Shown here in pieces: positions 1 through 64,000 of a stretch of 64,000 nt of DNA. The notes beneath the pieces are model-generated. The model saw nothing but the letters and a program-made list of their open reading frames with translations, was not told the DNA's origin and did not search any database. How positions within the stretch are numbered: position 1 is the first letter of the stretch; each line of letters starts with the position of its first letter. The DNA is from an uncultured delta proteobacterium (GTDB lineage Bacteria; Desulfobacterota; Desulfobacteria; Desulfobacterales; B30-G6): assembly GCA_963823335.1 (NCBI GenBank), contig CAWGLD010000001.1, forward strand, positions 320,001 to 384,000. The letters are read 5' to 3'. A program made the translations under genes and the position numbers.

Positions 1-165
1 GGCCCAGAATTTGGTCATTTCCAGGTAGGTTTCATCCCCGGTCTGGACATACCGGGTTTCCATATAAGCGATAATGATGGACAACCCCAGGGTCAACGGG
101 ACGAAAAGGAAATGAAACATGGTTGTGGTTGCAAATTGCAATCGTGATAAGGTGACTAAATCCAT
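1..165 (-). CDS. cydA: Cytochrome bd ubiquinol oxidase subunit I, N-terminal part (runs off window start)
   Basis: Manual translation from ATG at 165: [39 protein letters not shown]...MTKFW, the CydA N-terminal motif (RLQF...[10 protein letters not shown]). AGGAGG RBS at 172-177. Not in the ORF track. Confidence 0.93.
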
Positions 166-292
166 ATGCTTCCTCCTGCTATCATAAAACCGTTATACGT
201 TTTTATAAGGCTTACTATTGTACGAATTCGACAAGAAAATTTCAATGACCTCTCCAGGAAGGCCTCTGCTCCAGCCACGGTGCGTTGCATAA

Positions 293-739
293 TCAGTCAA
301 CCCGTTTCATGGCCTCCATCAACTCTATGGTACAGCTTTTATCGGTCAGAATACCTTTGAAATCGGCCTGTCTGAGAGTTTCTCTGAGTTGATCCCTGGC
401 CGTTTCCCAGACCCGGTGGATGGCACAGGCGGATATGCGGCTGCAGGATTCCGGCCGAACAACACAGTCATTGAGATAAATTTTGCCGATGACCGCTTCC
501 ACCACATCCAGCATGGTCAATTTTCCCGGCGGAACAAGCAGTCGATAACCCCCTTTTGCCCCCTGAACGATCTCTATAATCCCTGCCCTGGCGAGTTGCT
601 GGGCGATTTTACCGAGAAACTGAGCCGGGATATCCATGGCCCGGGCGATTTCTTTTTTGTTGACGACAACGCCCATTCCCTGAAACGAGAGAAACAATGC
701 ACAACGTATGGCATATTCTCCTGCTTTTGTCAGGCGCAT
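293..739 (-). CDS. Rrf2-family transcriptional regulator with three C-terminal Cys (putative Fe-S ligands)
   Basis: MRLTKAGEYAIR start, wHTH with GAKGGYRL, and C-x6-C-x5-C (CVVRPESCSRISAC). Confidence 0.92.
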   Translation of the reverse strand: MRLTKAGEYAIRCALFLSFQGMGVVVNKKEIARAMDIPAQFLGKIAQQLARAGIIEIVQGAKGGYRLLVPPGKLTMLDVVEAVIGKIYLNDCVVRPESCSRISACAIHRVWETARDQLRETLRQADFKGILTDKSCTIELMEAMKRVD

Positions 740-926
740 TTTAACTCCTAATTAAAGAAGCGGGTAACCCAGCCCCAAAACAGAAAACCTTCTGTGATGT
801 GAGCGACAACCTCGCGATTTCAAGATCGTTAGACGTTTTTAGTCGGACATATATCATATTATTTATCCTATATTTTTGAAAACGGCACGTGTCAAGCAAT
901 AAATTTGCCCTGCCAAGTTATAGGAA

Positions 927-957
927 TTGACATTCCTCATCACCTCGGATACATAAT
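927..957 (+). promoter_or_regulatory. Possible sigma70 promoter for the act/cco cluster
   Basis: TTGACA at 927-932. The -10 match is imperfect (TACATA at 17 bp spacing or CATAAT at 19 bp). A near-palindrome ATGTCAC-AAT-GTTACAT lies downstream at 972-988. Confidence 0.35.
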
Positions 958-1075
958 TATATACAGGTTTCAATGTCACAATGTTACATATAAGCTGTTC
1001 GCGGTCAATCTTTGGCTGCCAGCCCCGCAAAGCAACAAGTCAAACCCACGTAACTTTGTCGGAGTAAGTGTTTAC

Positions 1076-4015
1076 ATGGATCGTCGGACCTTTCTGAAAA
1101 TAGCCGGTATGGGAAGTCTGGCCTTTGCTTCTTCCTGTACCTCCGAGAGCGACAAAAAACTCTTCTCTCTGGTACAGGCTCCTGCAGACATGGTTACGGG
1201 AAAAGCCAACTGGTATGCTTCCACCTGCCGCGAGTGTCCCGCTGGATGCGGAATTCTGGCGAAAAACCGTGAAGGGCGGATCATAAAGATAGAAGGGAAC
1301 CCGCTGCACCCCATCAACAAAGGCAGGCTCTGCATGCGAGGCCAGGCTGCTCTGCAGGGGGTCTACCACCCGAACCGGCTCAAGGCACCTCTGCTCAAAA
1401 AAAATGGCCGGTTTCAGGCGCTCTCATATTCTGAAGCGACAACGCTCCTGAATTCAAAGGCACTCGCTGCCCGCAATGGATCGAATCGGGCACGCATACT
1501 CACGGAAACAGTCGGTCAAAACCTCATGCGCTTGTTCTCCGATGCATTGCAGAATCTGAACAGCCCACCACCACTCGTGTTCGAACCCTATGCCTATGAA
1601 TCGTTGAAAACCGCCAACAAACTGGTGTTCGGTATCGATGGTCTACCATCTTATCGCATGGACCAGGCAGACCTTCTGGTCTCTTTTGGCGCTGATTTTC
1701 TGGAAACCTGGCTGTCCCCTGTGGAATATGCCTGGAAATTCAAAACCATGCACGCCCATCAGGCTGACACCAAAAATAATTATATTCACATCAGCCCCTT
1801 TCAATCCCTGACCGGTGCCAATGCGGATCTGTGGCTTGCATGCCAACCCGGAGCAGAGCATCTCATCACCCTCGGCCTGATAAAACAGGTCCTGGACGCC
1901 GGTATGGGTCAGTCACTTTCTCCAACCTTCCGGCAGGTCTTGACCACATCCGCAGCCCCTTTTGATCGCAATTTCGTTATTCAGCACACCGGAATATCTC
2001 CACACGGGTATGACAGCCTGGTCCAAGGTCTCGTGCAAGCACGCCGCCCGCTGATTATAGGATCAGGTACCGGTGCCGCCGACACCCATGGATTGACGAC
2101 CCAGGTATGCGTCAACCTGCTCAATCTTCTTCTGGACCCGCAACTTCGCCTGCTGGACTTCACCCGGCGTCATCGGGTGGAAACAGCTGCCAGGCGGGCA
2201 GATATCCTGAGCTTCTTCGACACACTCGATAATGACGCCGTTGAACTGCTGCTGATTAACAATGCCAACCCCGTCTTCTGCATGTCATCCGACAGTTCCG
2301 TGACAGAGGTGCTCGAAAGAAGCGACCGTTTTGTGGTCTGCTTCAGCAATTTTCTGGACGAAACCACAGCATCGGCGGACTTGATTCTGCCGGTACGTAT
2401 GCCCCTCGAGACCTGGGACGAATACGGCGGAAAAAGCGGGATGACGTCGACCCTTCAGCCGGCCATGGGCCAACTGACCCAGACCCCTCATCTGGGGGAT
2501 GTGATACTGAAAACCTGCTTTGGGCCGGAATATTCTTTCAAGGCCTACAAAGATCACCTTGTTTCCATGCTGGCCGGAACCTTTGAAATAGCCGATGAAT
2601 TCAAGTGGGCCAAAACCCTGCAGCAGGGGGGCCGCTTTGACCCGCCGCAATCACCGATCGAATTGCGGCAGCCACCCACCACAGACGCCATTACGACACT
2701 GCTTAGGCAAGGATCTGAATTCAAGACACCGCAACTGACATTTACGGCCACACCCTCCATCCGTTTTTTTGACGGACGGGGTGCCAACAGACCCTGGCTC
2801 TGTGAAATCCCGGATCCTTTATACCGAATTGCCTGGCAGACACCGGTGGTCATGCATCCTGAAACCGCCCGGGCCAACAACGTCGAGCAGGAAGATGTCA
2901 TCGGTATTGAATCCCCTTTCGGCAGTCTGGAAGCACCGGCGGTTCTTTCCGAACTGGTGATGCCGGGGCTCCTGGTCATGACCATCGGGCAGGGTCACCG
3001 GCCTTTTGGAAACGAAACTGAAGTTGCAGGGGTGAACCCCCTGCAGTTGCTTTCCCCAATAGCCCACAAGGACTCCGGCGGCGCCGACCTCCATGCAACC
3101 GGCATCAAGGTACGCAAAACAGGCCGTACCATGAAACTGGCCAGCACCTCGGGCAGCCTGACACAACACGGGCGGACGCTGGCCCTTTCCGTGACGCTGG
3201 CGGAACTGCAGGATAGAAAGACACCCGCCAGATCCGGTCTCACCATGGGAAATTTTCCCCTCACACTCCCCTTACCCGAAGGATACGACCCAAAACGCGA
3301 TGTGTACCCTCCCCATGACCACGATACCTATCGCTGGGGAATGGTGGTGGATCTGGACAGATGTATCGGCTGCGGTGCCTGTTCAGCAGCCTGTTACGCT
3401 GAAAACAATATCGGGGTCGTGGGAGAAAAACGGATCCTGCAAGGCCGTGAGATGGCCTGGATGAGCGTCGAGCGCTACCATGCATCCGACCGGATGGAAA
3501 GGGTGACCTTTCTGCCCATGATGTGCCAGCACTGTGACAACGGCCCGTGCGAGTCGGTCTGCCCGGTGTATGCCCCGCACCATTCCAAGGAGGGCCTGAA
3601 CAACCAGATTTACAACCGCTGTATCGGTACCCGCTACTGTGTTCAGAACTGCCCCTACAAGGTGCGCCGCTTCAACTGGTTTACCTGGGAATGGCCCGAA
3701 CCCATGAATCTTCAACTCAACCCGGATGTCACCGTCCGCAGCAAAGGGGTCATGGAAAAATGTTCCTTCTGTATTCAGCGCATCAAGGCGGCCCATAACG
3801 TTGCCAAGAATGAAAACCGCTTGATCCGGGATGGTGAGGTGCTGCCGGCCTGTGTACAGACCTGCCCCACCAACGCCCTTGTTTTCGGGAACCTGATGGA
3901 CAAAACCAGCCGCGTCCGTAAACTGACCGAGAGTCCCCGTGCCTACCAGGCCCTGGGGTACCTCAATACCAAACCGGCCGTGATATACCTGAAAAAGGTG
4001 GTCCAAGAGATATGA
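1076..4015 (+). CDS. actB: Alternative complex III subunit ActB (molybdopterin-oxidoreductase-like domain fused to an NrfC-like Fe-S domain), Tat-exported
   Basis: Likely start MDRRTFLK (Tat motif) at 1076 with GGAG RBS. Contains CRECPAGC and C-terminal CIGCGACSAAC, CQHCDNGPCESVCP, CIGTRYCVQNCP, EKCSFC, PACVQTCP. Followed by an NrfD-type gene. Confidence 0.9.
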   Translation: MDRRTFLKIAGMGSLAFASSCTSESDKKLFSLVQAPADMVTGKANWYASTCRECPAGCGILAKNREGRIIKIEGNPLHPINKGRLCMRGQAALQGVYHPNRLKAPLLKKNGRFQALSYSEATTLLNSKALAARNGSNRARILTETVGQNLMRLFSDALQNLNSPPPLVFEPYAYESLKTANKLVFGIDGLPSYRMDQADLLVSFGADFLETWLSPVEYAWKFKTMHAHQADTKNNYIHISPFQSLTGANADLWLACQPGAEHLITLGLIKQVLDAGMGQSLSPTFRQVLTTSAAPFDRNFVIQHTGISPHGYDSLVQGLVQARRPLIIGSGTGAADTHGLTTQVCVNLLNLLLDPQLRLLDFTRRHRVETAARRADILSFFDTLDNDAVELLLINNANPVFCMSSDSSVTEVLERSDRFVVCFSNFLDETTASADLILPVRMPLETWDEYGGKSGMTSTLQPAMGQLTQTPHLGDVILKTCFGPEYSFKAYKDHLVSMLAGTFEIADEFKWAKTLQQGGRFDPPQSPIELRQPPTTDAITTLLRQGSEFKTPQLTFTATPSIRFFDGRGANRPWLCEIPDPLYRIAWQTPVVMHPETARANNVEQEDVIGIESPFGSLEAPAVLSELVMPGLLVMTIGQGHRPFGNETEVAGVNPLQLLSPIAHKDSGGADLHATGIKVRKTGRTMKLASTSGSLTQHGRTLALSVTLAELQDRKTPARSGLTMGNFPLTLPLPEGYDPKRDVYPPHDHDTYRWGMVVDLDRCIGCGACSAACYAENNIGVVGEKRILQGREMAWMSVERYHASDRMERVTFLPMMCQHCDNGPCESVCPVYAPHHSKEGLNNQIYNRCIGTRYCVQNCPYKVRRFNWFTWEWPEPMNLQLNPDVTVRSKGVMEKCSFCIQRIKAAHNVAKNENRLIRDGEVLPACVQTCPTNALVFGNLMDKTSRVRKLTESPRAYQALGYLNTKPAVIYLKKVVQEI

Positions 4016-5328
4016 CCCAGCTGAGCTACGCAAAAATCGATCAAACCATTCTGGACACGCTAACACCCCCGAAATGGACCTACTGGGGCATCCTGGTGTT
4101 GCTGCTTCTGGGTGTCCTGACTGGAGCGGCCTGCTGGACGTACCAGATTTTTGTCGGTATCGGGGTGGGTGGGCAAAACAACCCGGTGGCCTGGGGAACC
4201 TATCTGATCAACTTTGTCTTCTGGGTGGGAATCGCTCACTCGGGCACCTTGATTTCCGCTATTCTGCACCTTTTCAGGGCCGGGTGGCGCAATCCCATCG
4301 CCCGGGCAGCGGAAACCATGACGGTATTTGCGGTCTGTGTGGCAGGGCTGTTTCCATTTATCCATCTGGGACGTGTATGGCAGGTGTATTACATGCTCCC
4401 CATACCGAGCCAGAGACTCCTGTGGCCCAACTTCCTTTCACCGCTCATGTTTGACGTGATCGCCATCAGCACCTATCTCACCGTGAGCTCCCTGTTCTGG
4501 TACACAGGCATGTTGCCGGATCTGGCGGCTGTGCGGGACCGCTCCACAGGAACCCGCCACAAAATATTTAGCTTTCTCTCCTTTGGCTGGTCAGGGGCCC
4601 ATGAACAGTGGCGTCATTACACCCGCGGGTATCTCTTCTTTGCGGCCCTGGCAACGCCCCTGGTCATCTCCGTTCACAGCGTCGTTTCCTGGGATTTTGC
4701 CCTGGGTGTCGTGCCGGGATGGCACACAACCATTTTTGCGCCCTATTTTGTCGCCGGTGCTATCCATTCCGGTCTGGCCATGGTCCTGACCCTGATGATC
4801 CCCTTGCGCAAGTTGTTCAAATACGAGGACATCATTACCATGGAGGTTCTGCAGAATGTTGCCAAGACCATCGTATTGACCGGTCTGATTGTCGGCCTGG
4901 CCTACGGAACCGAATATTTCATCGCCTGGTACAGCCACAACAGCGTTGAAATGGAACAGTTCCGCTGGCGAGCCCTGGGAGATTACCGCTGGGGGTTTTT
5001 CTTCATGGTGCTCTGCAACACCCTGGTCCCGCTGCTCTTTTTGTTTAAAAAAATTCGCACCACCGTTGCATCTCTTTTTATCATTTCCCTGGTCGTAAAT
5101 TTCGGGATGTGGTGGGAACGCTTTGTCATCATCGTGGGCGGGGTCGCCCACGGGTTTGCACCCCATGCCTGGGGGCTCTACAGACCCACGATGATTGAAT
5201 TCGGCATTATGTTCGGTGCCTTCTGTCTCTTTTTCTTCTTGTTCGTGTTGTTTGTAAAACACCTGCCCTCTGTTTCCATGACCGAGATGAAAGAGACCCT
5301 CGAAGGAGGTCACGATCATGCCGCATGA
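4012..5328 (+). CDS. actC: Alternative complex III subunit ActC (NrfD/PsrC-family quinol-binding membrane protein)
   Basis: NFVFWVGIAHSGTLISAIL, HLGR, VHSVVSWDF and WHTTIFAPYFVAGAI motifs; multiple TM helices. Confidence 0.92.
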   Translation: MTQLSYAKIDQTILDTLTPPKWTYWGILVLLLLGVLTGAACWTYQIFVGIGVGGQNNPVAWGTYLINFVFWVGIAHSGTLISAILHLFRAGWRNPIARAAETMTVFAVCVAGLFPFIHLGRVWQVYYMLPIPSQRLLWPNFLSPLMFDVIAISTYLTVSSLFWYTGMLPDLAAVRDRSTGTRHKIFSFLSFGWSGAHEQWRHYTRGYLFFAALATPLVISVHSVVSWDFALGVVPGWHTTIFAPYFVAGAIHSGLAMVLTLMIPLRKLFKYEDIITMEVLQNVAKTIVLTGLIVGLAYGTEYFIAWYSHNSVEMEQFRWRALGDYRWGFFFMVLCNTLVPLLFLFKKIRTTVASLFIISLVVNFGMWWERFVIIVGGVAHGFAPHAWGLYRPTMIEFGIMFGAFCLFFFLFVLFVKHLPSVSMTEMKETLEGGHDHAA

Positions 5329-5890
5329 ACGACATGTCATGGGATTTTTTAAGAACGAAGATCACGTGGTTTCAGCGCTTGAGGCATTGAAGACCTCTCC
5401 CTATGAATTCGTTCGCGTCAACACCCCCATCCCGAGCCATAAGATCATGCAGGCCTTGAACTTGAAGAAAAGCAAGGTGGGCTGGTTTACCCTCTGCGGC
5501 GGGATTATAGGATTCATAAGTGGATTTGGCCTGGCTGCTTTCACCGCCACACGCTGGGATCTGATTGTCAGCGGCAAACCCATCATGGCCATCATTCCCT
5601 TTGTGGTGGTGGGTTTCGAAGCAACGATTCTCTTTGCCGTGTTCGGAAACGTAATCGGGCTTCTGACCCAGATGCGGATGCCGAACAATAAATGGCTGCA
5701 GTATTATGATCCGCGTTGTTCTGGAGAGCATTTCGGTGTTCTGGCCGCCTGCGAAGCCCATCAGGAAAATGGCCTGCAAAATTTCTTCAGGGAACGGGGA
5801 GCGGAGGTAAGAATTTGGATCACCTCCAAAGGGGTCGATCCAAATGAAGGGTTCGAGGATTCGAGGGTTCAAGGGTCCGTGGGTAGCTGA
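5318..5890 (+). CDS. actD: Alternative complex III subunit ActD (DUF3341-like)
   Basis: TPIP...H motif, two TM helices with VSGKP...P..VGFE, YDPRCS, position after actC. The C-terminal ~14 aa derive from an octamer repeat. Confidence 0.85.
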   Translation: MPHERHVMGFFKNEDHVVSALEALKTSPYEFVRVNTPIPSHKIMQALNLKKSKVGWFTLCGGIIGFISGFGLAAFTATRWDLIVSGKPIMAIIPFVVVGFEATILFAVFGNVIGLLTQMRMPNNKWLQYYDPRCSGEHFGVLAACEAHQENGLQNFFRERGAEVRIWITSKGVDPNEGFEDSRVQGSVGS

Positions 5891-6000
5891 CAGCTATCAG
5901 CGGACAGTAGCACTTGAACCCTGGATTCCTTGACCCCTTGAACCCTTTATCCCAATGAATTGGGAGAAGAACCAACTTGTTCAACACTGGATAAACCCAT

Positions 6001-7218
6001 ATGATGGATGCCGAAACAAACCAACAGAGCGCCGTTAAGAAGACCCCTGCATTCGGGGTGTTCATTGCCCTGTTCATTGTGGGGGCCGTGACCTTCCTGT
6101 GGGAATTGACCAGTCATCACCCGCAAAGAGCCTGGCAGGCCTATCTGATCAATTTCCTGCTCTGGTCGGCCATTGCCCAGGGGGCCCTGCTGTTCTCGGC
6201 GGTCATGCACATAACCAAAGCACGCTGGAGCGGTCCGCTTTCAGATCTTTCGGAATCCTTTGCGTCATTTTTTCCAATTTCCTTTGTGCTGTTTCTGATC
6301 CTCTTCATGGGAAACAACCATATATTCCCATGGCTCCACGAGGATCTGCACGGTAAAGAAGTCTGGCTCAATATCCCCTTTCTTTTTGCCCGGGACGGCA
6401 TGGGTCTCCTTATTCTGTACCTCCTGGGTTTCGGATACCTGTTTTATGCCTTACAGCTCAAACTGGACCGGCATGAACCCAAAGGAAAGATCCGTAAGGC
6501 ACTTTTAAGGCACTGGCAGAAAAAACAGCTCCCAGCGGAAAAGATCCACCAAAAAATGACCCTCTGGGGCGGACTCTATATCCTGGCATTTGCCCTTGTC
6601 TTGAGCCTCATGGGATTCGATCTTGTCATGAGTATGGATCCACACTGGGTTTCCACCCTTTTTGGTGCATACCATTTCGTCAAAGCCTTTTTTGTAGGAC
6701 TGGGAGGACTGATCATTCTTGCCTCGGTTATGCATACCCATAACGGGCAGAGCTCCCCCTTGACACCCGCCCATTTCCATGACATCGGCAAGCTGTTTTT
6801 CGGCTTCTGCCTTTTGTGGGCTGATTTCTTTTATGTCCAGCTGCTGGTTATCTACTATGGCAACATCCCCGAAGAAACCTATTATGTGATTACACGTACC
6901 ATGCTGGCACCCTGGAACAAGCTGGCCTGGGGGGTTTTTATCATCTGTTTCGTGGGCCCTTTTTTCATTCTGCTGAATAAAAATGTGAAAACACGGCCCC
7001 TTTTCATGGCTGTCATATGCAGCATCGTCATCGTTGGGATCTGGTTCGAGCACCTCCTACTTCTGGGCCCGGCCTTGAGCCACGGTGCATCATCCATCTC
7101 CCTGGGTTTTTCAGACGGGTTGATTTCCCTGGGCTTTTTCGGGCTCATGGCCCTGGCTATCGGCTCTTTCTTCCACGTCTTTCCGGAGCTGGCCGGAAGA
7201 GAGAGGAACGACCATTGA
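6001..7218 (+). CDS. actF: Alternative complex III subunit ActF (ActC paralogue)
   Basis: ~10 TM helices; WLNIPFLFAR, MSMDPHWVSTLFG, HDIGKL and QLLVIYYGNIPEE motifs. Confidence 0.88.
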   Translation: MMDAETNQQSAVKKTPAFGVFIALFIVGAVTFLWELTSHHPQRAWQAYLINFLLWSAIAQGALLFSAVMHITKARWSGPLSDLSESFASFFPISFVLFLILFMGNNHIFPWLHEDLHGKEVWLNIPFLFARDGMGLLILYLLGFGYLFYALQLKLDRHEPKGKIRKALLRHWQKKQLPAEKIHQKMTLWGGLYILAFALVLSLMGFDLVMSMDPHWVSTLFGAYHFVKAFFVGLGGLIILASVMHTHNGQSSPLTPAHFHDIGKLFFGFCLLWADFFYVQLLVIYYGNIPEETYYVITRTMLAPWNKLAWGVFIICFVGPFFILLNKNVKTRPLFMAVICSIVIVGIWFEHLLLLGPALSHGASSISLGFSDGLISLGFFGLMALAIGSFFHVFPELAGRERNDH

Positions 7219-7727
7219 AAAAAAACAAGACCGCCATTCTGTTAAGCGTATCAGCGCTGATTTTCACGGCCGGCTTTCTGTTTTTATTCTATGGCATATC
7301 TTCCGATGCAATGGGTCCGGAACAACCCATACCCTTCAGCCACAATGTTCACGTTGGCATCAAACAGATACAATGTCAGTACTGCCACCCCTATGTGGCC
7401 TATTCGACCTTTCCGGGGATACCACCGGTGGAAAAGTGTCTTCACTGCCATAACTATATCATTGCCAACCACCCATGGATACAGGAGGAACACCGCTATT
7501 TCGATACCGGAAGTCCCACGCCATGGAAAAAAGTCAACTACGTTGCCGAACACGTTCTTTTCAACCACCAGCGGCACATCAACAAGAAAGTGGCCTGTCA
7601 GGAGTGCCATGGTCCGGTGGAGAATCAACATCGCCTGCCGGCTAAAACCTGGCGTATGGGCATGTGTATCGAATGCCACCAGCAAAAAGGTGCCAATCTG
7701 GACTGCTGGCTGGCTTGCCACAGCTAA
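7215..7727 (+). CDS. actA: Alternative complex III pentaheme cytochrome c ActA
   Basis: Likely TTG start at 7215 with GAGAGG RBS. N-terminal TM, QPIPFSH, heme motifs CQYCH, CLHCH, CQECH, CIECH and atypical CWLACH. Confidence 0.87.
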   Translation: MKKNKTAILLSVSALIFTAGFLFLFYGISSDAMGPEQPIPFSHNVHVGIKQIQCQYCHPYVAYSTFPGIPPVEKCLHCHNYIIANHPWIQEEHRYFDTGSPTPWKKVNYVAEHVLFNHQRHINKKVACQECHGPVENQHRLPAKTWRMGMCIECHQQKGANLDCWLACHS

Positions 7728-7741
7728 TTGAAGGAGTGACT

Positions 7742-9115
7742 TTGGCTACCGAAGAAACTGAAAAAAAGATCTACCAGAACCAGACGGCCAGGGCCTTTGT
7801 CTTGACATCGGCTTCCTGGTTCGCCGTGGCGACAACCTTCGGACTTATCGCCGCAGGATACCTGATGGCACCTGATTTCATGGCCAATATCGAATATATT
7901 CACTTCGGACGCATGCGCCCCATGCACATCAACGCCGTGCTGTTTGGATTCGTGACCCCCGGTCTTCTGGCAGTCGCTTTCTACTATATACCCCGCATGC
8001 TGCGCACGGAGCTCTACAACCACAAGCTGGGTGTTCTGAGCGCCATCTTTTGGAATATCACGGTGACTGCCGGTATGATCGGAATTTCTCTGGGACATAC
8101 CCAGGGGCGGGAATATGCGGAGCTGCCCTGGCTGGTGGACATCATGGTGGTCATTTCCTTCACACTGGTGGCCGTCAACCTGCTCATGACCATCGCCAGA
8201 CGTAAAGAACCCATCCTGTATGTTTCCATCTGGTATGCCATGTCGGCCGTCATTCTCACGGCCTGTACCTATTGTCTGGGCAATGTCATCTGGAAACCGG
8301 ATACGGGCGCCCTGGTGGGCATACCTGATGCGATTCTATTGTGGTTTTACGGCCACAATATCTTCGGTCTCTTGTTATCCCCCATGGCGCTGGCTGTGGC
8401 GTATTATGTGCTGCCAATCGCCACCCGCAGCCCCCTTTACAGTCACACCATGTCTCTGGTGGGGTTCTGGTCACTCATCATCGTCTATACCCACGTGGGT
8501 ACCCATCACCTGCTCCAGGTCCCGGTGCCCACCTGGTTGAAAACCATCTCCATTGTGGACAGCGTGGCCATGGTTATTCCGGTGATGATTGTTTTGATCA
8601 ACCTCTGGTACACGGTGAAAGGCAAGTTGGGGGATATCCACGCCGACGTCGGTGCCAAGTTCGTGTTTACCGGCACCATCTATTATTTCTTCGTCAATAT
8701 GCAGGGATCCATGATGGCACTGCCGCATGTCCAGCGTATCACCCATTTCAACAACTGGGTTGTGGGGCATGCGCATATCGGTGTGCTCGGTTTTGCCGGC
8801 ATCACCGCCCTGGGAGGCATCTATTTTATTCTGCCCAGGATGACCGGCAAACCGCTCTACAGCAGGTTTCTGGCAGATCTGCAATACTGGCTGGTTCTGA
8901 TCGGAATCACCGGTTTTGCAGTGGTGCTCACCACTGCGGGCCTTATTCAGGGCAATGCCTGGTATAACGGTGAAACCCTCTACCGGACACTGCCTGAAAT
9001 TCAACCCTACTATATTTTAAGAGCGTCCCTGGGTGCACTGATCGTGATCGGTGCTTATCTTGGACTGTATAACGTGGTTCGATCTCTCTATTTTAATCGT
9101 GGAGCTTCAACATGA
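7742..9115 (+). CDS. ccoN: cbb3-type (family C) heme-copper oxidase subunit I
   Basis: FGRMRPMHIN, REYAELP, WFYGHN, Y-x-x-x-G-x-HH (VYTHVGTHH) and GHAH motifs. Start placed at TTG 7742 after AAGGAG. Confidence 0.88.
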   Translation: MATEETEKKIYQNQTARAFVLTSASWFAVATTFGLIAAGYLMAPDFMANIEYIHFGRMRPMHINAVLFGFVTPGLLAVAFYYIPRMLRTELYNHKLGVLSAIFWNITVTAGMIGISLGHTQGREYAELPWLVDIMVVISFTLVAVNLLMTIARRKEPILYVSIWYAMSAVILTACTYCLGNVIWKPDTGALVGIPDAILLWFYGHNIFGLLLSPMALAVAYYVLPIATRSPLYSHTMSLVGFWSLIIVYTHVGTHHLLQVPVPTWLKTISIVDSVAMVIPVMIVLINLWYTVKGKLGDIHADVGAKFVFTGTIYYFFVNMQGSMMALPHVQRITHFNNWVVGHAHIGVLGFAGITALGGIYFILPRMTGKPLYSRFLADLQYWLVLIGITGFAVVLTTAGLIQGNAWYNGETLYRTLPEIQPYYILRASLGALIVIGAYLGLYNVVRSLYFNRGAST

Positions 9116-10044
9116 AGATGACGCCAACCGTCATCATTGTCGGTATCCTGTCTCTGCTGACGGCCATTATCCTGACCATTGTCTACTGGCCGTATACACA
9201 GCGTATAACAGAGCCTTCCGAGATTTTCCGTGAACGGGTGCCCGTAGAGGCTGCCGGGCGCAAAATCTATCTGGAAAACGGTTGCGTATATTGTCACAGC
9301 CAGTCCATTCGTTCCATCGACTGGGGCCACGGCGCAGACCGAATTGCTCAGCCGGGTGACTATATTGCCGATGAACCCATTGCACTGGGATCGCAACGTA
9401 CCGGTGTAGACCTCTCCCAGGAAGGCGGTGAACACCCGGATGACTGGCATATCACCCATTTTGTCAATCCGCGCTACACACGGCCTGCCTCCATCATGCC
9501 TCCCTTCGAGTGGTTGGGCATGGAGCGTATCCAGACACTGACGCATTATATGCAAAGCCTGGGATTCAAGAATGCGGACAAACGTATGGAGCGGCAGCAT
9601 TACTGGAAGAAAGAAGCCATCAAGGCCTATGAATCCGGACCTGACATCAACATCCAATGGTTGTCTGATATCACCCCCGAGGGGTGGCGAAACATACCGA
9701 ACCCGTATCCCACTACCCGCGCCGGTCTGCAGCGGGGACACAAAATCTATCAAAATTTCTGTATCGGCTGTCACGGACCCATTGGTGACGGGATGGGTCC
9801 CGGACAACCCTGGATGTACCCACCCCCCTTGAATTTTACCGTATTGAAGGGCAGAGGCATCTCGGGCGGCATTCTTTACTACCAGATCATGAACGGCATC
9901 ACCGGAACCGCCATGCCCTATTTCAAGCGGGACCTGGAGTCACAGAAAATATGGGAGGTGGGTGACTACGTTGCGGTCAACTTTATCAATCAAAGCGATG
10001 CCAATACAGAACCGCGGGGTATTGATTCGGCGTGGGAGCCTTAA
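9112..10044 (+). CDS. ccoO: cbb3-type oxidase subunit II (CcoO) fused to a second c-type heme domain
   Basis: GCVYCHSQSIR, GSQRTGVDL, SIMPPF (CcoO) plus C-terminal CIGCHG...GTAMPYF. Confidence 0.88.
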   Translation: MKMTPTVIIVGILSLLTAIILTIVYWPYTQRITEPSEIFRERVPVEAAGRKIYLENGCVYCHSQSIRSIDWGHGADRIAQPGDYIADEPIALGSQRTGVDLSQEGGEHPDDWHITHFVNPRYTRPASIMPPFEWLGMERIQTLTHYMQSLGFKNADKRMERQHYWKKEAIKAYESGPDINIQWLSDITPEGWRNIPNPYPTTRAGLQRGHKIYQNFCIGCHGPIGDGMGPGQPWMYPPPLNFTVLKGRGISGGILYYQIMNGITGTAMPYFKRDLESQKIWEVGDYVAVNFINQSDANTEPRGIDSAWEP

Positions 10045-10218
10045 GAGCAGGGTTCGAGGGTTCAAGGGTGATACAAGGGTTGGAGGGTAAGCCCTTAAGC
10101 GATAAGCAGCTTACCGCTTAAGGTTTATAGCTTGAACCCTTCAATTTAAATTACACAACGTGTTAGGATGGTTAAAGTTTTAGATATCAACTACGAGCTA
10201 TGAGCTGTAAGCAACAAC

Positions 10219-10308
10219 AAATAACGCGCGAAGCGCTAATGTCGTCCGTAGGACAAATGACGCACGCAGTGCTAATGACATCCGAAGGATAGATGACGCC
10301 TGAAAGGC
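10219..10308 (+). repeat. GNA mini-hairpin tandem array, copy 1 (5 units, 18-bp period)
   Basis: GCGC-GAA-GCGC, GTCC-GTA-GGAC, GCAC-GCA-GTGC, ATCC-GAA-GGAT and GCCT-GAA-AGGC, separated by 7-nt WAATGWC-like linkers. Confidence 0.9.
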
Positions 10309-10312
10309 AACT

Positions 10313-10573
10313 ATGTACTTCCCCTATTACATCGCCTATATGACGGCCGGTTTTGTCATTACCCTTGTGGTGTTTTTCTGGGCCTTGAACCAGGGTCAAT
10401 TCAAGGACCAGACGCGTGCACGCTTCATACCCCTTGAAGCCGATGGCAATACCAAACCGGTAAAGGCTTCACGATTTGCCCGGCTGGAAACCATCGCGCT
10501 GTTCACACTAGTGGGTATCGGGCTGGCGGCATCGGCTGCCGTTGTCACTTTTGCGCTGCTAAAGGCATTATAA
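10313..10573 (+). CDS. ccoS: cbb3 oxidase maturation protein CcoS-like
   Basis: TM helix followed by FFWALNQGQFKD (CcoS W-A-x-x-x-GQF-x-D motif); located in the cco cluster. Confidence 0.8.
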   Translation: MYFPYYIAYMTAGFVITLVVFFWALNQGQFKDQTRARFIPLEADGNTKPVKASRFARLETIALFTLVGIGLAASAAVVTFALLKAL

Positions 10574-10663
10574 CAACAACTGTGATGCACGCAAACGAAC
10601 GATGACTCTGGGCATGCTAAAAGGTGCGGCCGGAATCGAATGTAGTTGCGTGGGAATAAATAC

Positions 10664-10822
10664 TAAATTCGAATTTCGAAATACGAAACAAATTCTAATA
10701 TCAAATGCTCCAATGACCCAAACAGAGTCCATGGGCTTGATTTTTTTGATATCCTGTTTGGAAAATTAGAATTTAGGTAATTGGATATTGTTTAGAATTT
10801 TGAAATTTGTGCTTCGGGTTTA
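10664..10822. repeat. AT-rich long imperfect palindrome built of ~7-nt units
   Basis: The arm AAATTCGAATTTCGAAATACGAAACAAATTCTAATATCAAAT...CCAAAC mirrors GTTTGG...ATATTGTTTAGAATTTTGAAATTT...TTCGGGTTT. Confidence 0.6.
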
Positions 10823-10908
10823 ATTTGTTTTGATATGCCAATATAGCCGACTGGTAAAAACCTGGCCAGAATTACCAGGCGGTATTTATTGATAAAGAGG
10901 ACTTAAAA

Positions 10909-11184
10909 ATGCGATATTTCGAACTGCTGGGTGTTCAGCATTATATCATGTATCTGTTCCCTGCCGTTGTGTTCGCGCTGCTGTTTGCCATTGGTCTCGG
11001 GTTTTACCATTTTCGAACAAAAGACGCTGAGGATCGTGAAACCCGTATCGTCGAAACTTTTCCCGATGGCATCCAGGGCCGCAACGCCCCGTTTCCGGCC
11101 ATCGCCTACTTGACCATTGCAGGTACCCTCGCCTGGGTGTTGGCATATATACTCACGATCGGTTTTCTGGAGATAAGCATCTGA
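10909..11184 (+). CDS. Small two-TM membrane protein in the cco/act cluster (possible oxidase accessory subunit)
   Basis: GAGG RBS, two hydrophobic helices, stop overlaps next start. Confidence 0.7.
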   Translation: MRYFELLGVQHYIMYLFPAVVFALLFAIGLGFYHFRTKDAEDRETRIVETFPDGIQGRNAPFPAIAYLTIAGTLAWVLAYILTIGFLEISI

Positions 11185-11468
11185 TGGAACAGACAGGACA
11201 TCACCTATCGACAATAAAAACCTGGTCCGTCGTTATTCTGATGGTGGGATGGGTATTCTTTAAAGGCTGGCTGGCATATCATGTGATAGGCGACCTTGGC
11301 CAGCCGGACTGGGACTACCGGCCCATAAAGGACGTTCCAGCTGAATCGGCATTTGCCGTCAACGAACCATACCATCCTCTGCCGTCTGCTCAGCATGTGC
11401 TGGGTCGACAGGGGCAAGAGGAAAACCCATCACACTTATCCGTGGTGCCGCTTCAAGGTGTTCAATAG
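11184..11468 (+). CDS. Small single-TM hypothetical protein in the cco/act cluster
   Basis: Translationally coupled on both sides; one TM helix. Confidence 0.65.
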   Translation: MEQTGHHLSTIKTWSVVILMVGWVFFKGWLAYHVIGDLGQPDWDYRPIKDVPAESAFAVNEPYHPLPSAQHVLGRQGQEENPSHLSVVPLQGVQ

Positions 11469-11987
11469 ATGAAAAAACTGATTGGACTCTTCATCTTGGC
11501 TGGTATCATCAGCCTGGCAGCCTACCAGGCCCTGATGTACTACGACAACAACTTCCGTTACGGTCGTATGCGGGAAACCCCGGGGGTCAAACCCCACGAG
11601 ACCCCTTTACTGGTCTCGGAACCGGATATCGTTCCCATCCATGGCGGAGACGCAGTCTACCGGTTAACACCGGCAGCTGATCTGCTGGCACCCCTCGACA
11701 TGCAGGCATCCGCCACCATTACCAGGGGCGAAAACCTCTATCGTGTATACTGTGCCCAGTGCCATGGCAACAACTTCGATGGCAAAGGTACCGTTGGACA
11801 AAGTTTTCAACCCTTGCCTGCCAACCTTCGTGGCCCCGAGGTTCAGGCAAAAACAGAAGGTGAATTATTCAAATCCATCAGTTTCGGTATTCCGGGCGGT
11901 CGTCAGCCCGCCCTCGACACAACCATCGCACCGGATGACCGCTGGTATATCATCGCCTTTGTTCAATCCCTGGATCATGACAAATAA
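11469..11987 (+). CDS. actE: Monoheme cytochrome c, ActE-like
   Basis: N-terminal anchor, MRETPGVKPHE...P..G pattern, RGENLYRVYCAQCHG, DRWYIIAFVQSL. Confidence 0.72.
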   Translation: MKKLIGLFILAGIISLAAYQALMYYDNNFRYGRMRETPGVKPHETPLLVSEPDIVPIHGGDAVYRLTPAADLLAPLDMQASATITRGENLYRVYCAQCHGNNFDGKGTVGQSFQPLPANLRGPEVQAKTEGELFKSISFGIPGGRQPALDTTIAPDDRWYIIAFVQSLDHDK

Positions 11988-14484
11988 AACCTGTGATCTA
12001 TGTGGCTTGTCCCTCCGGCATGGCGCTGTCAGTGCCATCATTTCCGAAAAATCCATGCAGTTCTGCTGCTTTGGCTGCAAGCAGGTCTATGAAATCTTGT
12101 TGGCCGCTTCAGGCGACCTGGCTCCGGATGAATTCAGGGAAACGGACATTTTCAAACGTTGCCTGGCAGCCGGTATCATTCCGGAATCCATGGACGACCT
12201 TGAAAAGAAGAAGCTGTCAACCACACCGGGAAAAGTACCCGGCCGGATCCGGGAACCCAAAATGGCCGACAACGAACCCGCATCTGAATCGGATGACGGG
12301 CTTTGGCTCGATCTGAATGTCCGCGGTATGTGGTGCCCGGCCTGCGCCTGGGTGGTTGAAGAAACATTGATCAAAGAACCGGGTGTAAAACAGGCCAAAT
12401 GCCAATTTACCACAGACCGCATCAAACTCAAATACAACCCGGTTCTCACCTCGCCGCAACACCTCATGGAGGCCATGAAAAAGATTGGATATCATGGCAG
12501 CCCTGTCGAAGACGGACAAAAAAAACCTGAGTCCAGAAAAGAATTTATCCGGCTGGGTATTTCGGCCTTTCTGACCATGAATGTGATGATGCTTTCTTTT
12601 GCCCTCTATACCGGTTTTTTCACCCAGCTTTCTGCAGACACCATCCATCATTTCACCTGGCCCATTGTTGTCATGGCTTCGGCGGTCTTTATTTATGGTG
12701 GCGCCCCAATTCACCGCAAGGCCGTGTCCGGCCTGTCGACGGCATCGCCCGGCATGGAAACTCTCATCAGCATGGGCGCCGGCAGTGCTTTTTTTTACAG
12801 CCTGTTCAACTGGTTCACAGGAAGTATCCATCTCTATTTCGATACCACGTGCATGTTGATCAGTCTGGTTCTGGTGGGCAAGGCCATCGAGCAGCGAACC
12901 AAAGACAGGATCAATGCCCAGATCAGCAGGTTTTTTGAACTTCAGCCTTCCAAGATAAGGATTTGCACGGAAAAATTTCCCCAGGGAAAATACATGCAAG
13001 CCCGGCTGCTGTCTCCCGGAGACATTTTTCGGGTCGAAGCAGGGGAAATCGTCCCGGCAGACGGTAGAATCCTGAAGGGAGACGCGCGCATCGATGAAAG
13101 CACCCTGACCGGTGAAGCAAGACCGATTCATAAACAAAAAGGAGACATGCTAAACAGTGGAACGACGATCATCTCAGGCGCCCTCCAGGTATCGGCTCAC
13201 GCTGTAGGTGAGAATTCCCTGGTTGGGCAGTTGATATCCGTCATGGAAGCTTCCCTGGATCAGAAAGCGCCGATGGAAGATATCACCGATAAGGCTCTGA
13301 AATATTTCGTTCCCGCCATCATATTGCTGGCCATGGGAACGGCCATGGTTTGCCTGTTCCTTGGCTTCAGCGCTCAACATGCCATCATTCGTGCCGTCAC
13401 CGTCATGGTAATCTCCTGCCCCTGTGCCCTGGGCTTTGCCATTCCACTGGCAAGGGTGGCCGGAATCTCCCTGGCAGGCAAAAACGGAATTCTCGTTCAC
13501 CACTTCTCGGCCTTTGAAAAGATCAGAAAAATCGACACGTTTGTTTTCGACAAAACCGGCACCCTCACCAGGGGTGAATGGGATTTGATAGAAATAGAGA
13601 CGCTGGGTCACTGGTCTGTGGACAACGTCCTCTCCCTTGCCGCCGGCCTGGAGTCCCATTCAGACCATTATGCCGCAGAGGCCATTGTTCATGCTGCTCG
13701 GGAAAACAAGCGTGTGCCTGCAACAGCCACACGCATTACAGAAACAGACAACGGCATTTCCGGTTATGTGGAAAACAGTCTTGTCAAAATCGGGTCCGCT
13801 GCATTTTTTCCCGCTGAAACCGTCACCCCCCGGCAATACCATGGCGACGAAAAAGCAGATACGGCAGCTGTCATTTCCACCGTACACATGCGTGTCGATG
13901 AGAAGCCCTGCGCCCTGTTTCATTTTGGCGATACGCTACGTTCATCGAGCAAAACCGTTATTCAAGACTTGAAGGATCGCGGTATGCAGCTTGCCCTGAT
14001 ATCGGGCGACGGCCAGGGAACCACCCGAATGATCGCTAATCTTGTCGGTATTTCAGAATACCGCGGCAATATGCTGCCTGAAAACAAGTCTGAATTTGTC
14101 AGGACCTTACGGGAACGGGGACATTTGGTAGCCATGGTCGGCGACGGTGTCAATGATGTTCCGGCGCTCGCTTCCGCCGATCTGGGAATCGCTGTTCATT
14201 CCGGGCATCGAATCGGCATGGAAGCATCCGGTATTACCTTGATGGGAAATGACCCCGCCCAGATACTCACCTTTACCGCACTCGCCTCACATGTCTCCCG
14301 CACGATTAAACAGAATCTCGTTTTTACCTTTCTGTACAACATCATCAGTATCCCCATCGCCATGAGCGGTCTTCTGAATCCACTGGTTGCGGTTTCCGCC
14401 ATGCTCATGAGCAGCTTAAGCGTCACAGGAAACACCCTGTACCTCACCCGGCGGGTATCCAGACAAAAAGATGAAATCGCATAG
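11977..14484 (+). CDS. ccoI: P1B-type heavy-metal (Cu) ATPase, CcoI/FixI-like
   Basis: Likely start 11977 (MTNKTCDLC...FCCFGC). HMA GMWCPAC, TGE, CPC, DKTGT, GDGVND and YN motifs. Confidence 0.9.
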   Translation: MTNKTCDLCGLSLRHGAVSAIISEKSMQFCCFGCKQVYEILLAASGDLAPDEFRETDIFKRCLAAGIIPESMDDLEKKKLSTTPGKVPGRIREPKMADNEPASESDDGLWLDLNVRGMWCPACAWVVEETLIKEPGVKQAKCQFTTDRIKLKYNPVLTSPQHLMEAMKKIGYHGSPVEDGQKKPESRKEFIRLGISAFLTMNVMMLSFALYTGFFTQLSADTIHHFTWPIVVMASAVFIYGGAPIHRKAVSGLSTASPGMETLISMGAGSAFFYSLFNWFTGSIHLYFDTTCMLISLVLVGKAIEQRTKDRINAQISRFFELQPSKIRICTEKFPQGKYMQARLLSPGDIFRVEAGEIVPADGRILKGDARIDESTLTGEARPIHKQKGDMLNSGTTIISGALQVSAHAVGENSLVGQLISVMEASLDQKAPMEDITDKALKYFVPAIILLAMGTAMVCLFLGFSAQHAIIRAVTVMVISCPCALGFAIPLARVAGISLAGKNGILVHHFSAFEKIRKIDTFVFDKTGTLTRGEWDLIEIETLGHWSVDNVLSLAAGLESHSDHYAAEAIVHAARENKRVPATATRITETDNGISGYVENSLVKIGSAAFFPAETVTPRQYHGDEKADTAAVISTVHMRVDEKPCALFHFGDTLRSSSKTVIQDLKDRGMQLALISGDGQGTTRMIANLVGISEYRGNMLPENKSEFVRTLRERGHLVAMVGDGVNDVPALASADLGIAVHSGHRIGMEASGITLMGNDPAQILTFTALASHVSRTIKQNLVFTFLYNIISIPIAMSGLLNPLVAVSAMLMSSLSVTGNTLYLTRRVSRQKDEIA

Positions 14485-14601
14485 CGATTTAATTTGGGTT
14501 GACAAATTACGGAATTAATTTAATTTTTAGTCCCCCGTTTGCAACAAGGTGATAAAGTTTCTCCTGGCAGGGGTGAAAGTATACACTAGCTCGAACATTA
14601 A

Positions 14602-15309
14602 ATGAACGAACCCAACGAAAATATCGACTTAAAAGAAATTTTGCATTTTGATGGTCATGCTGTGGATTGGTGGGATCTCAAGGGTCCCCTGAAGGCCCTG
14701 CATGAGATCAACCCCTTGCGCCTGCAGTATATCCAAAAGCATGCCGGTATTGCGGGAAAAACTTTTCTGGACGTCGGGTGCGGTGGTGGGATTCTGTCGG
14801 AAGCACTGGCCTCGGCCGGTGGATATGTGACCGGAATAGATATGACGGAATCTGCCTTGAGTGCCGCGCGAGAGCATTTAATAAAAACAAATCAGCGGCT
14901 TCAATACCGCCGTACAACTGTCGAAGAACATTCAAGGGAAAGCCAAAACCGTTACGACAGCATTACATGCATGGAGTTACTGGAACACGTTCCCCGGCCG
15001 GCATCGGTGTTAAGTGCCTGCGCTCGGCTTCTTAAACCTGGCGGTGATATGTTTATCGCCACCATCAACCGAACATGGACGGCGTATATATTGGTAATCC
15101 TGGCGGCTGAGTATCTATTGAGAATTGTTCGCAAAGGCACCCATACATATGGAAACTTCATTCAGCCCCAGGAAATCAGCCATTGGGCAGCAGATATTGG
15201 CATGAAAACAATGGATCTTGGCGGCTATTTATACAACCCTTTTACAGGAAACACGCGTCTGTCATCCTTCACCGGAATGAATTACCTGATGCATTTGAGA
15301 AAAGTATGA
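14602..15309 (+). CDS. ubiG: UbiG-type O-methyltransferase
   Basis: WWDLKGPLKALHEINPLRL, LDVGCGGGILSE, CMELLEHVP and AEYLLRIVRKGTH are UbiG signatures. Confidence 0.9.
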   Translation: MNEPNENIDLKEILHFDGHAVDWWDLKGPLKALHEINPLRLQYIQKHAGIAGKTFLDVGCGGGILSEALASAGGYVTGIDMTESALSAAREHLIKTNQRLQYRRTTVEEHSRESQNRYDSITCMELLEHVPRPASVLSACARLLKPGGDMFIATINRTWTAYILVILAAEYLLRIVRKGTHTYGNFIQPQEISHWAADIGMKTMDLGGYLYNPFTGNTRLSSFTGMNYLMHLRKV

Positions 15310-16166
15310 ATAAACCGACAAAAAACAGACTCAACGACTGGAAACCACCTGCCTGGCTTGACAAAAACGAACGCCAGAAAATGCTCGATGCCTATGTGGA
15401 TTCATCGGACACCGCCTACTTTGGGTTCAAGCGGCATCGGGCCGCTGAAAAAGCAAAATCCGTTTTATCTCATTTCAATCGTGTGGCTCCCAAGTATGAT
15501 TTCATGAACTCCGTTCTCAGCTTCGGAATTCATCACGCCTGGAAGAGGACGGCCATCCGTATGCTCCATCTGAAACCGGGTGATCAACTTCTGGACGTCT
15601 GTGGTGGTACCGGGGATCTGGCGGTCCTTTCCGCTGCACGCATCGGGAGTGACGGCCATGTCTTTATTTATGACATCAATCGCGCCATGATGGCAACCGG
15701 AAGAGACCGGCCTGAAAACCAGGAGAAGCGCTCGTGTATTCACTATATCGAAGGTGATGCGGAACAGATAGCCTGTCATGAAAATCGGTTTGATGCCGCC
15801 ATTGTCGGGTTTGGCATCCGGAATCTGACCCATCTTGAAAAAGGTTTTCAGGAAATGTACCGGGTTTTGAAACCGGGTGGGAAGGTCATGTGCCTGGAAT
15901 TTTCAAAACCCACCAACCCCCTGTTCCGCTGGTTATATGACTTCTATTCCTTCAATATCATGCCCTTTGCCGGTTCTGTCCTGGCCGGTTCGCGACAGTC
16001 TTATGCCTGCCTGTCCCAAACCATTCGCATGTTTGCATCTCCGGATGAATTGAAAAATATTCTCGAAAGCATCGGATTTGAAGCGGTTTCGTACAAGCGC
16101 CTGACCAACGGTATCGCCGTAATCCATATGGGCCGCAAACCTCCAAGCAATCGCTCGATGCTGTAA
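15306..16166 (+). CDS. ubiE: UbiE/MenG-type C-methyltransferase
   Basis: FNRVAPKYDFMNSVLSFGIH, LDVCGGTGD, FGIRN, EMYRVLKPGG and LEFSKP motifs. ATG 15306 overlaps the ubiG stop. Confidence 0.92.
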   Translation: MNKPTKNRLNDWKPPAWLDKNERQKMLDAYVDSSDTAYFGFKRHRAAEKAKSVLSHFNRVAPKYDFMNSVLSFGIHHAWKRTAIRMLHLKPGDQLLDVCGGTGDLAVLSAARIGSDGHVFIYDINRAMMATGRDRPENQEKRSCIHYIEGDAEQIACHENRFDAAIVGFGIRNLTHLEKGFQEMYRVLKPGGKVMCLEFSKPTNPLFRWLYDFYSFNIMPFAGSVLAGSRQSYACLSQTIRMFASPDELKNILESIGFEAVSYKRLTNGIAVIHMGRKPPSNRSML

Positions 16167-16199
16167 GTCGCTTGTCCATATCCAAAAAGGATTAAATGA

Positions 16200-17357
16200 A
16201 TGTTTGACTACAACCGGAAAATCGATTTGGATGGCGGAAAAATTGTCCAGATTGACAATGCGCTGGATGCAACATCACCTATATTCTTTGGATATGATAT
16301 CGAAGAGCGGTTCATTGACGTCCTTGATCGGTCGACACAGGATATGCCCGTTGACAGGCTTTTTTTGCTGACGGACCGCACTATCTTCGATTTTTTCGGT
16401 GAGAGGTATTTGAGCAGGCTCAGTGAAAGGTTTCCAGACACGGAACTGTACCTGCTCCCCGAGGGAGAAAAAAGCAAAACATTTGAGGTTCTTCAGCAGC
16501 TGTGCAATCAGCTCGTAGAGAAAGGGGTGAGTAAACAGTCGCTGCTGATCGCCTTCGGCGGAGGCTCCATCGGAAATATCACCGGTCTTGCCGCCGGTCT
16601 GATATTTAGAGGCATTCGATTCATTGAAGTTCCCACCACGCTTTCCCACCAGACCGATGGAATGCTCAGCAACAAGCAGGCTGTGAACGGAAGGTTCGGC
16701 AAAAATCACTTCGGGCTTTACCACACCCCTGTTTTTTCATGGACGGACACACGTTATCCCGAAACAGAGCCGTTGAGGTTCAAAAAATCCGGTATCGTCG
16801 AAGGAATCAAAAACGGCTTGATCGATCAGAAGGAATTTATCCGCTACCTGGAAAAAACCATTAAACAGCATGGCGATTATTCTCCACAAGAACTCACCGA
16901 TCTTTGCTACAAACTGATCATTTCAAAACTTGAAATTCTCAAAAAAGATCCAACGGAAAAGCATTACGGAATTATTCTTGAATACGGGCACACCTTTGCC
17001 CACGCCATCGAATGGCTTTCCAAGGGTAGCCTGGCTCACGGGGAAGCCGTTTCCATCGGCATGAAAATCGCAGCGGAGCTTTCCGCTGAATTGGGATATA
17101 TTGACAGTGACGCACTGGCCCTTCATTACCGTTTAATCGATGAGTTACTGGCACTCAAGCCCAGGCTTCCAGAAAAGATTGATCCACAGTCCATTCTCAA
17201 AACCATGGTTGTCGACAATAAAAAAACGGGCAGAAATGTGAGATATGTTCTTCTAGAAAAAATCGGACAATGCAAAAAAGGCAATGGAGATTATCTCATC
17301 AGCGTGGATAGAGAGATCGTTCAATCTGTGATTGAGGCGTTTATCAGTAAGTATTAA
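16200..17357 (+). CDS. Sugar-phosphate cyclase of the DHQ-synthase superfamily, 2-deoxy-scyllo-inosose synthase (BtrC)-like
   Basis: GGGSIGNITG (Asn where AroB has Asp), PTT...D..LSNKQAVN (AroB has SSVGGKTxVN), ILEYGHT (AroB has LN[FL]GHT), HGEAV. These match the BtrC/DOIS pattern as I recall it. Confidence 0.75.
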   Translation: MFDYNRKIDLDGGKIVQIDNALDATSPIFFGYDIEERFIDVLDRSTQDMPVDRLFLLTDRTIFDFFGERYLSRLSERFPDTELYLLPEGEKSKTFEVLQQLCNQLVEKGVSKQSLLIAFGGGSIGNITGLAAGLIFRGIRFIEVPTTLSHQTDGMLSNKQAVNGRFGKNHFGLYHTPVFSWTDTRYPETEPLRFKKSGIVEGIKNGLIDQKEFIRYLEKTIKQHGDYSPQELTDLCYKLIISKLEILKKDPTEKHYGIILEYGHTFAHAIEWLSKGSLAHGEAVSIGMKIAAELSAELGYIDSDALALHYRLIDELLALKPRLPEKIDPQSILKTMVVDNKKTGRNVRYVLLEKIGQCKKGNGDYLISVDREIVQSVIEAFISKY

Positions 17358-17368
17358 AGGCAGCCAAA

Positions 17369-18322
17369 ATGGAGAAAAATGATTTGAAAGCATCGTCCGG
17401 GGCCTCCCCTTCACGCCGGAGTCGATGGCTCCGCACGTTAAATGTAACCGATGCGCCGGCCCATACGGACGCCCCCCATTGCGGATCCATCGGGCATGTT
17501 CTGCCGTTTCCAGAAAGTTGTCGTTTGGCGGACAAATTTGGATATGATGCCGTCAATGCCGATCGTTTCTTTTTAAAAGAACACGGCCCCATTCAGGCAG
17601 CCACCCTGCTGAAGCGACACAATATAAAGCCTGGCGCCTTTGCTTTTTCGGCGGCATTCAATGCCTGCTATTCCGACTCGGATTTCGAGCAAAGCCTTAC
17701 AGAATTCGAGCAGGATGTATCCTTGTGCAGAGAGGCGGGTTTCACGTACTGCGTGGGGTATGTGCAGCCCTCATCCCACACACTGGACTATTACGATCAC
17801 TTCGCACTTTTGTCTGGGCGTTTGAAACGCATAAAACCCCTGCTGGAAACATATGATGTGCGTCTAGGCCTGGAATTTATCGGTCCCACCACCATGCGCA
17901 TACGTCGAAAATTCGATTTCATACACACCATGGACGGCATCAGGAGTCTCATCGCCGCCGCCAACGCGCAGAACTGCGTGGGTTTCAAACTGGATACCCT
18001 GCATTGGTATACCAGTGGTGCAGGATTATTGGACATTGAAAAGCTTTCTGCCGAGGAAGTTGTTTATGTGGAGCTCAATGACGGTCTGAAGGGGGATTAC
18101 GACCGGTTCACATTACCCGAGTTTCAACGGGAATTGCCGGGAGCTGTCGGCACCATCGATATAGCCGGAATGCTCAGAAAACTCGATGCTATAGGCTTTG
18201 ATGGGCCGGTGGTTGTGGAACCATGGAATGCGCTGCTTCGTGAAATGAGCCCTGAGGAAGCCGTTGAGAAAGTAAAGCTTGCCTTGGATCTCAGTTTAAA
18301 TAAGGCCGGGATTGACGTCTGA
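17369..18322 (+). CDS. Xylose-isomerase-like TIM barrel (AP_endonuc_2 / IolE-IolI-AsbF superfamily)
   Basis: Metal-ligand pattern LGLE, LDTLH, ELND, ELPG..G.ID, VVVE. Confidence 0.8.
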   Translation: MEKNDLKASSGASPSRRSRWLRTLNVTDAPAHTDAPHCGSIGHVLPFPESCRLADKFGYDAVNADRFFLKEHGPIQAATLLKRHNIKPGAFAFSAAFNACYSDSDFEQSLTEFEQDVSLCREAGFTYCVGYVQPSSHTLDYYDHFALLSGRLKRIKPLLETYDVRLGLEFIGPTTMRIRRKFDFIHTMDGIRSLIAAANAQNCVGFKLDTLHWYTSGAGLLDIEKLSAEEVVYVELNDGLKGDYDRFTLPEFQRELPGAVGTIDIAGMLRKLDAIGFDGPVVVEPWNALLREMSPEEAVEKVKLALDLSLNKAGIDV

Positions 18323-18419
18323 CGGCCTAACATACCAAGACGTTTAAACGGATTGCCGGCTCTTTTACACTCCTTAAGGCTTGTCCAGACTATCTCAATT
18401 ATCTTACCTGTTGTCGTAA

Positions 18420-19886
18420 TCACTCAGTCCGAATCGGTTTTTTACGCTGGAGCGTAAGTATCGTGATATCATCTTCCTGGGGAGCTTTGCCGATATGTTC
18501 AAAAACCTCCGTTGCGATCCTTTGAATGAGTTCTGGTGCGTCGGCTGCGGGCCGGGATAATAATGAGAAAAGGCGCCTCTTGGTAAATCGTTCTTCATCT
18601 GGAGATCGAGCGTCAATCACGCCATCTGTATAAGCAAACAAAATTTCGCCTGGCAGTAACTGGACTTCTTGGTATGCGAATTTTGCCTGAGGTATGGCAC
18701 CGACTGCCGGTCCGGTGGGCAATAACCGTTTGCGTACGCCCTTTTGATCAATCACGGACACGGCTTCATGACCGCCGTTAATGTAAAACAGTTTGCCACT
18801 TTCTGGATCTAAAACACCGAAAAAAAGCGTAGCAAACATGCACATATCATTGTCCTGAGCTATGTAATCATTGGTGAGAGAAACTGCAATTAGAGGATTG
18901 GTCTGCCCAAAGTCAACTTTTTCCTGTTTTTTTATTATGTCTCCCACTCTTTTTGGACTCATACCCTTGAATGATTCGCACAGGTTCTTGCACAGGTGCG
19001 TTTGCCCGGAAAAGATCCGGATCAGGCTGCGAAATAGAGCCATGAAAAGCGCTGATCCCACGCCTTTATCACACACATCACCGATGACCAGCCCAGTGTA
19101 GCCGCCCGGCAACATGAATGCATCGTAAAAGTCGCCGGAGACACGCTTGGCCGGGAAAAAAAACTCCTCAATGTCCCAATCGGGCAGAAGCGGCAATTGC
19201 CGGGGTAAAAAGTTCATTTGGATTTGACGACATTTTTCCATCTCCAGGTCGAGCTCCCGGGAATAGGCTTCGATTTTTTGATTGGCTTTTCCCAAGGACT
19301 TGAGTGAATTGTTCAGATTGGTGAAGAGACAGGTGTTTTCTATAACCATGGCCATCTGGGTTGCGATGACCCGCATCAACTCGACAATTTCCCTTGTAAA
19401 ATGGCAGGGTCTGGAGTGCTTTAGCGTTAGAATTCCCAGAAGCACTTCACCGGTGATGATGGGCAGGGATAGAGCCGAGCGATCACCATAGGGTTTATCC
19501 GTGGAGATTAGCCAGCGATCATCCGTCTGGGTGTCATCCACCAAGCCAATCTTGCGATGATGCCTGACCCAACCGGCAAGGCCTTTATTAAATGCAGATT
19601 CGATACGCACCGGCTTTGGCTGAGATGAAACATCTCCCCTGGAAAATATGATATCGCTGACACCACCGTCACTGTCGAGTAAGATCAGGCTGCCGTGGTG
19701 TGCGCCGGATAGTCTGATTGAGATATCAATCGTTTTGCGCAGCATGTCGTTTATTGCGGCGGGTTCATCCGGAGACCGCGCCATTGAAATAAAGCGTTCA
19801 AACAACTCAGACTGAGCTTTGAAGGCCTCACCCAATTCGTCCGCACTGAGAATGCTGCTCAGTTTTTCTTCTGCCATGCTCTCCAT
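18420..19886 (-). CDS. GAF-domain SpoIIE/RsbU-type PP2C phosphatase
   Basis: GAF N-terminus; VSGDFYD, DVCDKG, YTDGV and DDIT motifs. Confidence 0.9.
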   Translation of the reverse strand: MESMAEEKLSSILSADELGEAFKAQSELFERFISMARSPDEPAAINDMLRKTIDISIRLSGAHHGSLILLDSDGGVSDIIFSRGDVSSQPKPVRIESAFNKGLAGWVRHHRKIGLVDDTQTDDRWLISTDKPYGDRSALSLPIITGEVLLGILTLKHSRPCHFTREIVELMRVIATQMAMVIENTCLFTNLNNSLKSLGKANQKIEAYSRELDLEMEKCRQIQMNFLPRQLPLLPDWDIEEFFFPAKRVSGDFYDAFMLPGGYTGLVIGDVCDKGVGSALFMALFRSLIRIFSGQTHLCKNLCESFKGMSPKRVGDIIKKQEKVDFGQTNPLIAVSLTNDYIAQDNDMCMFATLFFGVLDPESGKLFYINGGHEAVSVIDQKGVRKRLLPTGPAVGAIPQAKFAYQEVQLLPGEILFAYTDGVIDARSPDEERFTKRRLFSLLSRPAADAPELIQRIATEVFEHIGKAPQEDDITILTLQRKKPIRTE

Positions 19887-19987
19887 TGTGGCGTCCTCAT
19901 GTGTTAAAATGCTATTTGACTTAAGTTAAAAGTTATAAATAAGGTGTTACAAAGAGAAATAATCGCCGCAGAAAGCATGAAAACATA

Positions 19988-20719
19988 TCAATTGTCATCA
20001 AAACGTTCTTCTTTCCAAGGATCGGCAGTGTTGCTGTACCCGTTGCTTTCATAATACCCGGGCTCATCCGTAACGGTGAATTTGATTCGCCGGACCCATT
20101 TTACACTTTTGTAGAAATATCGATCCGGTACCAACACACGCAGTGGAGCCCCATTCGCCTGGGGAAGTTTTTTATCGAACAAACTATGGGCCAGCAATAC
20201 ATTGTTTTTACCGGCCTCATGAATGGAGATGTTGCTTGAATACTTGCCGGGTGCCTCGAAGATGACAAAACCAGCCGTGTTTTTAACCTTGACCAGCTCC
20301 ATAATATATTTCATGGAAATACCATGCCAGCGCGAATCAAGCAGCGTCCAGCCGGTTACACAATGCACATCACACGTTTGCGCAATCTGTTCTAATCTCA
20401 TCAGATCCGCAATCTTCAAAATCAATGGATTTTCAACTTCACCATCGATTTTCAAACTCCATTCAGAGACGTCGCCGTCGCTCTGACGTCCACCCATGTC
20501 TGGCAAGGCTTTTACGGCATGCTGACCAGGGGGAATTCGCAGTTGTCCGTCCGATCTCAGCTCCGCCGCCATGGCTTGATTGTCTGAATCCGTCAATTTA
20601 CAAAAGACACCTGGCAAGCCGATGAATACAATGGTTCCACCGGCCGCCGCCATAAAGTCTCTTCGGGTTATTTTACGGGGCATTTTCCTACCAAACCCCA
20701 TTTTTGCCTTCATGTCCAT
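19988..20719 (-). CDS. Tat-exported molybdopterin-dependent oxidoreductase (sulfite oxidase/MsrP family)
   Basis: TRRDFM Tat motif; PPGQ, DVHCVTGW, NGAPLR, YKSVKW and PGYYE motifs. Confidence 0.88.
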   Translation of the reverse strand: MDMKAKMGFGRKMPRKITRRDFMAAAGGTIVFIGLPGVFCKLTDSDNQAMAAELRSDGQLRIPPGQHAVKALPDMGGRQSDGDVSEWSLKIDGEVENPLILKIADLMRLEQIAQTCDVHCVTGWTLLDSRWHGISMKYIMELVKVKNTAGFVIFEAPGKYSSNISIHEAGKNNVLLAHSLFDKKLPQANGAPLRVLVPDRYFYKSVKWVRRIKFTVTDEPGYYESNGYSNTADPWKEERFDDN

Positions 20720-20950
20720 GATATTTACTCCTTTTCCATTACAAATCCCGTTCAGCTTTTATAATAGTTGATGGTTTTTCAGAGTTCGAGAATATCGGAA
20801 ATTAAGGATGGGTCGCGTTTTATACCGCTTGTCATAATAATGTTCCGAAAATAGGATGGCGGCATAAGAGGTTGTAGCAGAAAAAAGGTCCTCAATCGGA
20901 ACGTTTTTCTGACAACCCCTATATAAAAAAAAAGAAAAGATTATAGCATA

Positions 20951-21085
20951 CCCTGAATAAACGACCACCCGTGAAACGGGTGGCTTTCATTTTTCCGCAA
21001 AGCGGAGAAAGATCCGGAGACGGCACGTCTCCGGACGTTTTGTTTCGGAACCGCGTGCTTAGCACGCGGTTTGTAGAACAATCAA
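20951..21085. mobile_element. Probable non-autonomous IS200/IS605-like palindromic element
   Basis: Subterminal hairpins CCACCCGT-GAA-ACGGGTGG and AACCGCGTGC-TTA-GCACGCGGTT with no ORF. The right 70 bp recur at 23641-23710. Confidence 0.5.
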
Positions 21086-21218
21086 GCTGGGAGGAATATT
21101 CTGCCGTGCGGTAGTGCTTCGCAGCGACCGTATGGGATTCTATTTAATATAGATTCGCTTGCATTCTCCTTGGCTAGTCGCGGAAAATGCAAGCGCTGTA
21201 GTTCAGGTAATTATCGCA

Positions 21219-21875
21219 TCAGACAACTGATTTCTGCTTGGCTTTTTCCCAGTCTTCCAGTTCAACACCTTCTTCCACGTCTTCCCAGCCACTGATCATG
21301 GCTTTGGTGTGAGCGAGTATGGTATGTCCGGTGGTGGTCATGTAGACATGTACGATAATGAATGAAAAAACGGCAAAGGCGCCTGCCATGTGAACCCAGG
21401 CTACAAGGGTGAGAGAAATACCTGCAATACCCCAGTTGGCCCAGGAGTTGTAACCCCAGTAGAGAAAACCGGTAATCATCATTACCGGGAGAAGAAGCGC
21501 CGCCAGGTTCAGATAGACCAGACGTTGAAGGGGGTTGTGTTTGGCCTCTTTTCGTTTGGGAAACGGGTGGGACTCCCCTCGAAAAATACCATAGGCATAG
21601 TAGCGGATCACTTCAATCATTTTCTGGGTTGTGGGGATGTATTGTTTCCATTCACCGGTTGTGAACACCCAGAAGACAAAGAATGCAAAGGCAATAAGCC
21701 AGGTGAGGCCAGTAAAGTTGTGTACCTTGACGGCTGTGTGGAATCCCAGCCAGGTATACACACCATGCACCTCCAGTCCGCTTACAAGAAGAATGAGAAT
21801 CAGCGCCATCTGAAGCCAGTGCCAGAAACGTTCATAGCGTGTATAAAGATAAATATTTCTCATCTTGCCTTCCAT
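21219..21875 (-). CDS. Di-heme cytochrome b (Ni-hydrogenase/thiosulfate reductase cyt b family), partner of the octaheme cytochrome
   Basis: ERFWHW, HN, KHNPLQR, VH...HVYM, AMISGW. Start 21875 with AGGAG RBS. Confidence 0.88.
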   Translation of the reverse strand: MEGKMRNIYLYTRYERFWHWLQMALILILLVSGLEVHGVYTWLGFHTAVKVHNFTGLTWLIAFAFFVFWVFTTGEWKQYIPTTQKMIEVIRYYAYGIFRGESHPFPKRKEAKHNPLQRLVYLNLAALLLPVMMITGFLYWGYNSWANWGIAGISLTLVAWVHMAGAFAVFSFIIVHVYMTTTGHTILAHTKAMISGWEDVEEGVELEDWEKAKQKSVV

Positions 21876-21891
21876 GATTGACTCTCTCCTT

Positions 21892-23526
21892 CTATTTTTT
21901 GTTATTTCCGTTGGTGAATATCCGGCCGATGCCGTGCAGGGAAACCCCCACAAGCGATCCCAGAATCACAAGCCAGCCCAAGGTATCCAGCAAGCCTGCG
22001 CTGTCGCGGCCCGGCATATAAAAGCCGGCCAGGTTCGCCATCCTGCCCTCATCACGCGTGTGACACTCGCTGCACACCACCACATTCTCTTTGGGGGCAA
22101 CCATGTGCGTGGTAGGATAGACAAAGGTCGTTTTAACAAAATCAAATTCGCCTGAGAACGGTATATCGAGGGATTTGGCACCATTCGAAAGGGCAACCTG
22201 CCAGTCGAGGGTGCTCCAGTAACCTTTGGGTCCCGACAGCAAGGGCGTCAACAGCGTCTTGTGCACCTTGTCGTAGGGCTGAACCCCCTCGTGGACCTTG
22301 AAAGGATAAATACGCGAGTTTTCATCGTTCCGGTCACCCAGTGGATGACTGAGTGCCACAACCCCGGATGGATCAATCGTATCCACTGCCGTGAGAGATT
22401 CAATGGAACCATTGAACCAGAAATATTGCGGTTTCAGATTTTTCTCCCACTTCATATTTCCTTTGATGGAAAGATAGTCTTCCTTCCCGTAGGCTCCCTT
22501 GGTTTTATAGGGTTTGCCGTCTTTGGTTTTCCCGGAAGTAGACCAGTCCCAGGACATTTTTGTCGGATTGACGCGCGCAAATGTCGGGATGTGGCAACTC
22601 TGGCAGGCGACCTTGTCCGTGTGGTCGTTGGCCTTGGATCCGGTCTTATGGGGCGTACTGCTGTGGCAGGATTCGCAGGTGATCTTGGACATCAGGTCAT
22701 CTTCGATCAGGCTTTTGCGATGTGTATAAGCCGGCGTCGTGTACATCCTGCCCGAAATGTTGTGCTGACTTGTGGTGTGGCAGCGGACACAATCGAAATT
22801 CTGACCATCGGTCCCCATATGGACGTCCAGCGCCTTGTTAGGTTTGGTCATGGACGAGTCGAGGTCACCATGCTTTACACCGTCACCACCACCGCCGTAG
22901 AAATGACAGGAGCCGCAGTTCTTCCGGGTAGGAAGGCCCACACTCTGAACGGCCAGCTTAATTTCGGATTGAATCTCATTGGCCAGCTCTTTCATTTCCG
23001 GATCTTCCTCTGACTCTTTCAGGAAGGCATTGAAATCCTCGAATGATTCATCCCAGTTAATTTCTTTGGAGCCATGGCAGACCAGGCAATTGGTGGCTTT
23101 GGTTTCATTGCCCCAGCCAGGATGACAGGAAAGACACCCCTTGTCTTGCCCGTTGTTAGCTGAAATACAGAAATTGTTCAGTGAATAAGCAGATTTCCCC
23201 ATCTGAACACCTTTTTCATTCGTGCCTGCCTTCCATGTCCAGTGGATGGTTTGATGAAATTGTGCTTCCGCCTCGGAATGACAGGAAATACAGGCAGCTG
23301 TCACCTGAGACCCTGACGTAAACGTCTGTTTTAACACCTCGTGCTTGGCGTGATCAGTCGTATTCCAGTGTTCGGCAATTTTGGCAGCCTGCTGCGCCAT
23401 GGTGCGGCCGGGTGCCTGATCTGCCGTTTCCTGAGCTGCCCAAGTTACGGATATCAAGCCTAAAAGAACCCAAACCGGTAGGAGAATAAAAAGAACGCCA
23501 GTGATTGGAGCGTTTGATGATTTCAT
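21892..23526 (-). CDS. otr: Octaheme c-type cytochrome, tetrathionate reductase (Otr) family
   Basis: Signal peptide; 8 CxxCH (CISCH, CLSCH, CLVCH, CGSCH, CVRCH, CESCH, CQSCH, CSECH); NNFCI and GGGDGVKHGDLD motifs; C-terminal TM. Confidence 0.88.
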   Translation of the reverse strand: MKSSNAPITGVLFILLPVWVLLGLISVTWAAQETADQAPGRTMAQQAAKIAEHWNTTDHAKHEVLKQTFTSGSQVTAACISCHSEAEAQFHQTIHWTWKAGTNEKGVQMGKSAYSLNNFCISANNGQDKGCLSCHPGWGNETKATNCLVCHGSKEINWDESFEDFNAFLKESEEDPEMKELANEIQSEIKLAVQSVGLPTRKNCGSCHFYGGGGDGVKHGDLDSSMTKPNKALDVHMGTDGQNFDCVRCHTTSQHNISGRMYTTPAYTHRKSLIEDDLMSKITCESCHSSTPHKTGSKANDHTDKVACQSCHIPTFARVNPTKMSWDWSTSGKTKDGKPYKTKGAYGKEDYLSIKGNMKWEKNLKPQYFWFNGSIESLTAVDTIDPSGVVALSHPLGDRNDENSRIYPFKVHEGVQPYDKVHKTLLTPLLSGPKGYWSTLDWQVALSNGAKSLDIPFSGEFDFVKTTFVYPTTHMVAPKENVVVCSECHTRDEGRMANLAGFYMPGRDSAGLLDTLGWLVILGSLVGVSLHGIGRIFTNGNNKK

Positions 23527-23567
23527 ACAAAATTTCCCTTCGTTTCCATAGACCCTGCCGGGTCGGA

Positions 23568-23621
23568 AAGGGGCAACAGACTATAAGCTGTCTCAAAAAT
23601 GGCTTATAGTGTTGCCCCCTT
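23568..23621 (-). terminator. Long hairpin between the rhodanese and otr genes (terminator/attenuator or mRNA stabiliser)
   Basis: AAGGGGCAAC..ACTATAAGC / GCTTATAGT.GTTGCCCCTT inverted repeat. Confidence 0.45.
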
Positions 23622-23640
23622 ATGGGTCTTAGCAGTCAAA

Positions 23641-23710
23641 GGAGACTGCACGTCTCCGTAAGTTCAGGTTCGGAACCGCGTGCCAAGCACGCGGTTTGTA
23701 GAACAATCAA
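23641..23710. repeat. Second copy of the 70-bp element at 21016-21085 (direct orientation)
   Basis: GGAGAC.GCACGTCTCCG...CGGAACCGCGTGC..AGCACGCGGTTTGTAGAACAATCAA. Confidence 0.85.
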
Positions 23711-23721
23711 CGGGCCCTAAA

Positions 23722-24849
23722 TCAAGAGGCAGGTTTCTTGATGGTATATGAACCGTCTTTATTAAAGGTGGCTTCGGCTTCAAGATAGAAGACGTTTTTC
23801 AATTCCGGTCTGACATCCTGAACCATGTAATAAGCCTCACCGCTTCTGGCACCCGTTGAACAGACAAAAACCACGGGTTTGTCCGAAGGCAAAGAACTGA
23901 TCTTACCCTCGAGCTCATCTGTTGGAATATTGACAGCCGTTTTGAAACTTCCGGCAGCAAACTCATCAGGGTCGCGAACATCGATCAACATGATGCTTGC
24001 AGGGTTTTCCATGATAATTTTTTCAAAGGCAGCGATATCGATGGTACCCTCTTCTGCACCGGCTGTTACCTTGACCGGCTCTGCTGCTGCCATTTCCTCT
24101 TTCCATGCCGGGTATCCCGCGGCAAATACCATTACATCTTTGTAGCCCAGCTGAACCGCCTTCCTGGCGGAATTATGACTCAGCTTTCAGGTGTAGCCTT
24201 CGCAGTAGAAAACCAGAGGTTTACTTTTGTCAGCGGGCAGGTCACCTGTCATCTCATCGAACTTGCTGTCCGGCAGGCTGATGGCGCCTGGAATGTGGCC
24301 TTTGTCATACTTGGGGCGTTTGGGGCGTGAATCGATAATCGCAACATCGGCGCTGGTCTCCACCAGTTTTTTTACGACACTGGTCTCGACAGCATAGTAG
24401 TTGCCGGGGGTGCTTTTCCATTTCGGGAATCCGTCTTCGAATACCTTGACGTTCTTGTAACCGAGTTTTTCTGCCTTCCAGGCAGATTTGTGACTCAGTT
24501 TTCAAGTGGGGCCTTCGCAATAAAAAATAAGCAGAGCTTCCTTGTTCTCCGGCAGACTGCTCAGCATGCTTTCGAACTTGCTGTCCGGGATGCTGACGGC
24601 TGAAGGAATGTACCCCTTGTCATATTTCGGACGTTTGGGCCGTGAATCGATGATCATCGTGTCGGCAGGTACCGGCACCATGGCATACTGTTGAACAAAT
24701 GCCACATCAACGATGTCGTGAAATTTCCAGGAAGTGTCTTCCACGGCGCTTGCGGCTTCTGGCGCTTTGGGTGCAGAGGCGCAACCAAAAGTCACCAGCA
24801 GCAGCGCTGCAAGGATGGACACCACCAACAAACTTTTTCTTACTGACAT
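23722..24849 (-). CDS. Triple-rhodanese lipoprotein, putative selenoprotein with two Sec (CxxxxU twice), 375 aa
   Basis: In-frame TGA at 24502-24504 (FYCEGPT-U-KLSH) and 24187-24189 (FYCEGYT-U-KLSH). The frame between them is open and repeats the rhodanese domain. SECIS-like hairpins follow each TGA. Lipobox LVTFGC. Confidence 0.88.
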
Positions 24850-24872
24850 GTGAAACCTCCTTTAATTATTTT

Positions 24873-25014
24873 GTGTCTATCCAGAAATAGGGATTTTCGC
24901 GTTCTGACAAGGCGGGCGTCAGATTTAACCCGGAGGAATAGCAAGCTATTTTGAGGAGTTAAATCATGGTGCCCAACACCGGCAGGGCGTGAAAAGACCA
25001 TTTGTGGATGGCAC
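24873..25014 (-). mobile_element. Divergent, inverted member of the ~150-bp MITE-like family
   Basis: Terminal IR GTGTCTATCCAGAAAT / ATTTGTGGATGGCAC. Internal blocks CAAGGCGGGC, AACCCG.AGG, GAGGAGTT and CCAACAC are shared with the reverse complement of 54338-54509. Confidence 0.55.
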
Positions 25015-25358
25015 TATTTACATTTTGCAGGTGTAGGTGAATCAGAACCATGTTCATAGAGATAGGTAAAAATATCCACCAGATCCGTATCGCTGACACT
25101 GCTCCACTCCTCTTGACAACCAAATTCAGCAAATTCCTTATTGTCGAAAATCGCCATCCACTCAGCCTGGGTGTGAGCATCAGGATTAACGGTCGGTTTG
25201 GGGGAAGTCACCTCACCTCTTTCCATACAGGTTTTGTACAGCTTCCGGTAGGTGTATTTTCCTTTACGTTTATTGCCCATTTCCATGGCCAGCCCTGTGC
25301 CCACAAAGCACACAGACACCAGGATGGCCACTGCAGTCGATACAATTTTCTTTTTCAT
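25014..25358 (-). CDS. Small exported cytochrome-c-like protein lacking an intact CxxCH
   Basis: Signal peptide, GNKRKGKYTYRK, YKTCM at the expected heme site; GGAGG RBS. Confidence 0.6.
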   Translation of the reverse strand: MKKKIVSTAVAILVSVCFVGTGLAMEMGNKRKGKYTYRKLYKTCMERGEVTSPKPTVNPDAHTQAEWMAIFDNKEFAEFGCQEEWSSVSDTDLVDIFTYLYEHGSDSPTPAKCK

Positions 25359-25432
25359 CCGATTACCTCCTAATTATTCAGCAATACAATGTTAAAATAT
25401 GAACGATTGGCTTTTTTTATCACATGAGTAAA

Positions 25433-25448
25433 AGCAATCTGTATGCCA
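25433..25448 (-). promoter_or_regulatory. Sigma54 -24/-12 promoter for the small exported protein-rhodanese-otr-cyt b operon
   Basis: Minus strand reads TGGCATACAGATTGCT (GG-N10-GC); a sigma54 activator gene lies nearby. Confidence 0.8.
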
Positions 25449-25540
25449 GTTAGACAAAAAATTAAATTAATTATAATTTACTGTAATCAATATATTTTTT
25501 AATCTGTAAAACCTACAGGTTTATAAGAGTTGCTTATCAA

Positions 25541-25570
25541 TTAACACTTGTTAACCATAGCTGTTAACAA
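25541..25570. promoter_or_regulatory. Candidate enhancer (UAS) for the sigma54 activator
   Basis: TTAACACTTGTTAA and TGTTAACA palindromes about 100 bp upstream of the -24/-12 site. A similar TGTTAAC...TTAACA occurs at 26424-26451. Confidence 0.45.
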
Positions 25571-25630
25571 TTTCACCCGTAGCCTTATGGCTGGTCCAGG
25601 CGACAAATGGTGGCTTCTCCTTCGGACGGG

Positions 25631-25942
25631 TTAGAAAACAACATACCGATAGCAATCCTTTAACATAAACGACAGTGCCTGGGCCGGAACGACAGCCACA
25701 TCACGCCGACGATGATCGAAATGTTTTTCAGCATCCTGCTTTGCGGTGAACGGACACAGGGTCATCCGGACCAGACGGCTCAGGCGCGTACATGCGTCGG
25801 TCTTAATGAACTCACACCCCGATCCCAGCAGATGAATCCAGACCTGTTTCTCCTGTGCCAGGGCGGCATCAGCCAGTTTTTCAACAAAGCCAAAATACCT
25901 GTTCGAGTTGACGATAATACCCAGCCTGTTTTCTGCACGCAT
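25631..25942 (-). CDS. DsrE-like small protein
   Basis: LGIIVNS...LADAA...V.IHLLGSG...LC...D.YVVF pattern of DsrE/F-like folds. Confidence 0.6.
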   Translation of the reverse strand: MRAENRLGIIVNSNRYFGFVEKLADAALAQEKQVWIHLLGSGCEFIKTDACTRLSRLVRMTLCPFTAKQDAEKHFDHRRRDVAVVPAQALSFMLKDCYRYVVF

Positions 25943-25947
25943 CAGGT

Positions 25948-26139
25948 TCACCACCAACAAATGACCCGCTCATAAACAAAAATATCCTTCACCAGGCGCG
26001 ACCAGTCGACCGCGGTGCCGGAGACCTCGTCCTGATAAAGACTCACCACAGCGATTTCATCCTCGCCAGCCGAGGCTTCGATCAGCCTTGCAACACTTTC
26101 ATCCGGCTTGCATTTTAGAATGTGCAACACCTTTGTCAT
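25948..26139 (-). CDS. Small DsrH/TusB-like hypothetical protein
   Basis: KVLHIL...VDWSRLVKDIF..ERVICWW; adjacent to the DsrE-like gene. Confidence 0.55.
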   Translation of the reverse strand: MTKVLHILKCKPDESVARLIEASAGEDEIAVVSLYQDEVSGTAVDWSRLVKDIFVYERVICWW

Positions 26140-26203
26140 CGTGACACCGTCGTACTCCAAAAAACCGTTGTTGTGTTCTTATCGGTCCTGTTCTTTTGTA
26201 TGA

Positions 26204-26278
26204 ATTGAAGAACCTCGCAGCATGCAAAGCACTGCTGCTGGCAGAACCCACGGGGAATGCACTCGCTGGTGCGGTTCA
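26204..26278 (+). repeat. Dispersed element family C (TTGAAGAACC...GCGGTTCA)
   Basis: Near-identical to the reverse complement of 42929-43004; ends shared with 54782-54900. Confidence 0.8.
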
Positions 26279-26313
26279 TCCATGTTAACCTTAAATTTCT
26301 CTTTCTCTACAAC

Positions 26314-26329
26314 AGCAATGTTCATACCA
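26314..26329 (-). promoter_or_regulatory. Sigma54 -24/-12 promoter upstream of the dsrH/dsrE-like pair
   Basis: Minus strand reads TGGTATGAACATTGCT. Confidence 0.65.
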
Positions 26330-26463
26330 AATTTGTATAAAACATGTATCAATTTGATTTTATACATATAAATAATTTTCTATGCTCGCTTGCTTTTTTA
26401 TAGAGCCTGAACTATATTTACATTTGTTAACTTTTTCGGATTAGATTAACATCGGGAGTACCC

Positions 26464-27849
26464 ATGGACATATCAAAATACTGGAAAACCATCGTCGACA
26501 CCCTTCAGGATGGCGTCATGGTCGTGGACCCCGGCGGGAAGGTGTTGTCTGTAAACCCGGCCGCAGAACAACTGACCGGTTACATGGCCGAAGAGTTGAT
26601 CGGCAGATCCTGTCGTGTTCTGGACTGTAGCGGGTGTGAAATCATCGATCAGGGTAAAGGAGAGAAATGGTGCGGTCTTTTCCTGAAAGGGAACGTCAAA
26701 GCCAAAAAGTGTTTGATTACCAACAAAGACCACCGATCGATAAATATCATAAAAAATGCAACCATCCTTTATGACCAAGACAGAACCATCATTGGCGCTG
26801 TGGAGACACTGACCGACATGTCTACCCTGGTATCCCAGCGATTTGAAATTTCACAACTGCGCAAAAGCCTGCATCTAGACGAGGGATTTCACGGTTTGAT
26901 CGGAAAATCGCCTGTCATGCAAAACCTCTTCGAACTCATTGAAAATGTCGCCCTGACAGAGGCGCCCGTGATTATAAGTGGCCCAAGCGGCACCGGCAAA
27001 GAACTGGTGGCCCGCGCCATTCACGAAGCCAGCGATCGAAAAGAAGAGCCTTTTGTCAAGGTGAATTGTTCGGCCTTGAATGAAAACCTGCTGGAAAGCG
27101 AATTGTTCGGTCATGTCAGGGGCGCATATTCGGGCGCTGAAAAAAGCAGAATCGGTCGTTTTGAAGCTGCCCACGGCGGCACCATCTTTCTGGATGAAAT
27201 CGGTGATATCAGTCCGACCATCCAGGTCAAGCTGTTGCGAACTCTGGAGGAGAAGGAAATCGAGAGGGTCGGTGACAACCAGCCCATAAAGGTTGATGTA
27301 AGGGTACTCTCGGCAACCAACAAGAACCTGGAGTCGCTGGTGAACCAGAATCGTTTTCGGGATGATCTGTATTTCCGTATCAACGTGTTTCCCATCAACT
27401 GTCCGCCACTCAAGGAACATGTAACGGATATTCCCATTCTCGTGCAGAATTTCATCCGGCTCAACAACCAGAAGAGCGGCAAAACAATCCTGGGCATGAC
27501 ACCGGAGGCCATCGAAAAAATTACTGCCTACGAATGGCCCGGAAATGTCCGCGAGCTGCGCAATGCCATCGAATATGCCTTTGTTCTTTGCTCCAGTGGC
27601 GGAATCGGGGTCAATCATCTGCCACCAAAAATCGCCGGCACTTCACTGGAATGTGTCGCACCTGAAACAAAGAGTGATCGCCCGGGAAAGAAAATAGACG
27701 CATCCAAAAAAAGCGCTCTGATCAAGGCCCTTCGCCAGGCACATGGCAATCGGTCCGAAACTGCCCGCCTTCTGGGTGTCAGCCGGGTGACGGTCTGGAA
27801 ACAGATCAAAAAATTCAAGATCGATTTGTTCAAAGACCTGGCCACGTAA
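26464..27849 (+). CDS. PAS-domain sigma54-dependent transcriptional activator (Fis-type HTH)
   Basis: Cys-rich PAS, GPSGTGKE, ESELFGHVRGAYSGA, FLDEIG, WPGNVREL, C-terminal HTH. Confidence 0.93.
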   Translation: MDISKYWKTIVDTLQDGVMVVDPGGKVLSVNPAAEQLTGYMAEELIGRSCRVLDCSGCEIIDQGKGEKWCGLFLKGNVKAKKCLITNKDHRSINIIKNATILYDQDRTIIGAVETLTDMSTLVSQRFEISQLRKSLHLDEGFHGLIGKSPVMQNLFELIENVALTEAPVIISGPSGTGKELVARAIHEASDRKEEPFVKVNCSALNENLLESELFGHVRGAYSGAEKSRIGRFEAAHGGTIFLDEIGDISPTIQVKLLRTLEEKEIERVGDNQPIKVDVRVLSATNKNLESLVNQNRFRDDLYFRINVFPINCPPLKEHVTDIPILVQNFIRLNNQKSGKTILGMTPEAIEKITAYEWPGNVRELRNAIEYAFVLCSSGGIGVNHLPPKIAGTSLECVAPETKSDRPGKKIDASKKSALIKALRQAHGNRSETARLLGVSRVTVWKQIKKFKIDLFKDLAT

Positions 27850-27853
27850 GATG

Positions 27854-28174
27854 TCATTGTGCTCGGAACAGCTTCTTGAAAAAACCTTTGTTCTCAGGTT
27901 CAGGCAGAGGTAAATCCAGCTGTTTGCAGATTTCTGTTTCTACTTCGAATTGGCCGATGTCCAATCCTTCTACGACAATTTCGTCCCCTACCATTACTGC
28001 CGGTGCTACGGGAAGTTCTAACTCAAAATACTCGTCGGTGATGTACGCTGCTTTTGGCTTGGATATGGTTTCAATCTCAATTTCGTATTTTTCACCCAGA
28101 CCGGGCATCATCTTTTTAAAATGTTTTCATGGCTTGCCATTGGGCTCATTTAGAAAAAACCGGACTTTCAGCAT
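27854..28174 (-). CDS. tsoC: Thioredoxin-like putative selenoprotein with NEPxGxxU motif, 106 aa
   Basis: AGGAGG RBS, then MLKVRFFLNEPNGKP-TGA(28127-28129)-KHFKKMMPG, in frame with ORF 27854-28111 (PVAPAVMV). The family name is from memory and needs HMM confirmation. Confidence 0.78.
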
Positions 28175-28291
28175 TTTTTGCCTCCTGTTTTGCAATACGA
28201 ATAAAGCCGTTAATATTTTGACACGATGCGTTATGACCTTTAAGATTCTTCTCCCAAGCAGTTGGGAAAAAGGGTTCAAGGGGCCCAGGAT

Positions 28292-30040
28292 TCAAGGGTT
28301 CAAGTGTTTGTTTTCCAAGGAAACCATTATCTTTAAAAATTCATTTGGTTCTATATAATCTACCACCCGCAAATCATTTCGCTCACGGCCTGAGGGGTCC
28401 AGGAATACGACCGTTGGAACACCTTTGACCTTGTATTTACGTAACAGGTGGTCATAACTTTGACGGTCCTTTTTAGTAAGATCCACTTTCACCATGACAA
28501 ATTCCTCTTGAGAAAGCTTGACGATATCCGGATGATGAAATGTAATCTGGTCCAACTCCCGGCATGGCGCACACCAATCAGCATAAAAATCGATGATCAC
28601 CGGTTTATTATTTTCTGCTGATTCCGCCAAAAGCCGGTCCGAATAATTGTGCCAGTAGACAGACGGTCCTTTGACCATTTGGTTGCCGATCAGAACGATT
28701 CCCATCACCAGGCAAACGGTGCCAATGATAGATTTTATCCAGGCAAACGAACGGAAAGTCGCTGCGCTTTTATCCAGCCATCCCAGATGAACACCGGCTG
28801 TAATGACAATGGTGGCAAGGATATATTTCTGTAGGACCCATGGCAGAATTGGCCGGATAAAGTAGGCGGCCATCCCGATGAGTACCCATCCCATGAGCCG
28901 TCGCACCCAATTCATCCATTCGCCGGATTTTGGCAGCTTTGCCAGTTGACCTGAAAACAATGCCAGGACAAACAAAGGTGTGCCCAATCCCAGGCTTAAA
29001 ATGAAAAAAATGACAAATCCAACCAGCGGGTCGCCAATTGCTGCAACCCAGGTCAGAAGCCCCAGCACGAAAGGACCGATACATGGTGCAGCCACCACAC
29101 CCAAGGTTATCCCCATGAAAAAGGAGCCAAAAAATCCCGTGTAGGATTTGGAGGCTGCCTGGGTCAGCCAAAAGGGAAGCCTAAGTTCCCAAAATCCGAA
29201 AAGACTCATGGCAAAGGCAGTCATCACTGATGCGATCGCAATCAGCACCAGAGGGTTTTGAAGTAATGCACCGATTAAACCTCCTGTGAGAGCTGCGATT
29301 ACACCCAGTAACGAGTTGGTTAGTGCCAATCCCCCAATGTAGCAGATACCGTGTCCGATAAGTCCCCGTTTACCCTGAGTGCTTCTTCCACCGAAATATG
29401 AGACTGTGATGGGGATCAGGGGATAGACACAAGGTGTGAGGTTCAACGCAAGACCACCGGCGAAGACACCCAACAGCGTCCATAGAAGTGCCCAACCAGA
29501 TAAGGAGAGATTCGATTCGGAAGGGGTCGTTTTTGATAACGGGTTCAATTTGCCCTGGGCGACCGGAAACCCTTTTGATTGCCAATGAGGATATCCTTCT
29601 GGATAGCGATATACATTTTGATACCCTAATTCTACGGCTACCCGAGCCGCCGAGTCGCTGCGGACTCAAGCCAGGCCCGCTCAGTAAAAAACAATCGTTT
29701 TTTCCTTATCTGGCCCAAGAAACGCTTTCAATTCCCCTTTTTTCTGCCATCTTGCCCACCACGTAGGTTCAATGGGGAAATTTACACTCTCGGCTATGTG
29801 GCCGGCACGGTGCTCCCATTCCTGGCGTGTGTCTACCAGCAGGATCTTTTCCTGATTTGACGGATACAGTTTCGACAGCGCATCAACATCTATCAGCCGA
29901 TAGCCACCGTTTTCGGCCTCCTGTTCAACTTGTGCCATGTTCGATACCACTATTGGCACCGGCAAATTGGAGTACCAGAGGACCAACACGGTAATTGAGA
30001 CGGCTAAGCATGGCAGAAGGATGGATCGAAAAATTTTCAT
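28292..30040 (-). CDS. Rhodanese-DsbD(TM)-thioredoxin fusion, putative selenoprotein with UxxxxU motif, 582 aa
   Basis: IVFY-TGA(29681-29683)-AGLA-TGA(29666-29668)-VRSDSAARVAVELGYQNVYRYPEGYPHW completes the rhodanese domain and continues in frame into DsbD (LTPCVYP, APC.GP, WCAPC). Confidence 0.85.
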
Positions 30041-30741
30041 CGGATTGTTCCTCCGCTCTCAGACAATTTCTCTTCCCCCTCAGATACCGCAAATCCCATT
30101 GCCCGCCAATCCTGGATTCCTTCTTCAAGGCGAACGGCATTGAAACCTCTTTTTCTTAGCATTTCTACGGCCTGGACAGCCAAGACACAATACGGTCCCC
30201 GGCAATATGCGACAATTTCCTGATCCTTAGGAAGTTTAGAAAATAATTCTTCAAGATGTCTCAGCGGTACAGATAAGGCCCCAGGGATGTGGCCCGCGTG
30301 ATATTCCGATTCCGGCCGAACATCAAGAACTGTTGCGGAGCCATTTTTTACACGCTGCAAAAGATCTTTTCTATCAACTGGTTCCATGCTTTCTTTACCT
30401 TCCAAAAAACGACGATTGATCATCTCGACCTCTGCCAATCGGTTTTCAGCCAATACGCGCATGGATCTGAAGAACTCACAAACCATTTGATCCGCAAGAC
30501 GGTACGTGACATACAGGCCTTCTTTCTCCGCTTCAATCAGGCGGGCCGCTCGAAGAACCTGAAGGTGCTGGGAGGTGTTGGCCGGGGTCAAACCGGTTTC
30601 TTGAGTTAAGGTTTCAACGGTTTTTTCACCCTGACAGAGAAGGTCAAGCAACTCCAGGCGTTTCGGGCTGGAAACGGCTTTACCAATTCTTGAGAATTGC
30701 TCATATATGGCATCCTTGAATTTTCTGTTTGGACTTTTCAT
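30037..30741 (-). CDS. ArsR/SmtB-family regulator fused to a rhodanese domain
   Basis: SPKRLELL...NTSQHL..LR wHTH; LDVRP..EY..GHIPGA; YCRGPYC. Confidence 0.92.
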   Translation of the reverse strand: MKSPNRKFKDAIYEQFSRIGKAVSSPKRLELLDLLCQGEKTVETLTQETGLTPANTSQHLQVLRAARLIEAEKEGLYVTYRLADQMVCEFFRSMRVLAENRLAEVEMINRRFLEGKESMEPVDRKDLLQRVKNGSATVLDVRPESEYHAGHIPGALSVPLRHLEELFSKLPKDQEIVAYCRGPYCVLAVQAVEMLRKRGFNAVRLEEGIQDWRAMGFAVSEGEEKLSESGGTIR

Positions 30742-30750
30742 GACCGCTCC

Positions 30751-30803
30751 TCTACTATTCAATTAATATATTGAATAGTAGATTTAAAACTGAACACTGT
30801 CAA
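30751..30803 (-). promoter_or_regulatory. Sigma70 promoter with an overlapping 13-6-13 perfect inverted-repeat operator
   Basis: Minus strand TTGACA-17nt-TACTAT; TCTACTATTCAAT-N6-ATTGAATAGTAGA at 30751-30782 covers the -10 box. Confidence 0.85.
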
Positions 30804-31101
30804 TGTTTTCTTATGTATCAAGTTTTGGAGGATAAATGGTGGATGGAAATTCTGGTGGGTTTACATTTGCTATCAGCTATCTGCTGTGGGCTAATTGTTG
30901 CTTCACTTGAATCCTGGAACCCCTCGAGTATCAGTTTTATTTTTTCACTGATCGTCTGATGGCCCTACCCGGATAAACGCTATGTATCGCTGGAAGCACT
31001 GGATATTCGCGATTTTGCCCGTGACGATCCACGCGGATTTTTAGCCGAGCATGCCGATTGGAAACATTCCAAATCTGTCCGCTCCTTAAGACGCATTTCA
31101 C

Positions 31102-31377
31102 TTAAGGGCTCTTCTTTATGGGTTTGCCTGGACAAACACCTTTAAGCACTCTTGAGTCCCTCACCACAACGGTTCCGGTGACCACCACAAAGGGAATGCC
31201 ACTGGAAGGCAGTCCGCCGTCTTTCATGGTCGCGTTGTCTTTGACGGTTTTCGAGTCAAAGACGGTGATATCGGCGTCTGTACCGACCTGGATGCGGCCT
31301 TTATGTGCCATCTGATCTACACCATTGTACTGGAGAAACTGGGCAATGAGATAGGTCATTTTCGAAACGCCATCCAT
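31102..31377 (-). pseudogene. C-terminal remnant of an amidohydrolase (D-aminoacylase-like)
   Basis: KGRIQVGTDADITVFD...PSSGIPFVVV.G..VV...PGKPI only; the N-terminal catalytic barrel is missing. Confidence 0.7.
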
Positions 31378-31413
31378 GAGGGGGATGTCTACTTTCTTTT
31401 ACAGCACCATCAA

Positions 31414-32109
31414 TTAAAACCGAAATCCCTTCCAGATAAAATACATACCCATTACCATCATCAAAACAGCACCGATCTGGTATACTTTTTCGCGCTGCCG
31501 CAACCAACGCAGATCCGTGAGTCTCGACACCAGAAAAAGCGCCGGCATGGTGCCGAAACCAAAACAGAGCATGAGACCCGCCCCGGAAAACACACCGCCC
31601 AGAGTGGTGTCTGCCTCCATTCCTGAGCGTGCAGCCGCAAGCAGGGCGGTATAAACCGGCCCGCAGGGCAGCAGCCCGAGAAGCAGTCCGAGAGGTAGAT
31701 ACATCAGGGGATGCTTCTTTTTCTGCAGCAGCTTTTTAAAAGCCCCGCTGATGAAGGTGCCAACCGGGGGCGCCGCCCGGAAGATGATACCGCTTGGCAC
31801 CCAGCCGGTCATTGCCAGACCCATCAGGATGATAAGGACACCCGCAGCCACCATGACCCCTTTTTGCAAACCATCGATACTTTCTGCAAAACGGGTGAAG
31901 GAGGCCATGCCACCTACGATTGCACCCAGGAGACCATAGGTCAGGGTTCGGCCGGTAGTGTAAAACAGATGGGGCCAGACCGATGGAGCACCCTTTAAAT
32001 TCAGTGAAAGCGAAATGACGATGGGCCCACACATACCGATACAGTGCCCGAAACCGATGCTAACACCGGTTGTGAAGAAGAGAATATATATGGAACTAGT
32101 AGACAACAT
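31414..32109 (-). CDS. DsbD_2/TauE-like membrane protein (cbb3/Cu maturation-associated)
   Basis: GHCIGMCGP, GRTLTY, GLLPCGPVY and FGFGT.P motifs. Confidence 0.85.
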   Translation of the reverse strand: MLSTSSIYILFFTTGVSIGFGHCIGMCGPIVISLSLNLKGAPSVWPHLFYTTGRTLTYGLLGAIVGGMASFTRFAESIDGLQKGVMVAAGVLIILMGLAMTGWVPSGIIFRAAPPVGTFISGAFKKLLQKKKHPLMYLPLGLLLGLLPCGPVYTALLAAARSGMEADTTLGGVFSGAGLMLCFGFGTMPALFLVSRLTDLRWLRQREKVYQIGAVLMMVMGMYFIWKGFRF

Positions 32110-32542
32110 TGAAAGTGAATACAACGCTGCCGATATCCGGCAGGGTGATCGTGGCCTGCCAGATGGTTTTGCCACTTTTGCAGCGGACGATTACCCCCTG
32201 GCCTTCATATATGGCCGCGTCGTTTTTTGTGAGTATGACCTGGTTCGGTCCCATTTTCATACCGGGCATACCCAAATCGATAAAGGGTGGTTTCGAAAGC
32301 GGATCCCCGCTTATCTTGACCTGAAATATCAAGTCCTTCATGGCTTTCACGGGTTTGGGAAAAATGTTCAGATCGACGGTCCTGTTGTCGATCTGCTTCC
32401 GGCAGCCGCCTGACTGGATATCGCAATCCACAACGTCTTCCGCTGCCAGACTAACGCTGCTATGGCAAACTGAAAGGATCAGAAGGGCGAGAAACAGGAC
32501 ACGCATACCTGCCAGGTGGGAATTGAATCTACATGTTCTCAT
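32096..32542 (-). CDS. Exported YtkA/FixH-like protein, possibly Cu-binding
   Basis: Signal peptide; CDI..GGC, LGMPGMKMG and RC.SG..W motifs; GGAGG RBS. Confidence 0.6.
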   Translation of the reverse strand: MRTCRFNSHLAGMRVLFLALLILSVCHSSVSLAAEDVVDCDIQSGGCRKQIDNRTVDLNIFPKPVKAMKDLIFQVKISGDPLSKPPFIDLGMPGMKMGPNQVILTKNDAAIYEGQGVIVRCKSGKTIWQATITLPDIGSVVFTFNVVY

Positions 32543-32559
32543 GGAAACCTCCTATAGTG

Positions 32560-32710
32560 CAGTTCGTACAACATTAGGCCTTCGGCTGATATTTGGCCAT
32601 TGCCCTTCATGCCTCACTTGTCCTGCCGGACGACATTTTCGCCATGCACGGAATTTATTGTGCCCCATGGCCTAGGGCTTACCTAAGACGTAAAACCTAA
32701 AACTTAACAC
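32560..32710 (-). repeat. GNA mini-hairpin array, degenerate copy 2 with leader
   Basis: Reverse complement: ...TTTTAGGTTTT...GGTAAGCCCTAGGC...CAATAAATTCC...AAATGTC-GTCC-GGCA-GGAC...AAATATC-AGCC-GAA-GGCC-TAATG. Confidence 0.6.
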
Positions 32711-32715
32711 GTTCT

Positions 32716-33666
32716 TTATTCCATCAATCCTATCAGCCCCAGCACGATACAAAGCAGCGTGAGCGGAAAATAGCTTGCCCGGTTGAATAGCGCCATGGCC
32801 TGGTCCCTGTCCCGGGTCAGGAGCAGCTTAACCACCGGAATCAGCAGCATATAGATACCGGCGGCAAGAGCTGAAAGGCAGGCAACCCATTTCCAGGTTG
32901 GAAAACTCAATATAAAAAGATAGGCGATCAAAACAACTGACATAAGCAGGGCCGCCAGTGCCAGTAAAGCCGCCTTCTCCGCTCCCAGTTGCACCGGTAT
33001 GGTTTTGGCTCTGAATTGACGATCCAGTTCAATGTCGGACCAATCGGCCGGGATGTTTTGCCCGCCGATTTCCCAGAAAAAAAGACCCAGAAACATGATA
33101 CCTGCAAAAAACGGGGATGGATAGGGATCAACGGCCAGAAGCGCTGCTATGGGTCCAGAATTTTTGACAAATCCACTCACCACAGATCGCCAGGGGCTTA
33201 CATGCCATAAGAGACAATAGACGGTTTCCAGGCTAGCCCCCAGCAAAAAGATGACCACACACATGGGATTCAGAAGATAAGCACCCACCAGGGCAACCAT
33301 GGACCAACCGATCGCCCACAGGATGCCCTGCCGGTAGGTCAGAAGCCCTTGCGCCATGGGGTGCCTTACCATCAGGGAATCGAGATAGCTTTCGGCAGTC
33401 AGGGCACTTTCGCCACCCTTGGCCATATCTGTTCTAAAATCGATGATGTCGTTCAGGGCATACACGGCGGTATAACCTGCAAACGCTGTCAACAGACCAA
33501 TCACCACCACATGCCCGGGGGGGAAACCACCGAGATAGAGCAACACGGCAAATGCCGGAGTTGCCATGTCCAGCAGACCATGGGGAGTACGAGAAAGAGC
33601 CAGAAAGCGTTTGAGCTGTTCCAGTCGGCCCGAAGATTTTGATGTTGGCCCCGCATTCATAGGCAT
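32716..33666 (-). CDS. ubiA: UbiA-family aromatic prenyltransferase
   Basis: NDIIDFRTD and DWSDIELD Asp-rich motifs, RHP, ~9 TM helices. Confidence 0.85.
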   Translation of the reverse strand: MPMNAGPTSKSSGRLEQLKRFLALSRTPHGLLDMATPAFAVLLYLGGFPPGHVVVIGLLTAFAGYTAVYALNDIIDFRTDMAKGGESALTAESYLDSLMVRHPMAQGLLTYRQGILWAIGWSMVALVGAYLLNPMCVVIFLLGASLETVYCLLWHVSPWRSVVSGFVKNSGPIAALLAVDPYPSPFFAGIMFLGLFFWEIGGQNIPADWSDIELDRQFRAKTIPVQLGAEKAALLALAALLMSVVLIAYLFILSFPTWKWVACLSALAAGIYMLLIPVVKLLLTRDRDQAMALFNRASYFPLTLLCIVLGLIGLME

Positions 33667-33953
33667 AGATTTTATATTTACCCTAAGATGAACTTAAATT
33701 AGGCTTACCTTAGTTTTGTCAAAGGAGCAAGTATTTGTAAGCCTTAAGCAACAAACGGCAAGCTGCTTAAAGCTTATTGCTTATTGCATAGGGTCGATAG
33801 ACTTTCTTTGACCAAAACATAGCTTTGGGTTTGACACATATGGGATATTAGGCCATATTAATTAAGTTCCAGCCTTCCCCCTAAGCACCATACCGGGTCG
33901 AAACATGGACCCGCAACAGATGGATAATAACACCCATTTACAAGGAGGTCATC

Positions 33954-34208
33954 GTGAAAAACGGTACTTGTCCCAAGTGTGGATCCGAATCAATCTATTG
34001 TGGTGATAAGATCCCCTTAAAAAATGGTCCTTTCGGAAGCAATTCAATTCCAGTCAGCATCCTTTCCATGGCTGCTCTGGACAACTACGTTTGCACCGAC
34101 TGCGGTTATCTTGAAAGCTATATTGCCGAAAAGGACAAGCTCAAAGAAATCACCGAGGGCTGGCGGAATCTACAGGCAGCAGAAACTGCCGAAGAGGAAA
34201 AAAACTAG
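33954..34208 (+). CDS. Small zinc-ribbon-like protein
   Basis: CPKC...CTDCGYLESY; AGGAGG RBS before GTG. Confidence 0.75.
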   Translation: MKNGTCPKCGSESIYCGDKIPLKNGPFGSNSIPVSILSMAALDNYVCTDCGYLESYIAEKDKLKEITEGWRNLQAAETAEEEKN

Positions 34209-34228
34209 AGACCAAGATCCAATGCTGC

Positions 34229-34392
34229 GCGTCATTTGTGGTCATTTACTTCGTGTCATTATAGATGGTTTTAGGTTTTAAGTGTGAAGTAAACCCCAAG
34301 CTACGAGCCATTAGCGGCAATAAATTACGCCCGCAGGGCAAATGACCATAAATGACAGCCGAAGGCGAAATGACGCACGAAGTGCGAATGAC
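34229..34392 (+). repeat. GNA mini-hairpin array, copy 3, with leader and upstream inverted GTCATT linkers
   Basis: GCCC-GCA-GGGC, AGCC-GAA-GGCG, GCAC-GAA-GTGC. The leader GTAAACCCCAAGCTACGAGC...GGCAATAAATTAC is shared with the reverse complement of 63360-63410. Confidence 0.85.
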
Positions 34393-34414
34393 AAGGGATT
34401 GAAAGGCTGACTAT

Positions 34415-36127
34415 ATGAAGTTTGTTGATGGAATGCGACGCATGCGCGGCATTCGAAGGCTGGGACATATCTCCCGTATCATGCTGAAGCATGGACTCGG
34501 TGATTTCACGGACCGGCTGTTCAAACAAGACTCGAATGGCATTACAACACCGGATAAGACCGAATACCCTCTGAAATCAGGATTCCCATCTCCTGTCAGA
34601 ATCCGAAAGCTACTCGAAGAACTGGGCCCCAGTTTCGTCAAGCTGGGGCAATTGATGAGTACCCGGGCGGATATTTTTCCACCCGAATACATCCAGGAAT
34701 TCATCAAGTTGCAGGACAGTGTCCCACCGGTATCCTTCCAAGAAATACGGAAAGTGATCGAAGGGGATTTCGGGCAGAATCTCGATGATATTTTTAAGTC
34801 TTTTAACACCGAATCCATGGCGGCAGCCTCTGTTGCGCAGGTCCATATGGCAGAACTGCATACCGGTGAAAAAGTAGCCGTAAAAATTATCCGGCCCGGG
34901 ATCGAAAAAAAAATCAGGCAAGACATTGGACTGATGCTCACACTGGCCGAGAAACTGGAGCGTAAATTCGATATTGGAAGAAAAATTGGCTTTATCAACC
35001 TGGCACGCGAATTTGAGCGAACCATTTTCAAAGAACTGGACATGCTGACCGAGGCGGGCCACATGGAACGCTTCTCCGGCTATTTCAAGGAAAGCCATGA
35101 AATGGTCATCCCCAAGGTTCATTGGGCCTACACCTCCAGGTCGGTTCTGGTCATGGAGCATATCGACGGAATCAAAATGGATCAGGTCGAAACCATGCGG
35201 GCACATGGTATCGATCCCAGGGAAATTGCCATGATCGGGCTGCGAAGCTTCTCCCGCCAACTGATGGAATTTGGTCTATTTCATGCCGATCCCCACCCGG
35301 GAAACACCATTGTGATGTATGACGGTCGCGTGGGCCTGGTGGATTTCGGGATCACGGGTTATCTGGACGAAGAGTCCATGATGCAGATTGCCAATATTTT
35401 TCTCGGATATGCCGAGCACGATTACGTTATGATCGTTGAGGCATTTGCGAGCGCCGGTCTCATCGACCCGGAACACATCGATATGGATGCCTTTCGTATC
35501 GATCTCAAAGACATCAGCGAACCCTTTTATGGAAGATCGTTGAAAACCATCTCCGCCAAAGATGTGTACGACCAGGTAATGCAGGTGGTGTTGAAACACC
35601 AGATCCGCCTGCCGAGAAATTATCTGTTACTGCTCAAAACCTTTATCCAGACCGAAGCCCTGGGAAAAATCCTGGACAGCGATGCCAACCTGCTGGAGGT
35701 AACCAGGCCATATGCCAAGACACTTCTGGAGCGGGGTTACGATGCACAGAAAATACTCAACAGCATGGGACGGGATGCACGATACTTCAGCGGCTACATG
35801 CGTCTGGTACCGAAGTTCCTGCACGATATTTTAAAAATGACGGCCCGGGGCAAACACCGGATTGAAATACAGCATACCGGCATCCAGGGTATGGATGACA
35901 AACTCGAAAAAGGCCTTAACCGACTCGTTCTGGGTATGGTGATTTCCGCTTCTCTGATCGCCGCGGCACTGGTACTCAACGCAGCCCAGGGTTTGATGGA
36001 ATTCAATATCACTCTGTTAAGCCACACCCTCTCCATGACAACTCTGCTGGGTCTCACGGGTTACTGCCTGGCGACATTTCTCGGTCTTTGGCTGGTGATA
36101 TCGATATTTCGTTCGGGAAAGCTTTAG
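34415..36127 (+). CDS. ubiB: UbiB/AarF (ABC1) atypical kinase
   Basis: LGPSFVKLGQ, AAASVAQVH, VAVK, FHADPHPGN, DFG; two C-terminal TM helices. Confidence 0.9.
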   Translation: MKFVDGMRRMRGIRRLGHISRIMLKHGLGDFTDRLFKQDSNGITTPDKTEYPLKSGFPSPVRIRKLLEELGPSFVKLGQLMSTRADIFPPEYIQEFIKLQDSVPPVSFQEIRKVIEGDFGQNLDDIFKSFNTESMAAASVAQVHMAELHTGEKVAVKIIRPGIEKKIRQDIGLMLTLAEKLERKFDIGRKIGFINLAREFERTIFKELDMLTEAGHMERFSGYFKESHEMVIPKVHWAYTSRSVLVMEHIDGIKMDQVETMRAHGIDPREIAMIGLRSFSRQLMEFGLFHADPHPGNTIVMYDGRVGLVDFGITGYLDEESMMQIANIFLGYAEHDYVMIVEAFASAGLIDPEHIDMDAFRIDLKDISEPFYGRSLKTISAKDVYDQVMQVVLKHQIRLPRNYLLLLKTFIQTEALGKILDSDANLLEVTRPYAKTLLERGYDAQKILNSMGRDARYFSGYMRLVPKFLHDILKMTARGKHRIEIQHTGIQGMDDKLEKGLNRLVLGMVISASLIAAALVLNAAQGLMEFNITLLSHTLSMTTLLGLTGYCLATFLGLWLVISIFRSGKL

Positions 36128-36536
36128 CCCACATTTCTCATGAAAACTATATTTTTAAAAGAAATGCTATTAATTTCGAACAATATCAAATGGTTTTGAT
36201 AGTAAAGTATTTTCCAGTTATGTACAGTCTGTTAATGGATGATTATCTATCTGAAAATATATTTTTCACCCTCTGGGTCGGCCTGATACGCCCATTTGGG
36301 GTGTTATCCGAGGATCGCAGTATGCCTATACGGCTTCACCTCGGATGCCTTCCAAATGAGCGCATCAAACCGATGAGAAATACGGACTAAGCTATTAGCC
36401 GTAAACTGTAAGCGGCGTTTAGCTTATAGCTTACCGCTTATGGCTTATAGCTGTTATTTACAAACGGCCATTATGCCCTATATTAAGACTGTCATCATAC
36501 AAAAATTGCCAAAAAAATTAAACGGAAACGACTCTC

Positions 36537-37151
36537 ATGAAAAAACTCAACACTGCCTGGGTGGCCATCATCGTCCTGATATTTTCCGGAACAGGCTTTG
36601 CGGAAACCCCACACCAGTTAGGGCCATTTATCCTGGGCCATGATATCGCGGAATTTGCCGATTTTATCCAAATGGATACATCTCTTCCCATTCGATACAT
36701 GGAGAGTGTCCGGGAAGTTGAAATAAAGCCCATAAAAGGGTTTAAGAGCGGTCTTATCGCATATGGCACCTGTGCCGCTCAAAACCGTGTTGTCCGGATA
36801 AAGCTCAAATACGACGACGACACCAAGGCCTTCTATCAAAACCTGAAAAAACGTATTGAATACCGTTTTGGCAAAAGTGACGAATACCGTGGAGACGCCT
36901 TTCACATCGTCATCGGGTGGAAGTGGTCTTTCATTGACACCGACAAAAATACCATCACCCTGCTCCTGCAGCACAATACCAGGGATGAGGAAGAAAAGAT
37001 GGGTAATTCCATCAAGCTCACCATGACCAATCTGCTCGAATCGGACTGGGAATGTTTCAAAAACAAAGCATCGACAAAACAGGCCGACGCCAATGTGTCC
37101 GCACCGCAGGAACTGGAACAGACCGGGTGGGATCTCTTTGTGCCCAGGTAA
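36537..37151 (+). CDS. Exported hypothetical protein
   Basis: Signal peptide; 204-aa ORF. Confidence 0.7.
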   Translation: MKKLNTAWVAIIVLIFSGTGFAETPHQLGPFILGHDIAEFADFIQMDTSLPIRYMESVREVEIKPIKGFKSGLIAYGTCAAQNRVVRIKLKYDDDTKAFYQNLKKRIEYRFGKSDEYRGDAFHIVIGWKWSFIDTDKNTITLLLQHNTRDEEEKMGNSIKLTMTNLLESDWECFKNKASTKQADANVSAPQELEQTGWDLFVPR

Positions 37152-37163
37152 TCCGGCAAATTA

Positions 37164-38045
37164 GTGAATAGAATGCTGAAAGACATCGCCTGGAACGGCA
37201 TGCAGGTATCGGTGCCCTCCACATGGGAGCTTGGCCGGATTGACATGCGGCATCTGTTTTTCGAGAAGCAGGCCAGTCCCGCCATGGAAATCAAGTGGGG
37301 ACCCGTGAAGGGTCGGTTTTCCCACCACGCACATTTAAAAAAACTCATCGCCCGGCAAAAACACCACCCGGGCAAGACCCTTGAAGAATGGCATCTGCCC
37401 GCCAGCTGGAAAAATGCCCTTGCAAATTTTATCGCCAAGGGATTTTCCTGGCAGTCGGGGACTGAAAATGGGCGGGGCGCCATTCTGTTCTGTCCTTCCT
37501 GCAAGAACGCCATTATGTTCCAGATATTCAATATTGCCGGCCACATGAGCGATGGGGCTATCCTCGAACTGTTGAAAAGCCTGCAAGACCACCGGAACGA
37601 TGACAAAACAGCATGGACGGTGTTCGACGTCCACGCCCTGTTGCCCAAGACCTTCAAACTGGACGATTTTCAATTCAAGCCCGGCAAGTACCAGCTTGCA
37701 TTTTCCGATAGCTATCAAACGGTCAAGCTCTTTCGCTGGGCGCCGGCGTCTGCATTTCTGTCACAAACCAACCTGACACAGTTTGTGGCAAACGCCCTGG
37801 AACTCACTCCTGAAAATCTGGTCACGACATCGATTTCTGGGCATTCTGCTGTAGAATGGCGATCAAGACCAAATCCCGGGCGGTTCAATTGGCTATACCG
37901 GTTCAAACGAAAACTGTCCTTCCACTGGCTGTGCGTTTGGCATGTGGTGGATAAAAATCGAATCCTGGGAATCCGCTTTGACAGTAAAAGATCTTTTGAC
38001 GTGGATATGATGACTGATATATGCGTAAATTATGTCGCAAAGTAA
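37164..38045 (+). CDS. Hypothetical protein (Trp-rich)
   Basis: 293-aa ORF co-oriented with neighbours. Confidence 0.65.
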   Translation: MNRMLKDIAWNGMQVSVPSTWELGRIDMRHLFFEKQASPAMEIKWGPVKGRFSHHAHLKKLIARQKHHPGKTLEEWHLPASWKNALANFIAKGFSWQSGTENGRGAILFCPSCKNAIMFQIFNIAGHMSDGAILELLKSLQDHRNDDKTAWTVFDVHALLPKTFKLDDFQFKPGKYQLAFSDSYQTVKLFRWAPASAFLSQTNLTQFVANALELTPENLVTTSISGHSAVEWRSRPNPGRFNWLYRFKRKLSFHWLCVWHVVDKNRILGIRFDSKRSFDVDMMTDICVNYVAK

Positions 38046-38136
38046 ATGAAAGCGTTGATTCTGACAGAAGGTCAAGCCATAAGCTTTAAGCAATTAGCAG
38101 CTTACTGCTTATAGCTTAAAAAAATACATCGAGAAC

Positions 38137-38523
38137 ATGAAACTTCTGAAAAGACATTTACCCGCCTCACAATTGACAAAGAGCAAGGCGCTGACCCTGA
38201 CGCCTGTCAAAAATATGGACAGCTCCGAAGTAACCCTGGATTCCGGAGTTGTCGTTATCCGCTATCCCGTCACCATGCGACCCTGGATGGCGAAATGGAT
38301 CCAGCGGTTCAAGGGATCCTCTTCTCAGACTGGATCAAGGAAGCTGCAGTTAGACACCCTGGGAACACAGGTCTGGAAAATGATCGATGGGAAGCGAACG
38401 GTTCGGGATATCGTGGACGCTTTTGCCGTAGCCCATCAACTGGAAAGACGGGAAGCGGAAATGGCCGTCTCACAGTTTCTAAGGGATCTGGGCAAACGAG
38501 GGTTGATTGGAATGCAGGAATAA
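38137..38523 (+). CDS. PqqD-family (RRE-like) protein
   Basis: LDTLGTQVWKMIDGKRTVRDIV...FLRDLGKRGLI. Confidence 0.8.
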   Translation: MKLLKRHLPASQLTKSKALTLTPVKNMDSSEVTLDSGVVVIRYPVTMRPWMAKWIQRFKGSSSQTGSRKLQLDTLGTQVWKMIDGKRTVRDIVDAFAVAHQLERREAEMAVSQFLRDLGKRGLIGMQE

Positions 38524-38626
38524 ATTCGGGAAACAACTTTATAGGTGAATAGGCTGAAGACTGTTAGGCTTTTAGCTGCTATCAGTCTTACAGTCTTCAG
38601 CCTAATAGCCTAAACTGCAGTTGCAG

Positions 38627-38965
38627 TTAGAAGGATTTCAGCGCCTCATCCATGCTCCCCACGATCGGCAGAAATGTATCGAAACCGGCGATTTCAAAGA
38701 CTTCCTTCACATAATCCTGCATGGAGCAAAGCATGATCTGGCCTTTCTCCCGGTGAAGCGCCTTGGTCGCCTTCAAGATGACGCGGAGTCCCGCGCTGGA
38801 AATATAATCGATATCTTTGAAATCGATCACCATGTTTTTCGATCCGTCTAAAATAGCACCAAAAACCCTTTCTTCGAAGCCCTGAGACGTGCTTGAATCG
38901 AGCCGACCGTTAAGCCTGAAAACACTGATGGTATCCTGTTTTTCTTCAATTATTTCCATGGACAT
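38627..38965 (-). CDS. STAS anti-sigma-factor antagonist
   Basis: GRLD, IDYISSAGLR, VFEIAGF. Confidence 0.92.
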   Translation of the reverse strand: MSMEIIEEKQDTISVFRLNGRLDSSTSQGFEERVFGAILDGSKNMVIDFKDIDYISSAGLRVILKATKALHREKGQIMLCSMQDYVKEVFEIAGFDTFLPIVGSMDEALKSF

Positions 38966-39057
38966 ACCTCCAAAACCGCATTAATACTTCTATCTTTGGC
39001 AGACGACTCACCCTGAACCCTGATCTGTCATTTATGGATGAACCCGGGCTGCCTGTC

Positions 39058-39486
39058 TCAATCCTCTCTTCTCAATTTTCGTCTGAGGATCAGAATGTTT
39101 TTATCCGCAACCCTTTGATACTGTACCTCGTCCATCATTTTGTTAATCAGGTGAATTCCCAGTCCGCCGATCTTGCATTTCTCGATATCACACTGGAAAT
39201 CAGGTGTCTTGGACTCCGACGGATTAAAAGGAACACCATCGTCTTCTATCCTCATCTGCAATTGATCCCCCTCGATTGTGATACTGATTTTGATGATATG
39301 TTCCTGGCTATCGTTGAAGCCATAAGAAATAATATTGGTGAACAGTTCATCAAGGGCAAGGTTCATCTCAAAGATGGACTTATCCGAAACGCCGATGGAT
39401 CGGCCTATCTCTTCACAATTCAGGCATAAGCGCTCCAACTCGGACAGATCGTTTTTCAACTCAAAGGAATAAAATTTCTTGACCAT
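39058..39486 (-). CDS. RsbW-like anti-sigma factor / Ser kinase (HATPase_c)
   Basis: LDELFTNIISY, DDGVPFNP, GGLGIHL. Confidence 0.9.
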   Translation of the reverse strand: MVKKFYSFELKNDLSELERLCLNCEEIGRSIGVSDKSIFEMNLALDELFTNIISYGFNDSQEHIIKISITIEGDQLQMRIEDDGVPFNPSESKTPDFQCDIEKCKIGGLGIHLINKMMDEVQYQRVADKNILILRRKLRRED

Positions 39487-39575
39487 CTCCCTTCACCTTC
39501 CCAACGTATCATCTTTGAAACAAAAATAACATATCAACCGGCAGACATCAACAGCCATGAAAGTCCAGATTATTA

Positions 39576-40100
39576 TTACAGCAAACTGACGCCTAAATGC
39601 TGTAAACATTCATCCCGATGATCCAAGCGACTCGACAAAAATCCTTTTTCCCACCCATCGACACCACCCACCAGTGCTTTGAAGAAACTGGGCATGAGAT
39701 CATGAAACTGGGACAAGGTCCGTGAAAACTTTTCCCTGGAAAGAATAAGACAGCTCGTTTCCGAAACCGCCTTCAGTGAAAACAGACGCTGCATGGAACC
39801 CATCAGAGACAGCCCGCCCAGAAATTCGCCTTCACCAACCTGACGAATCTCCCTGATGATGCCCCCCTCTTCCCTTTCCAGCACGGCATGGCCACGGATG
39901 ATATAAAAGGCCTGACCATCATCTTCTCCCTGGCGAAGCAGGTACTCTCCATTCTTGAAATTATCCCTGCTGCAAAGATAGGCAAACACTTTCAAAGTCT
40001 CCAGGGGGATACCCGAGAAGAGATAGGTCTGTCTCAATAGTTCGAGGTTCTGGTTCAGTTCGCAAACTGCGGTAGGTTTATTTGTTTCCAACGAGCTCAT
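39576..40100 (-). CDS. Cyclic-nucleotide-binding domain protein
   Basis: RQGE...FYIIRG...GEFLG...R.FS..A; start 40100 with GGAG RBS. Confidence 0.85.
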   Translation of the reverse strand: MSSLETNKPTAVCELNQNLELLRQTYLFSGIPLETLKVFAYLCSRDNFKNGEYLLRQGEDDGQAFYIIRGHAVLEREEGGIIREIRQVGEGEFLGGLSLMGSMQRLFSLKAVSETSCLILSREKFSRTLSQFHDLMPSFFKALVGGVDGWEKGFLSSRLDHRDECLQHLGVSLL

Positions 40101-42591
40101 ATAGTGCTCCTTTCCGGTCCATGAGGTTGTTGTATGTGTCCATTTCAAGAATTTTTCCCGCCTTCAACACCGCCACTTTATCAAAGTTTTGAATCGTATC
40201 CAGACGATGCACCACGGAAATCAAGGTGCTCTTTTTCTTCCAGCGCCTCTCCAGAAGGTTGAGGATTCGTGTCTGAGACCGGTTGTCAAGGGCCGACGTT
40301 GCCTCGTCCATGATCAGGATCCTGGGACTTTTGAGAAATGCCCTTGCAATGGCCAGTTTCTGTCTCTGACCACCCGAAAGGTTGTCACCCTTGCTACCCA
40401 CATCATAATGCATTCCGATTTCGATTATGCGCTCCAGAAGATCCTCTTCGACTAAAAGCTGGATGATGCTCTGGTCGATGCGTTCCTGGGCAGCTGTATG
40501 GGTCGTGGTGGTTTTACCGAAAAAAATATTGCTCAGAATCGTTTGAGAAAAAATATATTCGGACATCTGGTAAAAGGAATAAACACCGGGATTATCCTCC
40601 GTAATCTTTTTGCGAAACAGTGATCGTCCTTCCAGAATGAGACTTTCCAGCATTTGGGGCATGGACACCATTTTGTGGGCACCCGGTGTAAACCGCAGCA
40701 CCACATCCAGGAGTTTTTGACGATCCATATGGGAAATATCGTGCAGGCGCTTCTTTTTCAAGACGCCCACCAGAGTAATGAGATCATCCAGCTCTGACGG
40801 TTCGATGGGACTTTGATTGAAGAAAATGGCATCCTTGGGCAGATTTCTCAAGATATCCACCGACTGTTTCACCAGTTCGATCCCCAGACTCAGTAACGGC
40901 CGGGTTAAATCCGCCTCATCCAGAAATTGAAGAAAATAGGGATTGCGACAGAGATTCGAGTCGGAAAACGAGGCTTGATTGGGTGTGCCGAAAGTCAGAT
41001 TTTCGGCGATGCTGGAATAATTGAGATATCGCTCCTGGTTGAAAAATTCCACATAATCGGCTAGCTCTTCACCAAATACCTCCTGGAAGTTCTTTCTCAC
41101 ACGAATGAGGGTGCCCACGAGATCCTTATTGCGGTCCTGTACCAGAATCGTATTTAAACCAAACCGCAAGACATCGACAAAAATGCCGGTCTGGTGAAGC
41201 ATTGCAATAATATCGTCCAGCGTCGGCAAGCTGCCGCCGATACCTTGCTCACTTTTTCCCAGCCTGGCCTCACATGAATAGAGAATGTTCTCCTCGATGG
41301 TCCCGCTGAAAATAAAAGGATCTTGCGCAACCAGACCGACGTTATTCACGATATCCCGCTTGGAGAGATCATCGATGTCCTGATCCCCGATCTGGATCTT
41401 CCCGCCGGTATGCTTGTAAAGCTGACCGATACATGCCGCAAGGGTACTTTTCCCGCTGCCCGAAAACCCCACCAGGGCCATGTGTTCACCGGGAGCCAGG
41501 GAAAGATCGATGTTGTCAATCAGCCGGATACCGCTTTCTGTTTCAAAAGACAGATTCCGGGCTTCGATGCTTCCATCCAGATCCAGCGGTTCCCGGTCTT
41601 CGGGTTCGAGAGTAAAATCAGGTTCCCCATCAAAATAGTCCATGGTCCGTCGATACGTCACAGCCCCATCCTGATATACCTGAAAAAACTCTATCAGCTC
41701 TTTCCACGGGTCAAAAAGCTTCTCCTGCGCGGAAACAAACACCACCAGCGAGCCCAGCTCCAATTGTCCCCTGATGGCCAGCCAGCCACCCAGAATAAAG
41801 ACCAGAAAGGGTCCCAGGCTGGTGAAAAAACCGTTCAGAGATTTGATGCCGAAGCGGTACAGACTCCAGACAATCCTGAGTTTCATCAGCTTATCCACCA
41901 GTTTTTCATATTTTCTGTTTTCAATGATATGGGCGCCATTGCCCTGAATTTCATGGATGCCGGACACCGACTCGGTGATGCGGGACGAAAAAATTCTGGA
42001 GGCGTCCACACGCTTCTTGTTGGCCTGATTCACGCGTCGTTGCATGATAGGTAGCAATAGAACGACAACGGGATAGATGCTGAGCGATACCAGCGCCAAA
42101 ACCCAGTTCAGCCAGAAAAGATAGCCGGCAAAGGCCAGCAGGGTCAGCAGATTGGTCACGGGCGCCGCGATGGCCAGACCTACGAAGTTTCCTGGTAGTG
42201 TCAACTCGGCAGAAAGGGAATTTACCACCAGGCCGGCCTGTGTCTTTCGGAAAAATCCCAATGGCAGGGTCAGGATATGAGCATAGAGTGCCTTTCGCAT
42301 GCGAGCAGTGGTACGCTCGGAAATCAAGGTCTGAATCAGACTGGTCAAAAACTTGAGACCGCTGGAACAGACAACAGCAAGTAAATAGATACCACAATAG
42401 CTCAGCAGCAGATCTATTTTCCTGAGGTTGATGGCTTCGTTGACGATGCGTTTCTGCATCTCGAGGGGCAACACGCGGGCAAATACCATCACGACAATAA
42501 TCAGCAGCAGCAGCAACTGCAACCTTAAATTGCCGGGAAATATCCATGAAAGCAGTGATCTCTTGACGACAGGAATGTCAGCCTTGGGCAT
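40078..42591 (-). CDS. ABC exporter (TMD+NBD) with a large insertion inside the NBD
   Basis: GFSGSGKS, VAQDP, then a long extra segment before LSGGQRQ, IMDEATSALD, VHRL. Confidence 0.88.
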   Translation of the reverse strand: MPKADIPVVKRSLLSWIFPGNLRLQLLLLLIIVVMVFARVLPLEMQKRIVNEAINLRKIDLLLSYCGIYLLAVVCSSGLKFLTSLIQTLISERTTARMRKALYAHILTLPLGFFRKTQAGLVVNSLSAELTLPGNFVGLAIAAPVTNLLTLLAFAGYLFWLNWVLALVSLSIYPVVVLLLPIMQRRVNQANKKRVDASRIFSSRITESVSGIHEIQGNGAHIIENRKYEKLVDKLMKLRIVWSLYRFGIKSLNGFFTSLGPFLVFILGGWLAIRGQLELGSLVVFVSAQEKLFDPWKELIEFFQVYQDGAVTYRRTMDYFDGEPDFTLEPEDREPLDLDGSIEARNLSFETESGIRLIDNIDLSLAPGEHMALVGFSGSGKSTLAACIGQLYKHTGGKIQIGDQDIDDLSKRDIVNNVGLVAQDPFIFSGTIEENILYSCEARLGKSEQGIGGSLPTLDDIIAMLHQTGIFVDVLRFGLNTILVQDRNKDLVGTLIRVRKNFQEVFGEELADYVEFFNQERYLNYSSIAENLTFGTPNQASFSDSNLCRNPYFLQFLDEADLTRPLLSLGIELVKQSVDILRNLPKDAIFFNQSPIEPSELDDLITLVGVLKKKRLHDISHMDRQKLLDVVLRFTPGAHKMVSMPQMLESLILEGRSLFRKKITEDNPGVYSFYQMSEYIFSQTILSNIFFGKTTTTHTAAQERIDQSIIQLLVEEDLLERIIEIGMHYDVGSKGDNLSGGQRQKLAIARAFLKSPRILIMDEATSALDNRSQTRILNLLERRWKKKSTLISVVHRLDTIQNFDKVAVLKAGKILEMDTYNNLMDRKGALYELVGNK

Positions 42592-42609
42592 AACACGCTC
42601 CTTGGTGTG

Positions 42610-42755
42610 TAGAAGCTATCTCAAAAATGTCTTTTAGTCCAAATCCTGCGTTGGGACCTCGTTTCAAGTCTTCAACATACTTGCGTATGCCTGCGGGTTG
42701 AAACTTGGATCCGCCTTGACTTTGAACCAAAATCCTATTTTGGATATGGCTTCTA
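42610..42755 (+). mobile_element. MITE-like element, family B
   Basis: Terminal IR TAGAAGCTATCTCAAAAAT / ATTTTGGATATGGCTTCTA; homologous to 54338-54509 and 58895-59070. Confidence 0.75.
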
Positions 42756-42928
42756 ATCTTATGTCTATTTTGTGCGTGATGTGAAATGGGTCAATAAATA
42801 AGGATTCGAGGGATCGATAGACACAACGATGCTCTAAGCTGTAAGCGCTAAGCTGCTTATAGCTTAAGGCTTACAGCTCAGTTTCCTGAAATCCTCAAAG
42901 ACCACGGTCTTTCCTTGATTGACGATAG

Positions 42929-43004
42929 TGAACCGCAACAGCGAGCGCATTCCTCGTAGGTTCTGCCGTTCGGCAGTGCTTCGCAAGCTGCAAGGTTCTT
43001 CAAT
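42929..43004 (-). repeat. Dispersed element family C (inverted copy)
   Basis: Reverse complement ATTGAAGAACCTTGCAGC...GAATGCGCTCGCTGTTGCGGTTCA. Confidence 0.8.
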
Positions 43005-43012
43005 TAACGTAC

Positions 43013-44473
43013 TCATAGCAGCTTGATCACCACCAGCGTAACATCATCTTCCTGGGGAGCGTCTCCCTTGAATGTTTGCAGCTCATGGATGATAGCGTTC
43101 TGGATGGTCTCTGCGGAGGCAGTGCTGTGTTTTCGGACGATCTCATGGGATCCCGCCTGCCCGAACATGGTGTCTTCCCGATTCCGGCTTTCATGAATGC
43201 CGTCTGTTCCAACAATCAGAACACTGCCGGGGACCCAACCTTGCCGTTCGTACATCTGGAACTGGTAGTCCTCCACAATACCCAGCGCCATGCCTTTCCC
43301 GGACAGTTCTTCGAACTTGCCATTGCTGGGGTCAAACAGGATGGCAGGCTCATGTCCGGCGCGAACCCAGCGTAAGGTCTGTGATTGCGCATCGATTTCC
43401 AGAAAAAACATGCTTATAAAGCGGCTTGTAACACCACTGTCACGTGTTACGTATTTATTGACTCCTTGCATCAGGTGTGCGGGGTCCTGATATTCTCTCA
43501 CGCTGAGATGCAGAAAGGAACGGGCGCCGGTCATGTGCATGGCAGCGCCAATACCGTGCCCTGAGGCATCCGCCACCACGATGCCGAGTTTCTGATCAGG
43601 CAAATCCAGAAAATCGTAATAATCACCTCCGATTTCATCACAGTAAAGACTGGTCCCTGAAATATCCAGGCGTGGATGATTGGGCGGTCTTTTCGGCAAT
43701 AAATTCTGTTGAATCTCCTCTGCCATCTTGAGATCATTGATGAGCCGCATCCGGTGCCGCAACCCTTCGATCATGTTGTTCGTGTGACCTGCAATAATAC
43801 CAAATTCATCATTGGTGGCAATAGGAACCTTGCGCGTAAGATCGCCCTGACTGACCCGCTCCAGGACCCTGGTTTCATTTGAAAACAAAAGCTTCAGATT
43901 TTTCGAATAGGAAACAATCAGGTTAATGACCAGGGCAAGCATGACCACCATGATAAAAAAGACTTCATAAGCAACAGACATTTGTGCTGTCACAAGGGCG
44001 TTGGTTGACGAGTCCAGACCGGCCAGCCATACGATGTCACGGGTAAATACCAAAACGAGAATAATCGAAAAAAACAGCACCGACGTCAGGGCTGCCAGAA
44101 AAAATTTGCGTGTCATGGAATAAAGATGTTTTGGCGGCTCCTGGTTCCTGTTCAATTCGAGGGTGTTGAAAATAATTTCCCGTTCTCTTTCCAGCGCGGT
44201 GTCCAGAGCCAGAAAAAAGCCGGCCATCAGGCACCCGATCAACAGGGAAAGTGTGCTTGTAATGGGAAAGCCCAACATCAGTACGTTGTAAATACTGGCC
44301 AGAATCCCTGCCATCAGACTTAACAAAATATCCAGGGTAAACTGGCGCTTGGGTTGCAACGTATCTGCTCTGGACAGAACAAACCGCCTCACCAGCGGTC
44401 CTCTTGAAATCAAAGCTGCTGCATATGCAACAAAAAGTATTACCCCCAGCTCCACGGGGGGCATAGCTGCCAT
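43013..44473 (-). CDS. Membrane-bound HAMP-SpoIIE (PP2C) phosphatase
   Basis: TM helices, HAMP (NDEFG), IGGDYYD, DASGHG, TDGI, DDVT. Confidence 0.9.
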   Translation of the reverse strand: MAAMPPVELGVILFVAYAAALISRGPLVRRFVLSRADTLQPKRQFTLDILLSLMAGILASIYNVLMLGFPITSTLSLLIGCLMAGFFLALDTALEREREIIFNTLELNRNQEPPKHLYSMTRKFFLAALTSVLFFSIILVLVFTRDIVWLAGLDSSTNALVTAQMSVAYEVFFIMVVMLALVINLIVSYSKNLKLLFSNETRVLERVSQGDLTRKVPIATNDEFGIIAGHTNNMIEGLRHRMRLINDLKMAEEIQQNLLPKRPPNHPRLDISGTSLYCDEIGGDYYDFLDLPDQKLGIVVADASGHGIGAAMHMTGARSFLHLSVREYQDPAHLMQGVNKYVTRDSGVTSRFISMFFLEIDAQSQTLRWVRAGHEPAILFDPSNGKFEELSGKGMALGIVEDYQFQMYERQGWVPGSVLIVGTDGIHESRNREDTMFGQAGSHEIVRKHSTASAETIQNAIIHELQTFKGDAPQEDDVTLVVIKLL

Positions 44474-44673
44474 GAACGGTCAGACCTGACCACCATATAT
44501 GGTCAGGGTAATGATGGCAAAAATATAATGGGCAATAATGCGCATGAGACAGTCCCCCAATAAGTTCGTTGGAAGAATTTATGAAACGCGGCAATGCCGC
44601 TCTGAAGAGAAAAGGGTTACCCGGATCACGGAGGTACCCAGCTGTTCTTTAGCGAAATAAGAGATCTACTTCT

Positions 44674-44719
44674 AATTTAAATCTGATCCGCTGTGAAAAC
44701 AGCGCATCAGATTTAAATT
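44674..44719. terminator. Strong hairpin downstream of the permease gene
   Basis: AATTTAAATCTGAT.CGCTGT-GAAA-ACAGCG.ATCAGATTTAAATT. Confidence 0.55.
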
Positions 44720-44750
44720 TAAGGTAACGATGCGCTGCTATCGTGTCAAG

Positions 44751-47357
44751 TTATGGCAATTTGGACGGCTTGTTCTTTGTATTCTCTGGAGGGCTCAGCT
44801 CCTGTAACAGTTCATCCGGCAGCTTTGCTCCGTTGTCTGCAGCCGCCTGTGCCGCCTGCCGGACCTTGGCCTCCGCTTTGGCTGCCTTTCTGGCGGCCAA
44901 GGCGGCTGCATCCTCGGCCTCGAATACGGCACCACGCACCGTTTGAATCTTGGAAGATGTTTCTTTAAGTTTTTCCACCTCTGAAAGCCGGGCCAGTTCC
45001 TCATCCAGAGCCAGTGAGGCCATCTCAGCCTCCTTCTCCGCTTTTTGCGCTCTTTTTTCTGCCTCCGCCAACTGATCCAAGACCGAGGCTATTTCAGCGG
45101 CTTTGCCTTCTTCCGGTTCAGCCTCGAGATCGATGTCCTCAGCTGCAAGAACCATGGCCACGGAAGGAAGCTGGTTGATAATATTCTCCACAGGTTCACC
45201 AAACGGGCCCAGGGAACGATCTCCCTTGATTTGAAACGGCATCAGGACCAGCGATGCATCGCTGGACTGTTGCACGACCACCGCCGCGTCGATGGTTTCA
45301 AGTTCCACCGGTTCCGCACAAATACGGACATCGTCAAGAAACGTCTTCAGGCTCCCCACCGCTTGTTCCTTGTCCGCCTTGATTGCCGAACTCAACACCC
45401 GGATCCTGGCATCGTCCCAGTTTTTGGAGCGGGTGATCAGATGGGCCAGCAGTAACATCAGGCGACCGGTTGCATCATCCCACCACCATACATCGATCCG
45501 ACGTTCCGTTTCCGGGACCGACAACATCTCCTGCCATCGCTCCCCTTTGGCATCCAGCACAATGATATTGCGCCCCTGTTTAAAAATCCGCTTTAATCGT
45601 CTGTCGTAAAGGGTTTTCCTGATATGCGGCTTGCGGCTGGTTTCATTTGTCAGCCACCCGAACAGGATGGTATTGGTGTGCAGGGGCCCGATGCCTGCGG
45701 CCTGGACCAGCATGTCAACCCCGCGCTCGAAGTTCGATGCCGACACCACCAGCGGAAACGCACCCAGTTCATAAGCAGCGATTTCTTTTTTCAGATCTTT
45801 TTCAGTCTCTTTCTGCAGCTTGATTGCTCTTGCTCCACGTGCCTCAATGAGCTGGACAACCGTAATCAGGCCTGTGTTTCCCGTAATCCAGGAAGCCAGT
45901 GTCAGGAGAGGTGCTCTTCTTTCGGGGCTGTCGGAAAACAGAAGCAGCTGGGGTCTCCAATCTCTGGGGTGCTCAGGCTCTGCGGCCGCCGCCAGCAGGT
46001 GATCCCTCACCAGTTGAAGATGATAAGACCGTTTTCCATCCGCCCATCGCGCCGGGCCGGACGTGCGCTGCAGGTACTGGTAAATGGAAAAAAGAACCGT
46101 CGCAGAAATCAATCCCGCCGTGATATCGATGGCCAACATCACGCCCAGGCACGACAAGCCACCCAAAAGACTCAGGCGGCCGTCGTACCATTTGAACCGA
46201 GGTCGAAAAGAAGGGCTGGCCGCACGGCTTTCAAAATAGGTTGCGTAGTTAAGAAGCCCATAAGAGATCAGAAAAAACATGGAAACAATCGGTGCAATGA
46301 CATTCAGGTTGCCAAGTCCAATGGTCATGATGGCAATACCACCGGCCAGCAGCACGCCTCTTCTGGGATTGTTGCTAACACCTTCTCCTTTAGCAAAGGG
46401 CAGCAGGAAGGGAAAGATTCGATCCGAAGCCAGTGACTGTAATATTCTGGGCGCTCCCAAAAAGGATGCCATGGCAGAAGAAAGGGTTGCCGCAATCACA
46501 CCGGCCGTAATCAGGAAACCGAATGTCGCCACACGGTTCATGGCCGTGTAGTCACCCGTCAGCAACGACTGTGGCAGGGCAGCTGAAAAGATGACCGCCG
46601 ACACAAAATAGATTATGATGGAAACAAATACCGCCAGGAAGGTTCCCAATGGAAGACTCTTTCCAGCATCTTTCAGATCGCCTGACATGCTGATCCCCTG
46701 GGTAAACCCGGTCACAGCTGGGAAAAAAATGGCAAAAAGCAGCCAGAAATCCGGTCCGTCCAAAGGTTGGTGCCAATTGCGCACCAAATTCGCGGTTTCC
46801 CATTTTACAATACCTCCCCAAAAAAAGGATACGAGCGCCACCATCAGAATTCCCATGACCGCATACTGAAAGCGTGTTGCCCAGTCGGCACCCAGCCAGG
46901 CAAAGACAAACAGGAACAGCACCGCACAGGCCGCCACCACCTGCGGCCAATGGGCTCCAAAGATCGACAAAGGAATTACATGGGCCAAGACCTCCCCGAA
47001 GCCGATACAGTAAAAACCGATGGAAACAGACTGAGCCAGAAAAAGAACGATACCCAGGGCACCACCAAATTCCGGTCCAAGGGTCCTCGAAATCAGGTAA
47101 TAGTCTCCGCCGCCCTTGACCTTGATGTTGGTGGCAATAGCCGAAAGAGATATACTGGTCAAAACAGATATCCCGTTGGCCAGAACCAGGATCAACAGCG
47201 CCCGCCCCAATCCGGCGTTACCCACCACATAACCGAGTCGCAGGAAAAGAATGATGCCCAGAATCGTGAGAATGCTGGGCGTGAAAACACCGGAAAAAGT
47301 GCCCAGGGTTCCCGGCCGCTTCAACGAGGTGCCTGTTTGAGAATCATTTTTCATCAT
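44751..47357 (-). CDS. APC-superfamily permease, cation-chloride cotransporter (SLC12)-like
   Basis: LGTFSGVF.P, ILGIILFLR, GGGDYYLISRTLG.EFGG, FFPAVTG, SGDLKD, WRPQ, IDVWW. Start moved to 47357 to avoid overlap. Confidence 0.87.
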   Translation of the reverse strand: MMKNDSQTGTSLKRPGTLGTFSGVFTPSILTILGIILFLRLGYVVGNAGLGRALLILVLANGISVLTSISLSAIATNIKVKGGGDYYLISRTLGPEFGGALGIVLFLAQSVSIGFYCIGFGEVLAHVIPLSIFGAHWPQVVAACAVLFLFVFAWLGADWATRFQYAVMGILMVALVSFFWGGIVKWETANLVRNWHQPLDGPDFWLLFAIFFPAVTGFTQGISMSGDLKDAGKSLPLGTFLAVFVSIIIYFVSAVIFSAALPQSLLTGDYTAMNRVATFGFLITAGVIAATLSSAMASFLGAPRILQSLASDRIFPFLLPFAKGEGVSNNPRRGVLLAGGIAIMTIGLGNLNVIAPIVSMFFLISYGLLNYATYFESRAASPSFRPRFKWYDGRLSLLGGLSCLGVMLAIDITAGLISATVLFSIYQYLQRTSGPARWADGKRSYHLQLVRDHLLAAAAEPEHPRDWRPQLLLFSDSPERRAPLLTLASWITGNTGLITVVQLIEARGARAIKLQKETEKDLKKEIAAYELGAFPLVVSASNFERGVDMLVQAAGIGPLHTNTILFGWLTNETSRKPHIRKTLYDRRLKRIFKQGRNIIVLDAKGERWQEMLSVPETERRIDVWWWDDATGRLMLLLAHLITRSKNWDDARIRVLSSAIKADKEQAVGSLKTFLDDVRICAEPVELETIDAAVVVQQSSDASLVLMPFQIKGDRSLGPFGEPVENIINQLPSVAMVLAAEDIDLEAEPEEGKAAEIASVLDQLAEAEKRAQKAEKEAEMASLALDEELARLSEVEKLKETSSKIQTVRGAVFEAEDAAALAARKAAKAEAKVRQAAQAAADNGAKLPDELLQELSPPENTKNKPSKLP

Positions 47358-47397
47358 CTGTTTGAAATAGTTCATTTCTCGTGCTAAATCAAGAAAT

Positions 47398-48183
47398 ATG
47401 CCCCAACCAGACGAATACAACACCAAGGAAAACATTCTTCGCAGGTCCTATGCCATTCGATCCTACGAGGTCAATGCCGGTGGTCGATTGTCTATACCCT
47501 CCATTTTCAATCTTCTGCAGGATGCCGCCAGCAGCCATGCACTGAAGCTTGGTGTTTCCGTGCCGCAATTGCTTGCCAACAATTACACCTGGGTGCTTTC
47601 GAGAATTTATCTCAAAATGAATCACTATCCTGGATGGGGGAATACGATCCAGGTTCACACATGGCCCTCTGGAATCGAACGGGTATTTGCCTTAAGAGAT
47701 TTTGACATTCACCAGGATGGCAGTAGCATAGGGTCTTGTGTCAGTGCCTGGATCATTATCGATTCAGGCAACCGGCGTCCGCTACGGCCCACGTCCTTTG
47801 CCCGACAGTTAAATCCCGTGGACAGGCAACATGTACTGGATCACCCGCTTGGCAAACTGCCCGTATTGAAGACCCCCCAGATTGAAAAATGTTTCAGCGT
47901 CAGATATCAAGATCTCGACATTAATCAGCATGTCAACAATGTCAGTTATATTGAATGGCTGCTGGAATGCCTTCCCGGTATGGTTGAAAACGGTCTCTGC
48001 CTGTCGGAACTGGAAGTCAATTTCCTGGGAGAAGCGCTCCAAGGAGATATGGTCCGGGCCAGGTGTTGCCCTCAGGATGAGAAAGGTCTGCGGATTGCCC
48101 ACGACGTGCTGCGTGAGGCAGATGGCCGGGAACTGATCCGGGCCAGGACAAGCTGGAAAAATACCAGGATGACAGACAATTAG
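47398..48183 (+). CDS. Acyl-ACP thioesterase
   Basis: Double hot-dog fold; DLDINQHVNNVSY. Confidence 0.88.
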   Translation: MPQPDEYNTKENILRRSYAIRSYEVNAGGRLSIPSIFNLLQDAASSHALKLGVSVPQLLANNYTWVLSRIYLKMNHYPGWGNTIQVHTWPSGIERVFALRDFDIHQDGSSIGSCVSAWIIIDSGNRRPLRPTSFARQLNPVDRQHVLDHPLGKLPVLKTPQIEKCFSVRYQDLDINQHVNNVSYIEWLLECLPGMVENGLCLSELEVNFLGEALQGDMVRARCCPQDEKGLRIAHDVLREADGRELIRARTSWKNTRMTDN

Positions 48184-48398
48184 ACTGTAGGCTGTAATGC
48201 CGAACAGGGCCAAGAGTCAAAGACAGATTATATTGTAAGCATCTGAATTTAAATTGGTGTGATAAGTTTTATGCTGTTCGGCATAACAGTCACTAAAGAA
48301 CTCAGACAGTTTCACACCCGCTCAGGGATCACCCATCAGTCTTAGCGTCTTACCTTTGTTTGGTTTATACGTCTGACTAATAAAATAAGGCCTTCAAT

Positions 48399-49124
48399 AT
48401 GAAAAAACCGATTCTTATTCTTAAAATGGGCCAGACCCTGCCGCATCTGTACCGGCGGCGAGGCGATTTCGAAGACTGGATAATGACGCCTCTTAAACAT
48501 GCCCGCATGGGCTTCAACGTTGTTGCACCGTATAAAGAGAACCTTCCATCTGATCCCATCGATTTTGCCGGTGTGATCATCACGGGTTCACATACCATGG
48601 TCACGGACAGGGAAGCCTGGAGTGAGCGGACCGCCGCCTGGATACCCCGGGTCATCCACGCGAATGTCCCCCTGCTCGGCATCTGTTATGGGCACCAGCT
48701 TCTGGCACATGCCATGGGGGGTGTGGTGGGAAATTGTCCGGGCGGGATGGAGCTTGGTACGGTTCCTGTCACCTTCACCGACAACGTCGGCAAAGATCCG
48801 CTGTTCAAGGGATTGCCAAACAGCATCCTGGCACATGCCAGTCATACACAAACGGTTCTTCAACTGCCGCCGGATGCCGTCCTCCTGGCTTCCAACAAAG
48901 ATGAACCCAATCACGCTTTTTCCATAGGTCCACATGCCTGGGGTCTCCAGTTCCACCCTGAATTCGATGCCGACATTATGAAAACCTATATCCATGAATT
49001 CGCCGGTCTGATGGAAAGCCATGGGCAAAATCCGCAAAAAGCTGCTGACACGGTCGTCGAAACACCCCACAGCAGGTCGCTGCTGCAACGATTCGCAACG
49101 ATCGCCATAGCCAAAGATAATTAA
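48399..49124 (+). CDS. Class I glutamine amidotransferase
   Basis: ITGS, LGICYGHQ, QFHPE. Confidence 0.9.
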   Translation: MKKPILILKMGQTLPHLYRRRGDFEDWIMTPLKHARMGFNVVAPYKENLPSDPIDFAGVIITGSHTMVTDREAWSERTAAWIPRVIHANVPLLGICYGHQLLAHAMGGVVGNCPGGMELGTVPVTFTDNVGKDPLFKGLPNSILAHASHTQTVLQLPPDAVLLASNKDEPNHAFSIGPHAWGLQFHPEFDADIMKTYIHEFAGLMESHGQNPQKAADTVVETPHSRSLLQRFATIAIAKDN

Positions 49125-49241
49125 CGATATTACACTGTTTTCATTTCCTGAAAATTTGATTTTAAGCTGGATTTTTTAATTTGTTTAGGACACGATTGTC
49201 TGCATGTATGTGTATTGCTGACTGGAAATGGAGGGCTGTCC

Positions 49242-49706
49242 ATGAAGATTATGGCCGCCTTGGACCTATCTGATTACGCGGATTTCGTCCTGATCAAGGC
49301 AATTAAAACCGCCAAACAACAGAACGCCAAGATGGACATCGTGGTAGTGGCCGAAGACCACAGCAACGAGAGCGATTCCGCTGAGTGGGAACGGGCCAAT
49401 GAAAAGCTGCTTCAGGATACAACCCGAGCGGCTCGGTCCTACCAGCAAAAGGCCATTGCCCAAGGGGTGAAGGCCAAGGTGCGGGTTCTTTCCGGAGAGT
49501 CTGCGGCAGAGGAGATCATCAAATACCAACAGTCGGAAAAACTGGACCTCATCGTCTTGGGCCGTCGATCCCAAACAGGTCGTGCGACCTTACCCATCGG
49601 CGCTGTAGCCCAAAGAGTGGCTGCCTATGCCACTTGCACGGTCATGGTGGTGCGCTGTTTGGAGAAACGGGACCTTATAGATTGGAATGCGAATAGTCCC
49701 CTATGA
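49242..49706 (+). CDS. Universal stress protein
   Basis: KIMAALD.S, DLIVLG, GAVAQRV...CTVMVVR; GGAGG RBS before 49242. Confidence 0.88.
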   Translation: MKIMAALDLSDYADFVLIKAIKTAKQQNAKMDIVVVAEDHSNESDSAEWERANEKLLQDTTRAARSYQQKAIAQGVKAKVRVLSGESAAEEIIKYQQSEKLDLIVLGRRSQTGRATLPIGAVAQRVAAYATCTVMVVRCLEKRDLIDWNANSPL

Positions 49707-49894
49707 TAGGGGCTCGCAAACCCTAAGGTGGTTATTGCAATTATGCAATTTTTCTATATAAGGATTAGAGCGTTTGTCATAATAACGTTCCGATAGCGTC
49801 GGTTTTTTGAGTCCGCAAGGGATTATATATGACATCTAATATGGCCTGATCGCAAATTAGACCAAACGGAACATATACCTGAAAAGAGAAGATA

Positions 49895-51190
49895 ATGGAT
49901 ATCGAACAGAAAGCAAAACAGGCTAAGGCTGCAAGCATCCATCTGGCTGCCGTCAGCGCCACCCAGAAGAACGAGGCGCTGGGCAACATTGCCCGGACAT
50001 TGCTGGCTCGAAAAGATAAGATCATTAACACCAATCAACTCGATCTGACAAAAGCGATAGCGGACAAGCTGGCACCACCTTTATTGAAACGCTTGAAATT
50101 TGACGCGTCGAAAATTCAGGAGTCCTGCGAAGGCATAGAAAGCCTCAGACGCCTGCCCGACCCCGTAGGGCAAACATTACGAGCCATCGAACTTGACAAG
50201 GGTCTCGAACTCTACAAGGTCAGCTGCCCCATAGGCGTCATCGGTGTCATATTCGAATCCCGGCCGGATGCCCTGGTGCAGATTTCTTCACTTTGCCTGA
50301 AAAGCGGCAATGCCGTTCTCCTGAAAGGCGGCAGGGAAGCTGCCCACACCAACAGGATCCTGGCGGATATCATTTCAACGGCGGCCAAGCAGGCGGGAAT
50401 TCCCGACGGCTGGATAGGGCTCATGGAAAGCCGGGGCGATGTTCAGGAACTGCTGGGTCTGGATCACACCGTCGATCTGATCATACCCAGGGGAAGCAAC
50501 GCCTTTGTCAAGCTCATCATGGACAGCACCCGCATTCCGGTGCTGGGCCATGCCGATGGCATCTGTCACGTTTATGTGGACAAACATGCCGATCTGGACA
50601 TGGCTGTCCGCATCACCGTGGACAGCAAGTGCCAGTATGTGTCGGTCTGTAATGCAGCTGAAACTCTTCTGGTTCATAGGGATGTGGCCCAGGATTTTCT
50701 GCCGGGCGTTCATGCGGCTCTGGCGGCACACAATGTCGAAATCCGAGGGTGCTCACAAACCGCCAGGTATATCGATGTCGTCCCGGCCACAGAAAAAGAC
50801 TGGCAAACCGAATACCTGGACCATATCCTGTCCATCAAAATCGTCGACACCCTGGAACAGGCCATTGACCATATCAACCGTTATGGCTCCGGGCACACCG
50901 ATGTCATCGTCAGCCAGGATAAACAACGGGCTGATATCTTCATGCGCCTGGTGGACAGCGCGGATGTCATGCTAAATTGCAGCAGTCGCTTCAGCGATGG
51001 TTTCCGTTTCGGGCTTGGCGCAGAGGTGGGCATCAGCACCAACAAAATCCACGCCCGGGGGCCCGTGGGCATGGAAGGGCTCATGATCTATCAGTGGCGG
51101 CTCATAGGAAACGGCCATATCGTCTCTGATTACACAGGCCAGGGATCAAGATCCTTTTCGCACAGACCCATCCAACAGGAGTTCAAATGA
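49895..51190 (+). CDS. proA: Gamma-glutamyl phosphate reductase
   Basis: GVIFESRP, IIPRG, CNAAETLL, RFSDGFRFGLGAEVGIST.KIHARGP. Confidence 0.96.
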   Translation: MDIEQKAKQAKAASIHLAAVSATQKNEALGNIARTLLARKDKIINTNQLDLTKAIADKLAPPLLKRLKFDASKIQESCEGIESLRRLPDPVGQTLRAIELDKGLELYKVSCPIGVIGVIFESRPDALVQISSLCLKSGNAVLLKGGREAAHTNRILADIISTAAKQAGIPDGWIGLMESRGDVQELLGLDHTVDLIIPRGSNAFVKLIMDSTRIPVLGHADGICHVYVDKHADLDMAVRITVDSKCQYVSVCNAAETLLVHRDVAQDFLPGVHAALAAHNVEIRGCSQTARYIDVVPATEKDWQTEYLDHILSIKIVDTLEQAIDHINRYGSGHTDVIVSQDKQRADIFMRLVDSADVMLNCSSRFSDGFRFGLGAEVGISTNKIHARGPVGMEGLMIYQWRLIGNGHIVSDYTGQGSRSFSHRPIQQEFK

Positions 51191-52323
51191 AATTGGACCG
51201 AAAAACCTACCTGAAAAAAGTGAAACGGGCCGTCATCAAGATCGGCAGCGGCGTGCTGACCCGCAAAAACGGGTTGAACCTGAATTTAATAGATGATCTG
51301 GCAACTGAAGTCTGCAAACTCCGCAACAAGGGCATCGAGATTATTCTTGTTTCCTCGGGAGCCATTGCAGCAGGGTTGAAAAAGGCAGGTCTGTCCAAAC
51401 GCCCGACGTCGCTTTCACAAATGCAGGCTCTGGCCGCCATGGGACAAAGCAACCTGATCATGGCCTATGAAGAAGCTTTTTCCAGACAGGGAGCCAAGGC
51501 CGCACAGATATTGCTCACCAGGGATGACCTCACCCACCGGCGACGATATCTGAATGCCAGAAACACCCTGATGACATTGTTGTCCTGGAAGATCATTCCC
51601 ATCATCAACGAAAATGACACCGTCGGCATCGAGGAGATTAAATTCGGTGACAACGACAACCTCAGCGCGCTGGTGGTCAATCTGACGGAGTCTCATCTCC
51701 TGGTGAACCTGACCAACATCGACGGTCTTTACGATAAAGACCCGCGACATAACCCGGATGCACAACTGATCCCCCTGGTTGAAAAAGTGGATCGGCGAAT
51801 AACCAAAGCGGCCAGCACCATACCCGGTTTCCTGGGAACCGGCGGCATGGCCAGCAAATTGATGGCGGCCAGAAATATTTCCCTGGGAGGGATTGCCAGC
51901 ATTATTGCCAACGGCTCGAAACCGGACATTCTGAAAGATATCTTTTCGGGAAAATCTTGCGGCACATTTTTTCTCCCTGAGGTGAGCGCATTGAACAGCC
52001 GCAAGCAGTGGATCGCCTTTACCAAGAAAGCAAAAGGATCCATCGTAATCGATGACGGTGCCGAAAACGCATTGACCAAAAACGGCAAGAGCCTGCTCCC
52101 CTCCGGCATCACCTCCGTTCAAGGTCGATTCAGTATGGGAGATTCGGTGGTCATACAAGACAAAAACAAGCAAAAAATCGCTATCGGTATGGTCAACTAC
52201 AGTTCAGGGGATCTACAGAAAATTATCGGCGCTCGGACCAGCGAAATTGAATCGATCCTCGGGTATCGCCATGACGATGAAATCGTACACCGTGACAACC
52301 TGATTCTCGAGCTCCAGCTTTGA
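51187..52323 (+). CDS. proB: Glutamate 5-kinase with PUA domain
   Basis: VIKIGS, VSSGA, INENDT, FGDNDNLS, GTGGM, EIVHRD. Confidence 0.96.
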   Translation: MKLDRKTYLKKVKRAVIKIGSGVLTRKNGLNLNLIDDLATEVCKLRNKGIEIILVSSGAIAAGLKKAGLSKRPTSLSQMQALAAMGQSNLIMAYEEAFSRQGAKAAQILLTRDDLTHRRRYLNARNTLMTLLSWKIIPIINENDTVGIEEIKFGDNDNLSALVVNLTESHLLVNLTNIDGLYDKDPRHNPDAQLIPLVEKVDRRITKAASTIPGFLGTGGMASKLMAARNISLGGIASIIANGSKPDILKDIFSGKSCGTFFLPEVSALNSRKQWIAFTKKAKGSIVIDDGAENALTKNGKSLLPSGITSVQGRFSMGDSVVIQDKNKQKIAIGMVNYSSGDLQKIIGARTSEIESILGYRHDDEIVHRDNLILELQL

Positions 52324-52579
52324 AAAAGGGCGGGATTTGGCAACTTAAAGTAGTCTGTCGGAATAGCGATTCGGTTCAAGCGAATTGTTTTCTATAATTA
52401 TCTTGCATCATCTTCAATGACTTGTCCGTAAAAAACTGAACTGCTTACCCATCCTGCGCCAGAAGTACCTATAATACCCTCAATTATCGGTTCTACAACT
52501 CTATTGGTAGATTTCCAGACGATAATAAAACAAGATGCTTAATATTAATGAAATCAACATGATATTTATTCAAATCTCC

Positions 52580-54016
52580 CTATTCAAGCAGACCTTCTAC
52601 AAAACAACCATAGCTATCACCACCACCGACATCCGACATAGAATCAAATTCAGGGGGTATATTAGCCTTAACACCTGGGCCGCCTATATCAACAATAATT
52701 CCATTTTCAGCTAAATCGTCATCTCCCCTTTTTCCATCAACAAAATACAGCGTGATGTTATTTTTATTTATTTTAGCTCCGGTCTGGCCGTCAAAAATAA
52801 ATTCATACCAGTGATCAAATGGATCATCCGGGGTTGGGCCATACTTAGAATACGTGTTAAATGTAATCTCAGAGGGGAAATAAAAAGTTACGGATGTAGA
52901 GCCCCCGATGCGAATCCCTGCCACGGTAAATGAAAAAAATCCATATGAGAAATCTACGCCGGGCGGATAATTGTTGTCTGGTGGTTCAATAACCGCTTTA
53001 CAATTTTTAATTGACGTGCCGGGAGGCGTTTCGAGCACCACATAATCAGTTGCATTGTCAATCGCTAAAGAACTCACATTGCTTTGAAGACTGTCAAATA
53101 TACCATCATTATTTCCATCACCATCGATTGGACCAGCATTTTCCTCTTTATTGCTAACACCATCATTATCATAATCTGCTAAGAATACAGCTGTAATGGT
53201 CACGTCAGAATTGATAGATATTTTCTCAGGATTATCAGAAGAATCAAGCCCACCGCTCCATTCACTAAACAGCCACCCTGAATTGGCCGTTGCTGTCATC
53301 GTAATTAATGAACCCTTAGAGTAATAATCTTTTTCAGGATCAATCTCGACATTACCTGAACCAACAATATTTATGGTTAAGCTCAACAACTTATTCACTG
53401 TATTTATTGTATAGTTCTGGTTTGATTGATTGTTAATTACGTTGCTGTAGCTTCTGGATACCGGGGCAACACTGTAGCCTTTTCTGGTAGGGGTAACCGT
53501 ACCACTCCAGCCATAAGTTACATTACGGCTGTAGTACCCTGAACTGTTTGTAGTGTCTGTACCTCCGCCATTATCAAACGTCACAGTGACGCCACTGAAT
53601 CCGCTGCCTGACGACGTGCGGACATAACCGGAAATATTTCTTGTTTGAACTATCCCGGTATAGTCCTGGTCTTTTTGATCCCTTTTTACTTCACTGTAGT
53701 TCAAGTATGCCGGATCAAAATTGTAACCAACCCTGGATGGTGTGGCTGTACCACTCCAACCTTCTTTGACCTTCTGACTATAATAGCCAGAGCTATCCGT
53801 TGTTGTGGATTCTTCGCCATTACTGAACGTTATCGTGACGCCACTAATCTCATTACCTGATGACGTGCGGACATAACCGGATATCTTTTTATCTTTAGCA
53901 AAGCCATGAGATACTCCGATTGATAGCGAAACTATAAGAAGAATTAGCAACAGCCCGAAAAAGCGGGCTATAGGAGATTTCTTGCTGTGAACAGATTTTA
54001 ATAGCTCTGTTTTCAT
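52580..54016 (-). CDS. Exported/surface protein with tandem beta-sandwich repeats, an InlB-B-like repeat, a choice-of-anchor-U-like domain and a C-terminal Gly-rich GCF motif
   Basis: Signal peptide; two ISGYVRTSSG repeats; GW.FSEWSG; KYGPTP...WYEF...DG.RGDDD...G.IVD.GGP; ends GGGDSYGCFVEGLLE. Confidence 0.75.
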   Translation of the reverse strand: MKTELLKSVHSKKSPIARFFGLLLILLIVSLSIGVSHGFAKDKKISGYVRTSSGNEISGVTITFSNGEESTTTDSSGYYSQKVKEGWSGTATPSRVGYNFDPAYLNYSEVKRDQKDQDYTGIVQTRNISGYVRTSSGSGFSGVTVTFDNGGGTDTTNSSGYYSRNVTYGWSGTVTPTRKGYSVAPVSRSYSNVINNQSNQNYTINTVNKLLSLTINIVGSGNVEIDPEKDYYSKGSLITMTATANSGWLFSEWSGGLDSSDNPEKISINSDVTITAVFLADYDNDGVSNKEENAGPIDGDGNNDGIFDSLQSNVSSLAIDNATDYVVLETPPGTSIKNCKAVIEPPDNNYPPGVDFSYGFFSFTVAGIRIGGSTSVTFYFPSEITFNTYSKYGPTPDDPFDHWYEFIFDGQTGAKINKNNITLYFVDGKRGDDDLAENGIIVDIGGPGVKANIPPEFDSMSDVGGGDSYGCFVEGLLE

Positions 54017-54337
54017 TATTTTTTCATTTCTTGAGGCTACAACCTGCTTAACATGCAGGTAACGTCATTATAACTCAACTAAAGTATCAATGCAAGAATC
54101 ATGCGGAAATGCCGGTTGCAAGAAAGAGTAACTATTAGAAAGACTTAGGCCTTAAGGTTTAAATGGAAAAGGGTAAATTGAGAAATCAATGCTATAATTA
54201 TTGGGTAGATAAGGTTAGAACGTCTGTAATTATGGATAGCACGTGTGGCCGTAGATGGCGGTCGCCTTATTCCTTCAGCGCGCTGCTCTGTCTTACCCGA
54301 ACGGTGCCAACACTTACGCCCCTTGTGCTTAAATCAC

Positions 54338-54509
54338 TAGAAGCTATCTCAAATAAGTTTTTTAGCCCAATTTCTGTGTTGGTCCCTTGCTTCAACTCCT
54401 CGGAATACTTGAGTATGCACCCCAAGGGCATTTCCTGCGGGCACCTGCGGGTTGAAGTTCGGGCCCGCCTTGAACTTGAGCCAAAACCCTTTTTTTGAGA
54501 TGGCTTCTA
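54338..54509 (+). mobile_element. MITE-like element, family B
   Basis: Terminal IR TAGAAGCTATCTCAAA / TTTGAGATGGCTTCTA. Confidence 0.8.
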
Positions 54510-54630
54510 AAAAGTTTCTACTTTACGCCACAGCCCTGCGTAAACCTGAGCACAAGGCTTTTCAACATCGGAAAGATGATTTCAATTGATTTATCCATAC
54601 GCATCGATCTATTAAATGGAGGGCACCAAA

Positions 54631-54786
54631 ATGAAATGCCCAAAGTGCCAGTTTGACAATCGTGAAGGAGCTAAATTCTGTGAAGAATACATTTGCGAAA
54701 AACGAGCCAGCTTTATCAGACGGGCTAATGAAGCACTTCCACAAATGGTAGGTAAAGCCAGCAGTGGCGGCTCACTGCTTGATTGA
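54631..54786 (+). pseudogene. Truncated double-zinc-ribbon N-terminus (as in adenylate cyclase/AAA proteins)
   Basis: GGAGG RBS, MKCPKCQFDNREGAKFCEE, then unrelated sequence; the stop lies inside the family C repeat. Confidence 0.55.
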
Positions 54787-54900
54787 AGAACCTCGCAGCA
54801 AGCTACGAGGAATCTTCGACCGTAAGGAATTCTGTCTAATTTAGATTCGCTCGCTAACCCCGCAGCAACCTACGGGGAATGCGCTCGCTGTTGCGGTTCA
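54782..54900 (+). repeat. Dispersed element family C, long form
   Basis: Same ends as 26204-26278. The internal GACCGTA.GGA.TTCT...TAGATTCGCT is shared with 21125-21160. Confidence 0.78.
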
Positions 54901-54952
54901 ATCGGTGGGGTCTCAGGCGCTATCGGTCTGGCAAGCAATGTATTTAATAAAA

Positions 54953-56197
54953 ATGGCATATACGAACGATAAAAGTCGTTTCAACATTTTCTACGGTTGG
55001 TATATAGTTGCCGCCGGTACATTAGTGCTGGCCACCTGTTTCGGCATCAGTTACTCTTTCAGTGTTTATTTTCCCGCGTTACAGTCAGATTTTTCATGGA
55101 ATAGGGCTGCCACATCCGGAGTCTTTTCGCTTTATCTGCTGTTGGTGGGCTTTTTTTCCATTCTCTGCGGGCGGGCAATAGATCGCTATGGGCCTAAACC
55201 TGTTGTTTTAATCATGGGAGTGGTTACCGGCATTAGTCTTATTTTAACAGCACAGGTTCATGCTCTGTGGCAGTTCTATTTATCATACAGCGTTTTGTTG
55301 GCTGCCGGTACTGGTGGGATGTACATAATCGTCATGTCCACTGCCTCGCGCTGGTTTTATAGAAAAAGAGCCACAGCCATTGGTATTTTGGGAACCGGGG
55401 CGTCTTTAGGCCCGGTGGTTATGGCACCAGTCAGCGCGTGGCTGATAGAGGCTTATCAGTGGCGTACTGCCTATATGTTGACCGGAATTCTGGCCTGGAT
55501 TTTAATTATTCCAGGAGCCCTGGTTCTTAAAAAAGACCCGGCTGAAATTGGTGCGGGGCTTGATGGCGACCTCTACTTCCCGGCCGGATCCAGTGGCGAG
55601 GCAAAAAAAATAACGGCCTTTTCTATCACTGGGGCAATAAAAAGCCCCAGTTTCTCATATTTAAATATTGTTTGGTTTTGGTTTTCATTTTGCCTGTACA
55701 TGGTTATCACTCATATCGTCCCAGGTGCGCAGGATATTGGTCTTGATCCGATGCGGGCTGCTGGCGTTATGAGTATCCTGATGGCGGTTAGTGCTGTATC
55801 ACGTGTGGCTGGGGGAATGGCGGCTGACCTAGTGGACAAACGCAAACTGCTGGCAGCATTAATCACAGCAATGGCATTGAGTATGGTCTGGCTGACATCA
55901 GCCGACCAAACTTGGAAAATTTATCTATTCGCCATTCTTTTCGGCATGGTTTTCGGTGGTGGGGATCCGTCGTTGATTTCTGTGGTAACTGATGTTTTCG
56001 GAACTGCCAAAATAGGTACGATGATGGGTATTCTTATGATCAGTTGGGGACTGGGCTCTGCCGCTGGACCCTACCTGGCCGGCTGCATGTTCGATTACAC
56101 AGGGTCTTACGGATGGGCTTTCATCATCGCAGGCGGAGGATTGCTGATGTCAACTTTTGCACTTTTGAGGCTTAAAATTACAGATGGAAGGTTTTAG
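54953..56197 (+). CDS. MFS transporter (OFA/MCT-like)
   Basis: FYGW.IV, GRAIDRYGPK, 12 TM helices. Confidence 0.9.
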   Translation: MAYTNDKSRFNIFYGWYIVAAGTLVLATCFGISYSFSVYFPALQSDFSWNRAATSGVFSLYLLLVGFFSILCGRAIDRYGPKPVVLIMGVVTGISLILTAQVHALWQFYLSYSVLLAAGTGGMYIIVMSTASRWFYRKRATAIGILGTGASLGPVVMAPVSAWLIEAYQWRTAYMLTGILAWILIIPGALVLKKDPAEIGAGLDGDLYFPAGSSGEAKKITAFSITGAIKSPSFSYLNIVWFWFSFCLYMVITHIVPGAQDIGLDPMRAAGVMSILMAVSAVSRVAGGMAADLVDKRKLLAALITAMALSMVWLTSADQTWKIYLFAILFGMVFGGGDPSLISVVTDVFGTAKIGTMMGILMISWGLGSAAGPYLAGCMFDYTGSYGWAFIIAGGGLLMSTFALLRLKITDGRF

Positions 56198-56226
56198 CTT
56201 AACAATTTCTAACAAAAGGAGAGAAC

Positions 56227-56748
56227 ATGAATAAGACGACGGAAAATCTGAAGGCTGCCTTTGCGGGAGAGTCTGAAGCACGCAACAAATACACTTTTTT
56301 TGCCGAAGTCGCTCGCAAAGAAGGGTACCGTTACATCGCTAAAATTTTCGAGGAAACCGCCGAAAATGAACAGCAACACGCCAAAGATCACTTGCTGCTG
56401 CTGGATGGTATCGGGGACACCCTGGCCAACCTCAAGGAGGCCTGGGGCGGAGAAGATCACGAAGTGGAAAGCATGTACCCGGAATTCGCCAAAACTGCCG
56501 AGGAGGAAGGCCACAAGGAAGCCGCCATGGCGTTCAAGCAGGTCACCAAAATCGAAGCCCACCACAGGGCCCGGTACAAAAAATTGATCGCCATGGTCGA
56601 GGCCGGTACGGTTTTCAAGCGCGAGGCACCCATCAAATGGAAGTGCAGTGTCTGTGGTTACATACACGAGGCCACCGCTCCCCCCATGAAATGCCCCTCA
56701 TGCAAACATCCGCAAAGGTACTATGAGCCGGCTTATCTGGATGTTTAA
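56227..56748 (+). CDS. rbr: Rubrerythrin
   Basis: AFAGESEARNKY, ETAENEQQHA, EAHH, WKCSVCGY...CPSC. Confidence 0.93.
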   Translation: MNKTTENLKAAFAGESEARNKYTFFAEVARKEGYRYIAKIFEETAENEQQHAKDHLLLLDGIGDTLANLKEAWGGEDHEVESMYPEFAKTAEEEGHKEAAMAFKQVTKIEAHHRARYKKLIAMVEAGTVFKREAPIKWKCSVCGYIHEATAPPMKCPSCKHPQRYYEPAYLDV

Positions 56749-56770
56749 AGAGGAAGCTATCGGCTAGCTG

Positions 56771-56800
56771 TGTCCCGCAAGCTTCAAAACCTGCGGGACA
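56771..56800 (+). terminator. Hairpin after rbr
   Basis: TGTCCCGCA...TGCGGGACA. Confidence 0.5.
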
Positions 56801-57187
56801 TTATCTCAAAATGACATTCTGGCTACCATCAGGCCACCACCAAGCTAGCGACATCTGTGATAGGAAATTACTTTATGACGTCATGTAATGTGAATAAACT
56901 GGATTAAAATGCCGCCATTGATATCGTCTGTTCTCTGTATATTTTACTTTATTACATATATGTTGTTTTGTACTCTATTTATTTCAATTTTGTAATTTAT
57001 GGGCACAGGAATATTTTCCTGTAAATTATATGAACATTACATGAAATGTACGAGTCAATTTGGTTGAGGCTTTGTCAGGCCTGTGCTACGCTTGCGTAGT
57101 TTTTTTCGCTATGGAAACACCCACACCTTAGAAACCATCATAATATGACCACCGTATATGGCAGATGCGATAGAGGAAATGTATAAA

Positions 57188-57622
57188 ATGAGTTTAACCG
57201 GTTTGATTCTCCTGGCAGCCATCGGCGGGGTTGCAGTGACGATTCAGGGACAGTTCATGGGCTTGCTGGACAAAAACATGGGCACCCTGGAAAGTGTGTT
57301 CATAACCTATTCGAGCGGGGGACTCCTGGCGGCCGTGGCGATGATTGTTTACCGCGGAGGCAATCTGAAAGCTGTCCAGACGGTTCCGTGGTATTCGTTG
57401 AGCGCCGGCCTTGTGGGCCTGGTTATCGTCGGAACCATCAGCTACACAGTGCCCAGGCTGGGTCTGTCCAAAGCCTTTACAATTATTGTCGCCGCCCAGT
57501 TTATAGTGGCCTCCCTACTGGATCATTACGGTCTGTTGGGCGCAGCTGTACGCCCCATGGATTTGTCCCGCCTGGCGGGAATGGCCCTCCTTGTTACAGG
57601 CGTCTGGCTCATTGTCAAATAG
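57188..57622 (+). CDS. DMT family (YdcZ-like) membrane protein
   Basis: PWY...GL.G, AQ......LDHYG motifs; 5 TM helices. Confidence 0.85.
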   Translation: MSLTGLILLAAIGGVAVTIQGQFMGLLDKNMGTLESVFITYSSGGLLAAVAMIVYRGGNLKAVQTVPWYSLSAGLVGLVIVGTISYTVPRLGLSKAFTIIVAAQFIVASLLDHYGLLGAAVRPMDLSRLAGMALLVTGVWLIVK

Positions 57623-57631
57623 CCATAAGTT

Positions 57632-58846
57632 TTAGCGCATGGCCATGTCAATGTGATAGGATTTCCCGAGAACATTTTTAAAATATTCGAGCATTAGAAC
57701 CGAACTTAATTCATACCTGTCCATCTTCTCTACCTGCCCCTCCTTGAGTAGGTCGGTCACCCATTTAGAAGACAGGGATGGGTCATCGGTGTATTTTGTG
57801 CGTATCGATTTCAGATAGGACCGGTTCAGCTTTTGCAGTTCACCCATTTCCATGGCCTCAATCCTGGAAAAGACCCCTTCCATGGTCACAACATCCTCAA
57901 GGGATGGATGTTCTACAATGGCTTTATAGGCCTGGCCGAACCGCTCCAGCCCTTTGTGGATATGATGTTTCTTGACCATATTGATCTTCTGCCAACCGGC
58001 GTCGAGCCACTTGAAAGCCCCGCATTTGACCCGTGTCACTTCCCCTCGGGTCTCATAATAAACAATAATGGAGAAGGAGTCATACATGTAAGAGCTCACC
58101 CATCCCAGCCCGGGTTTGTTCAGGCCTTTTTTATCCGAATATAGATAGGTCCACTCTGTATCGGCCCCCAGCACAACCCCTTTTTTACCGACATCGGATA
58201 CATCCGTCTGCTTGCTGAGTGATATCAGAATATTATTTCCTTTGTGCTTCATCAGAACCAGGGTTCGGCTCAACCCATATCGGTAGTAAGCCCCTGTATT
58301 TATATCCGGTGTATTTTCAACGGTCTCCTGACCCGAGACAATAACAGGCTCGCCCAAATCTTCTAGATAATCCCATAATTTCGGCAGATTTTGTCTACCA
58401 CCACCAAATTCCGACCAGAAAGAAAGACGCACGGACGATGGATTGGTTATAAAGGAAGGAAGTGCTGGATTGTAGGACAGCTTCAGGACATGCGCCAACC
58501 CCGTATCCAAGGCAAATTCGTAATACGCCGAGGTTGCCTTGGATGTCCCATCAACATAGTAAAGCTTATCCTCCTCCTTTGGAGCAGTCACAAAGTCCAG
58601 AAGTCCCCCGATAACAACCGGTTTAAACCCCGTGGTCCCGCCGGAAACGGTCAATGCCATTAGATGTTCAAAGGCCGGATTCAATGCCTCGGGAACCTTT
58701 ATTTCCATCAAGTCGTTATCCGATCTGGCCGTAGACGGAACCCAGAAAACAACAAACAATAAGAGCAAGATCATCCACAACCACTTGGGTCTGTTGTCAA
58801 TTATATTTTCCGATATGCTTTTTGTATACATAAGAACCATCATCAT
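57632..58846 (-). CDS. Exported hypothetical protein (start uncertain)
   Basis: ~400-aa ORF with hydrophobic N-terminal segment. Confidence 0.7.
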   Translation of the reverse strand: MMMVLMYTKSISENIIDNRPKWLWMILLLLFVVFWVPSTARSDNDLMEIKVPEALNPAFEHLMALTVSGGTTGFKPVVIGGLLDFVTAPKEEDKLYYVDGTSKATSAYYEFALDTGLAHVLKLSYNPALPSFITNPSSVRLSFWSEFGGGRQNLPKLWDYLEDLGEPVIVSGQETVENTPDINTGAYYRYGLSRTLVLMKHKGNNILISLSKQTDVSDVGKKGVVLGADTEWTYLYSDKKGLNKPGLGWVSSYMYDSFSIIVYYETRGEVTRVKCGAFKWLDAGWQKINMVKKHHIHKGLERFGQAYKAIVEHPSLEDVVTMEGVFSRIEAMEMGELQKLNRSYLKSIRTKYTDDPSLSSKWVTDLLKEGQVEKMDRYELSSVLMLEYFKNVLGKSYHIDMAMR

Positions 58847-58853
58847 AAGGTTG

Positions 58854-58885
58854 AAAAAAAAGAGCCTCTCTCCGAGGAGAAGCTC
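58854..58885 (-). terminator. Rho-independent terminator downstream of the acyl-CoA dehydrogenase gene
   Basis: Minus strand GAGCTTCTC-CTCGGA-GAGAGGCTC followed by T7. Confidence 0.65.
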
Positions 58886-58894
58886 GGTTATGTA

Positions 58895-59070
58895 TCATGA
58901 AGCTATCTCAAAAAAGTTTTTTGGCCCAATTCCTGTGTTGGTCCCTTGCTTCAATTCCTCGGAATACTACCGTATGCACCCCAAGGGCACTTCCTGTGGG
59001 CGCCTGCGGGTTGAAGTTCGGGCCCCCCTTGAACTTCAACCAAGACCCTTTTTTTGAGATGGCTTCATGA
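58895..59070 (+). mobile_element. MITE-like element, family B
   Basis: Terminal IR TCATGAAGCTATCTCAAAAAA / TTTTTTGAGATGGCTTCATGA; close to 54338-54509. Confidence 0.8.
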
Positions 59071-59223
59071 AATTATAATTCGATAAAGACCATTGTCAAT
59101 GGGTGACGCTTCAAGCGATAAGCTGCTTAAAGCTAAATGCTTATCGCTTTCATGGATGGGTTCTTATGACATATCGCTGCAGGAGATTCCATTCGTGTTC
59201 AATGGTGGCGATGGCCTCTTTCA

Positions 59224-60387
59224 TTAAAATATATAATTCGATATGATCTCCTTCATTATCTCGGTGGTGCCGCCGCCGATGGACAGAATCCGGTTGTCCC
59301 GAAACAATCTTTCCACCAGATAACCACGCATGTATCCGTAGCCGCCGAATATCTGGACCGCATCATAGGTAACCTTGTCGCTAACACTGCAGGCAAAGTT
59401 TTTTGCCATGCTGATCTCTTTGATCTGGCTCTTTCCGGCATCGATCTTGGCTGCGATCCGGTAGGTAAACTCACGGCTGGCTTCCACAAGCGTTGCCATA
59501 TCCACCAGTTTGTGCCTTGTCACCTGGAATCCTTTCAGTTTCCTGCCGAAAGCATCCCTTTCCCCGGCATAGGCGATCGCCGATTCCAGGGCCAGCTGGG
59601 CCGTCATGTTGGCCATGATCGCCAGGGCCAGTCTCTCACCTTGAAAATTTTCCATGATGGTGTAAAAACCGGCGTTTTCTTCCCCCAGCAAATTTTGTAT
59701 CGGCACGCGACAGTCATCAAAAAAGATCTGGGCTGTGTCCGATGCCCACCAGCCCGTTTTTTTGTACTTTTCAGAAACAGAATACCCCGGGGTTTTCGAT
59801 TCGATGACCAGAAGACTGATGCCGTGGGCACCGGTTTCTCCGGTTCGCACAGCACAGGTGATCTGATCTGCCCGGTATCCGCTGGTAATGAACACCTTGC
59901 TTCCATTGACCCGGTAGTAATCTCCTTCCTTGACGGCTGTTGTCTGCAAATTAGCCACATCCGAACCCCCGCCCGGTTCTGTTATAGCAAGTGCCGATAT
60001 TTTTTCTCCCGCCAGAACCGGTTTTACAAACCGTTCTTTCTGGGATTCGGTTCCGGACGACAGGATCGGAGGGATAGCGATATTCAGGCTGCCCAGACCC
60101 GCCACCAGACCACCGGACCCCGAGCGCATCAGTTCCTCGGACACGGCGATGTGAAAAAAAATGTCTCCGGGTATGCCACCGTATGCTTCGGGATATCCCG
60201 TACCGAGAATACCTACCGTCGCTGCTTTTTTATAGAGCTCACGTGGGAATTCACCGGCTTCCTCCCAATCGTCTATAAAGGGAAGAATCTCCTTGTCGAC
60301 AAAGGCCTTGACCGATTTCCGCACCATGTCGTGGGCTTTGCCGAAGTATTCCTGACAACCTGCCTTGGCATTGAATTTGTAGGGCAT
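59224..60387 (-). CDS. Acyl-CoA dehydrogenase (AtuD-like)
   Basis: ALAITEPGGGSD, NGSKVFITSG, FQGERL, QIFGGYGY, IGGGTTEI. Confidence 0.92.
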   Translation of the reverse strand: MPYKFNAKAGCQEYFGKAHDMVRKSVKAFVDKEILPFIDDWEEAGEFPRELYKKAATVGILGTGYPEAYGGIPGDIFFHIAVSEELMRSGSGGLVAGLGSLNIAIPPILSSGTESQKERFVKPVLAGEKISALAITEPGGGSDVANLQTTAVKEGDYYRVNGSKVFITSGYRADQITCAVRTGETGAHGISLLVIESKTPGYSVSEKYKKTGWWASDTAQIFFDDCRVPIQNLLGEENAGFYTIMENFQGERLALAIMANMTAQLALESAIAYAGERDAFGRKLKGFQVTRHKLVDMATLVEASREFTYRIAAKIDAGKSQIKEISMAKNFACSVSDKVTYDAVQIFGGYGYMRGYLVERLFRDNRILSIGGGTTEIMKEIISNYIF

Positions 60388-60432
60388 TATATAATTTTCT
60401 CCCAAATAGTTGAGGATACGGGGTCAAAAATT

Positions 60433-60605
60433 TGTCATTTGCTTCGCGTCATTAATAGTCATTTACTTCGTGTCATTTATTGCAGCTGTGAGCAATCAGC
60501 TAAGAGCTACAATAAATAACGCGCGAAGCGCTAATGACGTCCGCAGGACTAATGTCACGCGAAGCGTAAATGACGCCCGTAGGGCTCGTCCGAAGGACAA
60601 ATGAC
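60433..60605 (+). repeat. GNA mini-hairpin array, copy 4; overlaps the 3' end of the atuA-like gene
   Basis: GCGC-GAA-GCGC, GTCC-GCA-GGAC, ACGC-GAA-GCGT, GCCC-GTA-GGGC, GTCC-GAA-GGAC; upstream GTCATT cluster. Confidence 0.88.
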
Positions 60606-62366
60606 CCTGGGTACGTCAACAACCTTGGCTCGCAAATATTCTCCCAATGTTTTGGCCTGGGGGTCACTCCTCAGGGATGCGGCCACCCCGTCGCCCAGTA
60701 AGCCTTTGATGTAGAAATTCAAGGCCAGGAGATTGGGCAGTTCATAGCGCTCGATTTCAAAATCGGCCAGATCCGCGAGAAGTATTTTCAAGCGTTCCAC
60801 CGACAAAAATTCCCGTAAAAAGGCAAATGCGTCCGGTGTCTTTGCCCAGACACCCAGGTTGGCATTTCCGCCCTTGTCTCCGGAGCGGGTGGCAAACAAT
60901 TTTCCAAAAGGCACTGAAATGGTTTCTCCATCCGGAACCGATGGGATGGGTCTTGTCTGAGGCGGTCCGGCATCCAGGGTTTCTCCCGGGACAAGAGCTT
61001 TCACAACAACCTCCTGGCCATCGACAAAAACGTGCTGTTGGATATGTTCGTTGGACACCAGTGCCGGCCAGTGCATGATCGCCGGGACACCTTTGGTGGG
61101 GGGGGCTGTGGCCGTAAAACCGGGGATACTTGCCAGCGCCAGTTCCACCAGCTTCGAGGAAAACAAGGCCACTTTTTTGGGGTCCGGATCCATGACCGAA
61201 ATACGCAGATGTGCAAAAGCCTCTTCATTGGTTCGGGGATTTTTCTTTTCCGAGCGAACTAACTGCACATCCACCACTGAAAACAGTTTTTCCCCACCCA
61301 GACTGTCAAAGAGGGCTTCTGTCACGATCCGGGCCTTTTTCTCGATATCGAGTCCGGTCAGGACGATGGTCATGCTGTTACGATACCCCCCCAGGTTGTT
61401 GATACAGACCTTGGTGGTGCGGGTGGGGGGTTCCCCCTTGACGCCTTGAATACGAACCCGGTCAGCATCTTCCTGAAAAATATCGATGGTATCGAAACGG
61501 GCGATCACATCCGGTGTCAGATATCTGGGTTCCCGGACCTCATACAGCAGCTGAGCGGTTACCGTTCCAACCGAGACAAGCCCGCCGGTGGCAGGATGCT
61601 TGGTAATAACCGAGGACCCATCTTTTTCAAGCTCTGCAATAGGAAATCCCACATTTTTGAAAGAGGGTACTTCCTCAATAAAAGCGTAATTTCCTCCGGT
61701 TGCCTGAGCGCTGCACTCGATCACGTGACCGGCCACCGCCGCGCCCGCCAGCGCATCCCAGTCTGTCTTCTCCCATTTGAATTGCCAGGCTGCGGGTCCC
61801 ATGACCAGCGCTGCGTCGGCAATGCGCCCCCCCACAACGATGTCCGCGCCGTGATTCAGCGCCTCCACGATGCCCCAGCAACCCAGATACGCATTGGCTG
61901 AAATTGTCTGCGCCCTGGCATCTCTCAAGGCGATGCCCTTGTCCATGTGGGTAAAAGATTCTCCTTTGCCCTGAAGGTCCTGCAGTCTCTGCATCAGGTT
62001 GTCACCTTCGATATAGGCAATTTTGGGATGAAGACCCAGTGTGCTCGCGACCTTCTCGAGTTCCCTGGCAAGTGACCCCGGATTGAGACCCCCTGCATTG
62101 ACGACAACCCTGATACGCCTGTCGAGACACTCCCCCATGACAATTTCCATCTGCTTCAAAAATGTCGTGACAAAACCCGCCTGCGGGTCCTTGAATTGTT
62201 TGCGAAGCAGGATGGCCATGGTCAGCTCGGCTAAGTAATCACCGGTCAGAAAATGGATGGGACCACCCTGGACCATCTCCTGTGCTGCAGAAAACCTGTC
62301 ACCGAAAAACCCGCTGCAGTTGGCAATGATTAATTTTTCATTGTATAGCTTATATGTCTCATTCAT
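60555..62366 (-). CDS. atuA: Acyclic terpene utilization AtuA-family protein
   Basis: IANCSGFFGD, DYLAELT, NAYLG, GHVIEC..QATGGN, RSGDKG, DPQAKTL. Confidence 0.88.
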   Translation of the reverse strand: MNETYKLYNEKLIIANCSGFFGDRFSAAQEMVQGGPIHFLTGDYLAELTMAILLRKQFKDPQAGFVTTFLKQMEIVMGECLDRRIRVVVNAGGLNPGSLARELEKVASTLGLHPKIAYIEGDNLMQRLQDLQGKGESFTHMDKGIALRDARAQTISANAYLGCWGIVEALNHGADIVVGGRIADAALVMGPAAWQFKWEKTDWDALAGAAVAGHVIECSAQATGGNYAFIEEVPSFKNVGFPIAELEKDGSSVITKHPATGGLVSVGTVTAQLLYEVREPRYLTPDVIARFDTIDIFQEDADRVRIQGVKGEPPTRTTKVCINNLGGYRNSMTIVLTGLDIEKKARIVTEALFDSLGGEKLFSVVDVQLVRSEKKNPRTNEEAFAHLRISVMDPDPKKVALFSSKLVELALASIPGFTATAPPTKGVPAIMHWPALVSNEHIQQHVFVDGQEVVVKALVPGETLDAGPPQTRPIPSVPDGETISVPFGKLFATRSGDKGGNANLGVWAKTPDAFAFLREFLSVERLKILLADLADFEIERYELPNLLALNFYIKGLLGDGVAASLRSDPQAKTLGEYLRAKVVDVPRVICPSDEPYGRHLRFA

Positions 62367-62383
62367 GAATAGACTCCTTCACA

Positions 62384-62505
62384 GCCATTTAGCCTTCGGA
62401 CGGCATTTGCGCTACGCGCGATATTTACGCTGCGCGTGTCATTCGCCCTATGGGCGTCATTTGCACTGCGTGCGACATTAGCGCTTTGCGCGTAATTTAT
62501 TGTAG
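62384..62505 (-). repeat. GNA mini-hairpin array, copy 5 (6 units, 18-bp period)
   Basis: Minus strand: GCGC-AAA-GCGC, GCAC-GCA-GTGC, GCCC-ATA-GGGC, ACGC-GCA-GCGT, GCGC-GTA-GCGC, GTCC-GAA-GGCT. Confidence 0.9.
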
Positions 62506-62555
62506 CCCATGGCTTATAGGTAGTTTTGAAGATCAAATCGTTACACGATTTGATC

Positions 62556-63215
62556 TTATTTAATCAAATTCCGTATGCCCCCCACGATAAAATCGACGGC
62601 ATCATGCCCGAGTGTCGTCAAGTCCTTTGAGCGGTTCTGCCATATGAGATACTGATAGGCAATCCGTTCATACATGCCCATGATACTGACCGCCATGACC
62701 TCAGCTGAAAATTCACTTTGATAACGGACCCCGAGATTGTCGCTCACCTTGAGCAATGCCATTTGAACGTCTCCGATGAGTTTGTCGAAGATCTTTTTTC
62801 TGTGCATCTCCATCTGCTGGCTTTGACCCGCCGATTCCCGAAAAAAAATAGCCACTTTCTCGGGATACCTGGGGCAGAACTCCTCGAAAAAAATAATCCC
62901 GGCCTGTTTAAAGCCCTCGATGCTCCCATCCGCATTTTTGAACTCCCGACCCAGAAGGTCGCGAAGTTGATACCCTATTTTTTCGAGCATCTGTAGCATG
63001 AGGTCTTCCTTGTTTTTAAAATAAAAATACACCGTTCCCACAGAAACCTCGGCAAGATCGGCAATCTCTTCCATACCTGTTGTATGATATCCTTTGCGGG
63101 CAAAAAGATTCTCCGCCGCCGCCAGGATGGTCAGATAGCGCTGTTCCCTTTCACGTCGTCGCCTCAGTTCGCTGCGCGTTGGTGCCTTTTGTCCTGATTT
63201 TTCCATTAAAATCAA
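62556..63215 (-). CDS. TetR/AcrR-family regulator (start TTG 63215 or ATG 63206)
   Basis: ILAAAENLF..KGY..T.MEEIA..AEVSVGTVYFYFKNKEDL. Confidence 0.92.
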   Translation of the reverse strand: MILMEKSGQKAPTRSELRRRREREQRYLTILAAAENLFARKGYHTTGMEEIADLAEVSVGTVYFYFKNKEDLMLQMLEKIGYQLRDLLGREFKNADGSIEGFKQAGIIFFEEFCPRYPEKVAIFFRESAGQSQQMEMHRKKIFDKLIGDVQMALLKVSDNLGVRYQSEFSAEVMAVSIMGMYERIAYQYLIWQNRSKDLTTLGHDAVDFIVGGIRNLIK

Positions 63216-63242
63216 ATTCTCCCTGCCAGGTAACTTTCAGGT

Positions 63243-63428
63243 GTCATTTGCGCTTCGCGCGTTATTACGCCTGCGGCTGTCATTTGTCCTGCGGACGACA
63301 TTAGCGCTTCGCGCGACATTTCGCCTTCGGCTGTCATTTATGGTCATTAGCCCTTCGGGCGTAATTTATTGCCGAGAATAGCTCGTAGCTTGGGGTTTAC
63401 CTAACACTTAAAACATAAAACCTAACAC
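63243..63428 (-). repeat. GNA mini-hairpin array, copy 6 (6 hairpins) with leader
   Basis: Minus strand: leader, then GCCC-GAA-GGGC, AGCC-GAA-GGCG, GCGC-GAA-GCGC, GTCC-GCA-GGAC, AGCC-GCA-GGCG, GCGC-GAA-GCGC. Confidence 0.9.
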
Positions 63429-63451
63429 CTTGTTTTTCCCCTCCAACCCTC

Positions 63452-64000
63452 CTAGTACCCCAAGGCCTCATCCCCGAGCTTGACCCTGGCGATTTCAGTG
63501 GAGGTTCCCGCTATCTGGGCATACTTGGCACACCTGTAGGCACATTCGGCCTTGTTTCCGGTCCGGTATCCGGTGCCGGAAAGCACCTGCAGGGCCATAC
63601 TGGCAACCTTTTCAGCGGACTCGGTGCAAAAAACCTTGGCACACAGCGTCAGACTGCCGCCTTGTGTCCGGCTTATATCGGAAGACCAGGCCGCCCGAAA
63701 AGCCAGAAGTCGGGAGGTCTGGTACAAGGTCAGCATTTCAGCCAGTTTGAAGGCCACCTCCTGGTAGGCAATAATTGGTTTTCCGCCTGTACGGTGTGTA
63801 TTGGCGAATGTTTTGGCCGATTCAAAAGCAGATTTCATCATCCCAAGACTTGCCCCTATGAGAATCTGGTTCTCCCACAGTCGGAGCGTTTCTAACACCT
63901 GGGCCTCCCCTGGTGGTAGAATAATTTTCCCGGGCAGCACGCTGCAGCGCTCCAGTCGAAGACCGGAAATGGCAACATTTTCATAACCAAGGGTGGCGAT
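63452..64000 (-). CDS. Acyl-CoA dehydrogenase-like protein, C-terminal part (runs off window end)
   Basis: GKPIIAYQEVAFKLAEM, AKVF.TE, QVLSG.GY, IAGTSTEI; frame is open to 64000. Confidence 0.85.
   Translation of the reverse strand: MATLGYENVAISGLRLERCSVLPGKIILPPGEAQVLETLRLWENQILIGASLGMMKSAFESAKTFANTHRTGGKPIIAYQEVAFKLAEMLTLYQTSRLLAFRAAWSSDISRTQGGSLTLCAKVFCTESAEKVASMALQVLSGTGYRTGNKAECAYRCAKYAQIAGTSTEIARVKLGDEALGY

Follow-up and report, generated by a model that had tools for sequence, protein, structure and literature searches.

Described systems closest to the arrays

The intervening sequence (IVS) in the 23S rRNA of Coxiella burnetii has been described as a selfish element in which a long stem surrounds an S23p ORF; its acquisition was horizontal, RNase III removes it from the RNA, and the ORF tends to decay (PMC4990558). 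As far as that description goes, the element family analysed here has two things in common with an ORF-bearing 23S IVS: complete relatives hold a PF05635 gene between inverted arms, and the ORF has decayed in the copy in the genome under study (G000). It differs in that the arms are tandem arrays of hexamer words with GNA mini-hairpins between the words, and in that the copies are intergenic and mostly gene-less, with RNase III processing only putative. Every copy examined is placed between protein-coding genes or at their ends, outside 23S rRNA. PF05635 is itself related to Avd, the accessory protein of DGRs, in the published account of that family (PMC10053308).

A second parallel is BrickBuilt, an intergenic MITE of Porphyromonas gingivalis with 19 copies, each built from a leader, 1 to 22.8 spacerless tandem 'bricks' and a tail, with small inverted ends; individual copies may be without leader or tail (PMC4596501). 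The intergenic multi-copy build, in which a leader precedes a variable number of short tandem units, is common to both. BrickBuilt bricks are 23 nt long and its description contains no covarying hairpins, a distinction drawn from that description and not from the brick sequence. It is also reported there from one species, whereas the present family occurs in several phyla, and its segments have promoter activity, whereas no promoter-like site was found in the array leaders described here.

The loop of the repeated unit has a counterpart in the DNA mini-hairpin d(GCGNAGC), which forms only with GNA loops and has a much weaker RNA counterpart: the Tm is 76.5 C for d(GCGAAAGC) and 39 C for r(GCGAAAGC) (PMC13037366). 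In the same review, GGA is the second most stable DNA mini-hairpin loop, the special stability of the GNA loop is said to escape standard models, and the natural examples covered are single mini-hairpins at phage or plasmid priming sites and promoters (PMC13037366). The arrays share the C-GNA-G core, with an exact GCGAAGC inside GCGCGAAGCGC and shorter GCGAAGC and GGCGAAGCC spacers in other phyla. They differ from the reviewed cases in being chromosomal arrays of dozens of units.

CRISPR arrays consist of identical repeats of 23-50 nt and unique spacers of similar length. Here the period is 18 bp, and what varies is an 11-mer that is self-complementary and belongs to one of 13 recurring types. 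REP, BIME and REPIN sequences are short GC-rich palindromes that are intergenic, dispersed, clustered and transcribed with operons, and the RAYT gene is flanked by such repeats; REP and REPIN palindromes are imperfect, 20-40 nt long and often arranged as inverted doublets. The arrays are likewise short GC-rich palindromes, intergenic and dispersed, clustered and probably operon-transcribed. They differ in their 11-nt head-to-tail hairpins with a 4-bp stem, a conserved 7-nt linker and an 18-bp period, and have no inverted doublets, no conserved 5' GTAG-type tetranucleotide and no RAYT linkage. An earlier reading of the sequence alone had placed the arrays outside both CRISPR and classic REP; the layout differs from either. 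Rfam returned no matches at gathering scores for the whole window and none at E<=1 for positions 60300-63600. A search of open papers yielded no account of AATGAC/GNA-hairpin arrays, nor any of PF05635 genes enclosed by word-array hairpins, and an element family with intergenic copies in several unrelated phyla is apparently undescribed.

Six arrays in the window and the design of their unit

The window, that is, the whole 64-kb stretch of DNA analysed, had been read as holding six arrays, and all six were confirmed in its sequence. At four of them, Tandem Repeats Finder gives a period of either 18 or 36. ORFs are absent from all six, and no PF05635 gene is present in the window copies. Array 1 (10220..10308, + strand) has five 18-bp units with the stems GCGC, GTCC, GCAC, ATCC and GCCT; its leader, as read from the sequence (10190..10225, +), consists of AGCTnnnAGC words and then CAACAAATAAC, and the ATG of a ccoS/FixS-like gene follows at 10313, 4 nt past the end of the array. 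Array 2 is degenerate and, with its leader, occupies 32560..32710 on the minus strand, upstream of the Shine-Dalgarno sequence (SD) and ATG of an ORF at 32096-32542(-); Tandem Repeats Finder detects a heptamer array inside this region, at 32681-32707.

The third copy is a longer element. Its left arm (34230..34261, +) is made of GTCATTT words with short spacers and is followed at 34262..34328 (+) by GGTTTTA-type words and a leader ending in GCGGCAATAAATTAC, a module also present at this site in genome G005. Array 3 forms the AATGAC arm (34329..34392, +), with a GCCC unit, a bare word, an AGCC/GGCG unit and a GCAC unit, and the ATG of an ABC1/UbiB-type kinase gene stands at 34415, 22 nt beyond it. 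In element 4 the left GTCATT arm (60423..60482, +) is composed of 14- and 10-bp units that are reverse complements of short mini-hairpin units, with a period of 24 by Tandem Repeats Finder, and ends in GTCATTTATTG. A loop of AGCTnnnAGC words with the leader CAATAAATAAC (60483..60520, +) leads into array 4 (60521..60605, +; units GCGC, GTCC, ACGC, GCCC and GTCC). This array is antisense to both flanking genes, and the C-terminus of an AtuA-family ORF (60555-62366, -) enters it and stops inside. Such arrays break short-read assemblies, and they create spurious ORFs or lengthen real ones, as at this C-terminus.

The two remaining arrays lie on the minus strand. Array 5 (62384..62491), of six to seven units, has its leader (ending in GGGCTACAATAAATTAC) at 62492..62520 and ends about 17 nt short of the AtuA-family gene's SD (aaggag) and ATG (62366). 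Array 6 (63243..63360) has seven units and one bare word, and the ATG of a TetR-family gene (63206) lies about 36 nt past its end. Its leader, CGGCAATAAATTAC, and upstream GGTTTTA-type heptamer words occupy 63361..63440; Tandem Repeats Finder gives a period of 7 at 63399-63430, upstream of the array.

Each unit had been described as a 7-nt linker, (A/T)AAT(G/A)(A/T)C, followed by an 11-nt hairpin, and our reading of the sequence agrees. Across the 4.37-Mb genome, strict linker pairs stand 12 nt apart 152 times, whereas every other spacing between 9 and 15 nt is seen 6-34 times; 100 of the 152 spacers contain a perfect 4-bp stem, for which chance is 1 in 256. The genome holds 319 strict units in 45 arrays; a 2-Mb first-order Markov simulation yielded 56 strict units and no arrays. 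Two looser searches, with a relaxed unit detector and a permissive linker pattern, were dropped because chance matches dominated. Among 203 family-like units of the 45 arrays, 166 have perfect stems, of 13 types, and 167 have a GNA loop (GAA 96, GCA 52, GTA 15, GGA 4); the earlier identification of the C-GNA-G loop as a DNA mini-hairpin motif holds. Within the unit, conservation is highest in the linker, whose core ATGAC stands in 97 of the 203. A leader shared between arrays had also been claimed, and CAAYNA stands immediately 5' of the first unit in 32 of the 45, with AGCTnnnAGC words upstream of 33. Unit order does vary between copies, as proposed, but it is not free: GCGC comes first in 28 of 45 arrays, GCGC is followed by GTCC 22 times and GTCC by GCAC 13 times. 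A coding reading was rejected; the 18-bp period leaves two frames open, but there are 10- and 19-nt units and the unit number is variable.

Stem covariation was assessed in 150 of 182 distinct units, chosen by their linkers alone (16 from the window and 134 taken at random from relatives and other phyla), a choice that by itself fixes linker positions A2, A3, T4 and C7. The covariation first noted in the window persists in this larger alignment, where 89.0% of cells are paired. Shuffled units pair in 59.0 +/- 1.4% of cells, with none of 500 shuffles reaching the observed value, and the covariation score is 0.729 against 0.209 after shuffling. Sliding the stem partners by 1-3 columns reduces pairing to 10.7-46.7% of cells. 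Two-sided changes are present in all four stem pairs, and a C-G closing pair is found in 123 of the 150 units. These data support a modular, dispersed element family in which stem variation preserves structure. G.T/T.G mismatches (18) are not in excess over A.C/C.A mismatches (17), so the fold may be made at the DNA level. As a discriminator between RNA and DNA the wobble count proved uninformative; the missing wobble excess and a loop far more stable in DNA than in RNA would both speak against a purely RNA-level constraint.

Two arms, a PF05635 cargo and turnover at orthologous sites

The sequence-only reading missed that the arrays form one of two arms in a larger hairpin element: AATGAC words with mini-hairpins make up this arm, and the other has the form (GTCATT + short spacer)n. 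The two-arm anatomy has a polarity. Among 114 listed stretches of other genomes, 62 of 67 pairs have the GTCATT cluster first and an AATGAC cluster no more than 153 nt behind it, and the reverse order occurs 12 times, each at least 93 nt apart; two-arm examples come from Bacteroidales, Rikenellaceae, Calditrichaceae and Saprospiraceae records. In an RNA fold of element 4 (60415-60612; -82 kcal/mol, z = -7.65) the left arm pairs with 60510-60605 and three mini-hairpins are extruded. Only 16 of the 45 arrays have two or more GTCATT words upstream, and only 7 of 45 composites fold at z < -3 (median z -1.16), which makes the long hairpin impossible for most copies. An array folded on its own showed no extra stability over shuffles (z = -0.88 for RNA and -1.83 for DNA, nearest-neighbour), and the RNA minimum-energy fold gives only 75 of 203 units a hairpin of their own. 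Given the lone-array values and the median for composites, fold energy cannot settle the issue. Measured against a MITE, the copies are small, non-coding, multi-copy and intergenic (45 arrays in G000), and the arms, where both exist, are inverted word arrays and so candidate counterparts of terminal inverted repeats.

Complete relatives have both arms around a PF05635 gene (23S-rRNA-IVS protein, Avd-like; a four-helix bundle, 4HB), a linked gene that the sequence-only reading also missed. The ORF between the arms in L069 matches PF05635 at 96.5 bits, and an ORF between two direct AATGAC arrays in L091 does so at 85.5 bits. Inverted arms enclose a PF05635 ORF in L069, L163 and L166-L169, with a decayed copy in G000. 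In L163 (Calditrichaceae) the complete cassette lies between two co-directional transporter genes, and its mini-hairpin units adjoin the downstream start. The cargo is also present at one ancestral locus of the genus: homologues with 54-64% identity occupy it in G002, G004, G007 and G009, all with GTCATT/AATGAC and GNA-hairpin arms, G005 has a partial copy, the decayed G000 copy carries 2 TGA stops, and G001 retains no more than about 35 nt of the left arm. A tree of 21 4HB proteins places all AATGAC-armed rows in one 9-row clade (support 92/89), a clustering equalled in only 2 of 500 label shuffles. Total 4HB gene counts per genome do not track the arrays (the array-free G001 has 24). The stems of the genus cassettes (GCTCC, ATTCC, GACGAAGTC) differ from those of the window (GCGC, GTCC, GCAC and others), so the link is at family level and not one of recent copying. 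PF05635 was the only cargo found between AATGAC/GTCATT arms, and no transposase-encoding parent was found.

The AATGAC word and the GCGC-GNA-GCGC unit occur in at least five labelled lineages, in MAGs labelled Bacteroidota, Calditrichaceae, Ignavibacteriaceae, Victivallales and Desulfobacterales. The exact pattern was found in at least 114 stretches from at least 37 assemblies, the latter counted by titles; among the matches listed are at least 23 Bacteroidota-type, at least 9 Desulfobacterales/delta and at least 2 Calditrichaceae assemblies, with at least one each from Ignavibacteriaceae, Victivallales and Thioalkalivibrio. Thirteen of 41 relative genomes, which are not independent samples, have matches, all 13 in one family, and a reversed-pattern control gave none among these relatives. 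The exact pattern had no match in viral_contigs, and element 4 had no blastn match among plasmids.

Gene-less copies number at least 45 in this species, are many in its closest relatives and are absent from the sister genome G001, which has 8 BLAST matches where four sister genomes have 83-128. Whole units are gained and lost fast at fixed orthologous sites. At ccoS an array is present in four of seven genomes, with unit numbers differing in G005, G004 and G007 and no array in G001, G008 and G009; at ubiB arrays are present in four of ten genus genomes. A ribosome-binding-site reading was rejected here, as the terminal GCCTGAAAGGC unit stands at SD distance only at ccoS, and the native ubiB SD (aaaggctga...ATG), kept in every genus genome examined, is independent of the array. 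The AtuA/ACAD site has an array in five of six genomes, its short arm conserved and its 18-bp arm hypervariable; orthologues of element 4 are found in G005, G004, G007 and G002, and none in G001. At the site of array 5, G005 has an array and G001 has none, and at that of array 6, G005 has a different unit set and G001 again no array. G007 has one array in which a 54-bp triple unit is repeated 20.4 times. For the gene-less copies, neither a transposase nor a target-site duplication nor a clean empty site was found. Orthologous gaps that lack an array, in G001, G008 and G009, are different over their whole length and the element boundary is unreadable in them; as the whole intergenic region differs where G001 has no array, mobility is deduced from the distribution only.

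On balance, the arrays are probably the hairpin-studded arm of a small insertion-element family, in which the PF05635 cassettes are the complete members and the window copies gene-less derivatives. Immobile satellites, grown in situ by replication slippage from single AATGAC-hairpin seeds and with stems kept mutationally and not selectively, are an unlikely alternative, although some of the evidence fits them: whole units are gained and lost, 36- and 54-bp blocks and the 1.1-kb array of G007 exist, one population contig skips 54 nt, stems are perfectly Watson-Crick with no wobble excess, and transposition footprints were not found. Quasi-palindrome correction through template switching would be the mutational process that keeps the stems perfect. 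Slippage cannot, however, place one leader and one unit repertoire at 45 or more unrelated sites, and it leaves an identical unit in distant phyla unexplained. The 13 stem types connected by two-sided pair changes, and the lack of arrays in G001 at sites where five relatives have them, also speak against it.

Orientation, transcription and the best reading

Orientation of the arrays tracks transcription, not replication. Of the 45 arrays, placed against genes from a home-made ORF and codon-bias caller, 36 read in the same sense as the downstream gene, and co-directional gaps contain 32 sense and 6 antisense arrays (p = 2.4e-5). Cumulative GC skew on the 2-Mb contig has a clean V shape, and array strand against the replication strand defined by this skew divides 22 to 23. 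Among the matches listed from other phyla the ratio is 35:15 in favour of sense, or 28:8 after removal of 7 two-armed pairs. The 45 arrays lie in 38 co-directional, 4 divergent and 3 convergent gaps, a distribution that is as expected by count (p = 0.14). Terminator-like sites are present in none of the 45 arrays in sense and in 29 of 45 in antisense. No sigma-70-like site was found in the leaders of arrays 1, 5 and 6, and a promoter reading was rejected, the single site in the left arm of element 4 being at chance level (3 found, 2.8 expected). Contigs of three metatranscriptome runs, which show neither ends, strand nor level and may include DNA, cover genes and parts of arrays. At 62170-62425 and 62797-63338 they span from coding sequence into the arrays, although the signal is weak and possibly from contaminating DNA, and at array 6 one contig skips 54 nt, equal to three units, at 63249-63304.

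Closeness to start codons (median 39 nt for sense arrays) would suit a host-beneficial RNA module, in which AAUGAC words between rigid mini-hairpins bind a protein or shield the mRNA 5' end, regulating many operons from 5' leaders or intercistronic RNA. A CsrB-type sponge and a 5' stabiliser hairpin offer analogies. Position is also kept across species at the ccoS, AtuA and TetR sites, and the linker is the best conserved part of the unit (again with four positions invariant by sampling). We nevertheless consider such a module unlikely: the downstream genes (ccoS, ABC1 kinase, AtuA, TetR) are functionally unrelated, G001 has no array at any orthologous gene, unit number and type vary freely between sister species, 9 of the 45 arrays do not face a gene start, and wobble pairs are not tolerated.

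It is improbable that AATGAC/GTCATT words are iterated protein sites in double-stranded DNA, perhaps for the 4HB or a nucleoid protein, with the hairpins as incidental spacers. The word is the only feature common to all phyla, it recurs in plain arms every 10-11 bp, about one helical turn (42 times in L124), and the arm word tracks the 4HB subfamily. Spacers that are 89% paired and covary are not incidental, however, and the non-palindromic G-N-A loop keeps one orientation with respect to the word, an indication of a single-strand fold. In the window arrays the period of 18 bp does not correspond to a whole number of helical repeats, and G000 retains 45 arrays despite decay of its only AATGAC-type 4HB gene.

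Least probable is the proposal of the sequence-only reading that mini-hairpins on the lagging-strand template are a single-stranded DNA substrate of an HUH/RAYT-type or reverse-transcriptase enzyme encoded elsewhere: the hallmark C-GNA-G motif of very stable DNA mini-hairpins (PMC13037366), the GNA loops, the lack of G.T excess and 8 Y1_Tnp (PF01797) genes in the genome speak for it, but the nearest such gene is 7,245 nt from an array, the 1.5 kb on either side of each contain only 0-4 AATGAC/GTCATT words and none is flanked by them, RVT_1 matches do not track the family (8 in the array-free G001, 2 in G000), GGA, reviewed as the second most stable DNA loop, is the rarest GNA loop here, and a gene-direction bias with no replication-strand bias is contrary to the lagging-strand prediction.

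On the best reading, the arrays belong to an interspersed element of a non-autonomous, IVS-like or MITE-like kind, transcribed along with host operons. Its general form is 5'-(GTCATT + short spacer)n - loop or cargo - (AATGAC + GNA mini-hairpin)m-3'. Inside complete members lies a promoter-less PF05635 four-helix-bundle gene, and these members sit between co-directional host genes; in the window copies a short AGCT-word loop takes the place of the gene, and many have little or no left arm. The element is probably co-transcribed with the host operon, and it may be tolerated mainly in the sense orientation, because an antisense unit is a GC hairpin followed by a T-rich tail and so resembles a terminator. 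Where both arms are present they could pair in the transcript like an rRNA intervening sequence and form an RNase III substrate. Self-folding spacers would compact whatever stretch of the long arm has no partner and promote whole-unit slippage.

A bolder extension of this insertion-element reading is possible, though rather doubtful: a self-contained 'operon intron' that travels between phyla, with the arrays as its cis-acting half. 4HB/Avd-like cassettes would enter operons in sense and be excised from the transcript via arm pairing, just as intervening sequences are from 23S rRNA, and the comb of mini-hairpins would either cap and protect the downstream mRNA fragment or serve as the binding platform of the 4HB protein. 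PF05635 genes are very common in bacteria and, to our knowledge, have no established role except in DGRs, and we know of no explanation for the short tandem word repeats in intergenic DNA of several phyla. If the operon-intron reading is true, rRNA intervening sequences would be only one of the places in which a general mobile element lives, and the long-orphan PF05635 would acquire a function, the maintenance or movement of these cassettes.

The finding joins, in one family recognisable by a simple word, a statistically solid repeat, a DNA mini-hairpin motif in natural arrays of up to about 60 units, and a specific 4HB lineage that crosses phylum boundaries. It also offers concrete constructs, namely sense and antisense arrays and arms with or without the gene, with which the processing or insulation of operon transcripts, binding by the 4HB protein and the spread of such elements could be addressed.

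Mini-hairpin arrays as one arm of a larger element

Six arrays of an AATGAC-like linker and an 11-nt mini-hairpin, proposed by a sequence-only reading of this DNA, were all found in the sequence at 10220-10308(+), 32560-32710(-), 34329-34392(+), 60521-60605(+), 62384-62491(-) and 63243-63360(-) (arrays 1 to 6). Tandem Repeats Finder gave a period of 18 or 36 at four of them. Array 1, from 10220 on the forward strand, consists of aataac-GCGCGAAGCGC, taatgtc-GTCCGTAGGAC, aaatgac-GCACGCAGTGC, taatgac-ATCCGAAGGAT and agatgac-GCCTGAAAGGC, and the ATG of a ccoS/FixS-like gene lies four bases past its end. Across the source genome (G000; 4.37 Mb, 11 contigs; the window is C1:320001-384000), strict linker pairs AAT[GA][AT]C were spaced by 12 nt 152 times, compared with 6-34 times at any other distance between 9 and 15 nt, and 100 of the 152 spacers held a perfect 4-bp stem. 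A strict scan returned 319 units and 45 arrays; 2 Mb of Markov-simulated sequence yielded 56 units and not one array. Among the 203 family-like units of these arrays, 166 had perfect stems, of 13 types, and the loops were GAA (96), GCA (52), GTA (15), AAA (10), GATA (7) and GGA (4).

Covariation was assessed on 18-mers chosen solely by their flanking linkers, from the window and all fetched loci; 150 of the 182 distinct sequences were aligned (all 16 window units and 134 random picks). Paired cells reached 89.0%, against 59.0 ± 1.4% in shuffles (none of 500 as high), the covariation score was 0.729 versus 0.209, slid partners paired in 10.7-46.7% of cells and all four stem pairs showed two-sided changes. 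The covariation first proposed from the window, whose loss in a larger alignment had been named as its refutation, therefore persists. Rfam gave no match over the whole window at gathering scores and none over 60300-63600 at E<=1. Unit order does vary between copies, as had been suggested, but it is not free: GCGC opens 28 of the 45 arrays, and among neighbouring units GCGC>GTCC was counted 22 times and GTCC>GCAC 13 times.

The arrays do not stand alone. On the same strand and 5' of the array, AGCTnnnAGC words occur in 33 of 45 cases, GGGTT-type words in 18, GGTTTTA-type words in 13 and at least two GTCATT words, the reverse complement of the linker word, in 16; a CAAYNA leader immediately precedes the first unit in 32, and complementary words 3' of the array are nearly missing (1/45). 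In the two-armed copy at 60415-60612 the left arm (60423-60482) is a series of GTCATTT words, separated by 7 or 3 nt, that closes with GTCATTTATTG and is opposed by CAATAAATAAC and array 4. Its predicted RNA fold (-82 kcal/mol; shuffles -50.6 ± 4.1, z = -7.65) is one long hairpin with the arms paired word to word and three mini-hairpins extruded. The arrays are the mini-hairpin arm of an interspersed element family. Separate small hairpin elements lie just past stop codons, in which 8-bp word arrays of AGGGTTCG face the complement CTTGAACC (5848-5884 and 5913-5947; also 10049-10069 and 28270-28308), with G-runs on one strand at intervals of about 5 nt. The element that follows the ccoO/P-like gene is shared with four other genomes of the genus (G001, G007, G008, G009), and is therefore older than the adjacent mini-hairpin array.

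Turnover within the genus

A degenerate GCGC-unit pattern was present in 13 of 41 related genomes, the source genome included: eight of nine other species of the genus, four of five genomes from two other genera within the family and none of 26 from other families of the order. The reversed pattern, run as a control, was absent from all 41.

At individual sites, presence and unit content differ between close relatives. Arrays stand 5' of ccoS in four of seven bridged genomes (G000, G005, G004 and G007; none in G001, G008 and G009), always abutting aactATG and ranging from 5 to 15 units via duplicated 2-unit blocks. A conserved inverted TTGCACAACGTGTCAA-like motif 5' of ccoS (window ~10140-10160 and the orthologous loci L018-L022) is found in six of seven genomes, array or not, the exception being G001 (L020). 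This may be an FNR/CRP-type box, in which case the array would separate the start codon from a native site of regulation.

The site 5' of ubiB carries arrays in four of ten genomes, alike in G000 and G005, with 18-bp units on both arms in G007, and different in G003; the native ubiB SD is retained in every genome of the genus that was examined. Repeats of several families make this gap a hotspot, with unrelated elements in G002 (L026) and G004 (L028), for example CACGAAA / TTTCGTG words in the latter. Between AtuA and ACAD, arrays occur in five of six genomes (none in G001); the short 14-bp arm is near-identical in four, and the 18-bp arm varies in unit number and type. The AtuA-family ORF reads into array 4 (60555-60640(-)), the repeat supplying its last ~17 codons and stop. 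Its stop lies in the first repeat unit in G004 and G007, and the G001 gene ends in its own sequence. In the TetR-AtuA gap (62367-62555), G005 and G001 carry an extra gene of ~260 codons that looks like an enoyl-CoA hydratase by sequence; G000 lacks it and so has a deletion here, next to array 5.

A 1.1-kb array in G007 (L011, G007:C3:241948-243048) holds 20.4 copies of a 54-bp GCGC-GTCC-GCAC triple, or about 61 mini-hairpins, and the 96% identity among copies points to a very recent tandem amplification. An RNA-library contig lacks exactly 54 nt of array 6. With a 4.8-kb query that includes three arrays, BLAST returned 83-128 matches in each of four sister genomes versus only 8 in G001, all of the latter inside genes.

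Four-helix-bundle cargo and spread across phyla

An exact scan for ATGACGCGCGNAGCGCWAATGWC, with one genome per species, returned at least 114 stretches, where we calculate a chance expectation of ~1 match in 596 Gb. The matches listed come from 37 assemblies, counted from record titles. By label these are 23 Bacteroidota-type (including Bacteroidales, Lentimicrobiaceae, Rikenellaceae, Prolixibacteraceae and Saprospiraceae), nine Desulfobacterales or 'delta proteobacterium', two Calditrichaceae and one each of Ignavibacteriaceae, Victivallales and Thioalkalivibrio, the last a 2.7-kb contig that may be mis-binned. Searches of 2.9 million viral contigs and of a plasmid collection gave no match. 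In these loci the general design is a GTCATT left arm (4-6-nt spacers), a short loop and an AATGAC right arm, in which 2-5-bp GNA mini-hairpins (GCGAAGC, GGCGAAGCC, GCGCGAAGCGC) often serve as spacers. Among the matches listed, 62 of 67 pairs had an AATGAC cluster no more than 153 nt after the GTCATT cluster; the reverse arrangement occurred 12 times, always at least 93 nt apart. Arm asymmetry was greatest in a Bacteroidales-labelled locus (L124): its 42 GTCATT words recur every 10-11 bp, about one helical turn, and run directly into 19 AATGAC words separated by mini-hairpins.

Some elements carry a gene for a four-helix-bundle (4HB) protein of PF05635, a family reported to resemble the DGR protein Avd (accessible text of PMC10053308). 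Searching with ten source-genome 4HB proteins (tblastn) gave matches in six of the 114 listed loci, between or adjoining the arms in L064 (a broken copy), L065 and L069, and between two direct AATGAC arrays in L091; the L069 and L091 ORFs match PF05635 at 96.5 and 85.5 bits. A Calditrichaceae homologue (L163, 64% identity) sits within a complete cassette. A host transporter gene is followed by the GTCATT arm, then by the 4HB gene with an SD ahead of it, by AATGAC words without hairpins and by four mini-hairpin units, all on the same strand, with the next host ATG 20-odd bases beyond.

Within the genus, G002, G004, G007 and G009 have homologues of 54-64% identity, and G005 and G003 partial ones; none was found at E<=1e-12 in G001, G006 (83% complete) or G008. 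All bridged copies share one locus, flanked by an aminotransferase-like gene and by a gene starting MKILKIDHLG, with arms of GTCATT/GTAATT/GATATT words and GNA hairpins such as GCTCC-GCA-GGAGC. The source genome has this cassette too, with a decayed gene that carries two TGA stops (C1:744966-745226). In G005 the right arm and the 3' part of the gene are gone; G008 retains the 5' end of the gene and a remnant of the left arm, and G001 only ~35 nt of left arm. A maximum-likelihood tree built from 21 4HB proteins places every AATGAC-armed row (Bacteroidota, Calditrichota and three members of the genus) inside one 9-row clade (support 92/89) that also includes three rows with other words. The arm-word label changes twice on this tree, equalled by 2 of 500 shuffles.

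G007 has an extra insertion between the ccoO/P-like gene and ccoS (L019), 5' of the array leader and absent from G000, with arms of a different word (GGATTCCAGG / CCTGGAA). A PF05635 match at the same place (G007:C4:127428-127706, 120.2 bits) has one internal TGA, so this would be a broken or interrupted 4HB gene.

Orientation and level of action

Array orientation follows that of genes. Using our own ORF and codon-bias caller (3,681 genes, 83% coding), we counted 32 sense and 6 antisense arrays in co-directional gaps of the source genome (p = 2.4e-5), with four arrays in divergent and three in convergent gaps; use of the three gap classes matched expectation by count (p = 0.14). The downstream gene is co-stranded with the array in 36 of 45 cases, and median distances are 39 nt from array end to start codon and 98.5 nt from upstream stop to first unit. 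In other phyla (82 loci, crude ORFs, 23 arrays at locus edges left unscored), the hairpin-bearing arm in co-directional gaps was sense 35 times and antisense 15, or 28:8 once seven elements with hairpins on both arms were dropped. A simple scan found terminator-like sites in none of the 45 arrays read sense versus 29 read antisense, 14 of these where the first GCGC unit meets the T-rich reverse leader. The sites are a possible reason for the sense bias, but they are matches to a consensus and no evidence of function.

The hairpins may act in RNA. Consistent with this are the tie of array orientation to the direction of transcription, a cargo gene that is co-oriented and has no promoter, and the analogy with rRNA intervening sequences, which are excised by RNase III (accessible text of PMC4990558). 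RNA-library contigs also span CDS into arrays (62170-62425 and 62797-63338), a weak indication given possible DNA carry-over. Alternatively, the hairpins may act in DNA. C-GNA-G is described in the accessible text of PMC13037366 as a DNA mini-hairpin formed by GNA loops only, melting at 76 °C (N = A), 73 °C (G), 71 °C (C) or 70 °C (T), with the RNA counterpart r(GCGAAAGC) melting at 39 °C. All three outer pairs are Watson-Crick in 488 of 580 units, and the 81 single-mismatch units include G.T/T.G 18 times and A.C/C.A 17 times, so wobble is not tolerated, which also favours DNA. Against an argument from DNA stability, GGA is the rarest GNA loop (4 of 203). Nearest-neighbour folding was uninformative between the two: only 7 of 45 composites had z < -3, and only 75 of 203 units formed their own hairpin in the RNA minimum-energy fold. 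The HUH-type single-stranded DNA mechanism first suggested is unsupported, as arrays showed no replication-strand bias (22 versus 23; strand from GC skew, 2-Mb contig with a clean minimum at 1.0 Mb).

Membership of REP/REPIN-RAYT fails on the tested features, as does that of CRISPR, in keeping with the initial view that neither layout fits. As a functional analogue, the ORF-bearing 23S rRNA intervening sequence comes closest. As a structural one, the closest found in print is the BrickBuilt MITE of P. gingivalis, described in the accessible text of PMC4596501 as having 19 intergenic copies, each built from a leader, tandem 23-nt bricks (1-22.8) and a tail. The open-access literature searched yielded no description of an AATGAC/mini-hairpin family. 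The family is real, uncatalogued, interspersed and found across phyla; new are the family itself, its specific 4HB lineage, the ancestral genus locus and the orientation evidence, whereas its function and copying mechanism are inferred. We read its history as an old cassette at one locus, followed by a gene-less burst in one sub-clade and then by fast change of whole units at fixed sites.

Follow-up and report, generated by a model that had tools for sequence, protein, structure and literature searches.

The window analyzed here, a 64,000-nucleotide stretch of DNA from a Desulfobacterales-type anaerobe, raises the question of why genes for a sugar-phosphate cyclase and a TIM-barrel enzyme should directly follow ubiG and ubiE. 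A first-pass annotation had read the arrangement as a route to a quinone ring derived from sugar, a reading that our analysis supports in part. If true, a ubiquinone-like carrier in a sulfate-reducer-type bacterium would take its ring from a cyclized sugar and not from the usual aromatic precursor. The features concerned are the following.

905..10044, + strand: ACIII-like genes, then cbb3-type oxidase genes (NCBIfam matches)
7664-9115, + strand: CcoN-like (NCBIfam, family level)
9112-10044, + strand: CcoO-like (NCBIfam, family level)
11743..14484, + strand: heavy-metal P-type ATPase, CcoI/FixI-like
14602-15309, + strand: UbiG-type O-methyltransferase (TIGR01983)
15309-16166, + strand: UbiE/MenG-type C-methyltransferase (open reading frame from 15183; probable start codon, the ATG at 15309)
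16200-17357, + strand: DOIS-like sugar-phosphate cyclase with a DHQS fold (PF01761 and PF24621)
17369-18322, + strand: xylose-isomerase-like TIM barrel, a candidate dehydratase or isomerase acting on a cyclitol (PF01261)
31414-32175, - strand: DsbD_2-type membrane protein (PF13386)
32096-32542, - strand: 148-aa protein, companion of the UbiA-like gene
32716-33666, - strand: divergent UbiA-superfamily prenyltransferase (PF01040)
34415-36127, + strand: UbiB-family kinase-like protein (TIGR01982), divergent from the UbiA-like gene

The tight run of ubiG, ubiE, cyclase, and TIM-barrel genes that had been described after the ACIII/cbb3 cluster was borne out, with all four open reading frames in place and matched to their families. 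The intergenic gaps are 0, 33, and 11 bases, no convincing terminator was seen between the genes of the 14602-18322 run, and the ACIII, cbb3, and P-type ATPase genes precede it on the same strand. In four estuary RNA libraries, contigs with at least 95% identity span the UbiG/UbiE, UbiE/cyclase, and cyclase/TIM-barrel junctions; such contigs may include DNA and are not proof that the genes are cotranscribed. Upstream, the ACIII-like set comprises a 1036-aa fused QrcB/QrcC-like subunit, NrfD/DsrP-like membrane subunits, and a multihaem c subunit. Because all NCBIfam scores fall below equivalog cut-offs, the ACIII and cbb3 genes are assigned at the family level only. The translation of 11743..14484 contains CPC, DKTGT, and GDGVND, which we take to be P-type ATPase motifs, and homologues of this ATPase (cluster 2) lie near UbiG/UbiE in other genomes, in 8 of 23 sources with the window counted.

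Membership in established quinone families differs among the Ubi-type proteins. UbiG scored 248 bits against TIGR01983 (cut-off, 103), and UbiE exceeded the cut-offs of both NF001244 (234 vs. 216 bits) and TIGR01934 (238 vs. 158 bits), with 245 bits against PF01209. The top NCBIfam match of UbiE is MpqE, of the methyl-plastoquinone pathway of Nitrospirota, at 260 bits, which does not reach the cut-off of 335. The methyl-plastoquinone pathway has an aromatic acid as its starting compound and is not known to include an O-methylation. A tblastn search of the genome found no second UbiE/MenG copy; since the window UbiE is the sole UbiE/MenG in a genome having MenA, it probably also serves menaquinone, and its position in the run may reflect menaquinone synthesis. 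The ubiA and ubiB genes reported at 32716-36127 stood as to position and superfamily but not as to specific family. Thus, the UbiA-like protein belongs to the superfamily (PF01040, 89.6 vs. 34.2 bits) and keeps both Asp-rich motifs (NDxxDxxxD at residues 72-80 and DxxDxxxD at residues 208-215), but scored 36 bits against TIGR01474 (cut-off, 275); its best NCBIfam score was 61 bits, against ubiA_other (cut-off, 181), and no specific or quinone-specific prenyltransferase model reached its cut-off. The 34415-36127 product scored 419 bits over the full length of TIGR01982 (cut-off, 488), a near miss that leads us to name it UbiB-family. Its gene adjoins the UbiA-like gene in two other genomes (G263 and G037) as well. 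The gene pair at 31414-32542 (clusters 12 and 13) likewise adjoins the UbiA-like gene at two other loci (L099 and L101); a family search with the 148-aa protein gave no match.

Sequence comparisons support the proposal of a DOIS-like cyclase distinct from AroB. It scored 232 bits against the aroB model TIGR01357, below the cut-off of 305, and a separate canonical aroB is present elsewhere in the genome (G000:C1:661349-662272; 351 bits). In single-sequence comparisons, the best match in the PDB was BtrC (186 bits), ahead of the best DHQS (158 bits), EEVS (83 bits), and DDGS (72 bits); a profile of the cyclase family gave 243 bits for BtrC, up to 197 for DHQS, 108 for EEVS, and 100 for DDGS, these placements being score rankings and not a tree. 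All three motifs claimed for the cyclase were found (GGGSIGN, LSNKQAVN, and EYGHT), and 18 members of the family carry them unchanged. Aligned residue by residue with 2d2x, the cyclase and BtrC have in common a putative active-site signature consisting of the GN of the glycine loop, LSxKQAVN, and EYGHT, the last with Glu where DHQS has Asn. The cyclase thus resembles, in score and motifs, the BtrC-type 2-deoxy-scyllo-inosose synthase of 2-deoxystreptamine aminoglycoside pathways (PDB 2d2x/2gru). Unlike the cyclases of BtrC clusters, it has no adjoining aminotransferase, dehydrogenase, or glycosyltransferase genes, is paired with a TIM barrel, and belongs to a Desulfobacterales-type anaerobe. 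Its substrate may be glucose-6-phosphate or, alternatively, mannose-6-phosphate, which EboD uses.

The TIM barrel is less readily assigned a reaction. It matches PF01261 (82 bits), its AF2 model has a pLDDT of 86, and the top Foldseek matches were a protein of unknown function (3u0h), the isomerase IolI (1i60), the dehydratase QuiC1 (5hmq), and many epimerases. It shares the xylose-isomerase-like fold with IolI/IolE and AsbF/QuiC, which act on inosose or dehydroshikimate substrates, at only 17-24% identity. Because the family also includes epimerases and isomerases, the fold is not diagnostic of an aromatizing dehydratase. A different TIM-barrel subfamily found in relatives, TIM18, matches AsbF and IolE weakly. 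The resemblance to QuiC raises the possibility that the pair consists of a second dehydroquinate synthase and a dehydroshikimate dehydratase of the AsbF/QuiC type, yielding protocatechuate as the ring precursor of ubiquinone. We regard this as very improbable. The appreciable aroB score and the presence of QuiC1 among the top structural matches, together with a weak sequence match to QuiC (19.8 bits), agree with it. By contrast, the cyclase carries BtrC-type motifs and scores higher with BtrC, a long branch with support divides its family from AroB in a quick tree, and the equivalent slot in relatives is filled by a MIPS-like enzyme incapable of making dehydroquinate. A decarboxylase and a hydroxylase would still be required, and neither was found in the genome.

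The first-pass annotation had found no ubiC, ubiD/X, or ring hydroxylase in the window. Searches of the whole genome (93.9% complete) did not detect UbiC, Coq7, or a UbiH/F/I-type monooxygenase, and they turned up no UbiD or UbiU homologue that could be attributed to the making of ubiquinone. Of two UbiD homologues, one is a phenylphosphate carboxylase beta subunit and the other adjoins a 3-hydroxyacyl-CoA dehydrogenase gene, and both U32 proteins fall below the UbiU cut-off. In these searches, no classical pathway with its 4-hydroxybenzoate source, decarboxylation, and three ring hydroxylations was recognizable in the genome. An O2-independent UbiT/U/V route to ubiquinone is reported in the Desulfobacterota class GWC2-55-46 (PMC13386864). 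With the classical and UbiT/U/V routes as described there, the window genome shares UbiG, UbiE, and a UbiB-family protein, and with the GWC2-55-46 case a tie to high-affinity oxidases within a phylum whose members mostly use menaquinone. It differs from these routes in lacking UbiC, a canonical UbiA, UbiI/H/F, Coq7, and UbiU/V above cut-off, and in having the sugar cyclase with its TIM-barrel partner instead.

We consider there to be about an even chance that the four-gene run, with the UbiA-like and UbiB proteins, makes a benzoquinol that is prenylated, O-methylated, and C-methylated and that has a ring derived from a hexose phosphate. The gene-level observations are the identities of the genes, the operon layout, co-occurrence, linkage, non-overlap of cyclase types, and absence of UbiC, Coq7, and UbiH-type genes; from them we infer all of the chemistry, the nature of the product, and its role alongside ACIII/cbb3. 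The DOIS-like cyclase would convert glucose-6-phosphate or an epimer to a deoxy-inosose, which the TIM barrel would dehydrate or isomerize towards a polyhydroxybenzene; formally, DOI minus two waters is 1,2,4-trihydroxybenzene. The UbiA-like enzyme, encoded with UbiB 15 kb downstream as presumed partners of the operon, would prenylate the ring, and UbiG and UbiE would then O-methylate and C-methylate it. The predicted product would be demethoxyubiquinone-like and could serve O2 respiration via ACIII/cbb3. In the majority of relatives, a MIPS-like or NF004852-type DHQS-like cyclase, paired with another TIM-barrel subfamily, would serve these downstream enzymes.

Comparison across 301 genomes of the order bears on the first premise of this pathway, namely a functional tie of the cyclase and TIM barrel to the ubi-like set. 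UbiG was found in 126 genomes and the UbiA-like gene in 140, with both in 119. Expressed as both/first only/second only/neither, co-occurrence was 119/7/21/154 for UbiG and UbiA-like, 106/34/8/153 for UbiA-like and TIM18, and 105/35/15/146 for UbiA-like and any of three cyclases, figures that in part reflect phylogeny, since related genomes do not count as independent cases. The three cyclase types are unrelated (DOIS-like, myo-inositol-phosphate-synthase-like [MIPS-like], and NF004852-type DHQS-like), and they recur beside or together with the UbiG/UbiE/UbiA-like/UbiB set in 13 families of the order. A TIM-barrel gene accompanies UbiG or UbiA-like in 111 genomes. In 38 of these the genes share a contig, at distances of up to 20 kb in 31, from 13 families, and up to 5 kb in 24; they lie far apart in the other seven (e.g., G049). 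Gene orders include UbiG-MIPS-TIM18 (G240), TIM18-DHQS-like-UbiG-UbiA-like-UbiB-ATPase-cbb3 (G037), and ACIII-cbb3-ATPase-UbiG-UbiE-UbiA-like-TIM18-MIPS (G148). None of the seven genomes with the window-type cyclase/TIM-barrel pair has TIM18, six of the seven carry UbiG and UbiA-like, and the pair types never overlap between genomes. The exchange of cyclase types among genomes speaks for a ring of cyclitol origin. Conservation of linkage, which the first-pass annotation had proposed to test, backs a functional tie but does not extend to the literal four-gene run: the cyclase has a TIM barrel as its partner at 27 of 79 loci, whereas the exact ubiG-ubiE-cyclase-TIM-barrel order occurs in only four, all close kin at least 81% identical, and true orthologues of the window cyclase were found in two of the 301 genomes.

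On these grounds, we judge the functional tie likely. Alternatively, two independent systems may be neighbors through shared regulation only, e.g., by oxygen: one making a soluble cyclitol compound (an osmolyte, antioxidant, signal, or exported metabolite), the other a Ubi set using a conventional or catabolic ring, for example from 4-hydroxybenzoate through UbiB-dependent decarboxylation or from the hydroxyhydroquinone of anaerobic aromatic breakdown. In favor of this reading, none of the three cyclase types was found in 35 of the 140 genomes with UbiA-like. Likewise, two genomes of the same genus have ubiG-ubiE and no detected cyclase: G263 (94% complete), in which ACIII-cbb3-ATPase-UbiG-UbiE is followed by a 2-hydroxyacid dehydrogenase gene, and G159 (93% complete). 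Cyanobacterial members of the cyclase family neighbor MFS, SDR, and cytochrome b561 genes, with no prenyltransferases. The genome also encodes phenylphosphate synthase and carboxylase, which make phenolic intermediates available, and a UbiB-dependent decarboxylation is reported in a 2026 preprint. Separate systems nevertheless appear unlikely in view of the recurrence of three unrelated cyclase types with UbiG or UbiA-like in 13 families, the absence of a UbiA-like gene from only 8 of 114 TIM18 genomes, the non-overlapping pair types, and the failure of the genome search to find UbiC or a known ring hydroxylase. In one cyclase-less family, UbiA-like is flanked by genes for a cytochrome b5-DUF2231 protein, an extra methyltransferase, and a fumarase-like lyase.

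Given a functional tie, it is quite probable that the cyclase and TIM barrel supply the ring; given that supply, the predicted product would likely, perhaps very likely, be a membrane redox quinone. A competing possibility is an ebo-like cassette for a prenylated cyclitol or meroterpenoid (a signal, carrier, or lipid), with UbiG as a tailoring methyltransferase and UbiE acting simply as MenG. In ebo/thallusin clusters, the sugar cyclase EboD, or inositol genes in its place, works with the TIM barrel EboE and an enzyme of the UbiA type to make a prenylated aromatic, which is a precedent for the quinone pathway proposed here as well. The parallels are a DHQS-fold cyclase or inositol-phosphate synthase, a swap that both systems share, a xylose-isomerase-like TIM barrel, a UbiA-superfamily prenyltransferase, and a cyclitol ending in a prenylated aromatic, here a prediction from genes. 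Moreover, 21 genomes have UbiA-like without UbiG, 16 of them with TIM18, and the lack of a fit to any quinone-specific prenyltransferase model also suits such a cassette. We nonetheless hold it to be decidedly unlikely. The loci do not qualify as ebo clusters: the window TIM barrel does not match the EboE model, TIM18 scored only 35 bits against it (cut-off, 250), the UbiA-like prenyltransferase does not match EboC, and no EboA, EboB, or EboF-like genes were found in the neighborhoods examined, nor TatD or phosphodiesterase-like neighbors in the loci examined. A simple benzoquinol is predicted here in place of a quinoline meroterpenoid. Unlike ebo clusters, the set includes UbiE, a UbiG far above its equivalog cut-off, and a UbiB gene adjoining the UbiA-like gene, and it lies beside cbb3, ACIII, or a CcoI-like ATPase in 9 of the 35 loci examined as well as in the window.

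Downstream of an alternative complex III-like (ACIII-like)/cbb3-like block and a P-type ATPase gene, four ORFs follow one another on the same strand, which confirms the gene run observed in the first-pass annotation, and UbiA-like and UbiB-family genes stand further along the window.

Genes of the run and of the UbiA-like/UbiB locus (window coordinates; bits against family cut-off)
14602-15309, same strand as the next three genes: UbiG (TIGR01983, 248 against 103)
15309 (likely start)-16166, same strand: UbiE (NF001244, 234 against 216)
16200-17357, same strand: ORF for a DHQS-fold cyclase
17369-18322, same strand: ORF for a xylose-isomerase-like TIM barrel
32716-33666, minus strand: UbiA-superfamily protein (UbiA-like) keeping both Asp-rich motifs
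34415-36127, divergent from the UbiA-like gene: UbiB-family gene (419 against 488)

The gaps between the four genes of the run are 0, 33 and 11 bases, and a terminator scan found no convincing terminator between them. The promoter and terminator scan gave a number of sites not above that in shuffled sequence, and Rfam at gathering thresholds gave no match in the window. RNA-library contigs from four estuary libraries (at least 95% identity) reach across each of the four genes and the three junctions between them. As evidence of expression this is weak, because DNA can be present in such libraries and contigs are not equivalent to transcripts. RNA-library contig X2 (record 9) has 154 other letters in place of 13 bases of the ATPase-UbiG spacer at 14469-14483, which points to differences between strains in the putative promoter region. 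The top match of UbiE was MpqE (260 bits, under the MpqE cut-off of 335), and the UbiA-like protein reached no specific family cut-off in the family model search. Two genes next to the UbiA-like gene (31414-32542) encode a membrane protein of DsbD_2 type and a protein of 148 aa for which the family search gave no match; both also accompany UbiA-like in fetched loci L099 and L101, making at least three genomes with that of the window. The minus strand at 19988-23526 encodes what looks like an MsrPQ-type pair, made up of a molybdopterin oxidoreductase (PF00174) and a cytochrome b561 (PF01292), and then a multihaem cytochrome c of 544 aa (PF11783).

The cyclase had been read as a relative of 2-deoxy-scyllo-inosose (DOI) synthase rather than as AroB, and our analyses agree. 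Its score with the aroB model is 232 bits against a cut-off of 305, and a canonical aroB copy (351 bits) is found elsewhere in the genome. Among solved structures, its nearest relative is the DOI synthase BtrC (186 bits, where the best DHQS reaches 158), and an 18-member family profile widens the margin (BtrC 243, best DHQS 197, EEVS 108, DDGS 100), these placements being score rankings against the PDB rather than a tree. The motifs GN, LSxKQAVN and EYGHT are common to the cyclase and BtrC in alignment and invariant in the cyclase family. In a quick IQ-TREE search with two outgroups only, the AroB of the same genome and an NF004852-type DHQS-like protein, a long, supported branch parts the cyclase family from both, and nine Desulfobacterales-type sequences form their own clade (99% SH-aLRT). 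The ORF that contains the canonical aroB (G000:C1:660416-662332; L001:568-2484, minus strand; G000 being the genome that holds the window) is 638 aa long; aroB makes up its N-terminal portion, and its C-terminal extension looks, by eye, like a shikimate dehydrogenase.

The TIM barrel gave a confident structure model (pLDDT 86), whose closest structures are 3u0h, which is uncharacterised, IolI (an inosose isomerase) and QuiC1 (a dehydroshikimate dehydratase), with many sugar epimerases ranking next. The fold search was dropped as a test of dehydratase versus isomerase, since it did not separate the two. The modelled fold suits a cyclitol or cyclohexanone substrate, and an aromatising activity is a proposal. 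Despite QuiC1 among the matches, a dehydroquinate/protocatechuate route appears highly improbable, the cyclase being nearest to BtrC.

In a sample of 301 genomes from the order, UbiG orthologues occur in 126 and true cyclase orthologues in two. The same-genus genome G263 carries ACIII-cbb3-ATPase-UbiG-UbiE followed by a 2-hydroxyacid dehydrogenase gene and has no cyclase; G159, of the same genus, also lacks it. Taken alone, these data would argue against the first-pass proposal of a sugar-derived benzoquinol, formed from glucose 6-phosphate through DOI and trihydroxybenzene by UbiA, UbiG and UbiE, but the gene neighbourhoods reverse that. In 22 fetched loci UbiG recurs with UbiE, UbiA-like, the two small genes flanking UbiA-like, UbiB, the ATPase and cbb3/ACIII, and beside this set stand other cyclitol-forming enzymes with TIM18, a different TIM-barrel subfamily. 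We therefore rejected the view that the cyclase is irrelevant, since UbiG neighbourhoods hold other cyclases and a TIM barrel in the same place.

Gene arrangements in three genomes of the order
G240: UbiG, myo-inositol-phosphate-synthase-like (MIPS-like) gene, TIM18
G148: ACIII, cbb3, ATPase, UbiG, UbiE, UbiA-like, TIM18, MIPS-like
G037: TIM18, DHQS-like (NF004852, 552 bits against 333), UbiG, UbiA-like, UbiB, ATPase, cbb3

TIM18 co-occurs with MIPS-like (94 genomes) or DHQS-like (24 genomes) orthologues in 104 genomes, and these genes directly adjoin it in the cases checked. In one genome (L094, G001:C1:196920-198995) the MIPS-like gene upstream of UbiG has four in-frame TGA codons and TIM18 is in two pieces, so these may be decaying copies; the MIPS-like genes of G070 and G212 each have one TAG, and that of G054 one TGA.

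Co-occurrence in 301 genomes (both/first only/second only/neither), descriptive because related genomes are not independent
UbiG and UbiA-like: 119/7/21/154
UbiA-like and TIM18: 106/34/8/153
UbiA-like and any of three cyclases: 105/35/15/146

A TIM-barrel gene accompanies UbiG or UbiA-like in 111 genomes and shares a contig with one of them in 38; in 31 of these 38 cases the distance is at most 20 kb and in 24 at most 5 kb (13 families), the other seven are widely separated, and fragmentation leaves most assemblies uninformative on this point. The pair types do not overlap from one genome to another: TIM18 is present in none of the seven genomes carrying the window-type cyclase and TIM barrel, six of which have both UbiG and UbiA-like, the seventh being a 1.9-Mb partial assembly. 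For relatives of the cyclase, a scan of one genome per species gave 148 encoding stretches, from which 79 loci were kept. The exact order ubiG-ubiE-cyclase-TIM occurs in only four of the 79 loci, all at least 81% identical. In Desulfosarcina the cyclase and TIM barrel stand as a pair without ubiG-ubiE; the cultured strain Desulfosarcina alkanivorans PL12, which carries this window-type pair, also has UbiG and UbiA-like. That the cyclase/TIM genes and the ubi-like genes are independent modules is rather unlikely. The fetched stretch includes cbb3, ACIII or ATPase genes in only nine of 35 loci, plus the window. A gene of about 1035 aa (k4) near UbiA-like in one family was considered as ACIII; it had no match to the window's ActB at thresholds, so loci with k4 were not counted as ACIII-linked.

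The best explanation, to which the gene content gives about an even chance, is that a sugar cyclase and a TIM-barrel enzyme would supply a polyhydroxylated ring, which the UbiA-like enzyme would prenylate and UbiG and UbiE would methylate to a benzoquinol; the DOIS-like module would here fill the place of the MIPS-like or DHQS-like modules of relatives. The formal chemistry fits, because loss of two waters converts DOI to 1,2,4-trihydroxybenzene and inosose to tetrahydroxybenzene, whose 1,2,3,4 isomer has the ubiquinol oxygen pattern. The aromatisation chemistry of inosose and DOI is reportedly the work of the Frost and Kakinuma groups. A wider reading, which taken as a whole we offer as tentative, is that just under half of the genomes sampled (140 of 301, those with UbiA-like), in an order that is nominally anaerobic, produce a benzoquinone of high potential, which could be ubiquinone or a demethoxy form of it, with every ring oxygen drawn from a cyclised hexose phosphate and no need of hydroxylase, decarboxylase or O2. 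A MIPS-like enzyme would lead through inosose to a tetrahydroxybenzene with the ubiquinone oxygen pattern, and a DOIS-like or DHQS-like enzyme through deoxy-inosose to a trihydroxybenzene, so that exchange of cyclases between lineages would tune how many methoxy groups the quinone carries; this quinone would work with ACIII and the cbb3 oxidase during oxygen exposure.

Against the sugar-ring explanation stand the quarter of UbiA-like genomes (35 of 140) without a detectable cyclase, the two cyclase-less genomes of the same genus and the low share of fetched loci with cbb3, ACIII or ATPase genes. In several cyclase-less genomes with UbiG and UbiA-like (L115:2628-3395 and L115:1605-2411 in G028; L117, L122, L125), the flanks of UbiA-like carry genes for a cytochrome b5-DUF2231 membrane protein and, adjoining UbiE, for one more class I methyltransferase, which may represent an alternative means of supplying the ring or modifying it. 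In one cyclase-less family the neighbours of UbiA-like also include a fumarase-like lyase.

The presence of MenA indicates that G000 makes menaquinone, and since the window's UbiE is its sole UbiE/MenG, UbiE probably serves menaquinone, whatever else it does. A genome search found no UbiC, Coq7 or UbiH-type hydroxylase in G000; the UbiD homologues are either part of phenylphosphate carboxylation or neighbours of beta-oxidation-type genes, and the U32 proteins stay under the UbiU cut-off. At G000:C1:567157-570448 (L082), genes for a phenylphosphate carboxylase beta subunit (TIGR02724, 508 bits against 469) and for a phenylphosphate synthase-like protein suggest that phenol is degraded anaerobically, a possible source of phenolic rings. 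A 577-aa ORF at G000:C1:1319939-1321672 (L086:574-2307) is IspH (TIGR00216, 275 bits) fused to a C-terminal UbiA-superfamily prenyltransferase domain.

The closest known system is ebo/thallusin, in which EboD or inositol genes with EboE and EboC yield a prenylated aromatic. By contrast, the present genes fall outside the ebo families in membership tests and have UbiG, UbiE and UbiB instead; despite the likeness, an ebo-like, non-respiratory product is less likely still than independent modules. To our knowledge, all described routes to respiratory quinones (ubiquinone, plastoquinone, methyl-plastoquinone and menaquinone) begin with chorismate-derived aromatics, and the described benzoquinone routes also require ring hydroxylases. 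We found no description of a cyclitol- or sugar-derived respiratory quinone ring in full-text searches of article main texts, largely from journals outside subscription. The classical O2-independent route of class GWC2-55-46 (PMC13386864) is the sole ubiquinone pathway found to be reported for this phylum. If the sugar-ring explanation is true, a ready-oxygenated sugar ring would be a third, O2-independent way to such a cofactor, would bear on the origin of high-potential quinones and aerobic respiration, and could account for ACIII/cbb3 chains in sulfate-reducer-type bacteria; a UbiA-like gene with cyclase and TIM barrel, with or without UbiG, would be its genomic marker.

Whatever the answer on the quinone, DOIS-like cyclases that lie outside aminoglycoside clusters are common among cyanobacteria and further phyla. 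Of the 79 loci, 27 have the cyclase together with the window-type TIM barrel. In 31, mostly from cyanobacteria, the cyclase stands with genes for an MFS transporter, a TIM barrel of a second subfamily, an SDR and sometimes cytochrome b561; in eight, mostly from Firmicutes, it stands beside a gene for a TIM barrel of a third subfamily, as a rule accompanied by one for a zinc alcohol dehydrogenase. The cyclase-TIM pair thus behaves as a mobile two-gene module whose partners differ between phyla. The cyanobacterial loci (L011-L068, for example L011:4408-8709), at which no aminoglycoside genes were found, hold either a conserved cyclase cluster or the cyclase with a window-type TIM barrel, and in L030 and L069 a methyltransferase gene sits between cyclase and TIM barrel.

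Follow-up and report, generated by a model that had tools for sequence, protein, structure and literature searches.

Positions 28292..30040 on the minus strand of the window, the stretch of 64,000 nucleotides analysed here, hold a gene for a selenoprotein of the TsoB family, which has been catalogued before, so the find is real but not new. Our main reading, to which we give a probability of roughly 0.8, is that the gene encodes the catalogued TsoB, that both of its in-frame UGA codons are read as selenocysteine (Sec) with the help of a conserved 35-nt RNA element for recoding, and that the protein follows the redox working model set out below.

The tsoB coding sequence comprises 582 codons and a terminal TGA at 28292-28294, and its start codon, ATG at 30038-30040, shares an ATGA overlap with the stop of the upstream gene. 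Translation with table 11 divides it into two open reading frames, 29681..30040 (119 aa) and 28292..29548 (418 aa); with TGA read as U, the minus strand gives a single 582-residue translation with U120 and U125 in the segment VFYUAGLAUVRSDSAA. Together, the two translations agree with the read-through joining of two reading frames into one 582-residue protein that was proposed in a preliminary description of this DNA, and they recover the segment FY-U-AGLA-U-VRS that it had placed in the rhodanese active-site loop. On the minus strand the Sec loop reads ttt tac TGA gcg ggc ctg gct TGA gtc cgc agc gac tcg gcg gct cgg gta gcc gta. The first TGA (TGA1, 29681..29683, minus strand) corresponds to Sec120, which in an alignment with the solved rhodaneses 6mxv, 3d1p and 2hhg takes the position of the catalytic Cys in the active-site loop. 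The second (TGA2, 29666..29668, minus strand) corresponds to Sec125, 5 residues further on, and falls within the 5′ arm of the first of two hairpins described below. Compared with the solved rhodaneses, the TsoB loop is longer by two residues (FYUAGLAUVRS versus FYCGG--GFRS).

Both TGA codons are retained, far beyond what chance would give, in 80/80 related genomic loci fetched, 79 of them recovered by one pattern and the last, L016, reading FLUAGLSU, and the stretch FYU-AGL[AT]-U-VRSDSAA is nearly invariant across this set. Among the best 120 database proteins, 116 are shortened to 378-458 aa and start beyond the TGAs. The other four are full-length, and three of these carry C-x4-C at the Sec positions, the kind of homologue that the preliminary description had suggested looking for; in the remaining one, P0043, these positions are occupied by G and R, so the Cys/Sec pair is not universal. 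From these comparisons, Sec is probably inserted at both UGA codons of tsoB. The 64-kb window holds no selA, selB, selD or tRNA-Sec (ARAGORN detected no tRNA in it), and a literature search covering sources other than the primary TsoB paper returned no report of Sec shown experimentally in any TsoB.

Family membership follows from the NCBIfam profile NF045694 (seleno_TsoB), which the protein matches at 949 bits (cutoff 805; E 6.3e-286), with residues 6-574 matching positions 2-570 of the 572 in the profile. TsoB is tabulated as a ‘rhodanese/DsbD fusion-like selenoprotein’ with motif UxxxxU and two Sec in a 2026 review (PMC13188914), which credits it to Haft & Tolstoy 2025 (mSystems 10:e0141724), and the family was therefore already known, as had been guessed beforehand for rhodanese/DsbD selenoproteins. 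The protein resembles the family in passing the cutoff over its full length, in the order of its three domains, in its UxxxxU motif with two Sec and in having tsoC directly downstream.

The rhodanese-DsbD-thioredoxin architecture first read from the sequence is returned by Pfam as the domains Rhodanese, DsbD_TM and Thioredoxin_7, in that order, all encoded on the minus strand. Starting from the N terminus, a hydrophobic segment seen in the hydropathy profile (residues 3-21, 29978..30034) would be a signal anchor or signal peptide, giving a putative topology. It is followed by the rhodanese domain (residues 62-155, 29576..29857; PF00581, E 3.9e-15, with rhodanese matches in the PDB), by a DsbD-type transmembrane domain with Cys204 and Cys320 (residues 186-399, 28844..29485; PF02683, E 2.2e-42) and by a C-terminal thioredoxin-like domain with C490-A-P-C493 (residues 463-571, 28328..28654; PF13899 and PF13098), in which the Thioredoxin_7 match spans residues 463-549. 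C204, C320, C490 and C493 are invariant in an alignment of 56 homologous sequences.

Similar to DsbD of the E. coli type (NF001419), TsoB combines a transmembrane domain bearing two conserved Cys with a C-terminal CxxC thioredoxin-like domain. The DsbD profile scores 261.9 bits against a cutoff of 330, with residues 175-573 matching positions 158-570 of 574, so that the profile is covered except for its alpha domain. As opposed to DsbD, positions 1-157, the N-terminal alpha domain, are unmatched in TsoB, and a two-Sec rhodanese domain stands in their place. With the single-Sec/Cys rhodanese families (forms 1–4 of the review; NF041203 rhodanese_LYCAU, motif CxU), TsoB shares the rhodanese fold and a Sec in or beside the catalytic loop, but it carries two Sec; with NF041203 it reaches 39, the cutoff being 115. 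Part of PMC2398784 deals with UxxU selenoproteins, a Prx-like 2 family in ocean metagenomes, and references Shchedrina et al. 2007 for the eukaryotic diselenide family. The Sec pair of TsoB is similarly closely spaced and could form a diselenide, whereas the UxxU proteins have a thioredoxin/Prx fold and x2 spacing and TsoB a rhodanese fold and x4 spacing.

Two hairpins follow the first Sec codon. Hairpin 1 (UGAGUC, loop CGCAGC, GACUCG; 29651..29668, minus strand) contains TGA2 and begins 12 nt past TGA1, and hairpin 2 (GCGGCU, loop CGGGU, AGCCGU; 29634..29650, minus strand) abuts it, with a loop that begins 21 nt past TGA2. A bacterial SECIS must sit just downstream of its UGA. Both hairpins had been noticed in the initial reading of the DNA, hairpin 1 with TGA2 inside it, and folded alone they have minimum free energies (MFE) of −6.3 and −7.5 kcal/mol, respectively. 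In 81 aligned sequences, they occur with zero indels and no spacer between them in 81/81. Hairpin 2 is 100% paired, shows compensatory changes at two pairs, in 13 and 14 sequences, and is also predicted by RNAalifold; hairpin 1 is nearly invariant, with 95.7% of cells paired and 1 compensatory change. The two-hairpin structure as a whole has 97.8% of cells paired versus 94.9% in shuffles, a level reached by 0/500 of these, with both sides changed in 28 cells versus 4.0 expected. Codons +6 to +15 are the only ones at which synonymous-codon entropy falls as low as 0.2-1.3 bits, and elsewhere it is approximately 1.8-2.2 bits (four-/six-fold codons); the frozen synonymous sites coincide exactly with the two-hairpin stretch.

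In single-sequence folding, stretches of 88, 35 and 50 nt are not stabler than their shuffles (z −0.34, −0.66 and −0.13), and the support for the hairpins is hence comparative rather than thermodynamic. Such folding also yielded two models of a single long-hairpin SECIS starting right after UGA1, which we rejected: over the 81-sequence alignment they pair at 84.2% versus 83.9% in shuffles (reached by 107/500) and 82.8% versus 82.7% (170/500), no better than chance rearrangement, and the two short hairpins are therefore preferred. An Rfam search of the window at gathering thresholds gave zero matches.

In the bSECIS model of the review (PMC13188914, Fig. 2 legend), the loop has 3-9 nt with G in the first two loop positions, the stem has 4-16 bp, the distance from the UGA is 16-37 nt and the MFE is ≤−7.5 kcal/mol. 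Hairpin 2 satisfies this model with UGA2 (loop CGGGU of 5 nt, 6 bp, 21 nt and −7.5 kcal/mol, exactly at the limit). Hairpin 1 fits with UGA1 in its 6-nt loop (G second), 5-6 bp stem and 18-nt distance, but its −6.3 kcal/mol in the window lies outside. A GG/GU loop motif occurs in hairpin 2 in 81/81 sequences and in hairpin 1 in 22/81; the neighbouring SECIS elements, those of tsoC, tsoA and a triple-rhodanese gene, have spacings of 20-24 nt and all carry GG/GU loops. Hairpin 2 is the best SECIS candidate. The arrangement departs from the bSECIS consensus in having two abutting hairpins for two UGAs 15 nt apart, the second UGA being itself base-paired in hairpin 1. Of the back-to-back SECIS elements proposed in the preliminary description, then, the conservation of both hairpins stands, as do the loop and the approximately 21-nt spacing of hairpin 2, whereas hairpin 1 has the loop motif in 22/81 sequences and, in the window, falls short in folding energy.

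Within the main reading, recoding would proceed via the conserved 35-nt element (29634-29668), which begins at the second UGA, with hairpin 2 acting as the SelB-binding SECIS for UGA2 and hairpin 1 acting either as a second, atypical SECIS for UGA1 or as a fold that draws hairpin 2 into range of UGA1. The first option, tandem SECIS elements in which hairpin 1, its loop 18 nt past UGA1, serves UGA1 and hairpin 2, once hairpin 1 has melted, serves UGA2, is a tentative choice to which we give somewhat less than even odds. The conservation of both hairpins without an indel in 81 sequences argues for it, as do a G at loop position 2 in each and spacings of 18 and 21 nt, both inside the 16-37 nt range. 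The 12 nt between UGA1 and the start of hairpin 1 are also near the spacing of the minimal E. coli SECIS element. Against it stand the CGCAGC loop of hairpin 1, with GG/GU in 22/81 sequences as opposed to 81/81 for hairpin 2 and all of the tsoA, tsoC and triple-rhodanese SECIS elements, a folding energy short of the −7.5 kcal/mol limit and the presence of only 1 compensatory change.

The second option, which we consider rather doubtful, is telescoping, whereby a single SECIS is used twice: SelB would be bound by hairpin 2 only, and hairpin 1 would be an RNA spacer switch. With the ribosome on UGA1, the folded 18 nt of hairpin 1 would loop out and place hairpin 2 at an effective distance of 36−18 = 18 nt; with the ribosome at UGA2, hairpin 1 would be melted, because UGA2 lies within its 5′ arm, and hairpin 2 would stand at 21 nt. 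Telescoping accounts for the position of UGA2 inside hairpin 1, for the spacer-free abutment to hairpin 2 (81/81) and for a hairpin 1 that mostly lacks GG/GU though synonymous change is suppressed in its stem, and the effective distances under this model, 18 and 21 nt, come near the 20-24 nt of the neighbouring SECIS elements. The scheme is, however, drawn purely from geometry, and the linear distance of 36 nt is just inside the 16-37 nt bSECIS range, so the loop-out may be unneeded. A literature search aimed at other questions, and covering sources other than the primary TsoB paper, found no precedent for it, and the literature consulted on two-UGA decoding and on UxxU did not say how bacteria decode Sec codons that lie close together. 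If true, telescoping would mean that the RNA itself carries a spacer switch for inserting two Sec five residues apart.

The gene immediately upstream of tsoB (30037..30762, minus strand; its stop overlaps the tsoB start) encodes a fusion of an ArsR/SmtB regulator with a rhodanese, in which the YCRGPYC noted at the outset is present within AYCRGPYCVLA. Such a fusion precedes tsoB in 15/72 loci with enough upstream DNA. It scores 44.8 bits with the TsoR profile NF045707, under the cutoff of 115, and 34.7 bits with the profile of the sulfite-sensing repressor BigR (cutoff 155). Downstream of tsoB, after 117 nt, lies tsoC (27854..28174, minus strand), which encodes a 106-aa NEPxGxxU selenoprotein (NCBIfam NF045708, 145 bits, cutoff 45) and is present in 54/68 loci with enough downstream DNA. 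Its own sequence places Sec16 at a TGA at 28127-28129 (minus strand), followed by a SECIS-like hairpin, GCCC-GGUCU-GGGU, at 28094-28106 (minus strand) that is conserved among the loci. An AF2 model of TsoC is thioredoxin-like (pLDDT 83); the structures that it matches best are those of ArsD, an arsenic metallochaperone, and of thioredoxins, all of the matches being weak (E approximately 4e-3, none ≤1e-3, TM approximately 0.5).

The window departs from the catalogued TsoB context in having neither a TsoA (LULAxC) gene nor a regulator at the TsoR cutoff. A motif search found no LULAxC with Sec in any frame of the window, and when the motifs of TsoA, TsoX and additional UxxxxU genes were sought there, tsoB and tsoC alone turned up. 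Without TsoA, the window falls short of the complete ‘three selenoprotein operon’ of TsoA–TsoB–TsoC with TsoR. Across the 72 loci, tsoA is found upstream of tsoB in 29, of which 0 also have the ArsR-rhodanese fusion; here the fusion replaces TsoR and TsoA, and the arrangement is a recurrent variant. The window also contains a second double-Sec rhodanese gene, itself unnamed, at 23725..24849. A scan of 27700-31200 for promoters and terminators gave a number of sites no higher than in shuffles; one sigma-70-like site lies at 30803-30775 (minus strand), upstream of the ArsR gene.

The DsbD electron path serves here for comparison with TsoB. TsoB is a membrane protein whose rhodanese domain takes the place of the N-terminal (alpha) domain of DsbD, and in our working model its U-x4-U pair, formed by reading both in-frame UGAs as Sec, would sit in the elongated rhodanese active-site loop. 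By homology, cytoplasmic electrons would pass to the membrane Cys pair C204/C320, on to the CAPC thioredoxin domain and finally to the Sec pair, which would be located outside the cytoplasm and either cycle between diselenide and diselenol or have a chalcogen or soft metal bound to it. The gene directly upstream encodes the ArsR-type regulator that may control tsoB expression; both the topology and the substrate in this model are putative. A complex prediction between the rhodanese and thioredoxin domains of P0046, a natural Cys-form homologue, scored 0.00 (mark 0.32), a result that is neutral on docking.

We regard it as unlikely that the Sec pair, instead of cycling as a diselenide reductase, binds or passes on a soft metal or metalloid (As, Hg, Cu, Se or Te), with TsoC as the chaperone. 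The ArsR/SmtB type of the regulator and the resemblance of the TsoC model to ArsD and thioredoxins are consistent with such a role, but the structural matches of TsoC are all weak, and electron transfer is what the CAPC motif and the conserved Cys pair of the membrane domain suggest. Since the ArsR-rhodanese protein has a match to the BigR profile as well, with the sub-cutoff score given above, a sulfur signal is equally possible.

Least probable by far is that the two TGAs are ordinary stops, in a truncated rhodanese gene beside a separate DsbD gene, in a pseudogene or under a different genetic code: table 11 does yield two reading frames and most database gene calls begin past the TGAs, but the conserved second half of the rhodanese domain is encoded between TGA2 and the start that was called, 80/80 loci keep the frame and both TGAs, Cys homologues exist, and a general use of TGA as a sense codon is contradicted by its role as the stop codon of tsoB, tsoC and the ArsR gene.

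Since the TsoB family, its UxxxxU motif and its operon were already catalogued, the gene adds one more member. Its interest is mechanistic and lies in how bacteria may insert two Sec 15 nt apart and in the role that a membrane-fed, extracytoplasmic Sec pair would have in a rhodanese loop. The conserved abutting hairpins form a compact 50-nt cassette that would be suited to a reporter for double Sec insertion.

The minus-strand gene tsoB (28292..30040), read with TGA as selenocysteine (Sec, U), is a single frame of 582 residues ended by a third TGA, with its two Sec residues, U120 and U125 (codons UGA1, 29681-29683, and UGA2, 29666-29668), in the sequence VFY-U-AGLA-U-VRSDSAA. The standard code splits this frame into ORFs of 119 amino acids (29681..30040) and 418 amino acids (28292..29548), and conceptual translation confirmed that readthrough would join the two through a UxxxxU motif, as a preliminary description had proposed. 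The ATG of tsoB and the TGA stop of the gene before it overlap in the sequence ATGA. Pfam places a Rhodanese domain at residues 62-155, a DsbD_TM domain at 186-399 and a thioredoxin-like domain at 463-571. The identification as TsoB (NCBIfam NF045694, matched at 949 bits against a cutoff of 805) is firm and the family is already known, which the preliminary description had thought possible: a table in a 2026 review gives TsoB the motif UxxxxU and 2 Sec, places it beside TsoA (LULAxC), TsoC, TsoX and TsoY, and Tso, 'three selenoprotein operon', is credited there to Haft & Tolstoy 2025 (PMC13188914). Our account of the Tso families draws on NCBIfam names and on that review.

An N-terminal-domain alignment, scanned against one genome per species, gave 221 relatives, of which the best 80 were taken; these are labelled as uncultured Desulfobacterales, Desulfobacteraceae, Syntrophobacteraceae, Desulfobulbia, Desulfomonilaceae, Thermodesulfobacteriota or 'delta proteobacterium', a few with unspecific names. 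Each of these best 80 loci carries TGA at both positions (79 were recovered with an initial pattern, L016 with a more relaxed one), within the near-invariant context FYU-AGL[AT]-U-VRSDSAA. Among the 120 best protein-database matches, 116 are 378-458 residues long and start 3′ of the TGAs, as expected if gene callers stopped at these codons. The other four are full length, and three of them have Cys at both Sec positions (P0044, P0046 and P0095). U120 aligns with the catalytic Cys of solved rhodaneses, whose loop reads FYCGG--GFRS; the TsoB loop, FYUAGLAUVRS, is two residues longer, with the second Sec in the extra stretch. The conserved TGA pair, the Cys homologues and the catalytic-Cys alignment make ordinary stops or a pseudogene very unlikely; general recoding of TGA is likewise very unlikely, since tsoB, tsoC and the regulator gene all end in TGA. 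The full-length homologue P0043 reads VFY-G-HGLA-R-VRSD, with Gly and Arg, neither Cys nor Sec, and its rhodanese loop may be redox-dead. The 64-kb window yielded no tRNA and no Rfam match, and no selA, selB or selD was found among the 58 ORFs scanned in it.

Both hairpins of the preliminary description are present and directly abut. Hairpin 1 (29651-29668, minus strand; UGAGUC-CGCAGC-GACUCG) contains UGA2 and is followed by hairpin 2 (29634-29650, minus strand; GCGGCU-CGGGU-AGCCGU). In a gap-free alignment of 88 nt around both codons from the window and the best 80 of the 221 loci, standard pairs make up 97.8% of the two-hairpin structure, against 94.9% in column shuffles (reached by 0 of 500), and 28 cells carry changes in both partners where 4.0 would be expected. 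RNAalifold predicts hairpin 2 on its own; 100% of its cells pair, and two of its base pairs show compensatory changes, in 13 and 14 sequences. In hairpin 1, which is nearly invariant, 95.7% of cells pair and one compensatory case occurs. At codons +6 to +15 after TGA1, exactly the extent of both hairpins, the entropy of synonymous codons drops to 0.2-1.3 bits, compared with about 1.8-2.2 bits at flanking four- and six-fold codons, among them the four that separate the TGAs. Single-sequence energies of 88-, 35- and 50-nt stretches are no better than those of shuffles, so the case for the hairpins is a comparative one. Two longer single-hairpin models, obtained by folding the window sequence, found no support in the alignment.

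The bSECIS model in the review has a loop of 3-9 nt with G in one of its first two positions and, as a rule, G or U next, a stem of 4-16 bp, an energy of ≤ -7.5 kcal/mol and a UGA-to-loop distance of 16-37 nt (PMC13188914). Hairpin 2 agrees with all of these when taken together with UGA2 (loop CG[G/U]GU, 21 nt, -7.5 kcal/mol), and resembles the SECIS elements of tsoC in the window and loci (loop GGUCU or AGGUU, 24 nt), of tsoA in the loci (AGGUG, 20 nt) and of a triple-rhodanese gene in the window (GGA and AGGAA, 22 and 21 nt). Of the back-to-back SECIS elements first proposed, this half is supported, whereas hairpin 1 fits less well. Two readings remain of how the UGA codons, 15 nt apart, are recoded. 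Hairpin 1 could be an atypical SECIS for UGA1, with hairpin 2 serving UGA2; the hairpin 1 loop, CGCAGC, is at a distance of 18 nt from UGA1 with G in second position, but just 22 of 81 sequences have GG or GU in it (81 of 81 in the hairpin 2 loop), and the energy of hairpin 1 in the window is -6.3 kcal/mol. Alternatively, in a hypothetical telescoping arrangement, hairpin 2 alone may bind SelB for both codons. With the ribosome on UGA1, hairpin 1 would be folded, looping out 18 nt and bringing hairpin 2 to an effective 18 nt; with the ribosome on UGA2, hairpin 1 would be melted and hairpin 2 would lie at 21 nt. Such an arrangement would account for the position of UGA2 within hairpin 1, for the lack of a spacer between the two hairpins and for the conservation of the hairpin 1 stem rather than of its loop motif.

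The triple-rhodanese gene (23725..24849, minus strand; stop 23722-23724) immediately precedes the gene for an octaheme tetrathionate-reductase-family cytochrome (21892..23526) and encodes 375 residues, with in-frame TGAs at 24502-24504 and 24187-24189. Its lipoprotein-like product (LVTFGC) has three rhodanese domains, with FYCEGPT-U-KLSH in domain 1 and FYCEGYT-U-KLSH in domain 2, that is, C-x4-U with the same spacing as the U-x4-U of TsoB. A good hairpin follows each TGA (the first with z -3.8), and Cys stands at the two sites in 12 of 13 aligned homologues. The best NCBIfam match is to the TsoB rhodanese part (112 bits), with no family matched at cutoff, and the gene is possibly an unnamed double selenoprotein. 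The thirteenth homologue, P0127, has Trp at both positions (GPTW, GYTW) and looks like a TGA-containing gene translated by its source with TGA as Trp.

Downstream of tsoB by 117 nt lies tsoC (27854..28174, minus strand), which matches NF045708, 'NEPxGxxU motif selenoprotein TsoC', at 145 bits (cutoff 45) and has no Pfam match. Its AlphaFold model (pLDDT 83, 55-row alignment) is thioredoxin-like in fold and places Sec16 where helix 1 begins; a second Cys, residue 83, is mostly conserved. The best solved matches, the arsenic metallochaperone ArsD, SA0789 and thioredoxins, are all weak (E ~4e-3, none ≤ 1e-3), and a role as cytoplasmic partner or chaperone is speculation. Second TsoC-like genes with NEPxGK[TP]U adjoin tsoC in L016, L024, L042, L043 and L052 (~1750-1900 nt after TGA1) and lie upstream in L028 and L042, indicating TsoC paralogues in those loci.

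Directly upstream of tsoB, an ArsR-type regulator is fused to a rhodanese domain (30037..30762, minus strand) with the loop YCRGPYC (C-x4-C), found where the preliminary description had it. The regulator scores 44.8 against the TsoR profile (cutoff 115), and no TsoA motif was found in the 64-kb window. Among the best 80 of 221 loci, 72 have at least 1300 nt upstream: the fusion precedes tsoB in 15 (L001-L004, L007, L017, L027, L037, L045, L046, L048, L050, L061, L064 and L071), TsoA occurs in 29, both together in none and neither in 28. TsoC is present in 54 of the 68 loci that extend 2000 nt or more downstream. The fusion seems to replace TsoR and TsoA, and the window thus holds a recurrent two-selenoprotein variant of the Tso operon. 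Further upstream on the minus strand are a 91-residue ORF (31102..31377), possibly the remnant of a gene, whose only match is to the C-terminal end of a 517-residue amidohydrolase profile, a DsbD_2 (PF13386) membrane protein (31414..32175) and, overlapping its gene, a 148-residue ORF with a signal-like N terminus (32096..32542).

Residues 175-573 of TsoB match positions 158-570 of the 574-position DsbD profile, all but the N-terminal α-domain part, in whose place TsoB has its rhodanese domain; the match, at 261.9 bits, falls short of the DsbD cutoff (330). Across 56 homologues, membrane residues C204 and C320 do not vary, nor does the CAPC of the thioredoxin domain. TsoB begins with a hydrophobic segment, and about eight hydrophobic stretches come after it, a pattern compatible with a DsbD-like topology in which both soluble domains would lie outside the cytoplasm. 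By analogy with the established DsbD relay, electrons would pass from a cytoplasmic reductant through the membrane Cys pair and the thioredoxin domain to the Sec pair. The ArsR-type regulator, together with nearby genes for the octaheme cytochrome and further rhodaneses, suggests that the substrate is a species of sulfur, selenium or a metalloid.
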